Origin: TPA_inf: Saccharomyces
Lineage: Eukaryota
Direction: 5' to 3'
Length of the DNA stretch: 64,000 bases
Assembly (NCBI GenBank): GCA_000146045.2
Contig: BK006943.2
Location: forward strand, 672,001 to 736,000
Within the stretch, counting starts at the first letter, position 1, and each line of letters starts with the position of its first letter. The translations under genes and the position numbers were made by a program. This document shows positions 1 through 64,000 of the stretch, piece by piece. The notes under the pieces are model-generated. The model had not been told where the DNA came from, searched no databases, and saw nothing but the letters and a program-made list of their open reading frames with translations.

Positions 1-668
1 TTAGTGTGACTGCTTTTAATGTCGTAATCTCAAATATGATAACAGAGCCTTTGATCACGCTTCAGTACCTGAAACAGCAAGGTTGTCTTGAAATCTTCTT
101 TCAAACGTGGATTACAGACTATATTCCGAATTATAAAAGGTGCTATGATATCAAATTATCAGTTCTTGCGTTATTAAAAATTATACTGAAGTTAGAAAGC
201 AACGATTATTCAGTGTTGAACTTAGAAAATTTGGTTCCGCAATTAGGGAGTATTGTTACGCAGTTAGCTTCGAGGCTACCAACGGCGTTAAGGCAATTAG
301 CTAACCAACGCAAGGAATTCTCATCATCCGGTTTTGAAGAGGATACTAAGTGGGATGAAAATTTTCTTGACGTTGGAGACGATGATGAAAATGATGACGA
401 GGGAGACCTTACTGAGAAATATCTGGAACTGATAAAAAATAGAGCCGATTCCTTGGACTTCGTAGATGGTTATGACGCAAAGGAAACTTTCGATGACCTA
501 GAAGAGGACCCATTAACGGGGTCGATCCTGGACACAGTTGACGTATACAAGGTTTTCAAGGAGTCCATTGCGAACTTACAACATGTTGACAGCAATAGAT
601 ATCAGGGAATCTTGAGACATCTGACCCCGGCTGATCAAGAACTATTCATGGGAATTATGAATGCCTAA
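1..668 (+). CDS. NMD5: C-terminal ~220 codons of a karyopherin/importin-beta family protein (NMD5/KAP119 3' end); the ORF runs off the window start
   Basis: The frame is open from base 3 to TAA at 666-668. The tail is acidic and D/E-rich (DDDENDDEGD), typical of importin C-termini. It sits immediately upstream of XPT1, as YJR132W does on chrX. The name comes from synteny memory rather than a motif I can prove. Confidence 0.7.
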   Translation, partial: SVTAFNVVISNMITEPLITLQYLKQQGCLEIFFQTWITDYIPNYKRCYDIKLSVLALLKIILKLESNDYSVLNLENLVPQLGSIVTQLASRLPTALRQLANQRKEFSSSGFEEDTKWDENFLDVGDDDENDDEGDLTEKYLELIKNRADSLDFVDGYDAKETFDDLEEDPLTGSILDTVDVYKVFKESIANLQHVDSNRYQGILRHLTPADQELFMGIMNA

Positions 669-990
669 TTGAATTAAATGGCGATTGTATATTGAAACAA
701 ACACTGGATTACATAATTTAGATAGAAGAGAGAGGATATTATGCTCAAAGTTTGTTGCCTTTGCCTCGGCCAGTTGACTTTGATTTGATATCAAGATCTT
801 TTTTTTTTATCTGGAGTCAATGCGATGAACCTAAAAAAATCACAAGCTTTTTTTATCTCTAAGCTGGGGAAAGAATCGTAGTTAAATCGGAAAGAAAAAT
901 ATCTGAGTTTTGTCAGTCTTTCTTTTGCATAGCCCATCCTTGTACTAGATTTCATAAACATTGATCACTTCAAAATATACTTGTACCAAG

Positions 991-1620
991 ATGGCCGAAA
1001 ATGAGAGAATGTACATCTCCTATAATAATATTCACAAGCTTTGTCAGGGAGTGGCTAAACATATCTTAGCTAGAAACGAAAGACCTGATATTATTATCGC
1101 CATCACTGGTGGTGGTATGATCCCCGCAAGAATTATTAGGTCCTTTTTGAAAACTAAAGGACAAAAGAATATTCCGATTCAGGCCATCGGCCTATCTTTG
1201 TATGAAGATTTAGGGTTGGATAATAGCGTCGAAACTATCGGCAAAGAGGTCATCAGAACACAATGGCTGGACTTCGGTGCTTTGAACCAACATTTCGATT
1301 CCTTAATTGGTAAAAAGGTCCTAATTGTGGATGAAGTTGACGATACTAGAACTACCCTCCACTATGCTGTTTCTGAGCTGGAAAAAGAGATTGCTGAACA
1401 ACAAAAGGTTTTGAATAGAATGAGTGAGGAAACCGTTATTTCTATCTTTGTTCTACATAATAAGGACAAACCAAAGAGAGCTGGACTACCTGACTCCATG
1501 ATGAATTCTGGACGTTACATTGCTGCGCAAACTGTCCCTGATAAGTGGTTGTGCTATCCATGGGACGCTGAAGATATCGAAGAACATACCATGCTCGCTA
1601 AGGCTCAAGGTCATGACTGA
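991..1620 (+). CDS. XPT1: Xanthine-guanine phosphoribosyltransferase, 209 aa (first ATG; the track ORF starts at an upstream TTG)
   Basis: The translation MAENERMYISYNNIHKLCQGVAKHILARNERPDIIIAITGGGMIPAR carries the PRTase PRPP-binding motif VLIVDEVDDTRTT. The track coordinate 961 is TTG. The first ATG at 991 gives the known 209-aa length. Confidence 0.92.
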   Translation: MAENERMYISYNNIHKLCQGVAKHILARNERPDIIIAITGGGMIPARIIRSFLKTKGQKNIPIQAIGLSLYEDLGLDNSVETIGKEVIRTQWLDFGALNQHFDSLIGKKVLIVDEVDDTRTTLHYAVSELEKEIAEQQKVLNRMSEETVISIFVLHNKDKPKRAGLPDSMMNSGRYIAAQTVPDKWLCYPWDAEDIEEHTMLAKAQGHD

Positions 1621-1728
1621 TGACAAACAGTATGTTGCGATGGGGTTGCATGTATATAGATACATATAGTTATCATTGGTAATTATTTCATATTTAACCT
1701 AAATCTAAAGATAAGAGTGTATTTCTAG

Positions 1729-3852
1729 TTATCTCATTTTTCCTTGCATTTCTACCATTTGTTGAACTTGTTGATGCATCATCTCTTTTAAATCGGACAC
1801 ATCATTTTCTAATTCCTCCACTTGTTCAGTCTTTTCACCTAATAGTTGTAAGGAGGTTTCCAATTTACTTTGCATCTGCTCAACTCTTTTTAAGAGATCA
1901 TCTTTCTGTTTATTTACCTCATTGAATTTATCGTTTTCTTCCAGAAGTCTTAAAATCTCATCATTTGCTTTTGTCTTTTCTTTCAGTAAATTATCGTATA
2001 ATTCCTTTGATGCTGATAATTCACCTTCCAATCTTTTTAACTCCGTACTTAACTTGTTCACCAGATGAGCGCTTATGTGGCCGTTAGAATTCGATAGCTG
2101 GACGCTAGCTCTTCTGTATGGTATTGATGTGTTGTTTAACGAGTTCATTGATTCCCCTTCCCTGATTGCTTGTAAAGCAGCGGCCTCTTCTGGAATATCG
2201 TCAATGCTGAAATCCACATTTTTTCTATCAAAATGTTGGCTTTCTTCGCTACATATGGTTTCGTGAGATTCATTGTAAATGGGTTTTAGAGACGGATCGC
2301 TTTCTAATTCGCCAAGTTTTGACATTGATAATGACAGCATAGAATTTTCTTGAGGTAAAGTCCATTCGTCTTCTATATTTCCCTCCATGGAGTTTAAACT
2401 ATCTGTTAATTCTACAGGTATTTTATCTATAATTTTCTCATTGCTGTTTTCTTGATGTGGTTTTAGTTCGTTCTCTTTTTGTTCCAACTGAGACCTTTGA
2501 ATTTCGTACTTCTTCTTCAGTAGATTATAATCATCACTTATACTTTGCAATGATGACTTCAATGTCTCCGCCCGTCTCTCCAAGTCTTTCACTTCCAAAA
2601 CTGCCTTCGAATGATTCTCTTTTTCTTTTTCTAATTGCTTACCTAATGTTTCAGATGAACGTAAGGCAGTTTGATATTTTTCTTCAATATCATTTTTTTC
2701 TTTCATTGTAGATTCAAAGCGGTTTTCCAAGTTCACAATTTTAGTGTTCAAAGCGTATTCAATACTATCCCAGTTGGCCTTTGATGACTCAAGCTGTTCT
2801 TTGAGCCGATTGTATTGGAAAGATGCGTGTTGTTTTTCTTCATAACTTTGTTGGTCATCGACAAAATCTCTATTTGATTTAGCGTCTAAATTTTGAGTAG
2901 AGCTATCTAATTCTATTCTTAGTTGTTCTAGTTTAGTCTCTAGAGTGGTAACTTGATCAACTGTTGCTTCTTGTAGTGCTTTCTTTTCCGTTTGAAATTC
3001 ACTTTTTTCTTTTTCAAGCAATGTTCTCATATTATCTAAAGATTGCTGTAAAATTGTTATCAAATCATCTTTTTCTTTTATATTTTTCTCTAATGTTTCA
3101 AGTGACTCTTTTTGTTTATCTGCATCCTTTAATTTATTTGTAGCTTCAGCCAGTTGTCCTTGTATGTTGTGATACAATGATTGCAGCTCATTATAGTTTT
3201 CGACACTCTGAGCAGAACTATCGTTTAGTTCAGATACCTCATACTCTAAGTCTTTCACTTTTGTTCTTAAAGCTTTGATTTGATTTGATTGCCTCAGCTC
3301 AGTTTCCGCTAATTTAGCTCCTTCTTTTCTCAACTGATCTATCAAGTCGTCCTTCTCTTTAATCAATTTGAAAAAACTAGAATCCGTGGTTTCGATTTGT
3401 GATTTTCTGTTTAGTTCGTTAGTTAGGTCATCAATCTGTTTGTTTAATCTTAAATATTCAGGACTAATTTCTTTGACTAATTCTTCAACAGTAAATTCAG
3501 TGTAATTTTTAGGTAGCCATGTAGGCAGTGATACCATAGTGTCGTCGAAGCAATCAGTCCTATTGTGATCGGGATGCACCACGTCATCGACAGCGATTGA
3601 ATCTGCCTTACCTGTATCGCCTTCCACAGTGCTTTCTGATCGTACCGCAGGATCATCTATGTTTTCAGCATTGTCAATTGACACCACACCGGCAGCCGCA
3701 TCATCAATGGATGTACGAGCACTTTCTTGTTCATTGTTTGACAGCACCACAGGCGATGGAGACGACAAATTTGACGTTGACCTTTTATTTTTCTTTCTTC
3801 CTTTCTTAGTTGCCAAGGAGAGTCTCTCTTCCAACGATAATTTTTTACTCAT
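1729..3852 (-). CDS. SGM1: Long coiled-coil Golgi protein, 707 aa
   Basis: ATG at 3852-3850. The protein is 707 aa and almost entirely heptad-repeat coiled coil, rich in E, K, L and Q, and matches the YJR134C length and position. Confidence 0.88.
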   Translation of the reverse strand: MSKKLSLEERLSLATKKGRKKNKRSTSNLSSPSPVVLSNNEQESARTSIDDAAAGVVSIDNAENIDDPAVRSESTVEGDTGKADSIAVDDVVHPDHNRTDCFDDTMVSLPTWLPKNYTEFTVEELVKEISPEYLRLNKQIDDLTNELNRKSQIETTDSSFFKLIKEKDDLIDQLRKEGAKLAETELRQSNQIKALRTKVKDLEYEVSELNDSSAQSVENYNELQSLYHNIQGQLAEATNKLKDADKQKESLETLEKNIKEKDDLITILQQSLDNMRTLLEKEKSEFQTEKKALQEATVDQVTTLETKLEQLRIELDSSTQNLDAKSNRDFVDDQQSYEEKQHASFQYNRLKEQLESSKANWDSIEYALNTKIVNLENRFESTMKEKNDIEEKYQTALRSSETLGKQLEKEKENHSKAVLEVKDLERRAETLKSSLQSISDDYNLLKKKYEIQRSQLEQKENELKPHQENSNEKIIDKIPVELTDSLNSMEGNIEDEWTLPQENSMLSLSMSKLGELESDPSLKPIYNESHETICSEESQHFDRKNVDFSIDDIPEEAAALQAIREGESMNSLNNTSIPYRRASVQLSNSNGHISAHLVNKLSTELKRLEGELSASKELYDNLLKEKTKANDEILRLLEENDKFNEVNKQKDDLLKRVEQMQSKLETSLQLLGEKTEQVEELENDVSDLKEMMHQQVQQMVEMQGKMR

Positions 3853-4058
3853 AGCAAAATTGGTATACCACTACCATACAACACTTTTTATATACTATTC
3901 TGGACTAAGGACCTTTTAACGACAGTCTATTAAAAGAGGAAGTCAAGAGCTTTTTGGTGAATAATCTACGGTTACTGCCAAATTATGATCTTCTAAATTT
4001 TGGCGCTTTATAACATCCTCACACCACTACGAAGCACACTTTGACTACGAAGTATTAC

Positions 4059-4778
4059 TTAAGTTAGACTGGTCTCATTGAAATCTATTAGTTTGATGTA
4101 TTTAGTCCCTGGATTTGTAGAGCCCTCAATTACTGTTATTATATTAGCCCTAAGTAATAATCTGTATATTGGTATCGTTTTAGATGAAAAATCGTTTAAT
4201 GTCAGATTCAAATCATGCTCAATTAGTCTTTTCATTAACAGCATGACTTCGTTCGTTAAGCTATCTATTGATTCATCATTATCATCCAAATTCGGTACTA
4301 GATAACCCTTGAGAAAGTCCGCCAGTGAGTCCCAAAGCTCTTTATTTCTGGCTTTTCGTGTTCTAATATGGGCGTGATCTTGCTTCTTACTGTCCATAAT
4401 GGTCATTTGATGCTGCAGTTTTCGTAGCAGCTCTTTCAAGTCACTATTAATATTATTCTGTAACAATAACATGGCCTTTTGATCAACTGATTGATCATTC
4501 ATAAGCGAGAGCCATTCACTGGAACTTTGGGCTCTCAAAGACAAAAAATTCGATGTCAAACTGAAACCAATAGGATCAGCTCTCTCTGAGAAGAACATGG
4601 GTTTTCTTAATAACTCTGTAAAGACCTCAGAATTGACCGGTTTACCCTCTGTATCCAGAGATCTCTTCGTGATCTCATCGATGGCACCTTGAGCTTGCTT
4701 CAAGAAATATCGTTTGTTTCCGATCTGGTTCTCCAGGTTCTTTATGTAGACATCCAGGACATCCTTTTCAACATCCAT
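4059..4778 (-). CDS. MCM22: Kinetochore COMA/Ctf19-complex subunit, 239 aa
   Basis: ATG at 4778-4776, 239 aa, and its position next to SGM1 and TIM8 corresponds to YJR135C. Confidence 0.85.
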   Translation of the reverse strand: MDVEKDVLDVYIKNLENQIGNKRYFLKQAQGAIDEITKRSLDTEGKPVNSEVFTELLRKPMFFSERADPIGFSLTSNFLSLRAQSSSEWLSLMNDQSVDQKAMLLLQNNINSDLKELLRKLQHQMTIMDSKKQDHAHIRTRKARNKELWDSLADFLKGYLVPNLDDNDESIDSLTNEVMLLMKRLIEHDLNLTLNDFSSKTIPIYRLLLRANIITVIEGSTNPGTKYIKLIDFNETSLT

Positions 4779-4970
4779 GTTTCCTTTGTGAGACTTTCTG
4801 CCGTTTGCTCTTGTCCCTCTTTGTCGTCATATGCGTCTTGTTTGTTGTTACGCTGCATATCAAAGCGAACGGTTAGTTATTAACTAACGTAAAAATTGAT
4901 GGAAACATTCATTTATATGAAAGTATTGAAGAAGAGGTAAAAAGGAAAACAAATTTACAAACAACAAAGA

Positions 4971-5234
4971 ATGTCTTCTCTATCAACGTCTGATTTGGCC
5001 TCCCTTGATGACACTTCCAAAAAGGAAATTGCTACTTTCTTGGAGGGAGAGAACTCCAAACAAAAAGTCCAGATGTCAATCCATCAATTCACTAATATAT
5101 GCTTCAAAAAATGTGTTGAGTCTGTCAATGATTCTAATTTAAGTTCGCAAGAAGAGCAATGTTTGTCTAACTGTGTGAATCGGTTTTTGGATACTAATAT
5201 CAGGATTGTGAACGGGTTGCAAAACACCCGTTAA
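4971..5234 (+). CDS. TIM8: Small Tim mitochondrial intermembrane-space chaperone, 87 aa
   Basis: It has the twin CX3C motif (CFKKCVESV ... CLSNCVNRF) and is 87 aa. It is divergent from MCM22 across a 192-bp spacer. Confidence 0.93.
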   Translation: MSSLSTSDLASLDDTSKKEIATFLEGENSKQKVQMSIHQFTNICFKKCVESVNDSNLSSQEEQCLSNCVNRFLDTNIRIVNGLQNTR

Positions 5235-5390
5235 TATGAAACCGATTTATCTCTCCGAGTCATTATTCTCTTTACCTTAATATATCTGTAAATAAGCAAA
5301 TGAATATTTTAATATATGTCCAAGGTTTCTTTAAAAGGGATTCTTCAGCATAAAGGGCAAATAACTCTTTTTGTTTATATACTGTCTAGT

Positions 5391-5437
5391 TATATATATA
5401 TATATATGTATATGCATTTGTCTGTGTCTGTGTCTGT
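5391..5437. repeat. (TA)8 microsatellite followed by a (GTCT/GTGTCT) mini-repeat in the TIM8-TTI2 convergent 3' spacer
   Basis: The string tatatatatatatatatgtatatgcatttgtctgtgtctgtgtctg. Confidence 0.9.
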
Positions 5438-5440
5438 TTC

Positions 5441-6715
5441 CTATGAGAACTCAAAAAGTAACTGAAACCGCGGTTGCTTAGATAGAGTCGATAACTGTTC
5501 ACCCATAGCGCAGTCACAATTCAGCAACCAGCTTATCGTTTCCTTACATTGTTGTAGTATTGATTCGTTCAACGCATCCTCTTGCGAACACTTATCGTAT
5601 GTAACTAGAATTAATGATAAAATGTCGAATCTGTGAGCCACTATTCTTTCATTCGGGCAAACCTTTATGAGAGTACTTACCACTGAAAGAGTTTTTGAAA
5701 TAAGTTTTGGAAAAGTTGTGTAAAAAGGATTTCGTACAATATATTCACCTAAAACAAAAATCAGCCTCTGGAGATGTACAACAGACCCTTCTCTTTGAAG
5801 TCTCAGTATGTTCATTGTGCATTCCAATGCGTATAACGTCAAATTTTCGTATGCAAGGCTAGCCCTAGGAATTATGTTTTGCAAGATTATCTCTGACATG
5901 AACTTTTCCAGGTGATATTGATACTTTGTGTAATTGTCCAAAAATTCTACTTTATATAACGACTGTATCGTTGGGAAAACGACCCGCCATATGGCTATTG
6001 TTTCATCAGCATTGTATGAGGGAGGGAGAAAATAGCACATATTGATTAGCGTCTTTTCGAACAGTGGAAATAAACCAGTACTAGAGAACTGTATCCATTT
6101 TGAGTCATTGGTTTCGTTCATAAAGGTATGATTTAATAGCGTCTGTAGGAGCAGAACACCACGAAGTTTAATTCTTCTTATATCAGTGGTATCATCTAGT
6201 ATGTTTAGAATTCCTGGAATAATCCAAGAAAGATTCGTAGATATGTCTCTCCTTTTCAAATGTAACAGAATTACGTAGAATAACGGAATGCCTTTCAAGC
6301 CACCCTGACTTACCCACGCCTGCATTAGGTTATCTTCTTTCAAAGACATTCCAAGCGTGGGTTTGAGACCAAGATTACGTTGCTCTTTGAGTTCGAAGTT
6401 GCTTTTGCGTTTTAAAAGTAGTGGCTGTAACTTAGAAATAAGGACGCACATAATTTCGTCATGTTCACTTTTGTTACGCTGAAAGTAGTAATCTATAGTC
6501 TGCAAAACATCTGTGTTGATTTGTATGTCTACTCCTGGAGATATGGAGTGATATGAGAGAGATTCAATAAGGTTGACCTCATCGGACACCGTAATTGCAC
6601 ATCCAGTATCTGTCTTCTTTCGTAACTGGAGACACAACTCTCGAAGCCTTGTAGAAGAAAGACTCGAATCATTCAATTCATCGATGATATCAGTTACGGC
6701 CGTCATTCTTTTCAA
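5441..6715 (-). CDS. TTI2: Tel2-interacting TTT-complex subunit; 424 codons from the first ATG, with an alternative start at the in-frame ATG 6706 giving 421 aa
   Basis: ATG at 6715-6713 (MKRMTAVTD...), and the fourth codon is also ATG. The protein is leucine-rich and helical, and its position corresponds to YJR136C (annotated 421 aa, as I recall). Confidence 0.8.
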   Translation of the reverse strand: MKRMTAVTDIIDELNDSSLSSTRLRELCLQLRKKTDTGCAITVSDEVNLIESLSYHSISPGVDIQINTDVLQTIDYYFQRNKSEHDEIMCVLISKLQPLLLKRKSNFELKEQRNLGLKPTLGMSLKEDNLMQAWVSQGGLKGIPLFYVILLHLKRRDISTNLSWIIPGILNILDDTTDIRRIKLRGVLLLQTLLNHTFMNETNDSKWIQFSSTGLFPLFEKTLINMCYFLPPSYNADETIAIWRVVFPTIQSLYKVEFLDNYTKYQYHLEKFMSEIILQNIIPRASLAYENLTLYALECTMNILRLQREGSVVHLQRLIFVLGEYIVRNPFYTTFPKLISKTLSVVSTLIKVCPNERIVAHRFDILSLILVTYDKCSQEDALNESILQQCKETISWLLNCDCAMGEQLSTLSKQPRFQLLFEFS

Positions 6716-6956
6716 TATTTTGTTATATGATTTTATTCTTCACCTCGTTTTCATTCTTCATAGTTTTCGTTTCTCATCTGCTATTGAAAAACCGAACTAG
6801 CCGAAGGATAACAATAATGAGTCTTAACTGTTAATATACAAGATTATACAAATAAATATGTTTCTATAAAATAAAAAGTTATATTCAATTGCGAAAAAAA
6901 TAAATAAATGTGGGAAGAAAACCCAATAGTATGTCCTACTATGTCATATGCTATCA

Positions 6957-9900
6957 TTAATAGGCATCTTCAGACACATCTTCATGGAAGTATTTACCCT
7001 CGGTGGTTGGTTTAATGATACCTACTCTTATACAGAAATCACCAAAGTGTTCCCCTTCTTCTCTTTCTAAAGCATACCTTTTAAACAATGGTTTGATGTA
7101 GTCGACAATTTCCTCATCCTTCACATTGGCCTTATACAATTTGTTTAGCCTTTGGCCGAGGTAACCACCACCAAGCATCAAGTTATAAGTATGTGGAGCT
7201 TTACCAACAAGAGCTAATTCACCTAGCCATGGACGAGAACAACCGTTAGGGCAACCAGTCATTCTCATAATAATGGAATCATGGCGTAAACCATACTCTT
7301 CTAAACAATCTTCCAACTGAGTAATAATGTCAGGTAGGAAACGTTCAGATTCGGCAAACGCTAAACCACATGTTGGCAAACCAACACAGGAAGATGAAGA
7401 TAATCTCAAACCGCTGAAATCGGTGTTATCCAATTTATAGGTCTTTAAAATAGATTTTATTCCAGCAACATGTTCATCTGTAATATTAGAGATAACCAAA
7501 TGTTGATTACCAGTCAATCTGAAATGACCAGAATTAGTCTTAAGCATGTATTCAGCAACCTTTCTAATACCTGTCTTTTGAGGCAAATCTGGTGTATCTT
7601 CAACCCTACCATTTTCAATAAATGCGGTAAAGTGGTTTAACCCAGTTTCATCTTTAATCCATCCAAAGTAATCAATATTAGATTTAAACTCAAATGGTCT
7701 CTCAGGCTCGAATTTCTTACCCCAGTATTCCTCCACTTTTTGCTTGAAGCCTTCGACACCCATATCATCTACAGTATACTTTAAACGAGCATGCTTACGG
7801 TCTTTACGGTCACCGTGATCTCTTTGGACAATAACGATACCTTCAAGTGGTGGAATAATGTCTTCAGTTTTAACAAAACCTAAGCATGACCCTAATCTTG
7901 GGTAAGTTTTCTTGTTGTTATGAGTGGTACCCATACCACCACCAACAAAAACATTATAACCCTCCACGATTTGAGTTTCTGGGTTAACTATAGCAACTAA
8001 ACCGACATCGATAGATAATACATCCACATCGTTATATGGAGGAACGGCGATGTTGAATTTAAACTTTCTTGGCAGATAAGTTGGACCGTAAATTGGTTCA
8101 ATATCGACCAAAGCGTTACCGCTAACTAGAGTCTTCTTTTTTCTTGGACCATCTTTTCTGTTTTCAAAAATAGATGGCCAGGATGGATCATCGTCCTGTT
8201 CTTCTGGGCCCTCCAGCCAAACTTCGTGGTAGGCCGTAGTCTTTGGTAAGAAATGATCAGAAATCAATTTTCCCATATCAGCGATTTGTTGGTGAACCTT
8301 GGCATTGGTTGGTAGAGCAGAAACCATGACATTTCTGTTCACGTCACCTGCAGCAGCTAATGTATCCATAAGAACTGCATTCATTCCTCTCAATGTGTGT
8401 TTCAAGTTCTTCTTTAGCACACCATGAATCTGGAAGGTTGCCCTTGTTGTTAATTTCAGGGTACCATTGCCTGAAGTATCAGATAAGTGATCCAGAGCAA
8501 GCCATTGTTGTGGAGTGGTCTTACCACCTGGTAAACGAGCTCTTGCCATAAACATATAGTATGGCTCTAAGCCTTGTGACTTACGTATTTCTCTAATGTC
8601 ACGATCGTCTTGGGTGTAAATACCGTGAAATTTCATTAATTGTTCATTAGCGTGAGTAACACCACCTGAAGAAGTATCCTTTAAGTTCTCACTGATAGTA
8701 CCTCTCAAGAAATTAGATTCTCTCTTAATATCCTCGTTTGTAACAGGTTTTGGCTCATCATCAACAGCAGCGCCGGAAACACCAAGAGCTTCCCATAATT
8801 TAGGTTCCCACTCAGAATAAGCAGTTTGGAAACCATCAGCATCTTGATCATCACCCAGTCCCAAGGGAATTAGGGCTTTGGCACTCAATAATTCCAAGCG
8901 CTTAAATAAATCCTGTGAAGGCTTGTTAAAATAATGTTTATCTTCTTTACGTGGCCAATACTCAGAATCACCGAGACCAAAAACAGCAACATTCAAACTA
9001 GCTAAATCCAAGTCGGTGTCATTTTTCAGAGCTTCCCAGAAAGACTTACCGTCTTGGGGGAATTCACCTTGCCCAGCCGTGGAAGTAATGAAAACTACAT
9101 TCTCTTCACCAGGTAATTCTTCCAAAATAATGTCATCCATGGACAGAACAGTAGCCTTTAAACCTCTTGCAGATGCCCTTGCTGCTAGTCTCTTTGCCAA
9201 GTTTGCAGCATTACCACCGTCAGAAGCATAATAGACGTGTAGCGGTGGGCCGGACAAACCCTCCAATAACTGATCGAAGGCAGCCTTGCTTCTTTTTTCT
9301 TGTTTCCTTGTCAACGCATCACCAGCAGATTGCTTTAGATTTCTTGACAAAGATGGATCTTTTCTGGTTAATAGGGTAAGCTTATTCTCACGGTCTAAGA
9401 AGTCCTGTAATTGTTTTCTGATAACCGAAGAATCCAAGCTAAATGCCTCCTTATCTGTTGATGGATCGTCATAAACAGGATTAAACCTATACAATGGCCA
9501 GTAACCAGATTCAACGGCGTTTTTGGTTTCCTTTAAGACTTCTAATGGAGTATCATTTTCGGAATTATACGGCAAATAAGCCAAGACAATAGAAGGACCA
9601 TTGTATTTAGATGCCTCTATTATTGCAGTCAATAGTTGGGTGTAAGAAGCATATACTGCTACAGAGGCAACATAGGCACTGTAATAATTCATGGCGTACA
9701 AACCAACATCTTTCTTTCTATCCTGGTTTTGCTTTCTATGGTCATATGGCTCTGAATCAATCAATAAAACATTAATGTTTTTACGGGAGGATAAAACCTG
9801 TTGAATACCTGAGTGACCCAAATCATAAGACCAGGCATCGGAGCCAATTAGCCAGCTTGATTTGAAAATAAAAGAATCGCTTGTTGGAGCTATCTTTAAG

Positions 9901-11285
9901 AATTTTAAGACAGTAGAGGAATCTTGATTAGATTGTAATAACTGAAATATTTCCAAACCTGTCGCATTGGCCTCTTGTAATTGAGCTTCGTCAAGATCGC
10001 GTCCATTGAATGACAACCATTTAGATAATAGTTGAACAATTTTATTTGCATCCTCGGACAAGTAAAGACTTGGATCAAGAGAGGTTTTTGCTAAGCTGAT
10101 CAATTCTTCACGCTGGGCTTCTTGTTTTAAAAAGCGTCCAAAACCAAATTCTGGATTACTTGGTTCAATTGTCTCACTGGAAAATTGATTCAAAATTTGT
10201 AGATTTGATGAAAATAACTGTTTTAGCACTTTGATATAGGCGTCTTCTAAGTTCACAACTTTTTTGACAGAAGAAATAAGTTGAGTAACTTCAGCTTGTT
10301 CCTCAGCCTTTTCATTGGATTCACCTAAAAATAAGTTATTATCTGGTTCCTTCTTGTTAATATTCGATATGACGGTGTTGATAACGTTGCCATAATCATT
10401 CACATTACCAATATTAGTCAACACTACCTGCTCGATGTTCCTAGAAACTAATTCATTAAAATTGCCAAAGAAGTCCAAAAGAAATGGTTGAAATTCGTTT
10501 GATTGCGATTTCTTAGAGACACCCTGTAAAACGGCGATTTTGGTAACAGAAGATGGCAGTATTTCCAAGAACTTGGAAAAATTCCATGGTCTGTATACTC
10601 TAATCTTGATCAATCCTACGTTTGAAGGCAATACGCTACTGAATTCCGCGTCATATGGTGACAGGTTAACAATGACAGTGGTAATTGACTCTTTACCTTT
10701 AACCAGTTCAAAATTTGTCAATGAATCAGTAGCTTCTGATAATGCTACTTTAGTCTCTTCGTTAGCAATCTCCAAGGTAGGAAAGTCGATGTCTTGTTCA
10801 ATAGCTGTACTCGTGCCAATTTTCTCCAAGTTAAGAAAATGGAAAACTGGGGTCAGAGAACTTGTAGCAATCTTATAAGAAGAGTCCGCGTTTGAAATTG
10901 CAGTTTGCAAATCAGAAGATATTAAGATGGGGAAAGAAAGATCCTTTAACGCAGGAATTGCGGAATAATCTTGCAAATTCAAATCCACTGTAATCACCAA
11001 TGGAAGTTTATTAGGAAGAGAATATAGATGGTGGATGGATTTGACCAAAGTAGTTTCATCTGTAAAAACGGTAGTTAAAATGTCCTTAGAGAGTTGATCT
11101 TTGATGGTATTCAATGGATCTTGATTGTTCAATAGATGAGTAGCATCTGTGGCAACAGATTCTAGCCCTTTGAAGGATGAATGACTATTTTTTGTGCTAG
11201 TAGTGTAGAACACTTTATTTTGGGGAGCACTAGAGGAATATTGCGCCAACAATTGTGGGAGCGTCAAGAGGTCAGAAGCAGTCAT
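6957..11285 (-). CDS. MET5: Sulfite reductase (NADPH) beta/hemoprotein subunit, 1442 aa
   Basis: Starts MTASDLLTLPQLLAQYSSS. It has a flavodoxin-like domain, and the C-terminal siroheme/Fe-S hemoprotein domain carries TGCPNGCSRP. The track ORF extends 34 codons upstream to 11387, but the ATG at 11285 gives exactly 1442 aa plus a stop. Confidence 0.93.
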   Translation of the reverse strand: MTASDLLTLPQLLAQYSSSAPQNKVFYTTSTKNSHSSFKGLESVATDATHLLNNQDPLNTIKDQLSKDILTTVFTDETTLVKSIHHLYSLPNKLPLVITVDLNLQDYSAIPALKDLSFPILISSDLQTAISNADSSYKIATSSLTPVFHFLNLEKIGTSTAIEQDIDFPTLEIANEETKVALSEATDSLTNFELVKGKESITTVIVNLSPYDAEFSSVLPSNVGLIKIRVYRPWNFSKFLEILPSSVTKIAVLQGVSKKSQSNEFQPFLLDFFGNFNELVSRNIEQVVLTNIGNVNDYGNVINTVISNINKKEPDNNLFLGESNEKAEEQAEVTQLISSVKKVVNLEDAYIKVLKQLFSSNLQILNQFSSETIEPSNPEFGFGRFLKQEAQREELISLAKTSLDPSLYLSEDANKIVQLLSKWLSFNGRDLDEAQLQEANATGLEIFQLLQSNQDSSTVLKFLKIAPTSDSFIFKSSWLIGSDAWSYDLGHSGIQQVLSSRKNINVLLIDSEPYDHRKQNQDRKKDVGLYAMNYYSAYVASVAVYASYTQLLTAIIEASKYNGPSIVLAYLPYNSENDTPLEVLKETKNAVESGYWPLYRFNPVYDDPSTDKEAFSLDSSVIRKQLQDFLDRENKLTLLTRKDPSLSRNLKQSAGDALTRKQEKRSKAAFDQLLEGLSGPPLHVYYASDGGNAANLAKRLAARASARGLKATVLSMDDIILEELPGEENVVFITSTAGQGEFPQDGKSFWEALKNDTDLDLASLNVAVFGLGDSEYWPRKEDKHYFNKPSQDLFKRLELLSAKALIPLGLGDDQDADGFQTAYSEWEPKLWEALGVSGAAVDDEPKPVTNEDIKRESNFLRGTISENLKDTSSGGVTHANEQLMKFHGIYTQDDRDIREIRKSQGLEPYYMFMARARLPGGKTTPQQWLALDHLSDTSGNGTLKLTTRATFQIHGVLKKNLKHTLRGMNAVLMDTLAAAGDVNRNVMVSALPTNAKVHQQIADMGKLISDHFLPKTTAYHEVWLEGPEEQDDDPSWPSIFENRKDGPRKKKTLVSGNALVDIEPIYGPTYLPRKFKFNIAVPPYNDVDVLSIDVGLVAIVNPETQIVEGYNVFVGGGMGTTHNNKKTYPRLGSCLGFVKTEDIIPPLEGIVIVQRDHGDRKDRKHARLKYTVDDMGVEGFKQKVEEYWGKKFEPERPFEFKSNIDYFGWIKDETGLNHFTAFIENGRVEDTPDLPQKTGIRKVAEYMLKTNSGHFRLTGNQHLVISNITDEHVAGIKSILKTYKLDNTDFSGLRLSSSSCVGLPTCGLAFAESERFLPDIITQLEDCLEEYGLRHDSIIMRMTGCPNGCSRPWLGELALVGKAPHTYNLMLGGGYLGQRLNKLYKANVKDEEIVDYIKPLFKRYALEREEGEHFGDFCIRVGIIKPTTEGKYFHEDVSEDAY

Positions 11286-11583
11286 TCGCCAATCTTTTGT
11301 TTTTCTCTGGTTCCCGTTCCCTACTGTTACTTTATTAGTATATAAGGGATCTGAATAAATATCAAGACGATGGAAAAAAAATAACAAGCAAAGGAACCTT
11401 TCTATATCCCAATTTTATTTCACATTAAAAACTATCGTCTTCCAACACTTTATATAACTGCTTGCAGCGGCCAGTAATTCGTCGCATCTCCATGACTCAA
11501 ATTTTCCAGTGTCTCTTAGCAGTTAAACCATTCCTGCCTCTGTGTGGTGGTAATTGTGGCATTATGAGTTAAGAGATAATACG

Positions 11584-11590
11584 CACGTGA
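11584..11590. promoter_or_regulatory. CACGTGA (Cbf1/CDE1-type E-box) in the MET5 promoter, ~300 bp upstream of the ATG
   Basis: The string gcCACGTGAtg is read directly from the sequence. TCACGTGA is the Cbf1 site of the MET regulon. Confidence 0.6.
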
Positions 11591-11611
11591 TGAAATTCAT
11601 TCTGTGAAATA

Positions 11612-11618
11612 TCACGTG
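11612..11618. promoter_or_regulatory. Second TCACGTG E-box in the MET5 promoter, 28 bp from the first
   Basis: The string aTCACGTGga. Paired Cbf1 sites are typical of MET genes. A nearby TGTGGC (11555-11560) is a weak Met31/32-like core. Confidence 0.55.
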
Positions 11619-12428
11619 GACAAATTATATTACCCGGATTCATAAATCCACGTATTTTACCTGCATCTTTATTGAGTGCTTAGTAAAAGTCAGTTGGTGA
11701 AATTCCGCAGATAAAACAGCATATTAGTTGCCTGAAAATAGCCTTATGTGTTGGTTTGATACGTCTTTGTCATTATATACCCAAAGGTTTGTAGTTCATG
11801 TTGCGGGTTGGTATGAATAAATTTTTCGTATTTAGTGATTATAATACTTATTACCCATTTCGGCGGCTAATAAGGAATCTGCTAAGATAGGTAAATGTAC
11901 AATACCATCAATGGCTTCTAAAAGTTTTCAAAGAAGTGGGATAAGGGATGAAAGTTGTGCGTGTGTTGGTTACTTAGGTTCTAATTTGGCTTCAATTTGA
12001 AGTGAGATGTTTTGTTTAACATTAGTTTCAAATTAACAGCTTTTGTGAGAAAATATATTTTGGATGAATAGCAGAAAATAGAAATCTGGAAATAAACAAA
12101 ACAGAGCCAAAATTCTAAGCTTAATAACATGAATATTTGTTTATCTAGCATCTTGTTCCTCCCACTCTTTTTCCGAAAATATGGCTAGCCAACTTAGGTG
12201 AATGGGGAAGGGTACTAGATTCATTCATTTATTTCTATTCAAGGACAAGAACTTTTAACATAGTAAGACCTTTATGTTAGTTTGGTGCGGCTGACAAATT
12301 CATAGCTAATGTGCTAGAGCTCTTATATTGGTAATTACTAATCCTTCATTGCTATTATGACTATCACATTATAAGGTAATGAAAAATTAAATCATTGTGT
12401 ACGGATTAAGTCCTTTCTCTAAAAGAGA

Positions 12429-12436
12429 TCACGTGA
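12429..12436. promoter_or_regulatory. Perfect palindrome TCACGTGA ~135 bp upstream of the IML1 ATG
   Basis: The string gaTCACGTGActat. It could bind Cbf1, Pho4 or Tye7. Function is unassigned. Confidence 0.35.
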
Positions 12437-12566
12437 CTATTTGAATCACTATCTATGTTAATCATTATTGTTTAAAAGATAGTAAGTGACAGAACAACGA
12501 ATTGTTTCTGTAACTACTTTTTAAGCAGGGAAATAACTCAGCACTGACAAGGGACACTTTTTAAGG

Positions 12567-15500
12567 ATGTTCGCTAAATTGCATGGGAAGAAACAAAGAC
12601 CAATTTCTTCCATCAATTCACAAACTCCAAGGACTAGCAATACTACTCACGCAAATAGCATATCCTTATCATCGGGTAATTTGATAGTAGGTTCCAATAG
12701 AAATTTAAGACAAAAGAAAGAGCAGTTTGGTTCTCAACAAAGGGCTTCCGGCAGAAAGCTGATTTCAAATAAGGAAAATGACGATAACGTCAACAATGGT
12801 GGTGACAACAATTATGACAATGGGGAACGGGTCCATCGCCATCATATTCCAGGACTGAAAATAAAGGCGTATCAAGCTGAATTAGGCTATCATGAGTCCC
12901 GATTTTCCGAGAATTTAGTGATGCTAAATCTAGTTGAGTTCCCGGATATAAAACCTGGTGATTTGGTAGAATTGAAAACATATCACAAAAATCCATCTGC
13001 ATCGAACGGAGATAAGAAAATTTATTTTATTGCAAAAGATTTTGACGGAGAGACTAAAAGAAGGGCAAAAACATCTAATGTTTCAATACTTTCGGGTCAA
13101 CTGCAAACTTTGTTAGATTTGCCTTCTAGGTCTAGGATATGGATAAAATTGAAACCAAACAAATTTGACTTACAGGCAGATGTGGTAGAGTTTAATATCA
13201 AAGATTGCCTACTAAATAGAGGTGATATGTGGGTTCTATCATCTAAGCTGGTAGATACATGTGTGTTTATGGATCAAAGACTGGCATTCTTAGACTCTAT
13301 CAGAGGTACTATTAAGGGAATTTATCGAAATGGTAAGAAGATTGTTTCTGGATATATTGGCGAACAAACAAGGATAATTTTTCGGTCCGAATCTGCCAGA
13401 TTAATTTTTTTGATTCAAATAACTGATGAAATGTGGAACTTCGAAGAAACTGGTGAACAATTATTTCAAAAGATGGTTAATTCATTTTTCCCGAAGATCT
13501 TCAAAAAATGGAAAGATGTGGACACCCACCATACTATCACTATAGCCTTCGCTATATCAATGGACTTGTCTGATACATCATTCAAGGACTTAACACCCGG
13601 CGAATCTTTGAAAAATTCACAGGATTATTTTAGGATAGTTGTAGATCAAGTCAGTATTATCCATTGGGTTGATATTATGGAAACATTAAGAGAAGAATTT
13701 ATGGAAATCAGAAAAGATTTATTAAACAAGCAAACGGATAAGGGTTACAGTGTAGCGAATGGAAGATTTTCACCTGTAATCAAGTCGAATTTTCTCGAAT
13801 TGGTCAATTTTGCCACGACAATTTTAACGGATCCTTTCAAGCAATTAGATCTTCGACACACTACAACGCACGTCATGATTATTTCACCAGGGTCTGGATT
13901 ATTTGACGTTGATTATAGTTTATTAAGGCTAACAGGAAAAAAACTACTCTCTCTTGAAATGACGATGGATTTAATATGTCTTTCAAAAGCTCCATTGCAC
14001 ATAGTTCCACTTTTTAGGTACCGAGACTTTGAGAACAAGCTTCATCATTGTGTACCGCTTTGGTTAAGTGTTTTCTTTTGGAATGATCATGACAAAAAGA
14101 GTAACTCAGAATGGACTCCAAGATGTAAAATTTATGACTTACAAATGATGGGGATTACTGAAAATGAGTTAATTCGGGAAGTGGATGTTGAATATTTACA
14201 GCTGAACAAGAAAGTCAAATCACTATCCGAGTTTATGAATGATTACGACAAAAATGCCTTCGAGGTGAAAATTTTATGCGCTGGCTCTAATACGAAACAA
14301 TCTAAGAAATTAAATTCAAAGTTTGATACCGTCTTCGAGAATGATGTTGTTGTGAAGGCAAGGAAAATCCCGGCAACAGCAACAACAACACACGGTAACA
14401 CAAAATTCATATGGAGAGGTCCAAAAGTTGCTCTCCCAGCCATTAAGGATATTCAAAAACCAAACGTAATACCAGATCTATCAATAAAAACAATAGAGGC
14501 CTCTTTTTATGATGATTGTAATACTACAAATGATAAAATTAGCACTCCCACCACTTCTAACAATGACAATCTCGAAATGAATGACTCATTGGTCTCTGTG
14601 AGATCTGCTGATAACCAAAACACATCTTTGGCGCTGGATTCGCTCAAAGGACTAAGCAAAAGGAACTCATTGAAAGATTTTACTCAAAGAGTAATTACAA
14701 AATTTATTTCGAACATAGACACAAGTAAAAATAAAAAAATAAAGTCAACATTACTCAGAGATGATGTGGATAACTCACCTTTAGGTTCAAATACACCACT
14801 ACCATCTTCTGAAAGTAAAATAAGTGGCCTGAAATTACAACAAAAAGGCCTGGCAGATGAAAACGTTATCAGTAAACGTGGAAATTTGATAATAAAGAAA
14901 AACCTATCCATTTTTGGGCTACCTAGTAATGAAATCATGAGTGGTTCACCCTCCTCATATTTAGGCTCATCACATACCAGAACATCCTCTAAACTTTCTA
15001 ATATGTCAGACAAGGCTGCTTTCATTACAGAAGGGCAAAAATCAAAACATGATGACTCGAACACTTATAGCCTCACACAGCAATTGAAACATCGTATAAG
15101 TGAAACTTGGGTGGATATTAAAAGTCCTTCCATTCCGGTAAGTAGTGAATTTGCCAACGAATTATTGCCTATACGTTGGAAAGATGTATGGCCAAAATAT
15201 GTGGCCAGAAAATATAGTAAATGGAGGTCTTTTACAACCCCAGCAGAGTTACCAATCACAATTTCTGATTTTCCATCCAAGGATGATTTTGATAGGAACT
15301 TCATCTTCAGAAATCACTCAGTGACTTTAAACACAGATCAAGAACAATATAATCAGACATACAAAGACTTACTTCGTGATATGATTTATATGCGACTGTT
15401 AACTGGTTTTCAAATCTGCGTGGGCCGACAAGTAGAAAAAATAGAACTTTCTAGGGAAAGTGGTGAAAGTGAAACTGTAGTCAACAAGTATTTAGATTTC

Positions 15501-17321
15501 AATCAAAATGATGCGTTCAAACTTTATCTAATGATCGACTCTGAAATACACAGAATAACATGCTCGTCAAGTGGAATTATTGATGTGGAGAGGTATTTGA
15601 GAAAAGATGAAGCAAACTTGTTTGATCAGGTTCCTAGTTATATTCCGTTGGTTAAAACGAGATACGAGAGCTCATTTCGTGATGCTATGATTGACCCACT
15701 TCATGTTAAAAGAGAATCTTTGAACTGGAATCAAATTGATCAGGTTCTAGCAGGTTATGGCGATAACTTAATAGATAGGAAATGGCACGGATTTCGAGCT
15801 AAATATGTGGTGTTACCAACAGATATCCCTCCCAACACATATTCTATGGTTATCAATGGTAAAAGCGAAACTTTAAACCCAGAAGAAATCAGAGTCGAGG
15901 GTTTGAGAAGATTAATTGGCTCAATAACGAGGTCAAGACTAAGAACAGAGAAAGAAAAAAAAGGAAGAAAAACTAAGAGAGAAGAAATACAGCCTGAAGT
16001 TATGTTTTACACCGGCCCGCTTTACAACTTCATTAATGAGCAACAAACATCTTTAGAAAGCTCGGCTATAAATTTTAAAGATTCAATTTTTGTTAATGAT
16101 AATAACCTTTTAAACAGAAATGTAGAACTATCCAAGTTGGCGTATCAAATTCAACGTGGCGAAGATCGCATTACTTTAGTCAACAGAAAATGGCACTGGA
16201 AAAAGCATGAAAAGTGTTTTGTTGGCTCGGAGATGGTTAATTGGCTCATAAGAAACTTCTCTGATATAGATACTCGAGAAGATGCAATTAAATATGGGCA
16301 GAAGGTGATGAAAGAGGGATTATTTGTTCACGTTTTAAATAAGCACAATTTTTTGGACGGGCACTACTTTTACCAGTTCTCACCTGAATACGTAATGGAC
16401 ACTAATAAACTAGAAAAAACAAACTCCCATCGCTCTACATTATCCGATCCAAAGCAGATGTTGAGAAAAGCATCCACTGGTAGCTCAAACGATCCAAGCG
16501 CTATGACTCCTTTTTCTTCAGTAGTACCTGCTATAAGCGCTTCGAATGCTTCAGTTGCTGACGCCAAAGAGCCATCACGCCCTATTTTAATGCTGAGTAA
16601 CTCTCTTGTTATCGATGTTGATCCCGCGGGAAAATCCTCGAAACAAGAATCGTGTACAGTCCATTATGACAGAGTTCATAACCCCGACCACTGTTTTCAC
16701 ATAAGATTGGAATGGTTGACTACCACCCCAAAATTGATCGATGATTTGGTTGGGAACTGGTCAAGGTTATGCGAAAGGTACGGTTTGAAAATGATTGAAA
16801 TTCCTTGGGAAGAACTTTGTACTATCCCTTCGGTCAATCCATTTCACTCTTTTGTGGAAATTAAGTTAGCTATCAATCCTTGGGAAGATCCTGAGTTCAA
16901 GGATAGGGAGCTTTTCGCTAAAAGCAAATTCTACTACCACGTTTATCTTTTAAAGGCATCTGGGTTTTTATTAGACAATAGGGCATCCAAATTTTTACAA
17001 AATCAAGATATAGAGTTTGACATCATGTATTCATGGGGCAAACCACAGTTCAAATATGTTCAATATATTCATCATACGGGTGCTTACGTCGCGGAATTGA
17101 GGGAAAATGGCTGCCTATTTTTAGCTCCTAACAACATTTATATATCCAGAGTGAATCCGGGAAACATAATCGGGAAAATTCATTCTGCTTCAAGCTCTTC
17201 ATTAGATGCTCAAAAAGTGATCCTAAATTTCAAATCAACTTGCTTGGACTATCAGAAGTTAAGGTCAATTTTCCTTGACGCAAAGGAAATGTGGATTACA
17301 GGAAAGATTGTAGAAGATTGA
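12567..17321 (+). CDS. IML1: SEACIT/GATOR1 subunit (vacuolar membrane GAP for Gtr1), 1584 aa
   Basis: ATG at 12567, 1584 aa. A C-terminal DEP-like segment (EMVNWLIRNFSDIDTREDAIKYGQKVMKEGLFVHV) is present. It matches the YJR138W size and order. Confidence 0.92.
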   Translation: MFAKLHGKKQRPISSINSQTPRTSNTTHANSISLSSGNLIVGSNRNLRQKKEQFGSQQRASGRKLISNKENDDNVNNGGDNNYDNGERVHRHHIPGLKIKAYQAELGYHESRFSENLVMLNLVEFPDIKPGDLVELKTYHKNPSASNGDKKIYFIAKDFDGETKRRAKTSNVSILSGQLQTLLDLPSRSRIWIKLKPNKFDLQADVVEFNIKDCLLNRGDMWVLSSKLVDTCVFMDQRLAFLDSIRGTIKGIYRNGKKIVSGYIGEQTRIIFRSESARLIFLIQITDEMWNFEETGEQLFQKMVNSFFPKIFKKWKDVDTHHTITIAFAISMDLSDTSFKDLTPGESLKNSQDYFRIVVDQVSIIHWVDIMETLREEFMEIRKDLLNKQTDKGYSVANGRFSPVIKSNFLELVNFATTILTDPFKQLDLRHTTTHVMIISPGSGLFDVDYSLLRLTGKKLLSLEMTMDLICLSKAPLHIVPLFRYRDFENKLHHCVPLWLSVFFWNDHDKKSNSEWTPRCKIYDLQMMGITENELIREVDVEYLQLNKKVKSLSEFMNDYDKNAFEVKILCAGSNTKQSKKLNSKFDTVFENDVVVKARKIPATATTTHGNTKFIWRGPKVALPAIKDIQKPNVIPDLSIKTIEASFYDDCNTTNDKISTPTTSNNDNLEMNDSLVSVRSADNQNTSLALDSLKGLSKRNSLKDFTQRVITKFISNIDTSKNKKIKSTLLRDDVDNSPLGSNTPLPSSESKISGLKLQQKGLADENVISKRGNLIIKKNLSIFGLPSNEIMSGSPSSYLGSSHTRTSSKLSNMSDKAAFITEGQKSKHDDSNTYSLTQQLKHRISETWVDIKSPSIPVSSEFANELLPIRWKDVWPKYVARKYSKWRSFTTPAELPITISDFPSKDDFDRNFIFRNHSVTLNTDQEQYNQTYKDLLRDMIYMRLLTGFQICVGRQVEKIELSRESGESETVVNKYLDFNQNDAFKLYLMIDSEIHRITCSSSGIIDVERYLRKDEANLFDQVPSYIPLVKTRYESSFRDAMIDPLHVKRESLNWNQIDQVLAGYGDNLIDRKWHGFRAKYVVLPTDIPPNTYSMVINGKSETLNPEEIRVEGLRRLIGSITRSRLRTEKEKKGRKTKREEIQPEVMFYTGPLYNFINEQQTSLESSAINFKDSIFVNDNNLLNRNVELSKLAYQIQRGEDRITLVNRKWHWKKHEKCFVGSEMVNWLIRNFSDIDTREDAIKYGQKVMKEGLFVHVLNKHNFLDGHYFYQFSPEYVMDTNKLEKTNSHRSTLSDPKQMLRKASTGSSNDPSAMTPFSSVVPAISASNASVADAKEPSRPILMLSNSLVIDVDPAGKSSKQESCTVHYDRVHNPDHCFHIRLEWLTTTPKLIDDLVGNWSRLCERYGLKMIEIPWEELCTIPSVNPFHSFVEIKLAINPWEDPEFKDRELFAKSKFYYHVYLLKASGFLLDNRASKFLQNQDIEFDIMYSWGKPQFKYVQYIHHTGAYVAELRENGCLFLAPNNIYISRVNPGNIIGKIHSASSSSLDAQKVILNFKSTCLDYQKLRSIFLDAKEMWITGKIVED

Positions 17322-17444
17322 GTAGCCCCATGACATGGATGAGTTTCTTCACAAAGTAAATAATATTCGAACGTGGATAGTAAAGCATAATGTTATCTAT
17401 TTATATATAAATATACCTATGTTTTTATATGTCTGTTTACTGAT

Positions 17445-18524
17445 CTAAAGTCTTTGAGCAATCTTGATAACATCACCCAAAACACCAGCGGCAGTAACGG
17501 CAGCACCGGCACCGGCACCTTGAATGACAACAGGATTGGTGTAACGCTTAGTCTTGATGGAAATAACGTTATCTGATCCCTTCAATGATGCGAATGGGTG
17601 TGAGTAATCGTACTTTTCAATTCCTACAGACACAGATTTGGTGGCAACATCGACTTTACCAATGAATCTCAATACCTTATTTTCAGTGGCAGCTTCCTTC
17701 TTCAATTGAGTCAAATCTTTATCGTAATCAGATAATTTTTCCAAGAATTCATCAGCAGACTTGACAGATTCCAATGGTTTTGGAATCAAAGACTGGACAG
17801 GGAAGGAAGTTGGAGATTCAACTTCCACACCAGATATCCTACCAACAATGGTAACCTTTCTAGCAACATCCAACCCATTCAAATCATCTCTTGGATCTGG
17901 TTCAGTATAACCCAATTTTTTAGCAACTTTGACAACATCAGAGAATTTGACGTCGTTAGCTTGACTAGTGGAGAACTCGTTGAAAATATAAGATAGAGTA
18001 CCAGAGAAGATACCTTCAATTTTTTCAACTTCGTCACCGGTTTGAATAATTTCTCTTAAGAAACTGATGATAGGCAAACCAGCACCGACGGTAGCTTCAT
18101 GATAGACAAAACCGTTAGTTGGCTTATTTGAGAAAAGAGCCTTCCAGGTAGCCAAATCAGAGGAAAAGGCCTTCTTGTTTGGAGTAGCAATGGAAATACC
18201 ATTTTCGACAAACTTAGTGTAAAAACCAGCAATGTAAGCGCTGGAAGTGTTATCAACCAAAATGACTGGCTTAGGTGAAGTCTTCAAATGAGCAATTAAA
18301 TCATCCAAAGGCAACGTTTTAGTAGTGGAGGCTGCTAAAGCAGCCTTCCAATCAGAACCAACATTTAATGGAGAAAAGTCCTTGGAGATTAAAGAACGCT
18401 CAGCTTCAGCCAAAAGAACTAGATTGTAAGTAATGGTAGACTTCATGGCTAACAATTGATCCAAGAAAGCTGAACCAACAACACCGGCACCGATAACGGC
18501 AACATTAACAACTTTAGTGCTCAT
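17445..18524 (-). CDS. HOM6: Homoserine dehydrogenase, 359 aa
   Basis: Starts MSTKVVNVAVIGAGVVGSAF, a Rossmann GxGxxG motif, and is 359 aa. A T9 tract lies directly 5' of the ATG (18525-18533). Confidence 0.95.
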   Translation of the reverse strand: MSTKVVNVAVIGAGVVGSAFLDQLLAMKSTITYNLVLLAEAERSLISKDFSPLNVGSDWKAALAASTTKTLPLDDLIAHLKTSPKPVILVDNTSSAYIAGFYTKFVENGISIATPNKKAFSSDLATWKALFSNKPTNGFVYHEATVGAGLPIISFLREIIQTGDEVEKIEGIFSGTLSYIFNEFSTSQANDVKFSDVVKVAKKLGYTEPDPRDDLNGLDVARKVTIVGRISGVEVESPTSFPVQSLIPKPLESVKSADEFLEKLSDYDKDLTQLKKEAATENKVLRFIGKVDVATKSVSVGIEKYDYSHPFASLKGSDNVISIKTKRYTNPVVIQGAGAGAAVTAAGVLGDVIKIAQRL

Positions 18525-18749
18525 TTTTTTTTTATTATTCGATTGATGATACTATCTACGTTCTTAAAACAGTCCTGAGTACACACACAGAAGATTTAGC
18601 TTCAACAAATTGTCTATCGCTAACCGCAATATTTACATATTCTTTATACATTTCTGTTCCATTCAACCCAACTTTACCACCAGGGCACACTTCTTCCAAA
18701 ATATGGTCATCAACACACCCGTACACCACCATGTGCGTTATTGAAAAAC

Positions 18750-21700
18750 TCACGTGATCTTATCCACTAATAGCCTCACTCTATCGAAGACTTCCTTCTT
18801 TGTAACACGTTTCTTAATTGCACTTGGCTTAGAAGTAGGGTCTGGAGTGCTTTTTGATGTCACAGAACCTGATGACGGTAGTGCTGGATTGTTTTCATCG
18901 TTCACGTCTGTGAGGGATTGATCCTGTCGAGCTAGAGGAAAATAGAGATACTCGAAATAAATGCCCAAGCAAACGCTGTCAAATGCAATTCCGCTATGTC
19001 CCTTTTTCAACTGGAAAGCAAGTTTTAACCCGGATGATATTTCTTCAGGGTACTTTCCTTGGTCGAAAACTTGGTTCAGTTGCTCACTAATCTTCAGGAA
19101 TTCTTGGTAGTTCAAGGTTGGAAGGATTTGCTCCACGTAGCTCTTGTCTTGCAATTGCAGCTTGATTTTGGCACTTTGCGTGTACACATTAATGGCACGC
19201 TCTAATAGTTCGTTTACGTTCACAGTTCCAGAACCAAATCGCCTTAGCTTTTTTATAACAAGACCTGTTGTATTGAAGTCTTTTATTGCGAAGAGTAAAT
19301 CCAAATACAAAACCAGGTACTGGTAAGTATAGATGAAATGTTTCCCTGGCCTTTCAAAATCTGGTTTCCATATATTGACCAAGTTTTTGTTTATACTTTT
19401 TGCGGATATTAAGCTATCCATCTCCTCCAAAGCACCGTTCACATCACCCAAATCGTCAAACAATATGCGCGCTATTCTGTAACGAGGTCTGTGCTGCCAT
19501 TTTTTTTTATCAACAGATAGTAAATGGCGAAGTAGTCTTATGATTTTGTCAAAAAAGAATTTTTCTTGATAATCCCATGCAAGACCTTCGTCGTTGACCC
19601 AAAATTCCTCTTGTTCCTGGAAGAATTGGTTATCTTTAGACAGTAAGGTCAGAGCTTCGTTAACACCTATGACGCCTCTTTTTACCCACTTGTAACAAGC
19701 ATTAACTAACAGATAATGGGGTTCTATGATCGGATCTTTAGCAGGTGATGACTCATAAGCTATTTGGCAACCCTGAGTAATATATTTGGCAACTAATTTA
19801 CAATTATTACCACCATCTGTTTTGAAAAAGAACTTGGCCAGATTGTAAAAACTAGACCAATTCAACACGAATACATCGTCCTGTGACTTGATATCGCCGG
19901 ATAAAGAACAAGCCCTATTAAAACATAAAAATATACTTTGCTCGATGTTAAAGTCTGAGATTGTGGTGATTTTCTTAGTTTTTTCCATTACTACTTCACC
20001 GGTTTCAGACAATCTCATTGTATTCTCAGCACTGCTTTTCCAGCTAAAACAAAGCTTATTCATGGGATTATAGTAGCCGCTAATCAGCATAGATCCTAAG
20101 TCATCCAATGCCTCCAATATAATCTTTTTATCGTCAATAGTTCGATCCAACTTACTATAATAAATGGAAATGGCCATTAAATAACACAATATTGCCTTTC
20201 TTTGAGTCAAAGCAATAACATCTTTTTTCTCAGGGACAGTGATCTTATCTGAGGTCCATATTAAATCATCTTCAACAATATAACTGTAACACTTTCCGAG
20301 TAATATCCAACTTTCGAAACGGTTTGTGTTGTATATAATGTCATTCTTTAACATTCTGATAATGGAGTCTAATTCAGAAGGTCTTGCTTGCATAGACTTC
20401 TTTCTCATTTTATACAAACCCAGGGACTGTAAGCTGGATACGTAGAACAAGCCGGCTGTCATGCCTTGCTGTAACTCGTCGTTTGGAGAAGTTAAATACA
20501 AACTTGTTGCACCAGAAAATGTATGCTTCAACAAGTCTGCCGTTATTGGCCTTGATAAATATTCATTTAATAGAAATGAGTTTCTAGATATGATATGATT
20601 GTCCAGCGTTGATGGGTCGCCAATTTTTTCTATAATATTATCCATTATCTGTTTTAGGGTGGTCTTTGACGACGACAGGTAAGGGTTCTTATTTTGATAC
20701 TGTAATTTGATTAGATATGTACCTAAAGGCAAAGAGTGTATCTTTTCCATCTCTACCGCTTTTGTATCATGCAGATCAGGACTGAAGTTATCACTAGCTA
20801 TCGCGTAGTGATATCTACACCACAGTATTTGCTTCAATTGTAAAAAAGAATCATTATTAATGAACTGGCACAATAGTTTTTCAGCTAAATCTAGGAACTT
20901 TCCATTTGATGCATCACAAAAATGGAAATGTCCAAAAAGAGTGTGTAAGGACCAAATTAGTTCCGTTGTTTCAATACCTTGTTCAGCAGGTGTCCTGAGC
21001 TTTGCTTGTAAATCATAATAATAAAGTATCAACGTCGCTAAATCTATCATTATATCCTTCATTTTCCCTGATGATTTCGATGCTCTTTTGAAAAAAGACT
21101 TATTAGAAACGTCGTTAACCGCAGAGCTTTCATAGAAAAGGACAGTATAAAAGAAGAAGAATGTTTGCAGCAGCTTTTCAAACATATAGTCCTCCAAGAC
21201 AAAATCGCTGCTTTCCCACCTATTTGAATTTAGTATCGCTGTCAGTTGGCTTGAGAGATAGCCAATTGCTGTCAACACTGTTAATAACATTTGGTGCCTT
21301 CCGTGTGGGTTCGATTCTTTGTAGACAGGTGACGTCAATGCGCCCTTCATAAAATCAAGTACGTGGAAATAAATTCTTTGAACATCCTGTATACTGGATT
21401 TTTTGACATATGACGAAAAGAGAACGCCCCAAAGTCTAATTTTCAATAAAAATGGTGAGTTGAAAATAAAGGAAACCATCTCCTCATCAATATTTGAATG
21501 ATTAGTCGAAGGGTGTAATATATGTAAAAGGACTTTTTCTAGTGTCTCTAGATGATTTTCTGAATGAGTGTCAGAGTTCGTGTCTTCAGATATATCTTCG
21601 ACTGTTATGTTTTGTATTATTCTTATTTTCCTTTTCTGGGATTGAACTGTGTTTAGGTTTAGTGCCGGTATATGACGGTAATTCGGATAGGCAATGTCTA

Positions 21701-23696
21701 AAGAAGAATCTGAATCCTTTATAGTATTTTCTAAAGACGTCAAAGTTTCAGAGAGTCTGCTATCGACTATATCACATGTATATTGCAAGAAGCAGTAATG
21801 CGTCCATTGAAAATGTACATACAGTTCTTTATCTTTTTCGTCAGCAATTTGTTCTAACAGAGTATGCCACGACCTTATTCTTTTCTCGACTTTATTTCTT
21901 TGACTTTTTAGGTCTGCTGACTTATGTCCTTGAATCCGTTTATTTGTGATTTCCTCCACAATATTCCCTAAATGGTTAACAAGAAGTTCGTAAATCGATA
22001 AAGCCAAATATTTGCATTGCCTTTTGTTTTTGTTAATAAGTGCAAAAATGTTCGATTCGATTCCAAATACAAACCATAAAACAATTTTTAGAAGCTGAGA
22101 CTCCCAAAGGTAGTCTATAATGAGACGCCTTCCGTTTCCTTCATCGTAAGTTCCAAGCAATTTGAATAATAATTTCAAACGCACTTGATGGAAGTGAAGA
22201 TTGCCTGCATTCACTTCGGAAATAAAAGATCTGATGTGATCCGAGTCCAAATCATTTAAATATCTAGGAAAGCTCTCCTTATCATCAAATGCATTAGATT
22301 TCAGGAGCGCATTTAGTTGGAATAATTCCTCATTTTCGTTAGAACCACTGGACAAGTAGTCATTTTGGTTAAAAATATCAGTATATCTACTACTCCAAGA
22401 TTTCAAACATTCATAGAGATCAGTATAGGGAATAAATTTTTCGGGTTGTTTGTCACTAGAGCCAATGATAAATTTGGAAGCAAATGTGTCAAAATCGCAA
22501 AAGGGTAGAATGTGAATATATGACAACAACGTGTTGAACTCACCAAAAAATCTTTTATGAACGTCCATAACAAGCTCTTTTGAGTTTTCTTGTTCTCTTT
22601 CTTTAAAGCGTTTACTACTTCTTTGAAGAGGCTTCGTGCTATCGATATGTTCATCAGTTCTCTTGTTAGGCCTTGCTTCTTCATTAGTTTGGATATCCGA
22701 TGGAGCTAAATTCCCACTCTTATCATCTGCTCGTACACTCTCATTATCTTGCTCTTCTTCTTGTCGCTCAGACTCTCTATCTAAAGATGGTGTATTATTA
22801 ATTGCTTCCGATAGTTCAAACTTAACCGCTTCAATAGGTTCTTCAATTTCGTTATACGGATCCATATTCCTTCCAATAAGAGACGATGTTTTAACGCTGG
22901 GTAGTAAGTTTTTCAAAGCCTTCGCAACTTCATCCCATGATTCTTCATTCAAAGTGACATTAAACACGTCCAGCTTTTTCATTATTTCCTCATCTTGCTT
23001 TTTCATTTCTGATATTCTAGAAAGAATTGGACCAAAAGCTAGTGGTTCCGGCTTAATATCTTTGTACTTCTCCAAATGATATCTCTCAAAGATTGTGTTA
23101 TCCGATAAGTTGGGGACTAATAGTTTGTTCGTGAGTTCTACGTAGTTATTCATCATCAGAGTCAAATCGTTCAAAAGAAATTTACGATGTCGCCCCAACA
23201 AAAGTGAAAGATTTTCCTGCTTAGTGAATTCATATTCTGATATTAAACGTTCCAACTTGACACTATTAAAGCTCTTGAAGATGCGAGCCAGCAAATCTGT
23301 AACTGCAAAATCAGCATCGCTATGTTGAATAGACTCAACCAAGTTCTCAACTGCTTTTAAAATACAATTAACTAGTTCTTGTGAGTTCAACCTTTCATAG
23401 TTATTCTCCAAATACAGATGATAGTACATCCCTCTGTTCCTATAACATAGATATCGCAGGTTATCTAGCGTAGGAGAAGAATTGCGATACATGCCCCACC
23501 TATCAGGCTTGACGACATCAATCTGGAAGAGCTCTTGGAATTTGCTGTCCGACTTTTCGAAGTCCTTGTTTTTTAGATCAATCAGAGCGTCCTGCAAAAT
23601 ATTAAAACTCTGTTCTATTTGAAGCTCTCTTGAATGCTCCTCTGCTTCATATTGTTCACCTTCGATGTTTGAATTGAGGGCATTGAACATAGACAT
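18750..23696 (-). CDS. HIR3: HIR histone-chaperone complex subunit, 1648 aa
   Basis: ATG at 23696-23694, 1648 aa, TPR-like helical repeats, corresponding to YJR140C. Its stop codon sits only 225 bp upstream of the HOM6 ATG. Confidence 0.9.
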   Translation of the reverse strand: MSMFNALNSNIEGEQYEAEEHSRELQIEQSFNILQDALIDLKNKDFEKSDSKFQELFQIDVVKPDRWGMYRNSSPTLDNLRYLCYRNRGMYYHLYLENNYERLNSQELVNCILKAVENLVESIQHSDADFAVTDLLARIFKSFNSVKLERLISEYEFTKQENLSLLLGRHRKFLLNDLTLMMNNYVELTNKLLVPNLSDNTIFERYHLEKYKDIKPEPLAFGPILSRISEMKKQDEEIMKKLDVFNVTLNEESWDEVAKALKNLLPSVKTSSLIGRNMDPYNEIEEPIEAVKFELSEAINNTPSLDRESERQEEEQDNESVRADDKSGNLAPSDIQTNEEARPNKRTDEHIDSTKPLQRSSKRFKEREQENSKELVMDVHKRFFGEFNTLLSYIHILPFCDFDTFASKFIIGSSDKQPEKFIPYTDLYECLKSWSSRYTDIFNQNDYLSSGSNENEELFQLNALLKSNAFDDKESFPRYLNDLDSDHIRSFISEVNAGNLHFHQVRLKLLFKLLGTYDEGNGRRLIIDYLWESQLLKIVLWFVFGIESNIFALINKNKRQCKYLALSIYELLVNHLGNIVEEITNKRIQGHKSADLKSQRNKVEKRIRSWHTLLEQIADEKDKELYVHFQWTHYCFLQYTCDIVDSRLSETLTSLENTIKDSDSSLDIAYPNYRHIPALNLNTVQSQKRKIRIIQNITVEDISEDTNSDTHSENHLETLEKVLLHILHPSTNHSNIDEEMVSFIFNSPFLLKIRLWGVLFSSYVKKSSIQDVQRIYFHVLDFMKGALTSPVYKESNPHGRHQMLLTVLTAIGYLSSQLTAILNSNRWESSDFVLEDYMFEKLLQTFFFFYTVLFYESSAVNDVSNKSFFKRASKSSGKMKDIMIDLATLILYYYDLQAKLRTPAEQGIETTELIWSLHTLFGHFHFCDASNGKFLDLAEKLLCQFINNDSFLQLKQILWCRYHYAIASDNFSPDLHDTKAVEMEKIHSLPLGTYLIKLQYQNKNPYLSSSKTTLKQIMDNIIEKIGDPSTLDNHIISRNSFLLNEYLSRPITADLLKHTFSGATSLYLTSPNDELQQGMTAGLFYVSSLQSLGLYKMRKKSMQARPSELDSIIRMLKNDIIYNTNRFESWILLGKCYSYIVEDDLIWTSDKITVPEKKDVIALTQRKAILCYLMAISIYYSKLDRTIDDKKIILEALDDLGSMLISGYYNPMNKLCFSWKSSAENTMRLSETGEVVMEKTKKITTISDFNIEQSIFLCFNRACSLSGDIKSQDDVFVLNWSSFYNLAKFFFKTDGGNNCKLVAKYITQGCQIAYESSPAKDPIIEPHYLLVNACYKWVKRGVIGVNEALTLLSKDNQFFQEQEEFWVNDEGLAWDYQEKFFFDKIIRLLRHLLSVDKKKWQHRPRYRIARILFDDLGDVNGALEEMDSLISAKSINKNLVNIWKPDFERPGKHFIYTYQYLVLYLDLLFAIKDFNTTGLVIKKLRRFGSGTVNVNELLERAINVYTQSAKIKLQLQDKSYVEQILPTLNYQEFLKISEQLNQVFDQGKYPEEISSGLKLAFQLKKGHSGIAFDSVCLGIYFEYLYFPLARQDQSLTDVNDENNPALPSSGSVTSKSTPDPTSKPSAIKKRVTKKEVFDRVRLLVDKIT

Positions 23697-23905
23697 AATA
23701 AGCTTTATCTAGAATCTGTGTTGAGGTTCTAACTCCTTAAAGTGCCTTTACGGACCTGCCTTGCTACCGTCTATTTGTATTTCTGCTCTTCCCAACGTAA
23801 ACAATTCAATAAATAATTTCGCGATGGCACATAGTAACAAGCTGTTAAATCGAAGTAAAGAAAAGGAAAGTCAAGAAAACAAAGAGAGAAACAAATGCAA
23901 GGGTG

Positions 23906-24949
23906 ATGGTTCAATATGTGGTAGAATGGTTACCAAGGATACAGAGCATTTCAGTGGTAGTAGAAGGTTGGAAGCAGGTGGAGATAAAGAACTTGAAGGA
24001 CACACTCATGAGCATATCTGGTGATGAAGAACAAGTTGAAGATATTTTACTTCCAGTAGAAGTTGAAGAAAAAGTAGACGCTTCTTACAAGTTCAAAAAC
24101 AGAGGTAAAGACTTAGAATGGATGACGAAGTTAAGAAGCAAATCCTCTAAGATATATGACAGTTCTATCATGTCGCTTCCAGATGGAAGATGGACTAAAG
24201 AAGAGCTTCGCTCAGATTCTGATTTCTCGATAGAATGTCTTAACTGTAAGCAAAAAATTATAAGCAAAGATAACTGTCAAGTTTTGAATGATATGCCTTC
24301 AGAGTTTTGGTTCGAGTTAATGGATTATTGGCATTGCCACAAACCCGATGTTAAGGAAGACAAGTCTTCCTACACAAGATTTGAAACGCTAAAACCATCT
24401 AAAAACGAAATTTTAATTGGAAGCTCTTATTTTCAAGGCACTCCTGCGACTTTTGAAAATGTAGCGACTACAAAGGAAAATGATAATGTTTTATGCATAA
24501 AGTGCTCAGCAGTGTTAGGCCAAGTAACTGCTGGTTCGCTTTATAAACTACACAAATGGAAACTGCAGTTAATACGCAGTGGAAACACATACAAATTTCC
24601 TCCAGAATGTGACATTACAATTTCTTTAATAAACGTAGTTAAGGCAAACTCTTGTCGTTACGTACTAGTAAAATGTAAAACGGAATCATTGCTAGTTTGG
24701 ATATTTTCCGTTGACATTGGAGTCACATTGACGGGAAACAAAAGCTTCAAGAGAGCGATGAAGTTGCTTTACACAAACAGCGTTACCACAATAAATCGAT
24801 GTCTCAATCGACAAGTCGTCGAGGAATTAGATTTCCAAGAAACATCGTTTAATGCTTTTTACAGCGCCCTTCAACATACTAATGCACTTTTACCCTCAAG
24901 CATGAAAAAAATTGGTGAATGGACCATTAGCTATACATCACTAATCTAA
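23906..24949 (+). CDS. IPA1: Essential mRNA 3'-end processing factor, 347 aa (first ATG; the track ORF begins at GTG 23903)
   Basis: GTG-ATG sits at 23903-23908, and the ATG at 23906 gives 347 aa, as for YJR141W. Cys/His-rich segments are present (CLNCKQK ... WHCHKPD). It is divergent from HIR3 across a 209-bp spacer. Confidence 0.8.
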   Translation: MVQYVVEWLPRIQSISVVVEGWKQVEIKNLKDTLMSISGDEEQVEDILLPVEVEEKVDASYKFKNRGKDLEWMTKLRSKSSKIYDSSIMSLPDGRWTKEELRSDSDFSIECLNCKQKIISKDNCQVLNDMPSEFWFELMDYWHCHKPDVKEDKSSYTRFETLKPSKNEILIGSSYFQGTPATFENVATTKENDNVLCIKCSAVLGQVTAGSLYKLHKWKLQLIRSGNTYKFPPECDITISLINVVKANSCRYVLVKCKTESLLVWIFSVDIGVTLTGNKSFKRAMKLLYTNSVTTINRCLNRQVVEELDFQETSFNAFYSALQHTNALLPSSMKKIGEWTISYTSLI

Positions 24950-25140
24950 TTTTAAGAACCATTCTCTTTCAAATTTGTACAAATATTGTCATCAAGTAAT
25001 AAATAGCTTCTTTTTTTTTTTAACATACAGTTGTAGAATTAACTTCGTTGGCCGAAGAATTGCACAACAATAGCGTTTGTTATATTACTAAATATAGGGG
25101 CTTTCTTGGGAACGAAAGTGAAACAAACGCTTTTAATACA

Positions 25141-26169
25141 ATGAAGGTCGAGAAATCATCTAAAGGCTTGGAAGTTTTAGTGAGGACACAGGAGGATGAT
25201 CTAGAGGGGTTCTCTTTCCTGGAGATTATGGACCGCGTAGACCCTTTACCATTAGACTTCGAGAATTACAAAAATTTCAAAGAGGGCATTTACTATATGT
25301 GTACACACGATGGCACAAAGATCGGTTTCGTGTTGAAATTTGCGATAAATGAAATGGAGACTGTTTGCTCGGAAATCTTCGAAGAAACCTTCCAATTAGA
25401 TGAATCTAGACATGAGTTAAGGTTTAAAAGTGAAGATTTTGATCATAGAAACAATCTAATTGACCAATTGGCTCGTAAAATGTATTTAGAATCATCCTTG
25501 AGTGGTGTGAAGGGCTGGAGAAACGAGAAATATGCCGTTTGGGTTAATAAAAAACCCTATGTACTGGTTGAGCGTGCAGTAGCAGGTGTTCTTGGTATAA
25601 TTACCTACGGGATTCATATTAATGGTTATGTGCTAGATCCAAAGTCAAAAAAAGTTCAGTTTTGGGTTCCAAGAAGATCTAAAACGAAACAAACATGGCC
25701 GCTAATGCTTGACAACATTATCGCCGGGGGATTAGGTTATCCTTATGGTATCTATGAAACAGTTTTGAAAGAAAGCATGGAGGAAGCCAATCTAGAAAAG
25801 AGTGTTATTGAGGATAACATTAAAGCAACTGGTTCAGTTTCCTACCTTTACTTTACGGGTGATATTTCTGTAACGAAGTTCAATAAGGAATCAGATTTTA
25901 TCGTAGGGGAAGTACAATATGTATACGATCTAAAACTCAGCGAAGACATCATTCCAAAACCAAACGATGGTGAAGTCGAGAGTTTCAATTTATTCAGCCT
26001 GCAAGAGACGATTAATGCTTTAAGAAAAAAAGAGTTCAAACCAAATTGTGCATTGGTAATGGTAGATTTCTTGATTAGACATGGCTACATCACTCCAGAA
26101 AATGAGCCCAATTATCTTGAACTAGTAACTAGAATGCACAGAAGGTTACCATTCCCCACCTTGAATTAA
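25141..26169 (+). CDS. Nudix-family hydrolase of unknown substrate, 342 aa
   Basis: Corresponds to YJR142W. The track ORF starts at TTG 25048, while the first ATG at 25141 (MKVEKSSKGLEV) gives 342 aa. It carries a Nudix-box-like segment, GGLGYPYGIYETVLKESMEEANL. Confidence 0.82.
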   Translation: MKVEKSSKGLEVLVRTQEDDLEGFSFLEIMDRVDPLPLDFENYKNFKEGIYYMCTHDGTKIGFVLKFAINEMETVCSEIFEETFQLDESRHELRFKSEDFDHRNNLIDQLARKMYLESSLSGVKGWRNEKYAVWVNKKPYVLVERAVAGVLGIITYGIHINGYVLDPKSKKVQFWVPRRSKTKQTWPLMLDNIIAGGLGYPYGIYETVLKESMEEANLEKSVIEDNIKATGSVSYLYFTGDISVTKFNKESDFIVGEVQYVYDLKLSEDIIPKPNDGEVESFNLFSLQETINALRKKEFKPNCALVMVDFLIRHGYITPENEPNYLELVTRMHRRLPFPTLN

Positions 26170-26325
26170 CATTCAAGAGGTTACCGGTTGATATCTAAAC
26201 AAATATAAAGAATTTTTTTCATATATACACATCTAGGTACATACTATCTAAGATCAAAAGTACTCTATTTTGTCACTAAACGGAGGAAGGCGTTCAGTTC
26301 GTTTGTGGTTAGTGAACAGAAAAAG

Positions 26326-28614
26326 TTACTTGGAGAAATTTAATTCTATGTCAAACCACTCTCTAGAAACAACTTCCGATGGTGACAAGCTGACATCTCC
26401 ATACACTAGTGGTGAAAAGTATACAAAAAACCACGCAACAGCACAGGAGACACACACCAAGAAGACGGTATAGGGTTTAACGTAGACCTTAGGGTTCCGT
26501 TCATATGATGCACCTGAAATATCCTCGTCTTTCTCCAAATCCAATGATTTGCAATCACTGAAAATTACTTCCCATAGTGCTCCTGAGAATAAGCACGCGA
26601 TTAAATGAGCTGGTAAGTAATGATGCAAAAACTTTTGACGCGCCATTAAAAAGAATGGAAAATAATGACAGCACCAGGAGACGAAGAAAAACATCAATGG
26701 GCCATACAGCTTTTCTCTGGTCATCTTGTTTAGGGCATAATAGCCACGATGTCTAGTAATTAAATCGGCCACGATAATGCCAACAAAAACAGCCAATGAT
26801 ATGACTTGGAACCACCACCCAATGATGTTACCAATGAAATATATTTGCTTCTTTTCGTCACCGTTGGTCCAGAACGAAACACCACTTAAACTACCGGGCC
26901 AACTGTAAGGTTCAGAGGCAAATGGATGCTCTGATGATAGTTTATTGTTATGTTCGAACATAGATTTTTGAGTTTCAATCCATTTCTTCAAGAATGGTAA
27001 TGGCTTAACAACCTTCGGAATATATACCTTCCGAACCTCGTCCAGGTTAACAATTTCATCAACAACCCAGTTATTTGAAGGATCAATAACTTTTTTGTTA
27101 CCATTAATTTCTTGTTGTTGGAACCCCCAATCCGGTAACAACTCGTCGTTGTGAGTCCACAAAGCTACGGAGGTATCAACGTGGAAAAGACGGAAAGAAA
27201 CCGTTTTACTCTTTAAAACGTGACCTTCATCTGATTTTTTCAGTGGTTGGAATGCAAAAAGTGTTTCAGGATATAATTCCCCATCACCTTCTTCTAAAGT
27301 TACTGTAGTGATTTCTTCATTGGTAGGGTAAAATGGGGAGGCGACATCATGGGCTAACAAGTAGGTATCGGTGGCTACATGTCTCAATCTTATATGCTGG
27401 TTCAATAGAACAGCTTGTCCTTTACCGACATCACTGCCATGGGGTGGTAACACTTCCCATTGATTGTTGAAGTCAGGATGCGTGTAACCAGTAACTTGTT
27501 GACCAGCGGATGAGATACGACCATCTTCATACCGTTGTGGGTAACGTGCCAAGTGAGAATGTAAGAATGCGTCAGTATCTTGATGTTTGATAGTGATAAT
27601 ATCAAAATAATTGACGGTTTTAGAGTCAACACTTAAGGGAGAGTCCTTAAGTGTTTCTTGAAATTCAGCAGACATAAATGCGTCGCCAGGACCTGAAGTA
27701 TTCAAAACGGTGAAATGAACCCAGAACCAAAACAAGTAAATCACAAATGGAATCAAAACTAAACCATTCAGCCTTTTACTAAAATGTCTCATGAACTGCC
27801 TCAAGGACAAACCCGCCTTGATGTCCAGTAATTGCCATAAGTTGACCACAGCAGCAAAACCAATAGCGGAATATGTCATAACACCAACATATTTTGTGGA
27901 AATCACGAAGGATAAAGACAAACCAGTAGCGTGTAACCAAATATACCAACTCCATGTAAAAGGTTGACGCAATTGGCACTTGTAGAAACGAACGTAACAA
28001 TACATAGTAGCAGCAATAGAAATAATCAAGATGGCATCCAGTAAAATCAGCCTAGTTTCTGTAACATGCGCAGTATCGATTGCAACCAAGAGAGATGCAA
28101 ACGCACATGTAATAGCCCTGAAATTCAGTTCCTTCAAAGTGTTGAACATAATTGGTACAGTCAATGTGCCCAATATCGCGTTGAAAGAACGGTACGCGAT
28201 ATATGGAGCTGGATGAGTTTCATAAGAATACCCAATCTCATCAAACTTAAAGGAACCATCATAGCCACATAACCAACCAATGAAGGCAATCATCATCTTA
28301 GCAAAAGGGGGATGAACGTCAAAGAAATAAGACCTTTCTAAGTAATACGATGCAAATTTCCCGAAATGTACCTCATCAAAAACAACTTCTTTTGGATACC
28401 AGATCTTATAAAATCTAGCAGCAAACGCTAATAAGGTAACAATTGTTACCCAAAAGCTATAACGTGATTCCGGTTCCGGTAGTGGCTGCAAGAGCCAATG
28501 TTCAGCAACTTGTTCACATTTAGGCGCGGCCTTCGTGTACTTCAACGAAGGATCGTCTACGTCCTTAGTGGAAGGTGGTAACTTCCCATGGTTACGTTTT
28601 TTGGGCACAGACAT
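26326..28614 (-). CDS. PMT4: Dolichyl-phosphate-mannose protein O-mannosyltransferase, 762 aa
   Basis: ATG at 28614-28612, 762 aa. It is multi-pass TM with a central MIR-type loop, and the length and position correspond to YJR143C. Confidence 0.93.
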   Translation of the reverse strand: MSVPKKRNHGKLPPSTKDVDDPSLKYTKAAPKCEQVAEHWLLQPLPEPESRYSFWVTIVTLLAFAARFYKIWYPKEVVFDEVHFGKFASYYLERSYFFDVHPPFAKMMIAFIGWLCGYDGSFKFDEIGYSYETHPAPYIAYRSFNAILGTLTVPIMFNTLKELNFRAITCAFASLLVAIDTAHVTETRLILLDAILIISIAATMYCYVRFYKCQLRQPFTWSWYIWLHATGLSLSFVISTKYVGVMTYSAIGFAAVVNLWQLLDIKAGLSLRQFMRHFSKRLNGLVLIPFVIYLFWFWVHFTVLNTSGPGDAFMSAEFQETLKDSPLSVDSKTVNYFDIITIKHQDTDAFLHSHLARYPQRYEDGRISSAGQQVTGYTHPDFNNQWEVLPPHGSDVGKGQAVLLNQHIRLRHVATDTYLLAHDVASPFYPTNEEITTVTLEEGDGELYPETLFAFQPLKKSDEGHVLKSKTVSFRLFHVDTSVALWTHNDELLPDWGFQQQEINGNKKVIDPSNNWVVDEIVNLDEVRKVYIPKVVKPLPFLKKWIETQKSMFEHNNKLSSEHPFASEPYSWPGSLSGVSFWTNGDEKKQIYFIGNIIGWWFQVISLAVFVGIIVADLITRHRGYYALNKMTREKLYGPLMFFFVSWCCHYFPFFLMARQKFLHHYLPAHLIACLFSGALWEVIFSDCKSLDLEKDEDISGASYERNPKVYVKPYTVFLVCVSCAVAWFFVYFSPLVYGDVSLSPSEVVSREWFDIELNFSK

Positions 28615-28866
28615 CTGTACTTCTGTGGACTGTCAGAAAATATCTTGGTAAAATATGTATCGACAAACTTCTTAGTACAGTTAATATAGAAGTAAGGATT
28701 CGAGTGAGTAGTTTTGATAAAGCGCGTTTCATTATGCATATTTTTCATTTTTTATTTTTTTTGTCAAGAAATACACGAATAACATCACGAAATTTATCGA
28801 CAGAATAATGGAAGAAACTATTTAAAAAGACGGTAGAGACTAAAAAAGGAAAGAAAGGACAAGTAG

Positions 28867-29691
<825 letters not shown>

Positions 29692-29745
29692 TCAATATGC
29701 GAACCATATAAGCTAATTTTAGTAAGTATATATATTCCAATACAA

Positions 29746-29746
<1 letters not shown>

Positions 29747-29780
<34 letters not shown>
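29747..29780. repeat. (CA)17 / (TG)17 dinucleotide microsatellite in the MGM101-RPS4A convergent 3' spacer
   Basis: A run of pure CA dinucleotides, cacacacacaca..., is visible over 34 nt. Confidence 0.97.
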
Positions 29781-29783
<3 letters not shown>

Positions 29784-30026
29784 GCATATATTGTGGTAGT
29801 GCGTAGTGTCAGTACGTCTTATCATACGCCTTCTATTTCAGGGTTAGCGTATTTTTACTATCAATATTACAATACGGATATATATACACACACCTAATAT
29901 ATATATTATACGTTATATTACTGCCAGTCGAAAAAGGAAGATACGATGTATTATTTTAAAATTCAATTTCTAATAAACATTAATGGAGATATACAAAAGA
30001 AGAAAATAATTAAGTTGTTATGAAAT

Positions 30027-31069
30027 TTATAAACCTTGTTGAGCTCTTCTTCTGTCACGTTCTTCAGCAATAGACAACTTGATACCCTTACCCTTTGGCA
30101 AAGAAATGTAAGGCTTACCTTGTTCACCGATGACGAAGACATTGTTCAATCTAGTGACGAAAGTGTTGTCCAAGGAGTCCTTGATGTGAACTAAATCGAA
30201 ACCACCATCGTGTCTTTCCTTGTGAACGATAGTACCGATACGACCCAAGTTACGACCACCAGTAACGTAAACCAACTTACCGGCATCGAACTTGATGAAA
30301 TCAGTAATCTTACCAGAGGCCAAGTCGATCTTAACAGTGTCATTGACCTTGATGTTTGGGTCTGGGTATCTGATAGTTCTACCATCGTGGGTAACAACGT
30401 ATGGAACACCCTTCTTACCTAATTGAACCTTCTTGACCTTACCCAACTTGTAAGAAGCTTCTTCATCGGTGATACGGTGGACAGCGAATCTACCCTTGAC
30501 ATCGTAGACCAATCTGAAGTTTTCATTGGTGGCATCTAGAGTGATGACATCCATGAAACCAGCTGGGTAGGTAGTGTCGGTTCTAACCTTACCGTCCACT
30601 TTAACGTGACGTTGCATCAAGATAGCCTTGACTTCACGGCCGTTCAAAGCATACTTTAATCTGTTTCTTAGAAAGACAATCAATGGCAAGGATTCACGCA
30701 ATTTGTGTGGACCAGCAGATGGTCTTGGGGCGTAACAACCGGACAACTTGTCCAATAACCAGTGGTGTGGAGCTGCTAATCTTTTTAGATGCTTCTTTCT
30801 GTACGGAAAAAAATGAGAAAAAAGGGCAAAAATGAATGTATAATGAAGATACAGACATTTTATTTTTTTCATTGTGCTCGTTAGTAAATCATTACTCGTA
30901 AAATATTTGTACAATCCCAGGATGATCTAAAATTAAATGGACATAAACTGGTTCATTGTTGTTCCTATTCGTTTGGTTAAGACTCCACTTGTTTCTTGTC
31001 TATCATTCTTCTCATCCTTGCGTAATTATAATCAAAGTCTATAGTCAAACATACGGTCCTCTAGCCATC
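30027..31069 (-). CDS. RPS4A: Ribosomal protein S4 (eS4), 261 aa. Spliced: exon 1 is 31069-31056 (14 nt, MARGP), the intron is 31055-30799, and exon 2 is 30798-30027
   Basis: Exon 1, ATGGCTAGAGGACC, is followed by the 5' splice site GTATGT. The branchpoint TACTAAC is the reverse complement of 30880-30886. The 3' splice site is ...CCGTACAG|AAAGAAGCAT. The spliced product begins [22 protein letters not shown], the conserved eS4 N-terminus. 14 + 772 nt gives 262 codons. Confidence 0.9.
30799..31055 (-). other. RPS4A: Spliceosomal intron of RPS4A (257 nt by my indexing)
   Basis: It has GTATGT, TACTAAC and a pyrimidine tract ending in CAG, as described above. Without splicing, the track ORF reads through as an N-terminally aberrant 295-aa ORF. 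Confidence 0.85.
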
Positions 31070-31450
31070 TTTGCGTATTGATTCTTTGGTTTGTTTTGGG
31101 CAGAAAAATCGCTATATAAGAAAGTATTTCAACACTAGATTAAATTATAGTATAATTTTTAATATACTAGTATTGCCGACAATCTCTGAAATTTCAATAC
31201 TACCACACAGAACAGGACTTGCCAGGGCCAGTCCGAGCCAGCCTAACTCCAAGACCACGTACTAAGTGAATTGCTACTCCCCCTTACCACGACTACAAAG
31301 AGCTACACGGCCTCCCGGCCTAGGCCGCTGCTACTTTCAACTGATGTCACCGAAAAAAATAACGGAAAACGACAGTTCAAGAAAAAAAGAACGCAGGAAG
31401 AAAAAGGAAGCAAAATTACAGAATGTACGGCTGTTTAAAAATAAATAGTG

Positions 31451-31464
31451 GATGCATGGGTGCT
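31451..31464. promoter_or_regulatory. Rap1-like site (GATGCATGGGTGCT, reverse complement ACCCATGCATC) ~385 bp upstream of the RPS4A ATG, followed by an A8 tract
   Basis: It matches 10 of 13 positions against the Rap1 consensus ACACCCRYACAYM on the bottom strand. Its position is typical for ribosomal-protein gene promoters. Confidence 0.45.
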
Positions 31465-31884
31465 TCCACGCGTCTCTGGGAAAAAAAACCAGGATATTTT
31501 AATGTTTGTTTATTTGTTTATTTCCTGCTGAACTGAATATTGAAAACATCGAAAAAATGCAGTACCCAGCTCTCCATTAGGACTTTTTACGTAATGACGA
31601 AAATGGACAAGCTGCGCAGGAAAGGACTACGAAAAGTATGCTGCCATAATGACAAGATAAGGCGCAACACACGTAATCATGACTAATGGTTGCACAGACG
31701 GTAGGCCAGGAGAAGGATTAGATCTCGTGCCGAACGACAGCAAGCTAGCTAGACTATGTTATCTGAGTGTAAACGAAAGCGCAGCAGTCTCTGCAAGAGC
31801 ACGTGCGACGTGTCTGGTGTGCAAAAACCCTCTAGAGAAACATTGCTAAGGTTTACCGATGCAGGAAATCTTTAGTTCTAAAAG

Positions 31885-33272
<1,388 letters not shown>

Positions 33273-33743
33273 AAACCTGCCTCTGAGGGTCATTCACGAC
33301 CTAGCATACCACTATATACGTGTACGATTTTTTTTTTCTGTGACCGCACTACACCAAAGTTTAATGTTCCATTGGCCCCGGAACCATTCTTGCAAACGGC
33401 GTTCTTTTTCCGCTTTCGGGTGACACTTAATTTAGCTTCTTTTCCCTCTCTGACACCTCTTGTTATCTAATCTGTAGATCCGACTCTTTTTCTTTTTGGT
33501 GTCGTTCTTCTATGTCCGTTTTTCTGTCAACAAAAACGGAAATAATAGGTAGAAATTAAGAGCCGTACGTGAGTGAGAGGAGATCCGAAATGAGCTGACA
33601 GTATAACTAATATAAGCTTACAAGATATTCGACTATTTCCTGGGAAAAAATTCATTCCTTTGAGAAATCCTTAATAAAAACAGACTAACTACTAAAATTT
33701 TAGAAATTTAAGGGAAAGCATCTCCACGAGTTTTAAGAACGAT

Positions 33744-34874
33744 ATGACCTTGGCACCCCTAGACGCCTCCAAAGTTAAGATAACTACCACACAACATGCA
33801 TCTAAGCCAAAACCGAACAGTGAGTTAGTGTTTGGCAAGAGCTTCACGGACCACATGTTAACTGCGGAATGGACAGCTGAAAAAGGGTGGGGTACCCCAG
33901 AGATTAAACCTTATCAAAATCTGTCTTTAGACCCTTCCGCGGTGGTTTTCCATTATGCTTTTGAGCTATTCGAAGGGATGAAGGCTTACAGAACGGTGGA
34001 CAACAAAATTACAATGTTTCGTCCAGATATGAATATGAAGCGCATGAATAAGTCTGCTCAGAGAATCTGTTTGCCAACGTTCGACCCAGAAGAGTTGATT
34101 ACCCTAATTGGGAAACTGATCCAGCAAGATAAGTGCTTAGTTCCTGAAGGAAAAGGTTACTCTTTATATATCAGGCCTACATTAATCGGCACTACGGCCG
34201 GTTTAGGGGTTTCCACGCCTGATAGAGCCTTGCTATATGTCATTTGCTGCCCTGTGGGTCCTTATTACAAAACTGGATTTAAGGCGGTCAGACTGGAAGC
34301 CACTGATTATGCCACAAGAGCTTGGCCAGGAGGCTGTGGTGACAAGAAACTAGGTGCAAACTACGCCCCCTGCGTCCTGCCACAATTGCAAGCTGCTTCA
34401 AGGGGTTACCAACAAAATTTATGGCTATTTGGTCCAAATAACAACATTACTGAAGTCGGCACCATGAATGCTTTTTTCGTGTTTAAAGATAGTAAAACGG
34501 GCAAGAAGGAACTAGTTACTGCTCCACTAGACGGTACCATTTTGGAAGGTGTTACTAGGGATTCCATTTTAAATCTTGCTAAAGAAAGACTCGAACCAAG
34601 TGAATGGACCATTAGTGAACGCTACTTCACTATAGGCGAAGTTACTGAGAGATCCAAGAACGGTGAACTACTTGAAGCCTTTGGTTCTGGTACTGCTGCG
34701 ATTGTTTCTCCCATTAAGGAAATCGGCTGGAAAGGCGAACAAATTAATATTCCGTTGTTGCCCGGCGAACAAACCGGTCCATTGGCCAAAGAAGTTGCAC
34801 AATGGATTAATGGAATCCAATATGGCGAGACTGAGCATGGCAATTGGTCAAGGGTTGTTACTGATTTGAACTGA
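33744..34874 (+). CDS. BAT2: Cytosolic branched-chain amino-acid aminotransferase (PLP fold type IV), 376 aa
   Basis: Starts MTLAPLDASKVKITTTQ, is 376 aa, has a class-IV aminotransferase core, and lacks a mitochondrial presequence. Confidence 0.94.
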   Translation: MTLAPLDASKVKITTTQHASKPKPNSELVFGKSFTDHMLTAEWTAEKGWGTPEIKPYQNLSLDPSAVVFHYAFELFEGMKAYRTVDNKITMFRPDMNMKRMNKSAQRICLPTFDPEELITLIGKLIQQDKCLVPEGKGYSLYIRPTLIGTTAGLGVSTPDRALLYVICCPVGPYYKTGFKAVRLEATDYATRAWPGGCGDKKLGANYAPCVLPQLQAASRGYQQNLWLFGPNNNITEVGTMNAFFVFKDSKTGKKELVTAPLDGTILEGVTRDSILNLAKERLEPSEWTISERYFTIGEVTERSKNGELLEAFGSGTAAIVSPIKEIGWKGEQINIPLLPGEQTGPLAKEVAQWINGIQYGETEHGNWSRVVTDLN

Positions 34875-35159
34875 AGTATCGCTATTGCTACGTAAAGTAA
34901 TTAAAAGTTAAAAAGAATAAAACTAGAGCGTTTTTTCTACTGAGTTAAGGGGTCATGTCAGAATATAACATACCCTTTGACATTGTATATATGAATTCCT
35001 GGATTTTGCAGTGATCTGATAAAAAATGTATGTCGAAACCTGCAATTATCCTTTCGTTTTTTTTCTTGTCATCTAGTGCTGGCCTATCGGTATCAAGGAC
35101 ATCTTTTGCGCGGATAGAAAAGGGCCCATACATACCTTAGAAGCAACTCAAGACAATTC

Positions 35160-36374
35160 ATGTACTTTTTAAACCAACTAATATTTCAAGACGTTTCCGT
35201 AATGTCGGTGGATAAAAGAGAAGATATGAGCAGATCTTTCCAAAAATGTTTAAACTTGAGATACCCTATCATCCAGGCCCCTATGGCGGGGGTCACGACT
35301 ATTGAAATGGCCGCTAAGGCTTGTATTGCGGGCGCCATAGCTTCACTACCCCTATCCCACTTAGACTTCAGAAAGGTCAATGATATTGAAAAGCTTAAAC
35401 TGATGGTTTCACAATTCAGAGATCAAGTAGCCGATGAATCTTTAGAGGGCAATCTCAACCTAAACTTTTTTTGCCATGATATCGTTGATAAACCGACCGA
35501 TCTTCAAACAGCTAACTGGGCGAAGCTATACAGAAAGTCTATGAATGTGCCGATTGATATGAATGAGATTAAATTCGATAATGGTAATGTATCTTTTAAG
35601 GCATTTGAAAAAGAAAATGCTCTTCAAGATTTTTTCCAGTACCTATCAGATGGCTTTAGGCCTAAAATCATTAGTTTCCATTTTGGCCATCCGTCGAAAT
35701 CTACAATAGAATATTTACAAAAAATTGGAATTCTAATTTTTGTGACTGCCACCTCTGTAAGAGAAGTTCGATTGTTAGCACGTCTCGGCATTAATGGCAT
35801 AGTGTGTCAAGGCTATGAAGCGGGAGGACATAGAGGAAATTTCTTAGTAAATGACCCCAAAGATGATGAAAACTTATCAACTGTACAATTGGTGAAAAGA
35901 ACAGTTGATGAACTTGCTGAAATGAAAAATAAAGGTCTTATACATGCTACTCCCTTTGTCATTGCAGCAGGTGGTATAATGGATTCCAAAGATATATCAT
36001 ACATGTTATCACAGCAAGCAGACGCTGTTCAAGTGGGGACTGCTTTTCTTGGTTGCAGTGAATCCAATGCATCAAAAAACTTTTCAAGCCCCTTCACTCG
36101 AGAAACAACAACTAAAATGGTTAATATAATATCAGGAAAGCCTGCAAGGACCATCTCTACTCCTTTTATCGAAAAAGTCATTGCTAATTTTCAAGGTGAG
36201 GAGCTTCCTCCATATGGCTACATGTATAGTGCTTTCAAGCAAGTAAGAAAAAAGTATCCAGAATTGGCTAACTTTATTTTAGCTGGACAAGGATTTCAGA
36301 ATGTCCAATCAGGAATCACAACAGACAAGAAAATTGAAACTATGGGCGCAAGATTGAAAATTGACGGAAAATAA
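35160..36374 (+). CDS. Nitronate monooxygenase (2-nitropropane dioxygenase)-like FMN enzyme, 404 aa, uncharacterised
   Basis: Corresponds to YJR149W. It is an NMO-family TIM-barrel protein (IQAPMAGVTT ... GIVCQGYEAGGHRG). Confidence 0.85.
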   Translation: MYFLNQLIFQDVSVMSVDKREDMSRSFQKCLNLRYPIIQAPMAGVTTIEMAAKACIAGAIASLPLSHLDFRKVNDIEKLKLMVSQFRDQVADESLEGNLNLNFFCHDIVDKPTDLQTANWAKLYRKSMNVPIDMNEIKFDNGNVSFKAFEKENALQDFFQYLSDGFRPKIISFHFGHPSKSTIEYLQKIGILIFVTATSVREVRLLARLGINGIVCQGYEAGGHRGNFLVNDPKDDENLSTVQLVKRTVDELAEMKNKGLIHATPFVIAAGGIMDSKDISYMLSQQADAVQVGTAFLGCSESNASKNFSSPFTRETTTKMVNIISGKPARTISTPFIEKVIANFQGEELPPYGYMYSAFKQVRKKYPELANFILAGQGFQNVQSGITTDKKIETMGARLKIDGK

Positions 36375-36810
36375 TATAAATACATATAAAAGACCTGATA
36401 CTTATTGACACAAATTTTCTGGATGACCTTTTTCTATATGATATATATACGTCGCTATTGGATCGTAGGTTACTTGGCCATTATTTGAGCGTAACCGTTC
36501 ACAGGATGTGGGCTTTAAGGAATACAAAATCCAAATATGGAAAAAATTTGATATCAATTTAGGGCTTTAATATCTAAAGGTATTTATTTTTTTCACAGTT
36601 TTTTTTCTGTTAAGCTGTCTGCAATAAGGAATGCTCCTGACATGAAATTCGAAAAGGACCGGAAATAGTTGGAGCACAAGACTGCAAACTAAAAAACAAA
36701 TTTCTTTGGAATTTCCTTACGCTTATAGTATATATCTTATAAATATTAAAATTAAGAGAATTCAATTATTTTACATCATTTATACAACTGTACAGGGCCG
36801 CACATGATCA

Positions 36811-37707
36811 CTATAACAATAGAGCGGCGGCACCAGCAATAGCAGCGGCACCGAAAACACCGTTATTGAACTTGTTAGCACCGTTAGTGGTAACGTCAAT
36901 AACACGAGATGCTGACGATGTGACAGAAGTAGCTGTAGATTGAGCTTTGGAGGAGACTGGCTTAGTCACAGTTGAACAGACGTTATTTGAACAACTAGTT
37001 ATGGTAGTTTCAACAGTGGAAGCTTGAGTCTTTGTGACGGTGCTGTCAGTACCATTTTGGACCACTGGAGTGACTGAGATAGAAGATGTAGAAGAAACTG
37101 GAGCTGTGGTATTGGCAAAACTAGCAGAGCTTGCAACAGAGCTTGCAACAGAGCTTGCAACAGAACTTTCAGCAGAACTTGCAATGGTGCTTGCAGCAGA
37201 GCTAGATTCAGATGAAACAGTAGCTTGGGTGGAAGCAGCGTTTGAGCTGGTCTCTGCTGAACTTTCAGAGGAGCTAGAAGACTCAGTGGCGGCACTAGAA
37301 GCTTCTGAAGTGGAGGTGGAAGAAGCCTCTGTGGTAGAAGCTGGTACTGCAGTAGCAATACCTTCATTCGCAAGTGCTTCGGAAATAGCACCCATCAATC
37401 TAGTAGAGTACCATGGCACACCGGTGATCATTCTGGTCACTTCATCACCTGAAATACCAGTCAACATGGTGGTGAAATCGCCACCGGCAAAAACAGCCTT
37501 GGCAATTTCAGGTGGGTATGTTTCAGTCTTATGCAAAGCCTGGAAAGCGTAATATTCAGATAAATGGGCGCCAATATCAGAAACGTAAACAGCCAATTCA
37601 ATCAAATTGACCCTTTCATCATAAGGGGATAGAGTGGTGGTCACGGATGCGGCGGTTGCACTTGCCACTAATGCTGCGGCGACAGCTAATATACTAATTC
37701 TAGACAT
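36811..37707 (-). CDS. DAN1: Anaerobically induced GPI-anchored cell-wall mannoprotein (Srp1/Tip1/PAU-domain), 298 aa
   Basis: It has a signal peptide and the conserved PAU-type domain ([33 protein letters not shown]...GVPWYSTRL). The remainder is Ser/Thr/Ala-rich. The C-terminus has a GPI signal ([13 protein letters not shown]). Confidence 0.92.
37115..37200. repeat. Degenerate 12-nt tandem repeat (gagcttgcaaca, about 7 copies) inside DAN1, encoding (SVAS)n
   Basis: Three perfect units lie at 37127-37162, flanked by diverged copies. Confidence 0.85.
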
Positions 37708-37879
37708 TACTTGGGGTATATATTTAGTATGCTACACTTTTATCTGAAAAAGAAGAAATAGTACCGTGTCGACATAAAAATAGTATCATTTAGTCGTGCT
37801 ATTTTATACGCAGTATTTTCAATCATTTCTATTCAATGAGTACCCAGGGACCCTTTTGCATTTCTAGCATTCTCTGTTC

Positions 37880-37887
37880 CTGAACGA
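37880..37887. promoter_or_regulatory. AR1 anaerobic response element (CTGAACGA = TCGTTCAG reverse complement; Upc2/Ecm22-type) in the DAN1 promoter
   Basis: It is an exact match to the published AR1 consensus TCGTTYAG. The same motif occurs at the equivalent place upstream of DAN4. Confidence 0.6.
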
Positions 37888-37903
37888 TGTTTTGTTAGAG
37901 GCC

Positions 37904-37910
37904 TCGTATA
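37904..37910. promoter_or_regulatory. Sterol-response-element core TCGTATA in the DAN1 promoter, 17 bp from the AR1 site
   Basis: The string ctCGTATAga. TCGTATA is the Upc2/Ecm22 SRE core. It is conserved in the DAN4 promoter copy. Confidence 0.5.
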
Positions 37911-38111
37911 GATCTTGGCATTTTCAAAGGCACGCGTTGTATTGTTTTATTGCCTATCAAAGGAACGCGCAGGAAACATGAAACTTTTCAGAGGAGCGTC
38001 TACGGAGGATACATTCATCAATTTTTCCTCATAAATTAAACGATGTGTACAAAAAGGACGAATTGACCCCGTCGTTCGGCGAAACCTTATGTATTTTCCT
38101 GGCCATATGTG

Positions 38112-38119
38112 CTAAACGA
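38112..38119. promoter_or_regulatory. Second AR1 match (CTAAACGA = TCGTTTAG reverse complement) ~410 bp upstream of DAN1
   Basis: It is an exact match to the TCGTTYAG consensus. Confidence 0.5.
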
Positions 38120-40254
38120 CAGATAAAATAGGAAATTCTCCCCATTTTCGACTAATAAGATAAGCGGGAGATAGCATCATATGAACTTTTGCACTCAAAC
38201 GAAGAAAGCACGTGAGGATTGAAGAAAACGGATCGCCGAATCCAGCGTGAATTGAGCTCAACAATTTTTAACTATATCAATCTCTTTCACTTTAAACACT
38301 ACCACTTAAATCTTTTTAAAACGCTTTGCCCAATGACCCTTTTTTTATTAAGGTTGCTGAGCTATTTTTTCTATACTATTGTCAAACTCCAAAGATATTT
38401 TGAGCTTTATTTTCTTGCAAACAAAATACCCTACTGCTTAATAAATGCAATGTATACATAGTTTTCAAGGTACATTATATTTTAAAGTTACCTCAGGCCT
38501 GTTTGCCCTTGCATTCTACAGTCCCTTTGTAAGGGTGTGAGACAAAAGGCCTCGTTAGCTACGACTGTTGAAATCGTTTGAATTCGGCTTACAATCTAAC
38601 TTTGACTGCGCAATTGTTCATGAATTTATAGTGTGCTTGCGAGGGGCAACTTCATACGAAGGCTTGTAGGACCCCTAAGTGCATCCATAAACATGCTCAA
38701 AGATTGTCTTAGAAACCACAAGGAGAACGCACAGTATGAATTAAATAAGTTGCGCTCTGCTAGAATATTTTGACGATTACAAAGTCAGAGATCGAAACAT
38801 TTCCGCTGTGCAACTAAGTAATTTTCCCAATCTTTGGAGAAAATCAATAATCACAAGATTAGTACTTATCCTCTTGTAGGCTTCTCTCTTTCGCTATAAA
38901 TAGAGCAGAAAAATATGATACAGAAGGTCGAAAGTTTGCTTCGCTGACTGAAGCTTTCTGTCAAGAGTTGACAAAAACATACAAGATTCAGTATTGATAA
39001 TAAATGGCCTGCACTTAAGACTCAACCATCCCAATAAGTTACCTAGTTGTGTTACCTAAGCTAGGAAAATACACATTGAAAGATGTTTTACAAAGTATTG
39101 TAAAGGTACAATGCATTCTAGGCCGAATGTTCATTTCGGATTGTAATATGTAGTCAACGATAACGAACCTCATGGTTATGGTTATTTCTGTTCCAAATTT
39201 GCAAAATAGATCTTCATTGTCGTTGTCGGAACGGGTGGTTTATAATTTTAGTAACCATAGTAACTGAATAAAGTGACCAAACAGTATACTTCATAGCTCC
39301 AGGCTAGGAAACAAGATACTACTGCGAAACTAGCGGAAGAAGTTACGTTAAAGATCTATTAATTCAATGTTAATTCAAATTTAATATACGTAGGGATGCG
39401 AGTTATTACATTGGAAATATAGCAAATCACTGAAATACCATCATTTTGAATACATTCGTCATCGCCGCATCAGTTATACGTTTCTGCTATACCGTATAAG
39501 AATACTTGCTTCTATTCTTAGTTATACTGAATTTTAGACATTAATAAACTACTAACGGTTGCTACTACACTACACTATTCTTCTACCAATGTCGATGAGA
39601 GCGAACTCTTCAGAAAGCAGTTTACTTGAATAAATTTTTTCAAAGGCCCTCATTTCTAATGCCTTGTGACCTAGAATTTAGCAGCGTCAACTTTATGGAG
39701 CGTTATTTCTCAATTCCATCTTTGTGCCGCGTAGTTCTATCTTACATAACTTTATTTTAAGAAGAGCTTTAGTTCATGTTCTTGGAAGAATTCCTTTTTT
39801 GACACGATTTTTAACCTAAAGGCTAAATTTTATTTAAACTAACAGTGAACAAAGTATTTAAAGCTTCATATGTGAGTTGTCGAACACGTCAATAAACGGA
39901 GGTAATAAAATGAAGGATGAGGGAAAAAAAAAACCATAATTTTAGGCTGAAGCCCATATTGTGATATTTTTAATGTTTTCTTAGAAAAATTAAAAAACTT
40001 CTCAATTAAATGTAAAATTTTACTTGTTGGCGATACCTTAGAGGATTCAAATTTAACTAGTGTTAATATACGAACTGGTAACACTAATGTTTAGATACCT
40101 GTATATCATACAAACCATTCAAAGTGTATAGGAGTATGTTCACAAACCGTAGTATTATGTGCTACATGAATCAAGTATAGATTTAAAATTTCTTTCAAGT
40201 CAATTTAAATTATTTTACAATTGTTTATATGCTTGTGAAGATTATATTGTATCA

Positions 40255-43200
40255 CTATAGCAGTAATAAAGCGACAACAGCAACGATAGCGGTACCAAAA
40301 ATGTTATCTTTATCGAAATTATAGGCACCGTTGGTATTGATACTGACAGTATAAGAAGCAGATGAATGAGCAATGGAAGTAGCCGAGGAGGCTTTTGGAA
40401 TTGGTGAGATGACTTTGCTGGTAGCGGTCGCGATTGGTGCAGTTAACATGGTACAGGTTCCACCTGAGCAGTTGGTCACAGTAGTTTGAGTGATAGACAA
40501 TCCGGTTCTGGTAAACATGCTAATCCCTGCATCGACAGTAGTCAGGGTGGTACAGGCACCCGCAGAGCAACTGACTTTAATCGCTTTGGGGATGGTCGAC
40601 TCTGCATTGTTCGATGTAGTGGCTTTGGAGTTGAAACTACTAACCGGAGACATCAGCGTGGTGCAAATACCACCCGAACAACTAGTAATAGTAGTTTCCA
40701 TAGTTAGCAACTCGGTTTTAGTAGAGGCGACATCTTCTTCATTATCTTCGCAACTAATGGTAGCGGTGGTAGTTGCTTCGCTGGTGATTGTAGTAACTGG
40801 AACAGTCAGGGTCGAGCAAACACCACCAGAGCATGTTGTTATAGTTGTTTCGACCGTGGAAGTTTCTGTAGTTGTTAATGTGTTCGCCTTAGCATTAATA
40901 GTAGTAACCGGAGACATCAGCGTGGTACAAATACCACCCGAACAACTAGTTATAGTAGTTTCCAAAGTTAGCAACTCGGTTTCAGTAGAAGTGATATCTT
41001 CTTCATTATCTTCGCAACTAATGGTAGCGGTGGTAGTGGCTTCGCTGGTGATTGTAGTAACTGGAACAGTCAGGGTCGAGCAAACACCACCAGGGCATGT
41101 TGTTATAGTTGTTTCGACCGTGGAAGTTTCTGTAGTTGTTAATGTGTTCGCCTTAGCATTAATAGTAGTAACCGGAGACATCAGCGTGGTACAAATACCA
41201 CCCGAACAACTAGTTATAGTAGTTTCAACGGTAGAAACTTGAGTTTTCGTCAAAACACTATCTTCATTAGTACAACTACTCTTACAGCTCGTGATGACAA
41301 TTTCATCTGTTGATAGGTTTGTAAATGTTGAGGTTGCATTACGAACATTTTCTATCGTGCTGAACAGACCGCTACTGATGGTGTTGGAACTTCTGGCATC
41401 ACTGCAATTACTTCTTGAGGATACTAAGAGAGGGGAACTTGATGCAAAAGATGCGACTGACGATGTAGGTTCCATAGAAAATGAAGAGACGATCGATTGG
41501 GAAACAGTGAAAGTACTTAAAGTGAAACTTGACATATTTGATGACGAAAGATATAAGGAAGAAGTCCGCTCAGCAATGAAGCTAGTGGATGTAGACGTAA
41601 TTGCAGTAGACGACTCTGGAGAGGAACTGATTTCACTGAAGGGAATATTAGGAGAAACTGAATCGGTAGAGCTAGTGACCACAGTTGAAGAAACAGCAAG
41701 TGGAGTGGAAGGCGTAGCAAAAAAGGTAGTAGATTGGGTAGAGGAGTTACCAGAGACATCAGATTTAGCAGAAACAGTGGATCTGGTAAAGAAATCAGCA
41801 GCCTTGCTCGAGGAAACAACGGCTGAAGTGAAAGTGGATGTGGCAGATAGACTTTCAGTAGAAGAAATGGATTCATCAGAAGAAGGTCCAACCAAAGAAG
41901 TGGGTTCAACTGATGAACTGATCCCGCTTGAAGTAAGTACTTCAATGGAAGAAGGAATCTCAGAAGAGGAAGTAATTACACTAGAAACTATTAGTTCACT
42001 GGAAATGGTGATTTGATTAGAGGAGATAGATTCTGCGGAAGTGGTTGCTTTACTGAAAGAGAGAGGTTCAGCAGAAGAGGTGATTTCACTGAAAGTAGAC
42101 CCGAAGGAAGAAACAGGTTCTGTCGTGGTCACTTGACTAGACCTGATAGGTTCAACAGAAGAGGTGACTTCACTTACAGTAGTAGGTTCAGCGGATGAAG
42201 TGACTTGACTAGACCTGATAGGTTCAACAGAAGAGGTGAATTCACTGACAGTAGTAGGTTCAGCGGATGAAGTGACTTGACTAGACCTGGTAGGTTCAAC
42301 AGAAGAGGTGAATTCACTGACAGTAGTAGGTTCAGCGGATGAAGTGACTTGACTAGACCTGGTAGGTTCAACAGAAGAGGTGAATTCACTGACAGTAGTA
42401 GGTTCAGCGGATGAAGTGACTTGACTAGACCTGGTAGGTTCAACAGAAGAGGTGAATTCACTGACAGTAGTAGGTTCAGCGGATGAAGTGACTTGACTAG
42501 ACCTGGTAGGTTCAACAGAAGAGGTGAATTCACTGACAGTAGTAGGTTCAGCGGATGAAGTGACTTGACTAGACCTGGTAGGTTCAACAGAAGAGGTGAC
42601 TTCACTGACAGTAGTAGGCTCAGCGGATGAAGTGACTTGGCTGGGACTACTTGAACTGATATATGTATCGCTCGTAGTAGTAGTAGTTGCAGAAGTAGTG
42701 AATGCGTTAGTTGTTGAGACACTAGAGGTTGTATGGTCAGTAGAAGCCGTAGATGTGGCAGGTGTAGTAAGACTGGCAAAAGTGGTAGAGGTTGTAGCAG
42801 TGGTAGAAATGACAGAGGATGCAGAGGCACTAGAAGTACTGAAAGTGCTTGAAGTTGTAGAGGTCGTGGGAGCGGTAGAAATGGTAGAAGTGGTAGAGGT
42901 TGTAGAAGTTGTAGAAGTTGTAGGAGCGGTAGAGGTTGTAGAAGTTGTAGGAGTGGTAGAAGTTGTAGGAGTAGTCGATGTGCTTGAAGTAGTAGGAGTA
43001 GTCGATTTGGTGGAAGTTTGAGAAGTGGTGGAGGTTGTAGAAGTTGTAGGAGTGGTAGAAGTTGTAGGAGTGGTAGAAGTTGTAGAAGTTGTAGGAGTGG
43101 TAGAAGTAGTAGAGGTTGTAGGAGTAGTCGATGTGGTAGAAGTTGTAGGAGTGGTAGAAGTAGTAGAGGTTGTAGGAGTAGTCGATGTGGTAGAAGTTGT

Positions 43201-43740
43201 AGGAGTGGTAGAAGTAGTAGAGGTTGTAGGAGTAGTCGATGTGGTAGAAGTTGTAGGAGTGGTAGAAGTAGTAGAGGTTGTAGGAGTAGTCGATGTGGTA
43301 GAAGTAGTAGAAGTGATAGTGGTGGTAGGAGTAGTCGAAGTACTAGATTTTGTAGTCGTTGTAGAAGTAGAGGTTGGGATAGCCGTGTAAATACCATCCT
43401 TTGAAAGCGCTGAAGAGATAGCCGGCTTTAATCTGGTAGAGTACCACGGAACACCAGTGATCATTCTAGTTACTTCATCACCCGAAATACCGGTCAATCG
43501 AGTAGTGAAATCACCGTAGTCAAAAACGGCTGCTGCGATTTCCGAAGGATATGTTTCAGTCTTATGGTGATTCCGGAAAGAGTAGTACTGAAATATGTGG
43601 GCTCTGATGTCAGAAACATAAACAGCCAATTCAATAAGGTTGACTCTTTCATCGTAAGGAGATAAAGTAGTGGTCGCTGTAATAGCAGCCGCACTAGTAG
43701 CTAAGGCTACAATTCCTGCTACGATGCTTATATTAACCAT
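40255..43740 (-). CDS. DAN4: Large anaerobically induced Ser/Thr-rich GPI cell-wall mannoprotein, 1161 aa, containing three internal tandem-repeat arrays
   Basis: The N-terminal 107 aa are paralogous to DAN1, and the nucleotide similarity between 43419-43683 and 37383-37650 is visible. It is about 50% Ser/Thr. The C-terminus has a GPI signal ([13 protein letters not shown]). Confidence 0.92.
40630..41235. repeat. 264-nt (88-aa) tandem repeat, 2.2 copies, in the Cys-containing C-terminal region of DAN4
   Basis: The string gagacatcagcgtggt recurs at 40647, 40911 and 41175, an exact 264-nt spacing. The unit encodes [44 protein letters not shown](P/S)[32 protein letters not shown]. Confidence 0.9.
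42063..42640. repeat. 72-nt (24-aa) tandem repeat, about 8 copies, in DAN4, encoding [24 protein letters not shown]
   Basis: The unit gtagtaggttcagcggatgaagtgacttgactagacctggtaggttcaacagaagaggtgaattcactgaca is counted at 72 nt and repeats nearly perfectly. Confidence 0.92.
42850..43370. repeat. 27-nt (9-aa) tandem repeat, about 17-19 copies, in DAN4, encoding (TTSTTSTTP)n
   Basis: It alternates ggtagaagttgtaggagt and ggtagaagtagtagaggttgtaggagtagtcgatgt, and the protein shows [11 protein letters not shown] repeated. Confidence 0.9.
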
Positions 43741-43928
43741 TGCTTTCTTCGGAGTTTTTCGGATATCGCAGATTCGACAGGAACTGGTACTTATTTCAGT
43801 TTGAGCATACTCTCAATACAGCCATTTACACAGGCCATTTATAGGCTTTCGAACCAAACAGCTGTTGTATAAACGAATATATTGGAGCAAAATCACTATC
43901 TTTGCCAATGCTTCTTGTTTTACAGTTC

Positions 43929-43936
43929 CTGAACGA
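43929..43936. promoter_or_regulatory. AR1 element (CTGAACGA) in the DAN4 promoter, in the same context as the DAN1 copy (ttcCTGAACGAtg)
   Basis: It is an exact match to TCGTTYAG. The flanks are shared with 37877-37889. Confidence 0.6.
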
Positions 43937-43954
43937 TGGAGATCTTAAACAGAT

Positions 43955-43961
43955 CTCGTAT
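43955..43961. promoter_or_regulatory. SRE core TCGTATA in the DAN4 promoter, 18 bp from AR1, mirroring DAN1
   Basis: The string ctCGTATAat. It is followed by a shared aaaggcacgcg block at 43978-43988, matching 37927-37937. Confidence 0.5.
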
Positions 43962-44091
43962 AATTTTTGACATCTTTAAAGGCACGCGATGTACTGTCTT
44001 TTTCACCGCCAAAGAAATGCGCAGCATGTAAAAACTTCTCCGGAGAAAACGCCTACGGATGGGCAGATCGATCGAATTTCCCCGTGCCTAA

Positions 44092-44099
44092 ATTGTTCT
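44092..44099. promoter_or_regulatory. Rox1/AR2-like ATTGTTCT in the DAN4 promoter
   Basis: The string ctaaATTGTTCTgc fits the Rox1 core of YYYATTGTTCTC. ATTGTT cores also occur upstream of DAN1 (37941, 38613). Confidence 0.4.
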
Positions 44100-47000
44100 G
44101 CTCTTATTATCTGTGATTAAGTGACAGAACTGCAAAAAAAGTTAATTTGATGTCGTCGTTCAATAGACATTCACATAACTTTACTCTACGTGCTATACGC
44201 GCTACCAAACAGAAAGATCACTTTTTCCCAGTCAGTAGACACTGGGTCACTTGGGGTTTAGCACACTCGAAAAGGAGTAAATATGCTGCAAACGAGAATG
44301 TGCAAGCACCATTCAGAGGATCTTAGCTCGTAGAGAGAGAGAAGCTGTTTGTGCTATCCAATTTTGATCCTAGCGCTCCGAAAAAGGTCCGTATTAGGAA
44401 ACTAGATCTTGTTAATTGAAATATCTCCTCATTTTTTTGCAGCCCGCCACTCAATGCGCTTTGTAACCTGTCATAGCTTGCACAGAGAAGTATCAAAGTC
44501 TACATGTGACAAAAAGAAAACCCAAATACTTCTTGGCTATGAATGTTATCGTTTGATGATAACATCCATTCCTCCAATTGGAAAATAATTACTCACGAAG
44601 GTTCTATGCATCCAAAGCGGAACCGTTGCTTTCATTTAATAGAATCCACAGAACTTTTAGTGTGATTTATACGAATTCCAAGGGAGACCTCGACGTGTGA
44701 CTTGAATTAAGAAAAAGCCTTGCCAATCATAATAGTTCATATATGATAAACGGTCTTGATTCGGGTTCTTATAGCAACAGTAACGAAAAATCTCTACCCT
44801 CATAACTTAGTATTGTTGTGTTAGCGGTCATGAAATCTTTTGTATTTCCTTTAACATATCAGTTATATTTTCTTCACGCTACGTCAGCCCCATTATTGTG
44901 CCAACAGTTTACATCCTTTGCATTCAGAGGTGGTTCATTAGTCGCCTACAGCTGCCCGTTTGGAATGACGGCCCGTAGAGGACACGTTAATAGAAGACAT
45001 TCCCCGCGATTCGACGAGTACGGCGCACTCTCAATGATTTGTAAAGGTTTCATATCAAACTATCAAAATATGCGGGGCTCTGCGTAAACAGAAGCAATCA
45101 GACTACATAAGGTCCTCAGTGTAATCTTACCGTAGGCCGATATGTCTTCCATTGTGAGAATTTCTCAACATTCTGTGGTTAATCAACCAAATCATGCGAT
45201 ACTAATGATCTTGACGGGCATACATAATAGAAGCTAAAAAAAAAAAACTAGCCTGAAGCTTATTCTGGGGCCCATATGCTCGAAATGCCAAATTTTCAAA
45301 AATCTAGCCCTACATGCACAACAAATGATTGTGCCTGCCTCCTGGCAGGAAAAGGGTTGATATGAAGATGTCCGGCGGCCTCTTAAACTTAAGATTGAAA
45401 GACATGCTAACCTTGTTCCGTTTTAAGGATAAAGAGGAGCCTCAATAAATGTGTAGTTATCCCTTGCTAATAAAATAGTCTTATTATCTCGCCACTATAA
45501 AAGTCGAAGTAAACAGACAGAGACATGTTCGATACTCCACTTGCACTTCGAAAAAGTAATTAGGAATCCTATATATGCGATGCTATCGTTAATCTTTTAC
45601 CTTCGTTTCCCATCTTATATAAGGGGATGACGAAAATACCTTTCGGCTTACAAATCCATCTGTAACAGCTGAAAAAAAAAACCAGATCTGTTGATCAGTT
45701 GTAATCGTGTAAACGAGTACAAAAGGCCAGAGACAGCTTCTACTCCAAGCTTAAGATACGTATACACAAAAGATTTTTACTTGAAGGAGTAGAGCCGAAG
45801 CGTGTGAGTATGACAGCGCTGCGTAAAACATCAGAGACGTATGTAATCTTCTTGTCTAATCCATTATTGTCAATAACTCAAGCTATATTTACATCTTTAG
45901 CGAAGTCAGAAACTTATTGTCATCCTTTCAAGCCTCGCCGTTGACATCCGCTGTCAGCATCACCCTCACCTAAAGTGTTATTACACGAAGAACTGATTAA
46001 ATACGCCGAGTTTGGGATGACCTGTTCTTACCCGTTCATTCCTTTTTATGGCACACTACGGTTAGTATACGGCGTTGGCCGTGTGATAGGGAAAAATAGG
46101 GTAGGTAATAGAGAACAATTGATGAGTTTTATGTAATTGTATTCGCGCAAAAATAAAAGAATATCAACAAAAAATTTTGATTCGTTTACTTCATAAAAAA
46201 AAATCCTAAAATTTATGAAAATGATTAAAAAAAGACATCCACTTCCCCATAGTGCTAAATTGGTATGGACGTTAAATAGCTTTTATCGTCGTTGGTTTTC
46301 AGACAAATGTGTAGCACCCTAAGTGTGAGATATCATATATTTCAGAGAATATAGCACCAAGTATCGTTATGCGTTCTGGTCCGTACCTGAGAGCTGCTCA
46401 TAAGAATAGGCAAAAGCAAGAAAGAGTGTTCTGTCAGGAATTTTCAAACTATTTACAAGCTAGGAAGGCTATACGTAGTAAATAACAGCCACGATTCGAC
46501 GTGGATAAACAAACATCTACGAAATCCCATTTTGGCATGAAAAAGTGGAGCAAGAAAGACTTGAGGTATGAAATACTTGCAATCTTTCACATCAACACTA
46601 CTTTCAAGATGTTATTGCAAACAGAAAGTGCGATTCTCTTTCTTTCATCCGGGCGTTACAGATGACCATATCTTCAGTGAGGATAACGAAAGATAAAGAG
46701 TGCTGGCTCACATTAATGGAAAAAGAAATCTACCCGCTAATTGTGATGGCTCAGAGTTTCTTCTTATGATAAGGATGTTAGTTTATATCTTGACATGTGT
46801 GTTTCTATTGTACACCGTAATAGCAGATTAGATAAACGAGAGGTCATTCGTAAGGATGAAAAAATGAACATCTGTTTAACTTTCAAGCTTTCTACCATAT
46901 AGCCGAGATGAGCAAATACATTAAAACATCAAAAAGTGGTGCTTGAATGCTTATTTTATGACGCAAAGCAGATGTAATGCATCCCGAGTAAAACAGAATA

Positions 47001-47273
47001 CTTAATTTGACTTCAGCAAAATAACTACCCAGAATGAACACCGAATTTGACATTGATAACAAGACAATCTAGGAATACTTTTACATCAGCACAATATCCA
47101 TGGTGGATCCCGGCGGATTTTTCTTTCTTATTGCACCTTAATCAGGTTTACAGCCTATGACTGACTCTGGAGTGTCCTTTCCCAGTATCTGATTGTTTCC
47201 GCAACATCTATGCATATCAGAGAAGCGTTCTCATCAGTCACTTGACAAATGCTCGAGGAGCTATCATTTGCTG

Positions 47274-47324
47274 ATAAGGTGCTACAGCGCGCTCCTGCCG
47301 CACGCTTTGTTCCTTTTCGATAAG
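47274..47324. promoter_or_regulatory. Two GATAAG motifs (47274-47279, 47319-47324), candidate distal UAS-NTR sites (Gln3/Gat1) for DAL5
   Basis: ctGATAAGgt and tcGATAAGag are read directly. More GATAA/TTATC cores occur at 46690-47060. Confidence 0.5.
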
Positions 47325-47494
47325 AGTCCCTCGCGTTAGTCTGAGTGAAGTGCGGAATTCAGCAAACGAATAACAATCGACCTTATGATCATGTGGATTA
47401 TCGGGGCAAAAGATTTGGCCAAGATGTCAGAGAACGTTATCACCAATCACTCACACAATTAAGTGGTAGTGTAACTCCGAAGATACGGCTAATA

Positions 47495-47506
47495 CTTATC
47501 ATTATC
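47495..47506. promoter_or_regulatory. Tandem TTATC pair (cTTATCaTTATCtg), a proximal UAS-NTR ~165 bp upstream of the DAL5 ATG
   Basis: Two GATAA cores sit 6 bp apart on the bottom strand. A TATATAAA box lies at ~47549-47556. Confidence 0.55.
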
Positions 47507-47665
47507 TGGTTTTCCGAATATACAGATTGGATGAAGTAATATATGTATATAAATGGACCAAGGAAACATCAAATTAGGAGATCATGAGGGAAAGGTTTAA
47601 CATAACAACATTGAAGAAAACAACAAAACAAGGATAATCAAATAGTGTAAAAAAAAAAATTCAAG

Positions 47666-49297
47666 ATGTCAGCGGATGCTAGTACAAATTCGAATGCTTC
47701 CCTAGACGAAAAAAATTTAAACATCACTTCAGAAGCTGAAATCAAGAATGAAGACGTAACCGCGGAGCCAGTTCTAAGCACGGTACTATCACCCAACGGT
47801 AAAATTGTCTACATCAGTGACAAGGTTGATGAGGCCATGAAGTTGGCTGAAGAAGCCAAAGAAATCGAAGTGACACCAGAAGAAGATAGAAAACTTCGTT
47901 GGAAGATCGACTATTGTATGTTTCCTTTGATGTGTATATTGTATGCTGTTCAATTTATGGACAAGATTTCCACTAGTTCAGCGGCGGTCATGGGATTAAG
48001 AACTGACTTGAAAATGCATGGTGACCAGTATTCATGGGTTACTTCCGCCTTTTATTTCGGCTATCTATTTATGAACCTAGGCCCGGTACAGTTCATTTTC
48101 CAAAGGACCAGTCACATGTCAAAAATGCTTGCGGTTTTTATTGTCATATGGGGAATGTTATTAGCTTTACATGCAGCTCCAACAGTTAAGTATCCTTCTT
48201 TCATTGTTTTGAGAGTACTTTTAGGTTGCGCAGAAAGTGTTGTCACACCTTGCTTTACCATTATCACTGCTCAATACTGGAAGACAGAGGAACAATTCAC
48301 AAGAGTATCAATTTGGTTTGGTATGAACGGTCTTGGCTCCATCCTGATCAACGCAATTGCGTACGGTGTTTACATTCACCAGGATTCTTATGCTATTAAA
48401 GGCTGGAGAACCTTATTTGTCATTACTGGTGTGATAACAATCTTCATTGGTATCTTGATATTCCTGTGGATCCCTGACGATCCATCAAAAGCAAGGTTTT
48501 TATCTAAAAGAGAGAAATTAATGGTTGTCCAAAGAATTAGGTCTAACCAACAAGGGTTCGGTAATCACGAGATCAAAAAATACCAAATTATAGAGGCGTT
48601 GAAGGATGTTAGGACGTGGTTATATTTCCTCTTTACTGTGAGCTCTAATATTCCTAATGGTGGTATTTCAAGTTTTATGAGTATTCTATTGAATAGTGAT
48701 TTTGGATATTCATCAAAGGAAACCCTATTAATGGGTTTACCTACAGGTGCTGTTGAATTGGTAGGTTGTCCACTTTTTGGTATTCTAGCAGTTTATGCAG
48801 CCAATAAGAAGATACCATTTTGGAAATATAAGTTGAGTTGGGCTATTTTTGCAGCTGTCTTAGCATTGATTGCTAGCTGCATGTTAGGGTTTGCAACAAA
48901 CTCCAAAAAAGCAAGACTGGCTGGTGCTTACCTGTGGTACATCTCGCCCGTCTCATTTATTTGCGTACTTTCCAATATCAGTGCGAATTCCTCGGGATAT
49001 AGTAAAAAATGGACTGTATCTTCAATAAACTTAGTAGCATATGCTGCAGCTAACTTGGCAGGACCACAAACCTTTATTGCTAAGCAGGCTCCTAAATATC
49101 ATGGCGCTAAGGTCGCTATGGTCGTATGTTATGCTGTTATGATCGTGCTTCTATCTATACTGCTCATCGTCAATTTAAGGGAAAACAAGAGACGTGATAA
49201 GATAGCTGCCGAGAGAGGGTTCCCTGAAGAAACAGAGAATTTAGAGTTTTCTGATTTGACTGATTTTGAAAATCCAAATTTCAGATACACTTTATGA
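47666..49297 (+). CDS. DAL5: Allantoate/ureidosuccinate permease (MFS, Dal5 family), 543 aa
   Basis: 543 aa and 12 TM. The name comes from recognising the protein, its length and its position. Confidence 0.9.
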   Translation: MSADASTNSNASLDEKNLNITSEAEIKNEDVTAEPVLSTVLSPNGKIVYISDKVDEAMKLAEEAKEIEVTPEEDRKLRWKIDYCMFPLMCILYAVQFMDKISTSSAAVMGLRTDLKMHGDQYSWVTSAFYFGYLFMNLGPVQFIFQRTSHMSKMLAVFIVIWGMLLALHAAPTVKYPSFIVLRVLLGCAESVVTPCFTIITAQYWKTEEQFTRVSIWFGMNGLGSILINAIAYGVYIHQDSYAIKGWRTLFVITGVITIFIGILIFLWIPDDPSKARFLSKREKLMVVQRIRSNQQGFGNHEIKKYQIIEALKDVRTWLYFLFTVSSNIPNGGISSFMSILLNSDFGYSSKETLLMGLPTGAVELVGCPLFGILAVYAANKKIPFWKYKLSWAIFAAVLALIASCMLGFATNSKKARLAGAYLWYISPVSFICVLSNISANSSGYSKKWTVSSINLVAYAAANLAGPQTFIAKQAPKYHGAKVAMVVCYAVMIVLLSILLIVNLRENKRRDKIAAERGFPEETENLEFSDLTDFENPNFRYTL

Positions 49298-50721
49298 AAT
49301 AGTGGTGAGATACACTGACATTATTGTTATCAGAGAAGAATATATAAAACTAAAATACTTAATATCAAAATAAGGAATTTTTTATCAAAGTAGAATTTCT
49401 GTAAGCTACATTCTCTTGGTGTAGAAGATTTCTCGACTGATGTAAAGGACAAGTCGACTTGTCCTGCCTCATACATACTTGACGATGAAGAGCAAGATAC
49501 TGAGCACGTGAATCGAGGAACAGGTAAGGATACCTCGAGAAATGAAAAAAAAAAGTTGATCAGCCGTACTTGAAAATTAAATTTGGCGGTGAGAAAGACA
49601 ATATCGTAATGAAAATGATTCTGACGACCCTTTGATAGTGGCAATGATCAAAAAGAAAAAAAAAAGATAAGACGGTAGTGTGAAGATGACATATAGCGCT
49701 ACTCTATACTCGTCCAACTTCGAAAATAATATGTGGTCGTTGGTACGTTCAGATAAGAGAATACATCTCGCGCGTACGCATAATTGTGGTCTAAAAAACC
49801 GCTGAAATTTTCTCAATACTGAATAGAATCACGCTACTACGACAAGACTCGGTTACTGTGCCTAAAATAATCCTGTGATAAACGAGTTATGTTAAACGCA
49901 GTACAGGGGTTAAAGGGCATTGAGTTTTTGTGAGTGGAAATGCCCCCGTTATAGCTTCCAGTTTAATTACAAATTATCAATTTAAGCAAATATAACTGGA
50001 GGATTGGGGAGGCGACTAAAAATGGCTACCACGCTATTAGACATACAACATTGAGTATTTTATGTAATTTTGTTACTGCTAGCACGGCCATGCAATTGGC
50101 AACTGAAAGCTATCTGACAACTTAAATGATTCTTAAAACAATGACGACTATAATCTTCTCTAAGAAGTTTCATATCCATCTTCCTCATTATTCAGTTTCT
50201 TTTTCCTCTTGAAAGTATCGTAAAGAACAACGTCTTCACATTAGCTATTAGAAGACCATTGAACTACCGGATATGAGTAAGAGTGATCTTGCCGTAGAGA
50301 TAATAGCTGCACAAAGGCCAAGGATTAGATTAATGGGTGCATTGTACGAAAAAAAATAGTTTACAGTCATTTATTCGCAATAAATCAATTTTTTTTTCAA
50401 AAAATATGTAAGTCTGATAAAAAATTCTTCACTGAAGAGAGATGCTTACATTCTAATTCTTGAATAAAAGACTCTCTAACGCTGTGAATTCTCTTTAGCT
50501 GTAACGGAAACAGAGAGTTATTCCGTAGTCACTGAATTTTTTTTTTTTGACGCTATTATTTAAAACCTAGGATATCCGTCCCATACAAAACGGCCACGAG
50601 TTTCAATCCCAGAATGTACGAGTTATAATTCTCCTAGATGCATGATACTCGTGCATTCGTTTAACAATCATACCAATTTCCCATTTTCGGGATATTAAAC
50701 ATGAACATACTTTTTTACTGT

Positions 50722-50737
50722 GAGAATGTGGTTTCAC
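50722..50737. promoter_or_regulatory. FRE-like composite (reverse complement gTGAAACCaCATTCTc: a Ste12 PRE-like half-site next to a Tec1 TCS CATTCT) ~80 bp upstream of the PGU1 ATG. A TATAAAAA lies at 50753
   Basis: Read from the sequence. Another CATTCT (reverse complement of agaatg) sits at ~50611-50616. The PRE half-site is 6 of 7 (TGAAACC versus TGAAACA). Confidence 0.4.
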
Positions 50738-50814
50738 AATTATTCCATACAGGTATAAAAACGCACAGAACTTCAAACGGGAAGACTATCTACCCACATT
50801 GATGGACAAACGCA

Positions 50815-51900
50815 ATGATTTCTGCTAATTCATTACTTATTTCCACTTTGTGCGCTTTTGCGATCGCAACACCTTTGTCAAAAAGAGATTCCTGTACCCT
50901 AACAGGATCTTCTTTGTCTTCACTCTCAACCGTGAAAAAATGTAGCAGCATCGTTATTAAAGACTTAACTGTCCCAGCTGGACAGACTTTAGATTTAACT
51001 GGGTTAAGCAGTGGTACTACTGTTACGTTTGAAGGCACAACCACATTTCAGTACAAGGAATGGAGCGGCCCTTTAATTTCAATCTCAGGGTCTAAAATCA
51101 GCGTTGTTGGTGCTTCGGGACATACCATTGATGGTCAAGGAGCAAAATGGTGGGATGGCTTAGGTGATAGCGGTAAAGTCAAACCGAAGTTTGTAAAGTT
51201 GGCGTTGACGGGAACATCTAAGGTCACCGGATTGAATATTAAAAATGCTCCACACCAAGTCTTCAGCATCAATAAATGTTCAGATTTAACCATCAGCGAC
51301 ATAACAATTGATATCAGAGACGGTGATTCGGCTGGTGGTCATAATACGGATGGGTTTGATGTTGGTAGTTCTAGTAACGTCTTAATTCAAGGATGTACTG
51401 TTTATAATCAGGATGACTGTATTGCTGTGAATTCCGGTTCAACTATTAAATTTATGAACAACTACTGCTACAATGGCCATGGTATTTCTGTAGGTTCTGT
51501 TGGTGGCCGTTCTGATAATACAGTCAATGGTTTCTGGGCTGAAAATAACCATGTTATCAACTCTGACAACGGGTTGAGAATAAAAACCGTAGAAGGTGCG
51601 ACAGGCACAGTCACTAATGTCAACTTTATCAGTAATAAAATTAGCGGCATAAAAAGTTATGGTATTGTTATCGAAGGCGATTATTTGAATAGTAAGACTA
51701 CTGGAACTGCTACAGGTGGCGTTCCCATTTCGAATTTAGTAATGAAGGATATCACCGGGAGCGTGAACTCCACAGCGAAGAGGGTTAAAATTTTGGTGAA
51801 AAACGCTACTAACTGGCAATGGTCTGGGGTGTCAATTACCGGTGGTTCTTCCTATTCTGGATGTTCTGGAATCCCATCTGGATCTGGTGCAAGCTGTTAA
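50815..51900 (+). CDS. PGU1: Secreted endo-polygalacturonase (GH28), 361 aa
   Basis: It has a signal peptide and the GH28 motifs NTDGFD, DDC, GHG and RIK across parallel beta-helix repeats. Confidence 0.93.
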   Translation: MISANSLLISTLCAFAIATPLSKRDSCTLTGSSLSSLSTVKKCSSIVIKDLTVPAGQTLDLTGLSSGTTVTFEGTTTFQYKEWSGPLISISGSKISVVGASGHTIDGQGAKWWDGLGDSGKVKPKFVKLALTGTSKVTGLNIKNAPHQVFSINKCSDLTISDITIDIRDGDSAGGHNTDGFDVGSSSNVLIQGCTVYNQDDCIAVNSGSTIKFMNNYCYNGHGISVGSVGGRSDNTVNGFWAENNHVINSDNGLRIKTVEGATGTVTNVNFISNKISGIKSYGIVIEGDYLNSKTTGTATGGVPISNLVMKDITGSVNSTAKRVKILVKNATNWQWSGVSITGGSSYSGCSGIPSGSGASC

Positions 51901-53783
51901 TCCTCTTTTAAAGTACTCATATGACTATACATACCTTCTTTTCTTTTCTTTACTATTCAATACATAACAGAACAAAGATGCAGGAAAATATTGGTATTTG
52001 TTCGGCAATTTATGCTGGGTTTTTTTGTAAATTCAGGTCTAATTATTACTGTTGATTTGTATCAAGTTGGTATCTTTTTTGCCATTTAATAATAGAGATA
52101 CGCTATGCTCATCCGGATAGCAACAATGAGAGCCTAAAAGTCCTAATTGAGAAGAAAATCTCTGTTCAAGACTATAGTTTATGTTTCATTCTGGACCCTT
52201 GGGATCGTCTGAAACAGGAAGGTCAATAATTGGTAAAAAAAATGGTAAATGCGACTAAGTACTACAATTGAAACGAATGAGCGCACTTCATCTGCCTACA
52301 AAACGCTGCGGCTGAAAAAGTTACATAAAAAACCGTCCTCAATAGCGTTAATCCAGCGTACATGAGAAAGTAATGACAAAGTCTTCGGTAATATCAGTGC
52401 ATCTACCAATATGACACAATTGTGAAACTTCGCTGACTCAAATAATAGCCCTGTTTTTTTGACCATTGTTACCCATCGAGCCAGTGAGAAAAAAGCCAAA
52501 ATATCTTTAAGGCCTTCTCCATTTTATGTTTATCGATATTGTGTTGTCTGCAATATTGAAATTTTAAAGGCTATTTACTTTGCCTCTTGTTATAAACTAA
52601 GTCTGCCGAATTATGCAATATATAGCAAAAGCTGAAAATAGATGTAATTACATAATTCGCAGTTGTATATGAGTATCCTTAACTCGTACATTCCAGTTCA
52701 TCTGTGACAAGGCACTGTTTTCCCTAATAATTATTAGGGAAACGTCCTTCAAAAATCAAAATAATTTTAGAGAGTCTCATCAACCTTCGCCATAGTTCGT
52801 GATGAAAACTTTACGGTACGTCAGACTTTAGATATTGATTTTTTTATTATTTCTCCCATCGTGAGTACAATTACCCTAGTTCGAACTATATCTTTCATTA
52901 CTGGCGGAAAAAAAATTCAACGAATGTTCTTGGCTCAATATAGCTTAGTATTTATGTTTAAAGAATTTGTAATATGCGTTACTAGTAATTCCTTTGAATT
53001 TTTGAATGCTTTAACTGTGAGTTGGCGTACATGCAGAAACGGCCGTTTAAAATTTTACCGATTGCAGTGACAGAAAAGCTAGTTGAATATTTGTTTACAT
53101 AAGCGATTCAGATAGACCCCTAATAATATCAAGCTAGATATGCCTGTTGGAAACTTCTCAAAACCTGCGCTAGACGTCCCACGCAATCAACTTACAGATA
53201 TGTCAGTGCTAGGGAAAAGCCATAGAATGTTGAAAAAAGCGAAAAGGGTTTACTAACTTAGGCAGGTTGAAAAGCTTCTCGAAAAATAATACCTTTTGGT
53301 AAAACAACGTAAAGAAGTACTGCCATAACGTAGAATTCTGCAGTTATGAACATACTACAGGCGAAATTGCTAAAATTAATGAGGATAGTCAAAATTGGGT
53401 TATGAATCAAAGTTTTTTATAGATTTTCAGCACCGGTGTGGCTAGTAGTCGTCCATACATGACTCAAAGAAAAAAAAAATAAGTGACATAACGCGAAGTG
53501 AGGCATTATTGGGCTGCTAAAGAATTTTACGTTGGAAAAGAGGCAAGATTGTCTCATTTTCCTTCAAAATGAAGGTACTGCTGCCCCGGAGTAATAGTAA
53601 TTTATTCTCAACAGAAATAGAATATTTAATTAATCAGAGTCTAACATTAAGGTCATGTGTTGATAGCAGGTGACGCGTCTGTAAAACTAATAAAGTATAT
53701 AAAGCACATCCATGAGATCTTAAGACGAGAGATTTCCCCTACTCAAAGTACAAGCAGGACAGATTCAAAACGCAATCCATACG

Positions 53784-54824
53784 ATGAACACAGATTCACA
53801 CAACCTTAGTGAGCCATACAATATAGGTGGCCAAAAATACATTAATATGAAAAAAAAGGAAGATCTTGGCGTATGCCAGCCTGGCTTAACGCAAAAGGCA
53901 TTCACAGTCGAAGACAAGTTCGATTACAAAGCAATTATTGAAAAAATGGAAGTATACGGACTTTGCGTGGTCAAGAATTTTATAGAGACCTCCAGATGTG
54001 ATGAAATATTGAAAGAAATCGAACCGCATTTTTATAGATACGAATCATGGCAAGGCTCACCGTTTCCTAAGGAAACTACTGTGGCAACGAGATCGGTTTT
54101 ACACTCATCTACAGTCTTAAAGGATGTGGTATGCGACCGTATGTTTTGTGATATCTCAAAACATTTTTTGAATGAAGAAAACTACTTTGCGGCGGGAAAG
54201 GTGATTAATAAATGCACTAGTGATATTCAACTGAACTCCGGTATAGTCTACAAGGTTGGCGCTGGTGCAAGTGACCAGGGCTACCACCGAGAAGATATTG
54301 TTCATCATACGACCCATCAAGCATGTGAACGTTTCCAGTATGGAACCGAAACCATGGTAGGGTTAGGTGTAGCTTTTACAGATATGAATAAAGAAAATGG
54401 CTCTACGCGAATGATAGTCGGTTCACATTTGTGGGGTCCGCACGATTCCTGTGGGAACTTTGACAAGAGGATGGAATTTCACGTTAATGTTGCAAAGGGA
54501 GACGCAGTTCTATTCTTAGGGAGCCTCTACCATGCAGCCAGTGCAAATCGTACGTCACAAGACAGAGTTGCTGGATATTTTTTTATGACAAAGAGCTACT
54601 TGAAACCAGAGGAAAATCTTCACTTAGGGACTGATTTGCGAGTGTTTAAGGGTTTACCATTGGAAGCCTTGCAACTGTTGGGGCTCGGAATTAGTGAGCC
54701 ATTTTGTGGTCACATAGATTATAAGAGTCCAGGACATCTTATCAGTTCTAGTTTGTTTGAAAATGATATCGAAAAGGGGTACTATGGAGAGACAATAAGG
54801 GTGAATTATGGGTCCACGCAATAA
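53784..54824 (+). CDS. Phytanoyl-CoA dioxygenase (PhyH)-like Fe(II)/2-oxoglutarate oxygenase, 346 aa, uncharacterised
   Basis: Corresponds to YJR154W. It is 346 aa with a PhyH-type fold (H..D...H spacing). Confidence 0.8.
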   Translation: MNTDSHNLSEPYNIGGQKYINMKKKEDLGVCQPGLTQKAFTVEDKFDYKAIIEKMEVYGLCVVKNFIETSRCDEILKEIEPHFYRYESWQGSPFPKETTVATRSVLHSSTVLKDVVCDRMFCDISKHFLNEENYFAAGKVINKCTSDIQLNSGIVYKVGAGASDQGYHREDIVHHTTHQACERFQYGTETMVGLGVAFTDMNKENGSTRMIVGSHLWGPHDSCGNFDKRMEFHVNVAKGDAVLFLGSLYHAASANRTSQDRVAGYFFMTKSYLKPEENLHLGTDLRVFKGLPLEALQLLGLGISEPFCGHIDYKSPGHLISSSLFENDIEKGYYGETIRVNYGSTQ

Positions 54825-55128
54825 TCATTGTAACGGGAAAACATATCACCACAAGTTCGCTGTAAATGTGCAGACTGGGTGGCATGCTTCAAAAGCCTAT
54901 TCTAGTACTTCCCTGCTGTTTTCGCACGGAACCGGTAAGAAAACTTCGTACCGAAATCGAACAACTTTCATTACTTGCACTTGTACAAATTTAAGGGAGC
55001 GGGATTTTAAAACATATAAAAGGATAGTGGCACAACTAGGAATAAGGTGTATTACCCAATATGATTCTCACCTTCGGTTGGGGACTGGTTAATTAATTGA
55101 ATAGCTTCATAACCCACCGCCGCAAAAT

Positions 55129-55371
55129 GTGCTCTTCGAAATGTCTGAGGCTTTTGGACCTGCACCTGAACCACCTACCGAGTTAGGACGTCTTAGGGTC
55201 CTATCTAAAACAGCTGGTATAAGAGTTTCTCCACTAATCCTGGGAGGTATGTCTATTGGTGACGCCTGGTCTGGATTCATGGGATCAATGGACAAAGAAC
55301 AAGCTTTTGAGCTACTTGATGCTTTTTACCAAGCAGGCGGAAATTTCATTGATACTGCAAATAATTATTAG
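55129..55371 (+). pseudogene. AAD10: Orphaned N-terminal 80 codons of an aryl-alcohol dehydrogenase (AKR), ending in an in-frame TAG at 55369-55371, in the same frame as AAD10
   Basis: Frame 1 reads ...[32 protein letters not shown]... and continues straight into AAD10. Both ORFs start at a position equal to 1 mod 3. Confidence 0.75.
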
Positions 55372-55404
55372 TATGAGCAGTCAGAGACTTGGATCGGTGA
55401 ATGG

Positions 55405-56271
55405 ATGGCATCAAGAAAACTGCGTGACCAGATTGTAATTGCCACTAAATTTACCACGGATTATAAGGGGTATGATGTAGGCAAGGGGAAGAGTGCCAAT
55501 TTCTGTGGGAATCACAAGCGCAGTTTGCATGTAAGTGTGAGAGATTCCCTTCGTAAGTTGCAAACTGATTGGATTGATATTCTTTACGTTCACTGGTGGG
55601 ATTATATGAGCTCCATTGAGGAAGTTATGGATAGTTTGCACATTCTTGTGCAGCAGGGCAAAGTACTCTATCTAGGTGTGTCTGATACTCCTGCCTGGGT
55701 TGTTTCTGCAGCAAATTACTACGCCACATCTCATGGTAAAACTCCCTTTAGTATCTATCAAGGTAAATGGAATGTATTGAACAGGGACTTTGAACGTGAT
55801 ATCATTCCAATGGCTAGGCATTTTGGTATGGCTCTTGCTCCATGGGATGTTATGGGAGGCGGGAGATTTCAGAGTAAAAAGGCAGTGGAAGAGCGGAAGA
55901 AGAAAGGAGAAGGCTTGCGTACCTTTTTTGGTACTTCGGAACAGACGGATATGGAGGTTAAAATCAGCGAAGCATTGTTAAAAGTTGCGGAAGAACATGG
56001 CACTGAGTCTGTCACTGCTATTGCCATAGCTTATGTTCGGTCTAAAGCGAAACATGTTTTCCCATTAGTGGGAGGAAGAAAGATCGAACATCTCAAACAG
56101 AACATTGAGGCTTTGAGCATTAAATTAACACCAGAACAAATAAAGTACTTAGAAAGTATTGTTCCTTTTGATGTCGGATTTCCCACTAATTTTATTGGAG
56201 ATGACCCAGCTGTTACCAAGAAACCTTCATTTCTCACCGAAATGTCTGCCAAGATTAGCTTCGAAGATTAG
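55405..56271 (+). CDS. AAD10: Aryl-alcohol dehydrogenase family member (aldo-keto reductase), annotated as the truncated 288-aa product
   Basis: [16 protein letters not shown]... is an AKR fold, and 288 aa corresponds to YJR155W. The full-length paralogs are about 363-376 aa. Confidence 0.88.
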
Positions 56272-56573
56272 TCAAATCAATAGTTTTAGTATGTTCATAA
56301 TGTGAAAAATGTTTATATATACGCTTACACACACAGTTTGATGATTCAAATACTTAGAGAAAACTTTGCCGCTCATGCATTTGCAGGCATCTTTTATTGT
56401 GTTGATTTTGCGAGGAAATAAAGTGTTAAGATAAAGGGAGTTCATTTAAAGCTTGTATACATGCTCTGATACATAAATATGTATGTCTATATATCGAGTA
56501 GGAAACAACAGCTAATGTGAAATCATAAACAAGTCGTAGAGGAAGGCTGGGCTGAACGAGTGACGAAGCACGT

Positions 56574-57596
56574 TTAAGCTGGAAGAGCCAATCTCTTGAA
56601 AGTACCTTCCTGTCTGCATTTTTCTTGATGAATAGCCATCAATCTTTGAGCTTCCAAAGGATCAGAAACCTCTTCTGGTTCTGGCCAGGACAAGTATTCA
56701 TTAGTGTAGTTCGAGACATAGTCTGGTGGCAGAATGGCTAATCTCTTACCGTAACCGGTAACCTTCTTCCAGTCACGGTGAACATTGTACAAAGATGAAG
56801 AGAAGTAAGCGTAACATCTTTGGTATTGCTTGTATGATAGATCGTTGTTCAATTGAGGCTTGAAGTCGATGTATTCTTTCCAAGCCTTCACAGGGTCGGC
56901 TAGAACGTAGTCGGTTGCCTTCTTGATGGCTTTCAAGAACTTTCTGACCTTTTCAGGGTTTTTCTTCAAAAATTCATCGTTGCAGATGTAAAGAACGGTA
57001 CAGAAACAACAGCAACCCAAGCAAGCCAACTTGTCAATTCTCAACATTTTAGCATCAGAAGCTGGTCTGCCTTGCTTGGCCAAGTACTCTTCCAATTCGA
57101 CTTGTTGCATACATTCGATACCAATACCAGCATCAATCTTATCTTCGATGATGTACTTGGCGACATTCATACCACATCTGACAGCAGTGTAGTCTTCTGG
57201 CTTCATACCGTAGTGCTTGGTCAATTCATCGATTTGGATCTTACCGAATTCACCAACGTAACCGATCTTCTTACCCTTTAGGGACTGGAAGTCTTCAGTG
57301 ATACCACTGCCCTTTAAGTACAAGACACCGGTGAATGGTTCGTCCAACAAAGAGGCAACAGAGGTCACTGGGAAACCACGGGCCTTGGCAGCCAAGGTGT
57401 GGATCATGGCTTTCAAACCCATGTCGACCTTACCAGATCCAATTAACTCAGTGACATCCGAAGGATTGGTTGGTTCTAGGATGGCAATGTCTAGACCTTG
57501 CTCCTTGAAGTAACCTTTGGTTTGAGCCAAGAAAATTGGAATATGGTATGGGGTTGGTTGCCAGTTCAACAAAAATGTGATCTTGTCTGTAGACAT
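56574..57596 (-). CDS. THI11: HMP-P synthase of the thiamine pathway (THI5 family), 340 aa
   Basis: Starts [30 protein letters not shown] and carries the CCCF motif. The track ORF extends 25 codons upstream to 57671. A TATA (reverse complement of 57632-57645) lies between the two ATGs, which favours the ATG at 57596. Confidence 0.9.
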
Positions 57597-58514
57597 AGCT
57601 TGGAAGTATGTGTATTGTTGTTGTGGTATTTTTATATAATTGAAAAGGTAAAAGAACGAAAGAATGGACAAGAATATTGTTCATGAAGATGATAATACGA
57701 GGTTTTTATATGTTTTGTTTGCTGTCGTCACAAGAGATTGATGTTGCTTATTTTGCTATAACAGCACCATTTTACATAACCTGGATAAGTAATATTTCAA
57801 GCCTTCTGCTAGTTGAATAATTCGTATATTTCATAGTTCATAAGCCATCCAATTCGAATTGAGCTCATTGCATCATAGCCAAAAATCGATAAATGCATTA
57901 ACGCTGTTACCTCCAGGTGATTGCTGTCTTTATGCATTAACGCGCCAATCTTATTCCCTTAAAACATTACGCCGGCAAAACGCTTAATCGCATATCCCAG
58001 TTGGCCCGAAAGAGAATGCACATATACAAATATATATGTAAAGGGAAATACCTTGTGACTACACCTATGCCTAAGTTTCAGTATCTGAACTAGGATAATT
58101 TCGATTATAACTCTAACATTTTTTACGTTTTCTCCATATTTCGAATTGTTCCTTCTTCAATCAAAATAATAAAAAAAAAAAATCACAAAAATGACTATAG
58201 TATTTTGAGCCCAACATGACTGCGAAATTGCTATTAACAATGATTAGTCAGTAGTATTGAATAACTTAGAATTTAAAACTACCTTATACAAGATGGGCAT
58301 ATAAAGGACATGCCAAATGGACATATTAAATACGCTCGATGTACCAGAACATCCAGGAACTTACCATAGAAAAATATGTAACGACTTATAAACTTTAAAT
58401 AAATTAGAGATTCAATGAATCTCTAATTTTTTCCGCCCGCCTATTGAACTTTTACTTTGTCATTAATCTATTCTGAAATAGGTACAGAGCGACGCCAGTG
58501 TAAACATATGTGTG

Positions 58515-58877
58515 ATGGACATCAGCATTCAATGTATATCTTATCACACCAGTTTATCCAAAGATAGATGCAGTTTTGAAATTGGTTACTTAGAATATTT
58601 CTACTACATTTCGATAACAAATATAACTATTTTGAATTTAAAAGTTGAGTATCCAAAAATTTTAGAAATACATACAATTACTTCCCAATTACTTCCCAAA
58701 TATTCTCCCCCCTGGTTTGATATCATAAAAGCACCTTATGGCAACAAGATTCCCGGGATAGTAATGCTATTTAAATGTATATCTATTTCTCGAATACTTG
58801 TATCTTTACTCCACTACCCCTATGCAAGAAGATACGCGATAGTTTTTGTTCCTTCCTCTTCCTACTCTGTTAATTAA
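58515..58877 (+). CDS. Dubious 120-aa ORF (YJR157W position) with no domain, probably non-coding
   Basis: First ATG at 58515; the track ORF begins at GTG 58512. The sequence is AT-rich and low-complexity. Confidence 0.2.
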   Translation: MDISIQCISYHTSLSKDRCSFEIGYLEYFYYISITNITILNLKVEYPKILEIHTITSQLLPKYSPPWFDIIKAPYGNKIPGIVMLFKCISISRILVSLLHYPYARRYAIVFVPSSSYSVN

Positions 58878-60439
58878 CTGAAAATTATTTATATTGAAAA
58901 GGTACTTGTAGCAAATTAGACAAGGAATTCTCCTGGTATAAAGTTAGAGAAACAGAAATATGAAACGGCCACCCCAGGTATGAAATATTATCTTAAGAAG
59001 AGCCATGAACACACATGAATAGATTCTTGAGACATGCTTAGGGTAACAAAGACTGTAACGCCTTGTTGCAATACTGCTTTATTCAAATTTTTAAATTGTA
59101 CGGAATTGTGGTAAGGAGAATGTGCAAATAACTTAGCATGAAACGGTGCTATAGTTGAATCATTGTATGAGGTAACATCACTTCAACGAAAAGAAGAATA
59201 AAATTGACCTGCACATGGAGAAAGCGTAATATATAAAAAATGTTTACAATTTTGGCGCACTATATGGGAGAACAGCTGCTGGATAATATTATGCCCTTAC
59301 TTCATTTCACCATATCCGTTTACAGTTCAAATCTCGCCGTCGAGCCATAAATTCTCAAAATTCCTTTGCAAATATTTTGCTTACCTGTAACCGGCAGCTT
59401 ACATTCTTCCGTCATAATTTCTCAGACGGATGACATAAACCATTTTTTCAGAATCCTCGATAACATAATCGATCAAAACAGTAATAAACATTCTCTTGCA
59501 CAAAATGGACTTTGGCAGCAAATCCTGAAATATTGTGGAGTATTGCCAGAGGTAAAAGCAACGTTGAACAAATTATGACACTAGACCTCTTAGGCATAAA
59601 GATGACATCATCTAGGTACTCGTAAAGATCCTAACCACAGATTCCACCTTAAAAGACGACAATAGTAACTTTGTCCTTGATCTGGGTTACTAAATCAGCG
59701 ATATGATCATTAAAGTGAATATCCCCTTCTTAAAATGTACCAAATATCTTATACGTTTGCAGTTTTTCTTTTCCTTTTTCTTTATTTCTTTGGTAAGGAC
59801 TAGGTAATTATTTCCGTATTTGGCTCCTTTGGCGCTTAAAAAATCTTGTACGCAAATTTCCACAAGATATTGCGTGACAATTACTATTACTGAAGTTGAA
59901 CTTGTTTCATGTCTCCGCCTGTGTTAACTCCGTTTTGCTTAACTCCGTCTCGTATTACAGTAAATTCATGATGTGCCTATGAATATGCAGCTAGCCTGCT
60001 GCAGGCAAAATTATTTTTAGCTTTGTGCGCTACAGTGGTAGTAACTTAAAACTTAAAAGCTAAAATGCAAAAACAGTAGAGTGCGGGGTATGCTTTTCTT
60101 TTGAACGTGCACTGCGCAGAGGCACAATTTAGCAAAGAAGTCAGGCAAGGTAGATGATGTAAACAAACGAGGACTTGTACTGCGCATCTTGAACCTTTCA
60201 ATATCATAAGTGCAATCAGCTAAAGGTTTGATTTTCCGAATGCTCTGCAAAAAAGTTAAACATGGTTATATAACTCAAGTATGATAACTCCAGTGTTGGC
60301 CTGTAATCACCAACTTTCAAACGTATAAAGAAAGTAAGTAATTCATTGTTTGCTTCAGGTTTAGTCTTATTACTATCCATAGAAGTAAAACTATTGATAT
60401 TATTGACAGAAAAGGAGGAAAGGAAACTAAAGGAAAAAA

Positions 60440-62143
60440 ATGGCAAGCGAACAGTCCTCACCAGAAATTAATGCAGATAATCTAAACAGTAGTGCAGCTG
60501 ACGTTCATGTACAGCCACCCGGAGAGAAAGAATGGTCAGACGGGTTTTATGACAAAGAAGTCATTAATGGAAATACGCCAGACGCACCGAAGAGAGGCTT
60601 TTTAGGTTACCTTATTATCTACTTACTATGCTATCCTGTATCCTTTGGCGGTTTTTTACCTGGTTGGGATAGTGGTATTACTGCAGGCTTCATCAATATG
60701 GATAACTTTAAAATGAATTTTGGTTCTTACAAGCACAGTACTGGTGAGTATTATTTGAGCAACGTGCGTATGGGTCTTCTCGTGGCCATGTTCAGTGTAG
60801 GATGTTCCATTGGCGGTGTTGCTTTTGCGAGACTTGCTGATACTTTAGGTAGAAGGCTAGCAATTGTAATCGTGGTTTTGGTATATATGGTTGGTGCAAT
60901 TATTCAGATCAGTTCGAATCACAAATGGTACCAATACTTTGTCGGTAAGATCATCTACGGTCTTGGTGCTGGTGGCTGTTCGGTGTTGTGTCCAATGCTT
61001 TTATCTGAAATAGCCCCCACAGATTTGAGAGGTGGACTTGTCTCATTGTACCAACTTAACATGACCTTCGGTATTTTCTTGGGTTATTGTAGCGTTTATG
61101 GAACAAGGAAGTATAGTAATACTGCGCAATGGAGGATTCCTGTGGGACTATGCTTTCTGTGGGCTCTAATTATCATCGTTGGCATGTTATTAGTTCCAGA
61201 GTCCCCAAGATATCTGATTGAATGTGAGAGACATGAAGAGGCCTGTGTCTCCATCGCCAAGATCGACAAGGTTTCACCAGAGGATCCATGGGTACTCAAA
61301 CAGGCTGATGAAATCAACGCCGGTGTCCTTGCCCAAAGAGAACTAGGGGAAGCCTCATGGAAAGAACTTTTCTCCGTCAAAACAAAAGTCCTTCAACGTT
61401 TGATCACAGGTATTCTTGTGCAAACCTTTTTGCAACTTACTGGTGAAAACTACTTCTTCTTCTACGGAACTACCATTTTCAAATCAGTTGGGCTTACTGA
61501 TGGGTTTGAGACTTCGATCGTCCTAGGTACAGTGAATTTCTTCTCCACTATTATTGCTGTTATGGTCGTAGACAAAATAGGCCGTCGTAAATGTCTGTTA
61601 TTCGGAGCGGCTTCAATGATGGCTTGTATGGTCATATTTGCAAGTATCGGGGTAAAATGTCTTTACCCTCATGGCCAGGATGGTCCATCCTCGAAAGGTG
61701 CAGGTAATGCCATGATTGTGTTCACATGCTTCTATATATTCTGCTTTGCAACGACATGGGCCCCTGTTGCTTATATTGTGGTTGCCGAGTCATTCCCTTC
61801 GAAGGTCAAATCTAAAGCAATGTCAATTTCGACTGCATTCAACTGGTTATGGCAATTCTTGATTGGTTTTTTCACACCATTCATTACTGGGTCTATCCAC
61901 TTCTATTATGGTTATGTGTTCGTAGGTTGTTTGGTTGCTATGTTTTTGTACGTTTTCTTCTTTTTACCAGAAACAATTGGTCTATCTTTGGAGGAAACCC
62001 AGTTACTATATGAAGAAGGTATAAAACCATGGAAATCTGCATCTTGGGTACCACCCTCAAGGAGAGGAGCTTCTTCCAGGGAAACTGAGGCTAAGAAGAA
62101 AAGCTGGAAAGAAGTTTTGAAGTTCCCAAAGAGTTTTAATTGA
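60440..62143 (+). CDS. HXT16: Hexose transporter, MFS sugar-porter family, 567 aa
   Basis: 12 TM, with PESPRYL and related sugar-porter signatures, 567 aa. It follows THI11 as in the chrX/chrIV-L subtelomeric blocks. Confidence 0.9.
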   Translation: MASEQSSPEINADNLNSSAADVHVQPPGEKEWSDGFYDKEVINGNTPDAPKRGFLGYLIIYLLCYPVSFGGFLPGWDSGITAGFINMDNFKMNFGSYKHSTGEYYLSNVRMGLLVAMFSVGCSIGGVAFARLADTLGRRLAIVIVVLVYMVGAIIQISSNHKWYQYFVGKIIYGLGAGGCSVLCPMLLSEIAPTDLRGGLVSLYQLNMTFGIFLGYCSVYGTRKYSNTAQWRIPVGLCFLWALIIIVGMLLVPESPRYLIECERHEEACVSIAKIDKVSPEDPWVLKQADEINAGVLAQRELGEASWKELFSVKTKVLQRLITGILVQTFLQLTGENYFFFYGTTIFKSVGLTDGFETSIVLGTVNFFSTIIAVMVVDKIGRRKCLLFGAASMMACMVIFASIGVKCLYPHGQDGPSSKGAGNAMIVFTCFYIFCFATTWAPVAYIVVAESFPSKVKSKAMSISTAFNWLWQFLIGFFTPFITGSIHFYYGYVFVGCLVAMFLYVFFFLPETIGLSLEETQLLYEEGIKPWKSASWVPPSRRGASSRETEAKKKSWKEVLKFPKSFN

Positions 62144-64000
62144 TCAATATGCGCGCTTGATAAACATGCTAAGAGATAAATTCTTGAAAAAAAATAGGGC
62201 CTACTGTAAAACGAAGTGACACGTAATTTCAAATTTAATCAACAAAAAACTACGAGTTTCTTTGCAAACTCCCTTTTTCGGACTACTAGTACTATATAAA
62301 ATAACGAGTTATTTAGTGAAAGAAAGCGTTTGGTTAAGGCAACATTGTACGAAGTTCTGTTTCTTTAAGGCAAAGCAGAGTATAAAAAGTAGGATGCTTA
62401 TGGAGTGAAAACGGAGTGGTGATGAAGATGGGGAAGTCAACATAGGTCCACTTGAGTGCTTATGGAAGATCCTTAAAAATGCATTTCCAGGAACGTAACA
62501 CTGTACCATTCCTCTAAATAAAGTGTATACAATAATATAGAAATATAGATTCTTCCCAAATATTCAGTTGTTACTATAAAGGGAATATTTGAGCTCGTTA
62601 TTAGCGTGGCCGCACAAACAACCATCATATTAGAAGAGATAACTTTGTTTCAACTCGGGGGGGCAAACTTTCTCATGCTTCGTTAACTTGGCAAATACAA
62701 CAAGCATACTTTTTGCGGTGAAAACATTTTGAGGCATGTTTCCACACAACATAATAGCGAATGGAGTAAGATTTTTTTTGTAGTACAGTAAAAAGACCTC
62801 ATATAGGTACCCGTACAAAGTCTCTGACCTCTCTGGGTGACCTGGGTCATTAGTAGTTCAAGGAGCATCTGCCACTAAAAGATTTGTGACCTAACTGTGG
62901 TAGTAACCGTTAAAGACACGGTATTGAAACAATGGGTTCAAAACAGTCGAGGGTTTTAGCATTTAAGTCGGCATATGTCCATTTCTATCCTTTTTCCAAG
63001 TCTATTGAGTTTCTTTATCTTTTTACTTATTTCCTTTTTGAAAGGTCTTACGACAAAGTTCAAAGCTTGATGAATTGTCTATTACTTTATTTGCTAAATT
63101 GAAACTCTGGATGAGTACCAATTCTTCTTTTCATTTTGCGATAATTGACATTATGATTTTTCAACTAATTAACATGATATTGTACATAATTTTTTAATAT
63201 CAAAGCGCTACGTCCACTGAAACTATAGAACCGTTCATCTGTCGAATCAACATCTCTACAATTAGTACGAAAGCTTAGTTTATCAATTTTTTGTGAAAAC
63301 TTTGACTAATGACGTATTATTGTGGTGTGCATTACGACCAAAAGGCGGGCTAACAATTCCAAGGAAAAAAGCTGGTGTAAACCTGACTGTTTGCCACGGC
63401 TTTTCTTACTACTAAATCGGTAGCAGGCATGAAGGAATCGTGAATGGTGTGACCTGAGACAAGGAGAGGCAGGCATGAAGGCAAACAAATTACGGGGGAA
63501 GGCACAGGAGATACCCCCACTAAAGATTACCCCACAATCCCTTATTTTCTCGAGCTCCCTGCAGGAGAGTAAGTTTTAGGCACATATAGGTGCAGAAAAT
63601 AAAGTTTTCGCGGACAGCTACTGCCGAGTGGCAAAATCTATGTTGAAGTTGGAAAGTTACGCCTAGCTTCAGGAACCATCGGGCTTGGTTGGGGTGAATA
63701 ATGAAGGAACTTCGTTCAGAAAACTGTTGTCTTTACCAAGCACTTTAATGCTTTCTTCCTCTTCAACAGTTAAGGTTCATCATATTCTATTATCTCCGGT
63801 CTCGTATCTCCTTTCTCCGGTCACATGAAGCCTCTGTATCACCTTGCTAACCGCATTTCTTCCATCTAAAGTATGTTCATTGCCATAAGTTGCTTACTCT
63901 CTCTTTAATATATAGAAAAAAATTCGACATATAAAAGGCTCAATGTCTTACCGTTCATCTTTATGAAGAGATATAGTATAAGTGGAAAAAAGAAACATCA

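Follow-up and report, generated by a model that had tools for sequence, protein, structure and literature searches.

The promoters of the tandem paralogues DAN1 and DAN4 share an ordered array of short regulatory sites over about 100-160 bp; the resemblance is genuine and is maintained in several species of Saccharomyces. The shared blocks match published motifs, keep a fixed spacing and have not been homogenised by gene conversion. Both genes are contained in the 64,000-nucleotide stretch of DNA that was analysed here (the window), and we identified positions 37877-37972 as what is very probably the core of an oxygen- and sterol-responsive DAN1 control region, with 43926-44094 as its paralogous DAN4 copy, combining activation by Upc2/Ecm22 with repression by Mot3/Rox1. 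The literature on such motifs suggests which proteins would bind the individual sites and with what effect. Because the shared region is made of sites already known for this gene family, it is ordinary and holds no new biology.

Both genes are encoded on the minus strand, which places the shared blocks upstream of them. The DAN1-like gene (36811-37707), a listed ORF, encodes 298 aa with an SRP1/TIP1 N-terminal domain, and the DAN4-like gene (40255-43740) encodes 1161 aa in which the SRP1/TIP1 domain is joined to Ser/Thr-rich tandem repeats. Pfam identified PF00660 (SRP1_TIP1) in both proteins, with E = 1e-24 for the DAN1-like one. Exact-sequence cluster look-ups gave no match for the DAN1-like and DAN4-like proteins, and the names DAN1 and DAN4 are therefore based on homology and synteny. 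The best named homologue of the DAN1-like protein was S. arboricola Dan1p, found in a full-length protein search that was dominated by Ser/Thr-rich words and returned 9 hits only; the N-terminal domain alone as query retrieved mostly PAU proteins. The DAN1-like gene adjoins YJR149W-like and BAT2-like genes in several species. Orthologous loci were found via the neighbouring YJR149W-like gene, with paralogue assignment by tblastn, and promoters were compared from a paradoxus-like Saccharomyces, S. mikatae, S. kudriavzevii, S. arboricola and S. eubayanus. The resulting alignment holds 11 DAN1 and DAN4 promoters, and five species have both genes. A chimeric contig (L005), in which ORF 53832-54824 is joined to DAN4 repeats and to the promoter and N-terminus of DAN1, was left out of the conservation counts.

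When the 1 kb upstream of each gene was aligned locally, the best match paired 37876-38037 of DAN1 with 43925-44094 of DAN4. Its score of 69 is above chance, as 300 dinucleotide shuffles gave 23.5 +/- 2.2 with a maximum of 34. By blastn, the promoters are 73% identical over 100 bp (E = 2e-9), and this is one of three collinear matches between the genes, the others being the N-terminal domain (75% over 309 bp) and the C-terminal end with the stop codon (68%). These matches bear out the original prediction that both genes retained, besides their coding N-termini, a common promoter cassette. In all five species with both genes, the DAN1-versus-DAN4 peak at about -150 to -300 exceeds the shuffles (z 4.4-22.6). 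With orthologues added, the paralogy extends from the TATA box out to about -490 in DAN1 and about -550 in DAN4. The TATA box itself is on the minus strand at 37802-37808 in DAN1 (gene sense GTATAAAAT, about -95 to -101) and, as located by promoter alignment, at 43838-43843 in DAN4; it is conserved in 11/11 promoters.

Comparison across orthologous promoters delimits a constrained core at 37877-37972 in DAN1 and 43926-44024 in DAN4. In the 11-promoter alignment, 51% of the columns between the CTGYGC box and AR1 are at least 10/11 identical, versus 9-17% elsewhere, and the conserved blocks fall on AR1, SRE, Mot3 and HMG consensus sequences and on the TATA box. In gene sense, the order of the core is CTGYGC, an A-tract followed by ACAATAC, the Mot3-type GTGCCTT, the SRE/AR1c TATACGA, and the AR1 sequence ATCGTTCAGGAA. 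Leaving out S. eubayanus, the distances within this array are nearly constant, at 27-30 bp from CTGYGC to ACAATA, 12-13 bp from ACAATA to GTGCCT, 23-25 bp from GTGCCT to TATACGA, and 23 bp in DAN1 or 26 bp in DAN4 from TATACGA to TCGTTCAG. In S. eubayanus, deletion of the SRE shortens the two intervals that involve TATACGA. The span flagged originally (37860-38000) stops short of the module's distal end. All the words quoted from it as ordered blocks common to the two genes are present in the sequence; their placement was right, with exact positions up to 3 bp off. AR1, TCGTATA, AAAGGCACGCG and CTACGGA recur in DAN4 as claimed, whereas the CGCGCAG word (37966-37972 in DAN1) does not, since DAN4 reads TGCGCAG instead (GCGCAG at 44019-44024).

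Similarity of this kind could also be a neutral leftover of recent duplication, or of gene conversion between the tandem copies, without regulatory meaning. Gene conversion is mechanistically possible, because only some 6 kb separate the two copies, whose coding N-termini share 75% identity. However, DAN1 and DAN4 form distinct orthologue groups in five species, and their promoters cluster by paralogue rather than by species, with module identities of 63-93% within a paralogue lineage and 51-67% across. The proximal region between module and ATG has decayed to 41-50% across paralogues, whereas the blocks are at least 10/11 identical, and conservation occurs in discrete 6-12 bp blocks matching known sites, not in a continuous tract. 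We rejected gene conversion on these identity matrices and give the neutral explanation as a whole a very slim chance; as orthologues cluster by paralogue, it is selection that keeps the blocks. The chance that the segment is conserved as a small peptide or a structured RNA, and not as protein-binding DNA, is vanishingly small, the conservation itself being all that speaks for it. Both readings were rejected because Rfam gave no family match in 36000-47700 and the only ORFs are short (21-59 aa), with none shared in frame between the copies. In addition, the orthologues differ by 1-2 bp indels between the blocks, and the conserved TATA box is located downstream of the segment.

Within the array of protein-binding sites, AR1 and its conserved flank occupy 37877-37888 in DAN1 and, according to motif scan and alignment, 43926-43937 in DAN4, both on the minus strand and both reading ATCGTTCAGGAA in gene sense. 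The core TCGTTCAG is an exact match to TCGTTYAG, the published consensus bound by Upc2/Ecm22, so the plus-strand word CTGAACGA (37880-37887 and 43929-43936) was correctly recognised as AR1. Its offsets of -173/-180 in DAN1 and -189/-196 in DAN4 agree with the predicted start some 170-190 bp upstream of the ATG. The sequence ATCGTTCAGGAA is unchanged in 9/11 promoters, with a single substitution in each of the other two. Three of the six TCGTTYAG matches on both strands of the 64-kb window belong to the DAN1 and DAN4 promoters (37880-37887, 38112-38119 and 43929-43936). The SRE/AR1c word TCGTATA is on the plus strand at 37904-37910 in DAN1 and 43956-43962 in DAN4, inverted relative to AR1. In the other orientation it is TATACGA, the published Upc2/Ecm22 SRE, which is identical to AR1c (AR1b being TAAACGA), and its earlier reading as an SRE stands; it is kept in 10/11 promoters and deleted in S. 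eubayanus. AR1 and SRE together cover -173 to -222, on the distal side of the TATA box (about -100). Because SRE and AR1 start 23 bp apart in all DAN1 promoters and 26 bp apart in all DAN4 promoters, the sequence comparison suggests that they act together. The pair appears dispensable in some lineage, as S. eubayanus lacks the SRE and retains the rest.

[quoted passage not shown] The TCGTTYAG and TCGTATA sequences reported as AR1/SRE elements of DAN/TIR/PAU and ERG genes are matched exactly here (Cohen et al, 2001; Vik & Rine, 2001; Gallo-Ebert et al, 2013). As in these systems, the sites occur in multiple copies per promoter, in front of anaerobically induced mannoprotein genes of the SRP1/TIP1 family, and we identified no essential difference from them. 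To this picture, our analysis adds the fixed inverted SRE-AR1 pair with its 23 bp (DAN1) and 26 bp (DAN4) geometry, a conserved 4-bp AR1 flank, TCGTTCAGGAA, and the site-by-site correspondence of DAN1, DAN4 and PAU promoters.

Additional Upc2-type sites surround the core, some of them common to both genes and others specific to one lineage. The core TCGTTC on the plus strand is common to DAN1 (38072-38077, -365) and DAN4 (44156-44161, -416), and its GAACGA block is retained in 10/11 promoters. The most distal block common to both genes is TCGTTTG on the minus strand, placed by alignment at 38196-38202 (-490) in DAN1 and at 44289-44295 (-550) in DAN4. A distal perfect AR1 is found in DAN1 at 38112-38119 (minus strand, gene sense TCGTTTAG, -405), with GCGTATAG as its DAN4 counterpart at 44193-44200. 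A 120-bp fragment with two AR1 elements reportedly featured in a dissection of the DAN1 promoter. The AR1b-type TCGTTTA detected by motif scan at 38037-38043 (minus strand, -330) is restricted to the DAN1 lineage, where CATCGTTTAAT is conserved among orthologues; the DAN4 counterpart reads GTCACTTAAT. Another TCGTTTA of the AR1b type, at 43870-43876 (minus strand, -130), persists in every DAN4 orthologue; the homologous position in S. cerevisiae DAN1 has lost it and reads TCATT (37835-37839). DAN1 also contains a perfect AR2 at 38258-38269 (minus strand, gene sense AAAAATTGTTGA), conserved among DAN1 orthologues only. Motif scan and alignment detected no AAAAATTGTTGA in the DAN4 promoter, and AR2 is therefore not part of the shared module.

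The GC-rich block AAAGGCACGCG, at 37926-37936 in DAN1 and 43978-43988 in DAN4, had been proposed as a Mot3-type site, and this proposal holds for its AAGGCAC part. The site is on the minus strand at 37927-37933 in DAN1 (gene sense GTGCCTT, plus strand AAGGCAC) and 43979-43985 in DAN4 (GTGCCTT). The published Mot3 consensus TRCCTD (HAGGYA) is matched here in 11/11 promoters. Base variation in the block is confined to the degeneracy of TRCCTD, so that even the variants in S. arboricola DAN1 (AAGGTA) and S. eubayanus (CAGGCA) remain within the consensus. Since HAGGYA occurs about 1.3 times per kb per strand in the window, a Mot3 match alone is weak, and its weight comes from the conservation. A second Mot3-type site, detected by motif scan at 37951-37956 (minus strand, gene sense TAGGCA), is specific to the DAN1 lineage, with ATAGGC conserved in all DAN1 orthologues.

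An alternative, raised by the CGCG in the GC-rich block, is that AAAGGCACGCG and CGCGCAG are bound by a CGCG-reading factor instead of Mot3, such as an MCB/MluI-box (ACGCGT) factor or one of the Rsc3 type. CGCG is present in both copies, and S. cerevisiae DAN1 has a perfect ACGCGT at 37932-37937. This hexamer, however, is limited to S. cerevisiae and paradoxus-like DAN1 and is absent from DAN4 and the other orthologues, on which grounds the MCB box was discarded as an explanation of the block. Beside AAGGCAC, S. mikatae, S. kudriavzevii, S. arboricola DAN4 and S. eubayanus have other bases in place of CGCG but retain GTGCCTT, and the conserved word of the second block is CTGYGC, which most DAN1 orthologues carry as CTGTGC without CGCG. 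We therefore consider the element to be the AAGGCAC part only, and a CGCG-reading factor to be very unlikely.

Next to the Mot3-type site, DAN1 has an HMG/Rox1-type core on the minus strand at 37938-37945, with gene sense ACAATACA and a conserved A-tract before it. Its plus-strand ATTGT (37941-37945), positioned between the Mot3 site and the CGCGCAG block, had been missed by the original prediction. The core is kept in all DAN1 orthologues and in S. eubayanus. Its match to the Rox1 consensus YYYATTGTTCTC is weak, at 9/12 positions, with the ATTGTT core and TTGT intact. The homologous DAN4 position (43990-43997, minus strand) is a degenerate core with gene sense ACAGTACA and plus-strand ACTGT, and TTGT is broken there in S. 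cerevisiae, the paradoxus-like species and S. mikatae. The simple notion that DAN4 lost its Rox1 site was nevertheless weakened, because it is true at the homologous position only: the DAN4-lineage insertion (44085-44099, minus strand) has a Mot3-type TAGGCA at 44085-44090 and, in S. cerevisiae only, ATTGTTCT at 44092-44099.

AR2 is proposed to bind an activating HMG protein. Instead of a Rox1 repressor site, the A-tract and ACAAT core could accordingly form an AR2-type activating site or bind a different HMG protein, for example Ixr1, given that only 9 positions of the 12-mer match and that the perfect AR2 of DAN1 (AAAAATTGTTGA, 38258-38269) has the same ATTGTT core. We consider this rather unlikely. 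The DAN1 core retains TTGT, described as obligatory for Rox1, and is oriented opposite to AR2; it has Mot3-type sites on both sides, as in described Rox1/Mot3 operators, and DAN1 is reported to respond to haem/Rox1. Published work describes DAN/TIR/PAU expression as derepression from Rox1-Mot3 plus activation by Upc2-Ecm22, the family being reported as only partly Rox1-dependent; DAN1 is reported under haem-dependent/Rox1 repression, and DAN4 is stated in the published account as not Rox1-regulated. The hypoxic operators for Rox1/Mot3 are described with the Rox1 consensus YYHATTGTTCTC. As in those of ANB1/TIF51B, HEM13 and COX5B, a Mot3-type site lies beside an ATTGT core, with a second Mot3-type site on the other side in DAN1, and the operator is directly upstream of the activator sites. 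Unlike them, the Rox1 half is weak in DAN1 (9/12) and the homologous DAN4 position is broken in three species.

These features very probably arose when a tandem duplication copied gene and promoter together, before the S. cerevisiae and S. arboricola lineages split. The sequence between the sites has since decayed to noise, with purifying selection holding the fixed array. Upon a fall in sterol and haem, Upc2 and/or Ecm22 would enter the nucleus, bind the inverted pair of TATACGA (SRE/AR1c) and TCGTTCAG (AR1), as well as several weaker TCGTT sites on either side, and switch on transcription. In air, Mot3 and a Rox1-type HMG protein on the adjacent operator are predicted to recruit Tup1-Ssn6 and silence the gene. 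This putative operator would comprise the Mot3-type TRCCTD site, the A-tract/ACAAT core 12 bp away and the second Mot3-type site of each paralogue, with the CTGYGC box, 27-30 bp further upstream, presumably part of the same array. As in other cis-regulatory modules retained after tandem duplication, the duplicated unit took in both promoter and coding sequence, and only the sites survive as islands of identity. Retention is not complete, however: DAN1 of the S. cerevisiae clade no longer has the TCGTTTA at -130, only DAN1 has TCGTTTAAT at -330 and AR2, and only DAN4 has a 30-bp insertion with a Mot3-type site. Such gains and losses are mild regulatory divergence of the usual kind, and may underlie the reported DAN1/DAN4 difference in Rox1 dependence.

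The CTGYGC box is found on the minus strand at 37967-37972 in DAN1 (gene sense CTGCGC) and, by promoter alignment, at 44019-44024 in DAN4. It is present in 11/11 promoters, and we tentatively suggest that it could bind a factor that the anaerobic regulon is not yet known to include, forming with the Mot3/HMG operator and the SRE-AR1 pair an array of fixed geometry. CTGCGCA recurs in PAU promoters of S. cerevisiae and S. uvarum; the box was absent from the one S. mikatae PAU promoter examined, and PAU and DAN promoters differ in how far the box is from the SRE. More generally, the PAU promoters contain a looser version of the same ordered chain as DAN1 and DAN4, so the cassette is not specific to these two genes and is probably family-wide. 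A search of 233 kb on both strands for the loose chain CTGYGC, ACAATA, ATACGA and TCGTTYAG with flexible gaps identified only DAN1, S. arboricola DAN4 and one PAU promoter. When metagenomes were scanned for TATACGA-N12-24-TCGTTCARGAA, the matches listed were chance hits, and the one yeast locus among them (L076) is S. cerevisiae DAN1 itself.

Footprinting across species and between paralogues recovers the Upc2/Ecm22 and Mot3/Rox1 logic published for anaerobic mannoprotein genes and provides base-pair coordinates for every site in the window, with little significance beyond annotation. The SRE-AR1 spacing, the paralogue-specific sites and the conserved CTGYGC box could guide the engineering of anaerobic or sterol-responsive expression cassettes. 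The CTACGGA block (plus strand, 38000-38006 in DAN1 and 44053-44059 in DAN4; gene sense TCCGTAG) is weakly conserved, being common to S. cerevisiae DAN1 and DAN4 and degenerate in S. kudriavzevii, S. arboricola and S. eubayanus.

For the two minus-strand genes, we identified ORFs of 298 residues (36811–37707) and 1,161 residues (40255–43740), each encoding an N-terminal SRP1/TIP1 domain (PF00660). Exact-sequence look-ups found neither protein. The names DAN1 and DAN4 were accepted on the basis of homology, S. arboricola Dan1p being the top named homologue of the 298-residue ORF, and of gene order across species: the neighbours are BAT2-like, YJR149W-like and DAL5-like permease genes, in an order shared with chromosome 10 in both S. 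kudriavzevii and S. mikatae. Both genes are read leftwards, which places the segment flagged in the original prediction in the upstream region of DAN1, and its counterpart in that of DAN4.

The similarity between the two upstream regions is real and far above chance. The top local alignment of the 1-kb upstream regions pairs 37876–38037 with 43925–44094 and scores 69, against 23.5 ± 2.2 (maximum 34) in 300 dinucleotide-preserving shuffles, shuffled controls having been named with the original prediction. The promoter match was also identified by blastn (100 bp, 73% identity, E = 2e-9) and is collinear with coding matches at the N-terminus (75% over 309 bp) and the C-terminal end. In all five species with both genes, the alignment is maximal at about −150 to −300 relative to the ATG, with z from 4.4 to 22.6 against shuffles. 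All the motif words originally quoted were found within 3 bp of their predicted positions, with the sole exception of DAN4, which carries TGCGCAG and not CGCGCAG. The predicted 150-bp module is present but is not the whole extent of the similarity. A second alignment reaches further upstream, pairing DAN1 TCGTTTAG (38112–38119) with DAN4 GCGTATAG (44193–44200) and TCGTTTG at 38196–38202 with its copy at 44289–44295; the duplicated promoter thus spans ~0.5 kb in all, and the module is where it is best preserved. The original observation is confirmed and its interpretation supported.

The 450 bp upstream of each DAN1 and DAN4 orthologue were aligned from S. arboricola (L001), S. eubayanus (L002–L004), a paradoxus-like Saccharomyces (L006), S. 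kudriavzevii (L007) and S. mikatae (L009), and blocks were defined as at least 10/11 identical across the aligned promoters. In gene sense, with DAN1 coordinates before those of DAN4, these are GAACGA (38072–38077; 44156–44161), CTGYGC (37967–37972; 44019–44024), an A-tract plus ACAATAC (37938–37951; 43990–44003), GTGCCTT (37927–37933; 43979–43985), TATACGA (37904–37910; 43956–43962), ATCGTTCAGGAA (37877–37888; 43926–43937), TCGTT(TA) (37835–37839; 43872–43876) and the TATA box (37802–37808; 43838–43843). Conserved columns make up 51% of the stretch from CTGYGC to AR1, compared with 9–17% elsewhere. The block spacing is close to invariant: 27–30 bp from CTGYGC to ACAATA, 12–13 bp from ACAATA to GTGCCT, 23–25 bp from GTGCCT to TATACGA, and from TATACGA to TCGTTCAG 23 bp in all DAN1 and 26 bp in all DAN4 promoters. 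S. eubayanus departs in the last two distances because its SRE is deleted. The reading of the conserved segment as RNA-coding or peptide-coding is contradicted by the lack of any Rfam match over 36000–47700 and of any short ORF (21–59 aa) shared in frame by the two copies.

Separate DAN1 and DAN4 orthologues were identified by tblastn in every fetched species except S. eubayanus, where three independent assemblies contain one DAN gene equally similar to both. The promoters cluster by paralogue and not by species, which indicates that the duplication is old and that gene conversion is not the explanation. Module identity is 63–93% inside a paralogue lineage versus 51–67% between lineages, whereas the module-to-ATG stretch compared between paralogues shows 41–50%, which is noise. 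Together with the discrete blocks identical in at least 10/11 promoters, these values contradict the view that the similarity is a neutral leftover or a product of gene conversion. In the S. eubayanus loci (6980–10000), no DAN4 lies between the lone DAN gene and the DAL5-like permease, and the YJR149W-like gene lies beyond the permease and does not adjoin DAN1. The promoter of this gene has lost the SRE via a ~25–30 bp deletion and has kept AR1, the Mot3 site, ACAAT and CTGCGC.

The proposed activator sites are borne out: TCGTTCAG fits the AR1 consensus TCGTTYAG exactly, and TATACGA is the Upc2/Ecm22 SRE of the literature, identical to AR1c (AR1b being TAAACGA). Spacing that stays constant within each lineage while the spacer sequence drifts freely suggests that SRE and AR1 are read together. 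The DAN4 spacer (43937–43962) contains a palindrome, GAGATCTGTTTAAGATCTC, kept in four DAN4 orthologues; read on the plus strand, ACAGATCTCGTATA is reminiscent of the “CACAGA” co-element described beside the C. glabrata Upc2A SRE. AR1 with its conserved flank (37877–37888, 43926–43937) reads TCGTTCAGGAAC in both genes and includes an inverted repeat, GTTCnnGAAC, resembling the two-unit heat-shock-element-like nTTCnnGAAn. The DAN family is also inducible by cold and temperature shock; the overlap may be a coincidence. Further upstream, the DAN1-specific AR2 AAAAATTGTTGA (38255–38269 region) overlaps GCTCAACAA on the opposite strand, which we take to resemble the low-oxygen response element ACTCAACAA. 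A CACGTG E-box (38208–38213), 45 bp from AR2, is kept in S. cerevisiae, the paradoxus-like species and S. mikatae. Cohen and colleagues reportedly found in 2001 that a 120-bp fragment of DAN1 holds two copies of AR1 and that both were needed.

The suggestion of a Mot3-type site in the AAGGCA block also holds, since GTGCCTT fits the Mot3 consensus TRCCTD. The divergent blocks of S. arboricola DAN1 (AAGGTA) and S. eubayanus (CAGGCA) both stay inside this consensus, and such consensus-keeping base changes speak more strongly than anything else in this analysis for a putative Mot3-type reader. The “GC block” survives in this part only: the adjoining CGCG is not conserved, so the block as such is no element. 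Loss of CGCG among the aligned promoters contradicts a CGCG-reading factor, and an MCB reading was rejected on the same grounds.

The ACAAT core (plus strand ATTGT, 37941–37945) retains TTGT, described in the literature as an absolute requirement of Rox1, and matches only 9/12 positions of the full Rox1 consensus; that it serves an activating HMG factor instead of Rox1 appears unlikely. In DAN1 the core is flanked by two oppositely oriented Mot3-type sites, TAGGCA (37951–37956) and TGCCTT (37927–37932). Among the DAN4 promoters, those of S. kudriavzevii and S. arboricola keep the homologous core, and those of S. cerevisiae, the paradoxus-like species and S. mikatae have it broken (ACTGT and similar). 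The broken core is consistent with a review listing DAN1, and not DAN4, as Rox1-regulated, although this fit is weakened by another ATTGTTCT in S. cerevisiae DAN4 (44092–44099), next to a Mot3-type site that the DAN4 lineage retains.

Two further words were observed in DAN1 in gene sense. TGCCAAG (plus CTTGGCA, 37914–37920), presumably a PacC/Rim101-type word, lies between the Mot3 site and the SRE and is kept in S. cerevisiae, the paradoxus-like species and S. kudriavzevii (CGCCAAG in S. mikatae); the corresponding region of the DAN4 promoter has no TGCCAAG. AGGGTCC (plus GGACCCT, ~37848–37854, ~−140), which we take to be an Nrg1-type word, is kept in 4/5 DAN1 orthologues.

Based on these sites, we propose that under sterol and haem depletion Upc2/Ecm22 would act on the SRE–AR1 pair and auxiliary TCGTT sites to switch transcription on, and that Mot3, together with a Rox1-type HMG protein, would bind the adjacent operator in air and recruit Tup1-Ssn6. 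The biology of the module is already known, as reviews describe Upc2 sites in all DAN/TIR promoters and control by Rox1/Mot3 and Upc2/Ecm22. Our analysis adds per-site coordinates, spacing invariance, paralogue-specific site losses and gains, the probable family-wide extent of the cassette and one conserved but unassigned box, CTGYGC.

The element order and orientation of DAN1/DAN4 recur in PAU promoters of S. cerevisiae (L011), S. uvarum (L012, L013) and S. mikatae (L014): TGAACGAGGGT (~−420), CTGCGCA (~−305, absent in S. mikatae), TATACGA (−247 to −264), TCGTTCARGAAC (TCGTTCAGAAAC in S. cerevisiae; −224 to −238), TCGTTT (−134 to −157 in S. uvarum and S. mikatae, missing at this position from L011) and TATAAATAG (~−100 to −110). 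A regular expression chaining CTGYGC, ACAATA, ATACGA and TCGTTYAG with flexible gaps, run on both strands of 233 kb of window and loci, matched only DAN1 orthologues, S. arboricola DAN4 and L011; the remaining DAN4 promoters miss it by the ACAATA term alone. The ancestor of the PAU/DAN family therefore probably already had the cassette, which would not be peculiar to the DAN1/DAN4 pair. The Nrg1-type word also occurs as ACGAGGGTCC beside the distal TGAACGA (~−420) in L011 and L012, with ACGAGGGTTT in its place in S. mikatae.

Elsewhere in the locus, intergenic 38500–40254 (about 1.7 kb) and 44500–47665 (about 3.2 kb) contain no ORFs of at least 200 aa and no tRNA genes. Against the paradoxus-like species, 38500–40254 aligns patchily, with 66% identity over 39201–39756 and no alignment >150 bp reported for 38464–39200. 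The Ser/Thr-rich stalk of DAN4 is encoded by three in-frame tandem-repeat arrays, at 40641–41226 (264-bp × 2.2), 42131–42639 (72-bp × 7.1) and 42843–43347 (18/27/54-bp), and array length likely differs among strains. A chimeric 2131-bp ENA contig (L005) joins window 53832–54824 (bases 1–993), the DAN1 promoter and N-terminus (987–1846) and the DAN4 72-bp repeats (1843–2131); either misassembly or a hybrid DAN1/DAN4 allele is its probable origin.

Follow-up and report, generated by a model that had tools for sequence, protein, structure and literature searches.

Three in-frame tandem-repeat arrays in the yeast wall-protein gene DAN4

Introduction

The minisatellites of the Saccharomyces cerevisiae gene DAN4 have already been used for strain typing in the literature; as a marker for wine yeasts they reportedly date from 2004, in work ascribed to Marinangeli and colleagues (FEMS Yeast Research). 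Variable intragenic repeats are likewise said to have been described in 2005 by Verstrepen and colleagues (Nature Genetics) in FLO1, FLO11, HKR1 and TIR1, and C-x4-C domains were reportedly described in 2009 by Huang and colleagues in the mating adhesins Aga1p and Fig2p. In yeast wall proteins, Ser/Thr repeats are regarded as likely sites of O-glycosylation. Members of the DAN/TIR family are GPI-anchored and anaerobically induced, and a Ser/Thr-rich region separates them from the PAU proteins (PMC9551191). Two further classes of repeat are relevant: S. cerevisiae minisatellites, whose coding strand shows a pronounced negative GC skew, and the megasatellites of Candida glabrata, with motifs of 126–429 bp, 3–32 copies and lengths of up to 9.6 kb (PMC2566889). 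For YJR151c, the systematic name of DAN4, the repeats are recorded as '30x18; 7x72' (Thierry et al. 2008, PMC2566889). The 18-bp x30 array was rearranged in 3 of 52 rad27-delta colonies and in 0 of 192 pif1-delta colonies (Ribeyre et al. 2009, PMC2673046).

The repeats analysed here belong to the same gene and include the same two arrays (here 18 nt x28.1 and 72 nt x7.1). Published descriptions differ from the present one in two respects: the Thr/Ser array is given as 18-nt units, here as 27/54, and no 264-nt repeat, present in the reference allele at just 2.2 copies, is listed (PMC2566889, PMC2673046). The 264-nt array is the least documented of the three.

Gene identity and domain layout

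The window, meaning the whole 64-kb stretch of DNA analysed, contains the following gene and gene parts outside the repeat arrays:

40255–43740, minus strand: DAN4 coding sequence, 1161 codons plus TAG stop (open reading frame list, Pfam, synteny)
43929–43936, minus strand: TCGTTCAG, an AR1-like motif ~190 nt upstream of the DAN4 ATG
43684–43740, minus strand: probable signal peptide, aa 1–19 (mean Kyte-Doolittle 2.04 over aa 1–20)
43393–43668, minus strand: SRP1/TIP1 (seripauperin/TIP1) domain, aa 25–116 (PF00660)
41245–42132, minus strand: middle region outside the arrays, rich in Ser and in degenerate TSSxEP-like motifs, of constant length among alleles
40258–40332, minus strand: probable GPI-attachment signal, aa 1137–1161 (hydrophobic C-terminus)

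The gene is S. cerevisiae DAN4 (YJR151C), because it combines an SRP1_TIP1 domain, conserved synteny and repeats matching those published for YJR151c. Chromosome-scale S. cerevisiae records match both flanks, and the window allele has the length and repeat counts of the S288C-based design. Its neighbours are a DAN1-like gene (298 aa, 36811–37707, same strand) and a 543-aa MFS (DAL5-like) gene; the adjacency of DAN1 and DAN4 has been described (PMC9551191). Matching loci lie 20–60 kb from the ends of records ~0.7–0.83 Mb long. DAN4 thus adjoins DAN1 close to a chromosome end, as expected of the DAN1 subfamily.

The protein has the SRP1/TIP1 N-domain and Ser/Thr-rich region of the DAN/TIR (Srp1p/Tip1p) family. 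Pfam places PF00660 on aa 25–116 (E=4.7e-23; 81.5 bits, cut-off 25), this N-domain is 68–82% identical to PAU proteins, and Ser plus Thr make up 49% of the 1161 residues. The same scan gave no domain besides SRP1_TIP1, a PA14-type lectin domain being absent. The last 15 residues are strongly hydrophobic (mean Kyte-Doolittle 2.93), follow a polar stretch with small residues and resemble the DAN1 tail; GPI anchoring is probable from these features. When homologues of the N-terminal 126 aa were sought, all matches were PAU/seripauperin proteins apart from one fragment of 81 aa, and full-length DAN4 was absent. The search with the full protein was empty, its 8000 word-sharing candidates presumably swamped by low-complexity proteins, and the exact sequences of the window protein and seven other alleles were not found in the protein collection. 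Open reading frames on the plus strand at 40490–41242, 41291–42016, 42596–43021 and 43018–43404 were considered as genes and rejected as antisense read-throughs of low-complexity repeats.

The motif TCGTTCAG fits what is presumably the AR1 anaerobic-response consensus, TCGTTYAG. The window holds 6 matches to this pattern where 3.1 would be expected, which is weak evidence alone; three of the six are sense-oriented upstream of DAN1 (37880, 38112) and DAN4.

The three repeat arrays

An initial annotation of this DNA had proposed three in-frame tandem arrays in DAN4, each encoding a different module. Tandem Repeats Finder (TRF), a lag scan of the coding sequence and the open reading frame all bear this out, and an in-register listing of the peptides agrees that the modules differ. 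Three non-overlapping arrays lie within the reading frame, the 264-nt one inside a larger Cys-module region:

42843–43347, minus strand: Thr/Ser(/Pro) minisatellite, 9-nt base unit (TTS/TTP), higher-order periods of 18, 27 and 54 nt (TRF)
42133–42636, minus strand: 72-nt minisatellite, 7 units, aa 369–536 (TRF and in-register listing)
40641–41226, minus strand: 264-nt repeat, 2.2 copies, aa 833–1008 plus a partial third copy (TRF)
40453–41286, minus strand: whole Cys-module region, aa 819–1096, eight modules (regular-expression map of Cys pairs)

TRF reports the 264-nt array with 97% matches and a score of 1109, the 72-nt array as x7.1 with 98% matches (42131–42639), and the Thr/Ser array at period 18 (x28.1, 73%), 27 (x17.8, 74%, 4% indels) and 54 (x8.6, 84%). 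The only other tandem repeat scoring >=80 in the window is a small 12/24-nt array in the DAN1-like gene. The self-comparison suggested as a check shows the anticipated off-diagonal signal, confined to lags 72, 264, 54 and 27 and their multiples. Against codon shuffles within the arrays, z is 26.9 at lag 72, 24.7 at lag 264, 8.5–11.9 at lag 27 and 13.2–13.7 at lag 54; no shuffle attained the observed identities. All periods are multiples of three, and the frame is open across the arrays. GC skew on the coding strand is −0.77 in the Thr/Ser array and −0.31 in the 72-nt array, and only −0.11 in the 264-nt array. Each array reads as the recently homogenised centre of a repeat that is itself older and degenerate, with a nested structure: 9 nt within 54, 36 nt within 72, and Cys modules of 37 and 51 aa within 264 nt.

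The regular core of the Thr/Ser array (43066–43308) encodes TTSTTSTTP nine times (aa 145–225) as 4.5 copies of a 54-nt unit. It alternates two synonymous 27-mers, ACAACTTCTACCACATCGACTACTCCT and ACAACCTCTACTACTTCTACCACTCCT; identity is therefore 0.82 at lag 27 and 0.97 at lag 54. The 27-nt period originally proposed stands as the period of the nine-residue peptide, whereas the DNA unit duplicated in the window allele is 54 nt. The recombining unit of the array is 9/18/54 nt, not 27 nt. The stalk that it encodes is presumably O-mannosylated.

The 72-nt unit is also composite. The second half of its peptide, [F/V]TSSVEP[T/I]RSSQ, recurs seven times, and identity at lag 36 is 0.665 (z=15): each unit arose long ago by doubling of a half-unit of 36 nt (12 aa).

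The 264-nt array contains Cys, as had been noted: its 88-aa unit holds five, arranged as two C-x4-C modules (37 + 51 aa) and a fifth Cys. Eight modules, seven C-x4-C and one C-x3-C, occupy aa 819–1096. Both Cys are invariant in their alignment, and the five best-conserved modules make up the array; DAN1 in the window has one copy. A HMMER search with aa 805–1137 over 1.84 billion representatives gave five matches, comprising four DAN4/DAN1-like fragments or proteins and one unrelated Ala/His-rich protein. Because the scan gave just these five, the Cys module appears to be restricted to DAN4/DAN1 relatives. Homology to the C-x4-C domains of Aga1p and Fig2p was considered and set aside, none of the five matches being of the expected length. 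An AlphaFold model of the Cys region from the single sequence was uninformative (pLDDT 33.9).

Length variation among strains

The DAN4 locus was fetched from 20 other natural S. cerevisiae assemblies through its exact neighbours (DAL5, DAN1), giving 21 natural alleles including that of the window. These have 20 different lengths, from 2865 to 3843 nt; the prediction that the gene is polymorphic in length between strains is thus confirmed, in agreement with the typing literature. Outside the three arrays, the only changes in length are a single 18-nt insertion and a handful of lesions that break the frame. The N-terminal 336 nt, middle 780 nt and tail 342 nt are constant in length in all but L002 and L003, which carry a 1-nt deletion, and L006, which has the 18-nt insertion; its anchor-to-anchor middle segment (aa 540–800) measures 798 nt, that of the other 20 alleles 780 nt.

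The Thr/Ser segment ranges from 411 to 1176 nt in 9-nt steps, with one separate 3-nt indel. The 72-nt array has 2–9 copies (4.5 in one allele) and the 264-nt array 1, 2 or 3 full copies. The largest 264-nt arrays, with 3.2 copies (~850 bp), occur in L004, L009, L014 and L019, compared with 2.2 copies (586 bp) in the window. The arrays vary independently, because the 20 tabulated alleles present 19 distinct combinations. Copy number also changes faster than single-nucleotide differences accumulate, since seven alleles with 0–1 substitutions in ~1.5 kb of non-repeat coding sequence differ in all three arrays. L007 is separated from the window allele by a single 54-nt insertion and no other difference.

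The order of variant units is informative. Maps of the 72-nt array read abbbbcd, abbbbbbcd, abbcd and nbbnbbcd: copies come and go among the identical 'b' units of the interior, and a/n and c,d persist at the ends. In the 264-nt array, all one-copy alleles are chimeras of U1 followed by U2, with three different breakpoints among 17 diagnostic sites, and the middle unit of the three-copy allele L019 is a chimera of U2 followed by U1. These are apparently the reciprocal products expected from unequal exchange. Each step of 264 nt carries five Cys, giving DAN4 totals of 14, 19 or 24.

Frame-breaking lesions comprise a 1-nt deletion (L002, L003 and L022), a +1 change (L010) and a 76-nt deletion (L021). 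At least three independent records hold a natural frameshift allele that ends the protein at aa 81. The reading frame is thus not always preserved, and constraint on DAN4 may be weak.

Origin and significance of the variation

The preferred reading, with a probability of roughly 0.93, is that DAN4 encodes a secreted, probably GPI-anchored wall mannoprotein whose three coding minisatellites change independently by gain and loss of units. Misaligned pairing between near-identical DNA copies would add or remove whole units. Possible routes are slippage during replication, unequal exchange between sister chromatids or alleles, and break repair by annealing, and the allele patterns in the 72-nt and 264-nt arrays, from which any such route has to be deduced, fit either unequal exchange or slippage. 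Unit lengths divisible by three keep the frame mechanically, and the three arrays change independently of each other and faster than point substitutions build up. The outcome is a series of proteins of ~950–1280 aa that differ in stalk length and in number of Cys modules.

The Thr/Ser periodicity might be a mere by-product of extreme amino-acid and codon bias, the block being of low complexity and its codon-shuffled versions reaching 0.60–0.65 identity at any lag divisible by three. Yet observed identity at lag 54 is 0.95–0.97, where no shuffle exceeded 0.73 (z=13), lag 27 also stands out (z=8.5–11.9), the two synonymous 27-mers alternate exactly four times, and L007 differs by exactly one 54-nt block. 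The shuffles already refute an origin in codon bias, and its probability is practically nil. The length differences themselves could instead be mainly assembly artefacts, arising when near-identical units are collapsed or mis-joined, and several observations point in that direction. The one-copy state of the 264-nt array is found only in assemblies numbered CP005xxx, in three of eight (L005, L013, L016) and in none of the 13 remaining alleles (Fisher p ~0.04 by hand calculation). The CP005xxx records are presumably the short-read assemblies of the 100-genomes collection; those were built with ABySS from 101-bp paired reads. Two CP005 loci contain 100-N gaps. L005 and L016 are free of single-nucleotide differences from the window outside the repeats and are nonetheless shorter in two or three arrays. 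One k127 short-read contig terminates within the Thr/Ser array. Against this, gap-free chromosome-scale records vary too (Thr/Ser 411–1176 nt, 72-nt array 2–9 copies, 264-nt array 2–3 copies), the five-copy map abbcd occurs both in a CP005 record and in a gap-free chromosome-scale assembly, and published PCR and Southern work independently shows size variation of DAN4. The gap-free records, numbered GCA_0299 and GCA_9473, are, to judge from naming style, probably Nanopore assemblies of the ScRAP panel. That artefact accounts for most of the differences is very improbable. The narrower expectation of the initial annotation, that short-read assemblies are prone to collapse or break here, is plausible, on the anecdotal evidence of the k127 contig and the one-copy CP005xxx state; since collapsed repeats can look like a contraction, the one-copy state itself may be an artefact of this kind.

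Real length alleles gained and lost by unit exchange or slippage could still be either neutral by-products or kept by selection as a tuning device. By analogy with FLO1, where repeat number sets adhesion strength, a tuning role would be conceivable: most alleles are in frame, and each 264-nt unit shifts Cys by five, changing both number and parity (14/19/24) in a way that could alter disulfide cross-linking. But any unit whose length is a multiple of three leaves the frame intact by mechanics alone, and the arrays of the frameshifted alleles L002 and L003 still differ from the others by multiples of three. The truncating frameshift at aa 81 in its several records also argues against selection, no known phenotype is tied to DAN4 repeat number, and DAN1 and DAN4 are dispensable for anaerobic growth if TIR1 and TIR3 are present (PMC9551191). 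On balance, selective tuning seems unlikely. Less likely again is the specific idea that 264-nt copy change toggles a free thiol between even and odd Cys totals and so alters how DAN4 is covalently cross-linked or retained in the anaerobic wall, provided that its cysteines form intra- or intermolecular disulfides there. If that idea were true, the array would act as a repeat-driven switch of wall chemistry, beyond stalk length alone.

For practice, DAN4 is a hypervariable locus that serves well for marking strains. Assemblies and variant calls from short reads should not be relied on here, and comparisons of gene length or 'presence/absence' need long reads. The allele series illustrates how coding minisatellites outpace point substitutions, and what appear to be reciprocal unequal-exchange products can be read directly in public assemblies. 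These practical points are familiar to yeast geneticists and open no new question.

Comparison with known repeat systems

DAN4 has the characters of a coding minisatellite gene: units within the reading frame in multiples of three, copy-number polymorphism and negative GC skew. FLO1, FLO11, HKR1 and TIR1 resemble it: they encode GPI or cell-wall proteins, their Ser/Thr-rich repeats are in frame, and recombination or slippage gives rise to length alleles. FLO1 differs in that its repeat number has a demonstrated adhesion phenotype, none being known for DAN4, and DAN4 is without a PA14-type lectin domain.

The 264-nt unit resembles C. glabrata megasatellites in being a long coding motif, Thr/Ser/Val-rich, a multiple of three and located in a wall-protein gene. 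Its motif is of megasatellite size, but in the window the array falls short of three copies and of kilobase length; among alleles it has 1–3 copies and spans <1 kb, and unlike megasatellites it contains Cys pairs. No sequence relation was detected between this motif and the megasatellite motifs SFFIT or SHITT. With Aga1p and Fig2p, DAN4 shares repeated Cys-x4-Cys in a Thr/Ser-rich GPI wall protein, a likeness at motif level only; the WCPL motif is absent from the DAN4 sequence on reading.

One further locus is engineered and not a natural allele. L017 carries loxPsym sites, and its DAN4 coding sequence has been recoded to 68% nucleotide identity with the 1161-aa protein kept; this Sc2.0 RepeatSmasher recoding removed every DNA-level repeat of the gene. 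The repeats had therefore already been recognised as a problem for synthesis and assembly. The in-frame variable repeats of DAN4 are thus correctly described, ordinary and already known, and the nested structure and reciprocal chimeric 264-nt units are small additions to the DAN4 record.

DAN4 and its neighbours

The DAN4 gene of Saccharomyces cerevisiae carries three separate in-frame tandem arrays, all of which change in copy number between strains.

Features of the window (coordinates, strand, description)
40255–43740, minus: DAN4 open reading frame (ORF list), 1161 codons
40641–41226, minus: 264-nt array; Tandem Repeats Finder (TRF), 2.2 copies, 97% matches
42131–42639, minus: 72-nt array; TRF, 7.1 copies, 98% matches
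42843–43347, minus: Thr/Ser-coding array; TRF, periods 18, 27 and 54 all listed
36811–37707, minus (same strand as DAN4): DAN1-like gene, 298 aa, upstream neighbour in the window
47666–49297: MFS transporter, 543 aa, farther along from DAN4

Pfam finds a single domain in DAN4, SRP1_TIP1 (aa 25–116, E=4.7e-23). The remainder is 49% Ser+Thr, and the two termini are hydrophobic, consistent with a putative signal peptide and GPI-attachment signal. Chromosome-scale S. cerevisiae records hold exact copies of both neighbours in identical order. Neither similarity search nor exact look-up found a full-length DAN4 protein of any strain in a collection of 15 billion proteins, although the contig index has gene calls of 954–1280 aa at this locus. 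The AR1 anaerobic-response consensus, TCGTTYAG, has sense-orientation matches up to approximately 0.4 kb upstream of DAN4 (43929–43936) and DAN1 (37880–37887, 38112–38119), all on the minus strand. With six matches in the whole window against 3.1 expected, these putative AR1 elements are only suggestive. Plus-strand ORFs of 121–250 aa inside the DAN4 repeats (40490–41242, 41291–42016, 42596–43021 and 43018–43404) encode repetitive Val/Glu- or Arg/Ser/Cys-rich strings, and are most likely by-products of repeat composition, not genes.

The initial annotation described arrays of 27, 72 and 264 nt. TRF, a lag scan and codon shuffles agree on three separate in-frame arrays. Self-comparison of the coding sequence (CDS) by lag scan gives local high-identity diagonals at 72, 264, 54, 27 and their multiples only. 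As a null model, codons were shuffled within each array. The resulting z-scores are 26.9 (72), 24.7 (264), 8.5–11.9 (27) and 13.2–13.7 (54), and no shuffle equals the observed lag identity in any array; the periodicities therefore far exceed a composition effect. The peptide modules are also as described: TTSTTSTTP nine times, a 24-aa unit ending [F/V]TSSVEP[T/I]RSSQ seven times, and an 88-aa unit with five Cys. The TRF result agrees with the published description of YJR151c, '30 x 18; 7 x 72' (PMC2566889). The 27-nt period stands for the peptide and not for the DNA, where the base unit is 9 nt. Two synonymous 27-mers alternate in the regular Thr/Ser core (43066–43308). Lag 27 gives an identity of 0.82 there and lag 54 one of 0.97, which makes 27 nt the period of the peptide and 54 nt the length of the DNA unit amplified in the window allele. 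With this refinement to a 9-nt base and 54-nt higher-order unit, the observation is confirmed and its interpretation supported.

Length polymorphism among natural alleles

Loci in other assemblies were reached through exact neighbours (ten through DAL5, ten through DAN1), through a C-terminal fragment (one) and through an N-terminal fragment (one short contig). Segment lengths were measured between six unique 30-nt anchors. The predicted length polymorphism between strains is borne out: the 21 natural alleles, window included, have 20 distinct lengths of 2865–3843 nt. Non-repeat lengths are constant, at 336 nt for the N-terminus, 780 nt for the middle (798 in one allele, L006) and 342 nt for the tail. 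The Thr/Ser segment ranges from 411 to 1176 nt (window, 726), the 72-nt array has 2, 3, 4, 4.5, 5, 6, 7, 8 or 9 copies (window, 7), and the 264-nt array 1, 2 or 3 full copies (window, 2). Among 20 tabulated alleles 19 array combinations are distinct, so the three arrays vary independently. The DAN1-like gene has a 12/24-nt array of its own (37123–37203, minus strand). Gene calls in other strains put DAN1 at 294, 298 or 302 aa, which suggests steps of one 12-nt unit, and DAN1 may also be length-polymorphic.

One further record is engineered.

L017:3934–7419 (locus 1–20897; GCA_033956085.1, CP135956.1): recoded DAN4

Eight loxPsym sites and a DAN4 stop codon switched from TAG to TAA mark this record, an Sc2.0-type synthetic chromosome. 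Its DAN4 CDS is 68% identical to the window in nucleotides and retains no DNA-level tandem repeat, and the 1161-aa protein keeps the window repeat numbers, with S234R and S632R the only differences. Sc2.0 designs derive from S288C, which would make the window DAN4, with the same protein length and repeat numbers, an S288C-type allele. In Sc2.0 such repeat genes were recoded with RepeatSmasher, and L017 shows that DAN4 underwent this treatment. The recoding extends into the non-repeat N-terminus, much as in the 'pervasive recoding' error that synXVI is reported to carry at CTR1. Thr/Ser length differences between natural alleles are multiples of 9, not of 27 or 54 (one separate 3-nt indel excepted), and other alleles have TTS/TTP mosaics in place of strict TTSTTSTTP order. 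Regular 27/54-nt spacing thus belongs to the S288C-type allele and not to the gene as such.

Rate and mechanism of copy-number change

Seven alleles differ by 0–1 substitutions over approximately 1.5 kb of non-repeat CDS, yet vary in Thr/Ser length (411–780 nt), 72-nt copies (5–9) and 264-nt copies (1–2). L007 equals the window across the entire gene except for a single 54-nt insertion. The repeats thus change more quickly than single nucleotides are substituted. Maps of variant units in the 72-nt array (abbbbcd in the window; abbbbbbcd, abbcd, nbbnbbcd and nbbncd elsewhere) show that end units are kept while interior identical units are gained or lost. The two full 264-nt units of the window, U1 and U2, differ at 17 diagnostic sites. 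In each of the three 1-copy alleles the unit is a chimera that passes from U1 to U2 at its own breakpoint, and the middle unit of the 3-copy allele (L019) is a U2-then-U1 chimera. Misaligned 264-nt units undergoing unequal exchange would yield reciprocal chimeric units, and these alleles match the expected products. Experimental data on the 18-bp array (0/192 rearranged in pif1-delta, 3/52 in rad27-delta; PMC2673046) point to replication-linked instability. The route behind the natural alleles is one that we infer.

Short-read assembly can also collapse repeats, as the initial annotation warned, and the 1-copy 264-nt alleles may be products of such collapse. They are confined to CP005xxx records (3/8 versus 0/13 other alleles, window counted; Fisher p approximately 0.04 by hand calculation). 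These records are, we believe, 100-genomes assemblies. The 100-genomes assemblies used 101-bp paired reads and ABySS. Two CP005xxx loci have 100-N gaps nearby, and a MEGAHIT k127 contig (L022) stops at window position 43204, within the regular Thr/Ser core. The warning thus finds some support. The polymorphism as a whole, however, is independent of the 1-copy alleles: records of chromosome scale and without gaps, likely to be Nanopore ScRAP assemblies (our attribution), cover the full Thr/Ser and 72-nt range and include 2- and 3-copy 264-nt alleles.

Frame-breaking alleles

A natural 1-nt deletion, TTTTTGACTAC to TTTTTACTAC, at approximately 43521 (CDS nt approximately 219) ends DAN4 at aa 81. 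It is found in L002, L003 and L022 (a CP005 record, a gap-free chromosome-scale record and a metagenome contig), so some strains carry DAN4 as a pseudogene. The 81-aa product matches a protein record with 16 member sequences (P0031). Arrays still vary in the truncated lineage. Elsewhere, a 76-nt deletion in the Cys-module region splits the called gene into 887 + 148 aa (L021:7335–10447), and in the 264-nt region of L010 the frame is broken by a +1 in a T-run, possibly a homopolymer sequencing error. The natural frame-breaking alleles suggest weak constraint on DAN4.

Nested architecture and relation to known systems

Each of the three arrays forms the homogenised core of an older repeat. A 36-nt half-unit, doubled and since diverged, makes up the 72-nt unit (identity at lag 36, 0.665; z=15); one allele (L004) has 4.5 units, and degenerate TSSxEP-like motifs extend downstream. 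The 88-aa unit consists of two related modules (37 + 51 aa), with further diverged copies flanking the array, giving eight Cys-pair modules at aa 819–1096 (40453–41286). DAN1 in the window has one copy, directly before the GPI signal, and a DAN1-like protein of another yeast (P0061) has two. Pfam has no entry for the module, and an HMMER search of 1.84 billion representative proteins matched only five, four of them DAN4/DAN1-like. The Cys module appears characteristic of the DAN1/DAN4 subfamily. Its C-x4-C motif is reminiscent of Aga1p/Fig2p, to which the same search detected no sequence homology.

Intragenic repeats of yeast wall genes reportedly expand and contract, creating functional variability (work of Verstrepen and colleagues in 2005). 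The DAN4 264-nt motif is comparable in size to those of Candida glabrata megasatellites, but the array falls short of them in copy number and size. The published repeat tables consulted have no entry for it, probably because it reaches only 2.2 copies in the reference; they list 30x18 and 7x72 (PMC2566889). DAN4 minisatellites have been strain-typing markers since 2004 (Marinangeli et al.); typing use continues, and instability assays have made use of one as a naturally occurring minisatellite (PMC2673046). Variable tandem repeats in DAN4 are already known. To these the present analysis makes small additions: how each of the three arrays is nested, the series of 1-, 2- and 3-copy states of the 264-nt Cys-module array and its reciprocal chimeras, copy-number change on otherwise SNP-free haplotypes, and natural frame-breaking alleles.

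Follow-up and report, generated by a model that had tools for sequence, protein, structure and literature searches.

A polymorphic in-frame stop codon upstream of the annotated AAD10 gene of Saccharomyces cerevisiae

The stretch of DNA that was analyzed (in the following "the window") comprises 64,000 nt of the S. cerevisiae contig BK006943.2, positions 672,001 to 736,000. It contains AAD10, a subtelomeric aryl-alcohol dehydrogenase gene of the aldo-keto reductase (AKR) superfamily on the right arm of chromosome X, which is located between the PhyH-family gene YJR154W (53784-54824) and THI11. The annotated AAD10 is an ORF of 288 aa, and its sequence is identical to entries named Aad10p of S. 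cerevisiae S288C, as determined by an exact protein look-up. However, the annotated ORF covers only a part of the ancestral gene, which is interrupted by a single in-frame TAG. The features in and around the gene are:

55015-55022, plus strand: TATA box TATAAAAG, part of the ancestral promoter of AAD10, found by pattern scan, 58 nt upstream of the implied transcription start site
55127-55129, plus strand: upstream ATG in another frame, whose ORF of 19 codons overlaps the ancestral start
55141-55368, plus strand: codons 1-76 of the ancestral AAD10, encoding beta1 to alpha2 of the AKR barrel with the catalytic residues Asp71 and Tyr76 (Pfam, alignment), unannotated in the reference
55369-55371, plus strand: premature stop TAG at codon 77, which was CAG (Gln) before a C-to-T transition at 55369
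55372-55404, plus strand: 11 in-frame codons between the TAG and the annotated start, conserved AKR sequence (alignment)
55405-56271, plus strand: annotated AAD10 ORF of 288 aa, codons 89-376 plus the stop, with Lys103 and His151 kept and Asp71 and Tyr76 absent
56574-57671, minus strand: THI11-like NMT1 gene, the convergent downstream neighbor of AAD10

The reading frame from 55129 to 56271 consists of 381 codons, and its translation contains two stops, namely, the TAG at 55369-55371 (codon 81 of this frame) and the terminal TAG at 56269-56271. An initial annotation of this DNA had described the frame as continuous from an ATG at 55129, interrupted by one TAG at 55369-55371, with a product of ~379 codons. 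The single interruption was indeed seen in the translation, and the rest of the frame is open to the terminus, but the proposed start did not hold. The in-frame codon at 55129 is GTG, which in the list of ORFs initiates an 80-codon ORF at 55129-55371, and position 55129 is the last base of the out-of-frame ATG at 55127-55129, which, moreover, is almost private to this strain. A start codon at 55129 was therefore rejected. The in-frame ATG is located at 55141, and all full-length alleles as well as the Saccharomyces paradoxus gene start with an ATG that is aligned with it. Counted from this true start, the reconstructed AAD10 has 376 codons (55141-56268), not 379, followed by the stop; the premature TAG is codon 77, there is no frameshift, and stops are found only at codon 77 and at the terminus. 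The annotated ORF begins at an internal Met 11 codons downstream of the TAG (55405 in the list of ORFs), exactly as had been stated, and the N-terminal loss that had been put at ~90 residues amounts to 88.

The open frame upstream of the TAG does not exist by chance, because both halves of the interrupted gene match one AKR profile. On their own, the 76 residues encoded upstream of the TAG match Pfam Aldo_ket_red (PF00248) at the profile positions 1-42 (E=3.9e-10), the 288-aa ORF matches the positions 59-290 (E=1.6e-55), and the fused 376-aa sequence matches the positions 1-290 of 291 (E=3e-76). In strains with the TAG, other gene callers had annotated the 76-aa stretch as a separate Aldo_ket_red ORF. 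A search of a large protein collection with the fused sequence yielded thousands of full-length fungal AKRs, and the top matches were Aad14p-type proteins of S. cerevisiae with lengths of 375-376 aa and identities of ~89-91%. The homology of the upstream ~80 codons to the N-termini of AAD proteins, on which the initial annotation had made its reading depend, is thus evident from the Pfam match and also from an alignment of the reconstructed sequence with 12 homologues, which include Aad14p and proteins from S. paradoxus, S. mikatae, S. uvarum, Lachancea, Torulaspora, Rasamsonia, and Lipomyces. Where the AAD10 frame has the stop, each of the 12 homologues has Gln, and D71, Y76, K103, and H151 form invariant columns. 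The motif IDTANNY is aligned with DTAxxY, the active-site motif of AKRs whose structures have been solved, and thus the stop is located directly after the catalytic tyrosine. The catalytic tetrad Asp-Tyr-Lys-His is incomplete in the 288-aa product, which has retained Lys and His, while Asp and Tyr are encoded upstream of the TAG. The ancestral AAD10 is a member of the AKR superfamily, and the present 288-aa product is not a competent enzyme. An identity of 89% to Aad14p and an NMT1/THI5-family gene as the convergent downstream neighbor place the gene in the subtelomeric AAD family of yeast (AAD3/4/6/10/14/15/16).

The nonsense lesion in AAD10 is already known, and it has been repaired experimentally. 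The same TAG was published as T(-35)AG by Yang, de Billerbeck, Zhang, Rosenzweig & Francois (Appl Environ Microbiol 84:e01553-17, 2017; PMC5734042). The ScAAD10 of Yang et al. agrees with the window in the upstream in-frame stretch of 264 bp, the TAG, the 88 lost residues, and the start ATG. Their cloning primer begins with ATGTCTGAGGCTTTTGG, which corresponds to the window from 55141 onward, and their mutagenic primer spans the window positions 55341-55396, with CAG replacing TAG. The 88 residues missing from Aad10p hold beta1, beta2, alpha1, alpha2, Asp71, and Tyr76; activity of the short Aad10p was not detectable, whereas Aad10p repaired by a T-to-C exchange catalyzed the NADPH-dependent reduction of hydroxymethylfurfural, phenylacetaldehyde, and 4-methoxybenzaldehyde (PMC5734042). 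The suspicion in the initial annotation that the truncated product may be inactive is therefore well founded, both by the absence of Asp71 and Tyr76 and by the contrast between the inactive short and the active repaired protein. The Vmax of the repaired Aad10p was 10-80 times below that of the Phanerochaete enzyme (PMC5734042). As the repaired enzyme was that much slower than this fungal reference, the ancestral AAD10 allele may already have encoded a weak enzyme. The lesion itself is no different from that described by Yang et al.; what is added here is a wider survey of alleles, the occurrence of the TAG on recombinant backgrounds, the state of the gene in S. paradoxus, the strain-specific upstream ATG, and the tie to published data on the 5'UTR and on nonsense-mediated decay (NMD).

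The survey covered 44 S. cerevisiae chromosome-X alleles, including that of the window. The loci were retrieved via exact protein identity, that is, they were fetched for the natural 376-aa protein P0122, for three 288-aa variants, and for three further 376-aa variants. Codon 77 was TAG in 18 of the 44 alleles (the window and 17 other assemblies) and CAG in the remaining 26, and these counts are not allele frequencies, since the alleles were selected by protein identity and do not represent a sample of the population. No other premature stop was present in any of the 44 S. cerevisiae alleles. The 26 CAG alleles, which are syntenic with the window locus, carry the sense codon that the initial annotation had proposed to look for in strains other than S288C, and some of them are identical to the window except for this base and synonymous changes. 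P0122 is the exact conceptual repair of the interrupted frame, with Gln at codon 77 (exact look-up). It is encoded at 6 chromosome-X loci with the same order of PhyH, AKR, and NMT1 (THI5-family) genes as in the window, and each of these loci has a C at 55369 and otherwise 1-11 synonymous differences from the window. Further 376-aa variants, including Aad10p of AWRI796, belong to the cluster of P0122. Of the intact alleles, L003, L006, and L042 are closest to the window, each with 2 differences in 1131 positions, an identity of at least 99.8%. The strain table of Yang et al., in which AAD10 is short in BY4741, YJM789, EC1118, and AWRI1631 and intact in AWRI796 (PMC5734042), agrees with the results for the 44 alleles.

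The stop is also not shared by the relatives of the gene. The chromosome-X orthologue of S. paradoxus has CAG at codon 77, and AAD14 has CAA, which shows that the event was a C-to-T transition that changed CAG to TAG. The CAG of S. paradoxus as an outgroup also speaks against the CAG alleles of S. cerevisiae being derived reversions. As there is one lesion, as other alleles of the species are intact, and as codon 77 specifies an amino acid in both S. paradoxus and AAD14, the locus has the characteristics of a polymorphic pseudogene. The finding of the same TAG in 17 other, independently assembled genomes as well as in the four strains with a short AAD10 listed above (PMC5734042) contradicts a sequencing or assembly error, and the presence of one disabling lesion in 376 codons, together with intact alleles that are only two bases away, contradicts an ancient pseudogene with many lesions. 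We attribute practically no probability to an explanation of either kind.

The TAG occurs on five haplotypes that cover all four combinations of the variants at 55432 (A/G) and 56001 (C/T), three of which are shared by CAG alleles. The mutation is thus old enough to have recombined, and it is not private to the reference strain. On the other hand, the TAG haplotypes are very much alike, whereas the CAG haplotypes hold ~40 synonymous variants, and the low diversity of the TAG haplotypes fits a young allele. The 288-aa protein identical to that of S288C was indexed in 120 blocks of the collection, whereas the contigs read for the three commonest intact variants in the sample (P0122, P0123, and P0125) numbered only 13-16 per variant. 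This indicates that many of the sequenced strains have the TAG allele. The claim of the initial annotation that the gene has undergone a recent nonsense mutation, and is not an ancient pseudogene, is correct insofar as the change is a single lesion that arose within the species, but the allele is widespread, has recombined, and is not a peculiarity of the reference.

The allele data also bear on the question of whether the gene could be conditionally functional, with full-length Aad10p being produced by read-through of the stop, which could be programmed or could require [PSI+] or a suppressor. Basal read-through occurs at every stop codon, near-cognate Gln, Tyr, and Lys tRNAs can decode UAG, and the insertion of Gln would restore the natural protein P0122. 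However, the stop context AAT TAT TAG TAT GAG is unremarkable for read-through; the known promoters of read-through in yeast (a 3' CAR-YYA and A-rich -1/-2 positions) are absent from it, and neither structure nor conservation speaks for programmed recoding. Furthermore, none of the 26 CAG alleles of the species shares the stop, nor does S. paradoxus or any of the paralogues. Its absence from the intact alleles and the outgroups indicates a mutation and not a conserved recoding site, so that read-through as the explanation for this TAG appears extremely improbable.

The transcript of AAD10 has been characterized in two studies. For S. cerevisiae AAD10, a 5'UTR of 332 nt was determined by CAGE, with an expression of 2.2 TPM, while the S. 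paradoxus orthologue had a 5'UTR of 54 nt and an expression of 17 TPM, and AAD10 was the example chosen in that preprint for the divergence of transcription start sites (TSS) and 5'UTR lengths between the two species (10.1101/2024.02.17.580833). Counting 332 nt back from the annotated ATG at 55405 leads to a TSS at ~55073, which leaves a 5'UTR of 68 nt in front of the ancestral ATG at 55141. The TSS is probably conserved, with the promoter and the TSS placed essentially as in S. paradoxus. The "long UTR" of 332 nt would then come from the annotated start, which lies 264 nt further downstream because of the nonsense mutation, and most of the difference in 5'UTR length between the species would be an artefact of the gene model being truncated. 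The lower expression of AAD10 in S. cerevisiae fits an mRNA that is degraded because of its premature stop. In the 316-nt promoter interval 54825-55140, no match to the Yap1 (TTASTAA, TGACTAA), STRE, or PDRE consensus was found.

On the CAGE-defined mRNA, the ATG at 55405 is the ninth AUG, preceded by eight others, and two out-of-frame AUGs, at 55373 and 55401, are located between the TAG and this annotated start. The out-of-frame ATG at 55127 lies 14 nt upstream of the ancestral start. The T at 55128 is shared only by the window and the locus L012, which is nearly identical to it, whereas the positions 55127-55129 are AAG in all 42 other S. cerevisiae alleles read there and ATT in S. paradoxus. 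Judged from the sequences, this upstream ATG is a second, lineage-specific change that would further lower translation from the ATG at 55141.

AAD10 RNA is listed among the NMD-sensitive transcripts in a 2025 preprint (PMC12363938), in line with the decay of the mRNA that is proposed below. However, in that work, the NMD sensitivity is ascribed to a YJR154W-AAD10 read-through ("pseudo-bicistronic") transcript and not to the stop at codon 77, and a shorter, AAD10-only transcript is derepressed in set1/set2 mutants (PMC12363938). The AAD10-only transcript could permit the synthesis of some 288-aa product, and its derepression might be taken to mean that the 288-aa protein is a real and functional product, for example, a neofunctionalized or regulatory AKR fragment, for the sake of which the stop is tolerated or even favored. 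The same reading could invoke the many sequenced strains with the TAG allele and the intactness of the 288-aa ORF in 17 of the 17 other TAG alleles sampled, although the latter is accounted for by the youth of the TAG allele. Several results argue against it. The 288-aa product lacks the catalytic residues Asp71 and Tyr76 along with beta/alpha units 1 and 2 of the barrel, the purified short Aad10p was inactive (PMC5734042), and its ATG is the ninth AUG on the CAGE-defined mRNA. In addition, the changes confined to TAG alleles have a ratio of nonsynonymous (F69I, K209E) to synonymous of 2:1, compared with ~3:40 for the changes confined to CAG alleles (Fisher p=0.028), a contrast from a sample biased by the retrieval via protein identity that fits, and is only suggestive of, relaxed constraint after the stop. 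Altogether, a functional role of the 288-aa protein seems very unlikely.

We conclude with high confidence that the sequence from 55141 to 56271 is AAD10 in the form of a young pseudogene with a single lesion, which is polymorphic in the species and coexists with intact, presumably selectively maintained CAG alleles. One C-to-T transition at 55369 converted the Gln codon 77 (CAG) to TAG, just past the catalytic tyrosine. Transcription would still proceed from the ancestral promoter with the TATA box at 55015 and the TSS near 55073. Ribosomes would initiate at the ATG at 55141 or at the strain-specific, out-of-frame ATG at 55127, and the TAG would terminate translation after 76 codons, whereupon the AAD10 mRNA would likely become a substrate of NMD. 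A 76-residue fragment would be made, and little 288-aa protein is to be expected, because the ATG at 55405 is only the ninth AUG on the mRNA. In yeast, ribosomes reinitiate only inefficiently downstream of a 76-codon ORF. If some 288-aa protein is nevertheless produced, it is enzymatically dead and lacks beta1 to alpha2 as well as two of the four catalytic residues. It is conceivable, but unlikely, that the TAG allele has spread owing to an advantage of the loss of Aad10 in human-associated niches, or that the 76-codon uORF and the NMD-sensitive mRNA serve to regulate the locus.

The closest paralogue of AAD10 is AAD14 (YNL331C), an active aryl-alcohol dehydrogenase gene of 376 aa, which has identities of 89% (amino acids) and 83.6% (nucleotides) to the reconstructed AAD10 over the whole gene. 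Both genes reside in a subtelomeric neighborhood of AKR, THI5-family, and SNZ genes. In contrast to AAD10, AAD14 is intact, with the Gln codon CAA at codon 77, and the 300-nt upstream regions of the two are unrelated, with an ungapped identity of 28%. AAD6/AAD16 (YFL056C/YFL057C) resembles AAD10 in that the gene has been inactivated by one small lesion in the reference strain and activity has been restored by its repair. However, the initial annotation was inexact in assigning the same kind of lesion to AAD6/AAD16, which does not contain a nonsense codon but a 1-nt deletion at G517-C518 that causes a frameshift and has led to the annotation of two ORFs (PMC5734042).

The syntenic orthologue in S. 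paradoxus CBS432, SPAR_J03310 (locus L007), is embedded in the gene order PhyH, AKR, NMT1, SNZ. It has CAG at the site of the S288C stop, and its start ATG is aligned with 55141. Nevertheless, it contains a nonsense mutation of its own, CAG to TAG, at L007:3967-3969, equivalent to 56098-56100 of the window, which is absent from the AAD10 allele of the window. A further difference is a 9-nt in-frame insertion in a T/G run at approximately L007:3102-3110. In the public model of SPAR_J03310, which has a length of 363 aa, the stop has been removed by an artificial "intron" of 45 nt. Comparison of the two sequences thus indicates that the AAD10 locus has decayed independently in the sister species.

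The direct importance of these findings is small, because this is an ordinary case of gene-family decay in a subtelomere, and the resurrection of the enzyme had already been documented. The useful additions are the consequences for annotation and the independent nonsense mutation in the orthologue of the S. paradoxus reference. The 288-aa "AAD10" model of the reference represents the tail of a broken gene. It inflates the apparent 5'UTR to 332 nt, which was taken for TSS divergence in the preprint discussed above, and its transfer to other strains conceals intact 376-codon alleles, as in two YJM assemblies. For work on expression, UTRs, and pan-genomes, the start of the gene should be set to 55141, and the AAD10 allele of the reference should be treated as a null allele.

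Two of the surveyed loci, L018 (GCA_000976605.3) and L019 (GCA_000976455.3), each with the gene at 2737-3867, have an annotated 288-aa Aad10p in spite of CAG at codon 77 and an intact ORF of 376 codons. Evidently, these models were transferred from the reference and hide functional alleles. Two other intact alleles, L043 and L044, have 17-23 densely clustered differences from the window in the region equivalent to 55548-55863. About half of the differences match AAD14 (13 of 23 in one allele and 9 of 17 in the other), a pattern that suggests gene conversion between AAD paralogues.

The homology of the window to the chromosome-X loci of most other strains ends at 57995 (compare L009:5592 onward), about 320 bp beyond the THI11-like NMT1 gene. 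Beyond this break, an SNZ gene (PF01680) follows in S. paradoxus and in the majority of the other S. cerevisiae strains, while the window contains only:

58512-58877: ORF of 121 aa with no family
60440-62143: sugar-transporter gene

The junction of the window type was found in only 5 of the 44 loci (L006, L011, L012, L022, and L025). It is combined with the TAG in L011, L012, L022, and L025 and with CAG in L006, so that a linkage of the TAG to the S288C type of subtelomere was rejected. From the comparison of the loci, the junction at 57995 is best described as a structural polymorphism of the subtelomere.
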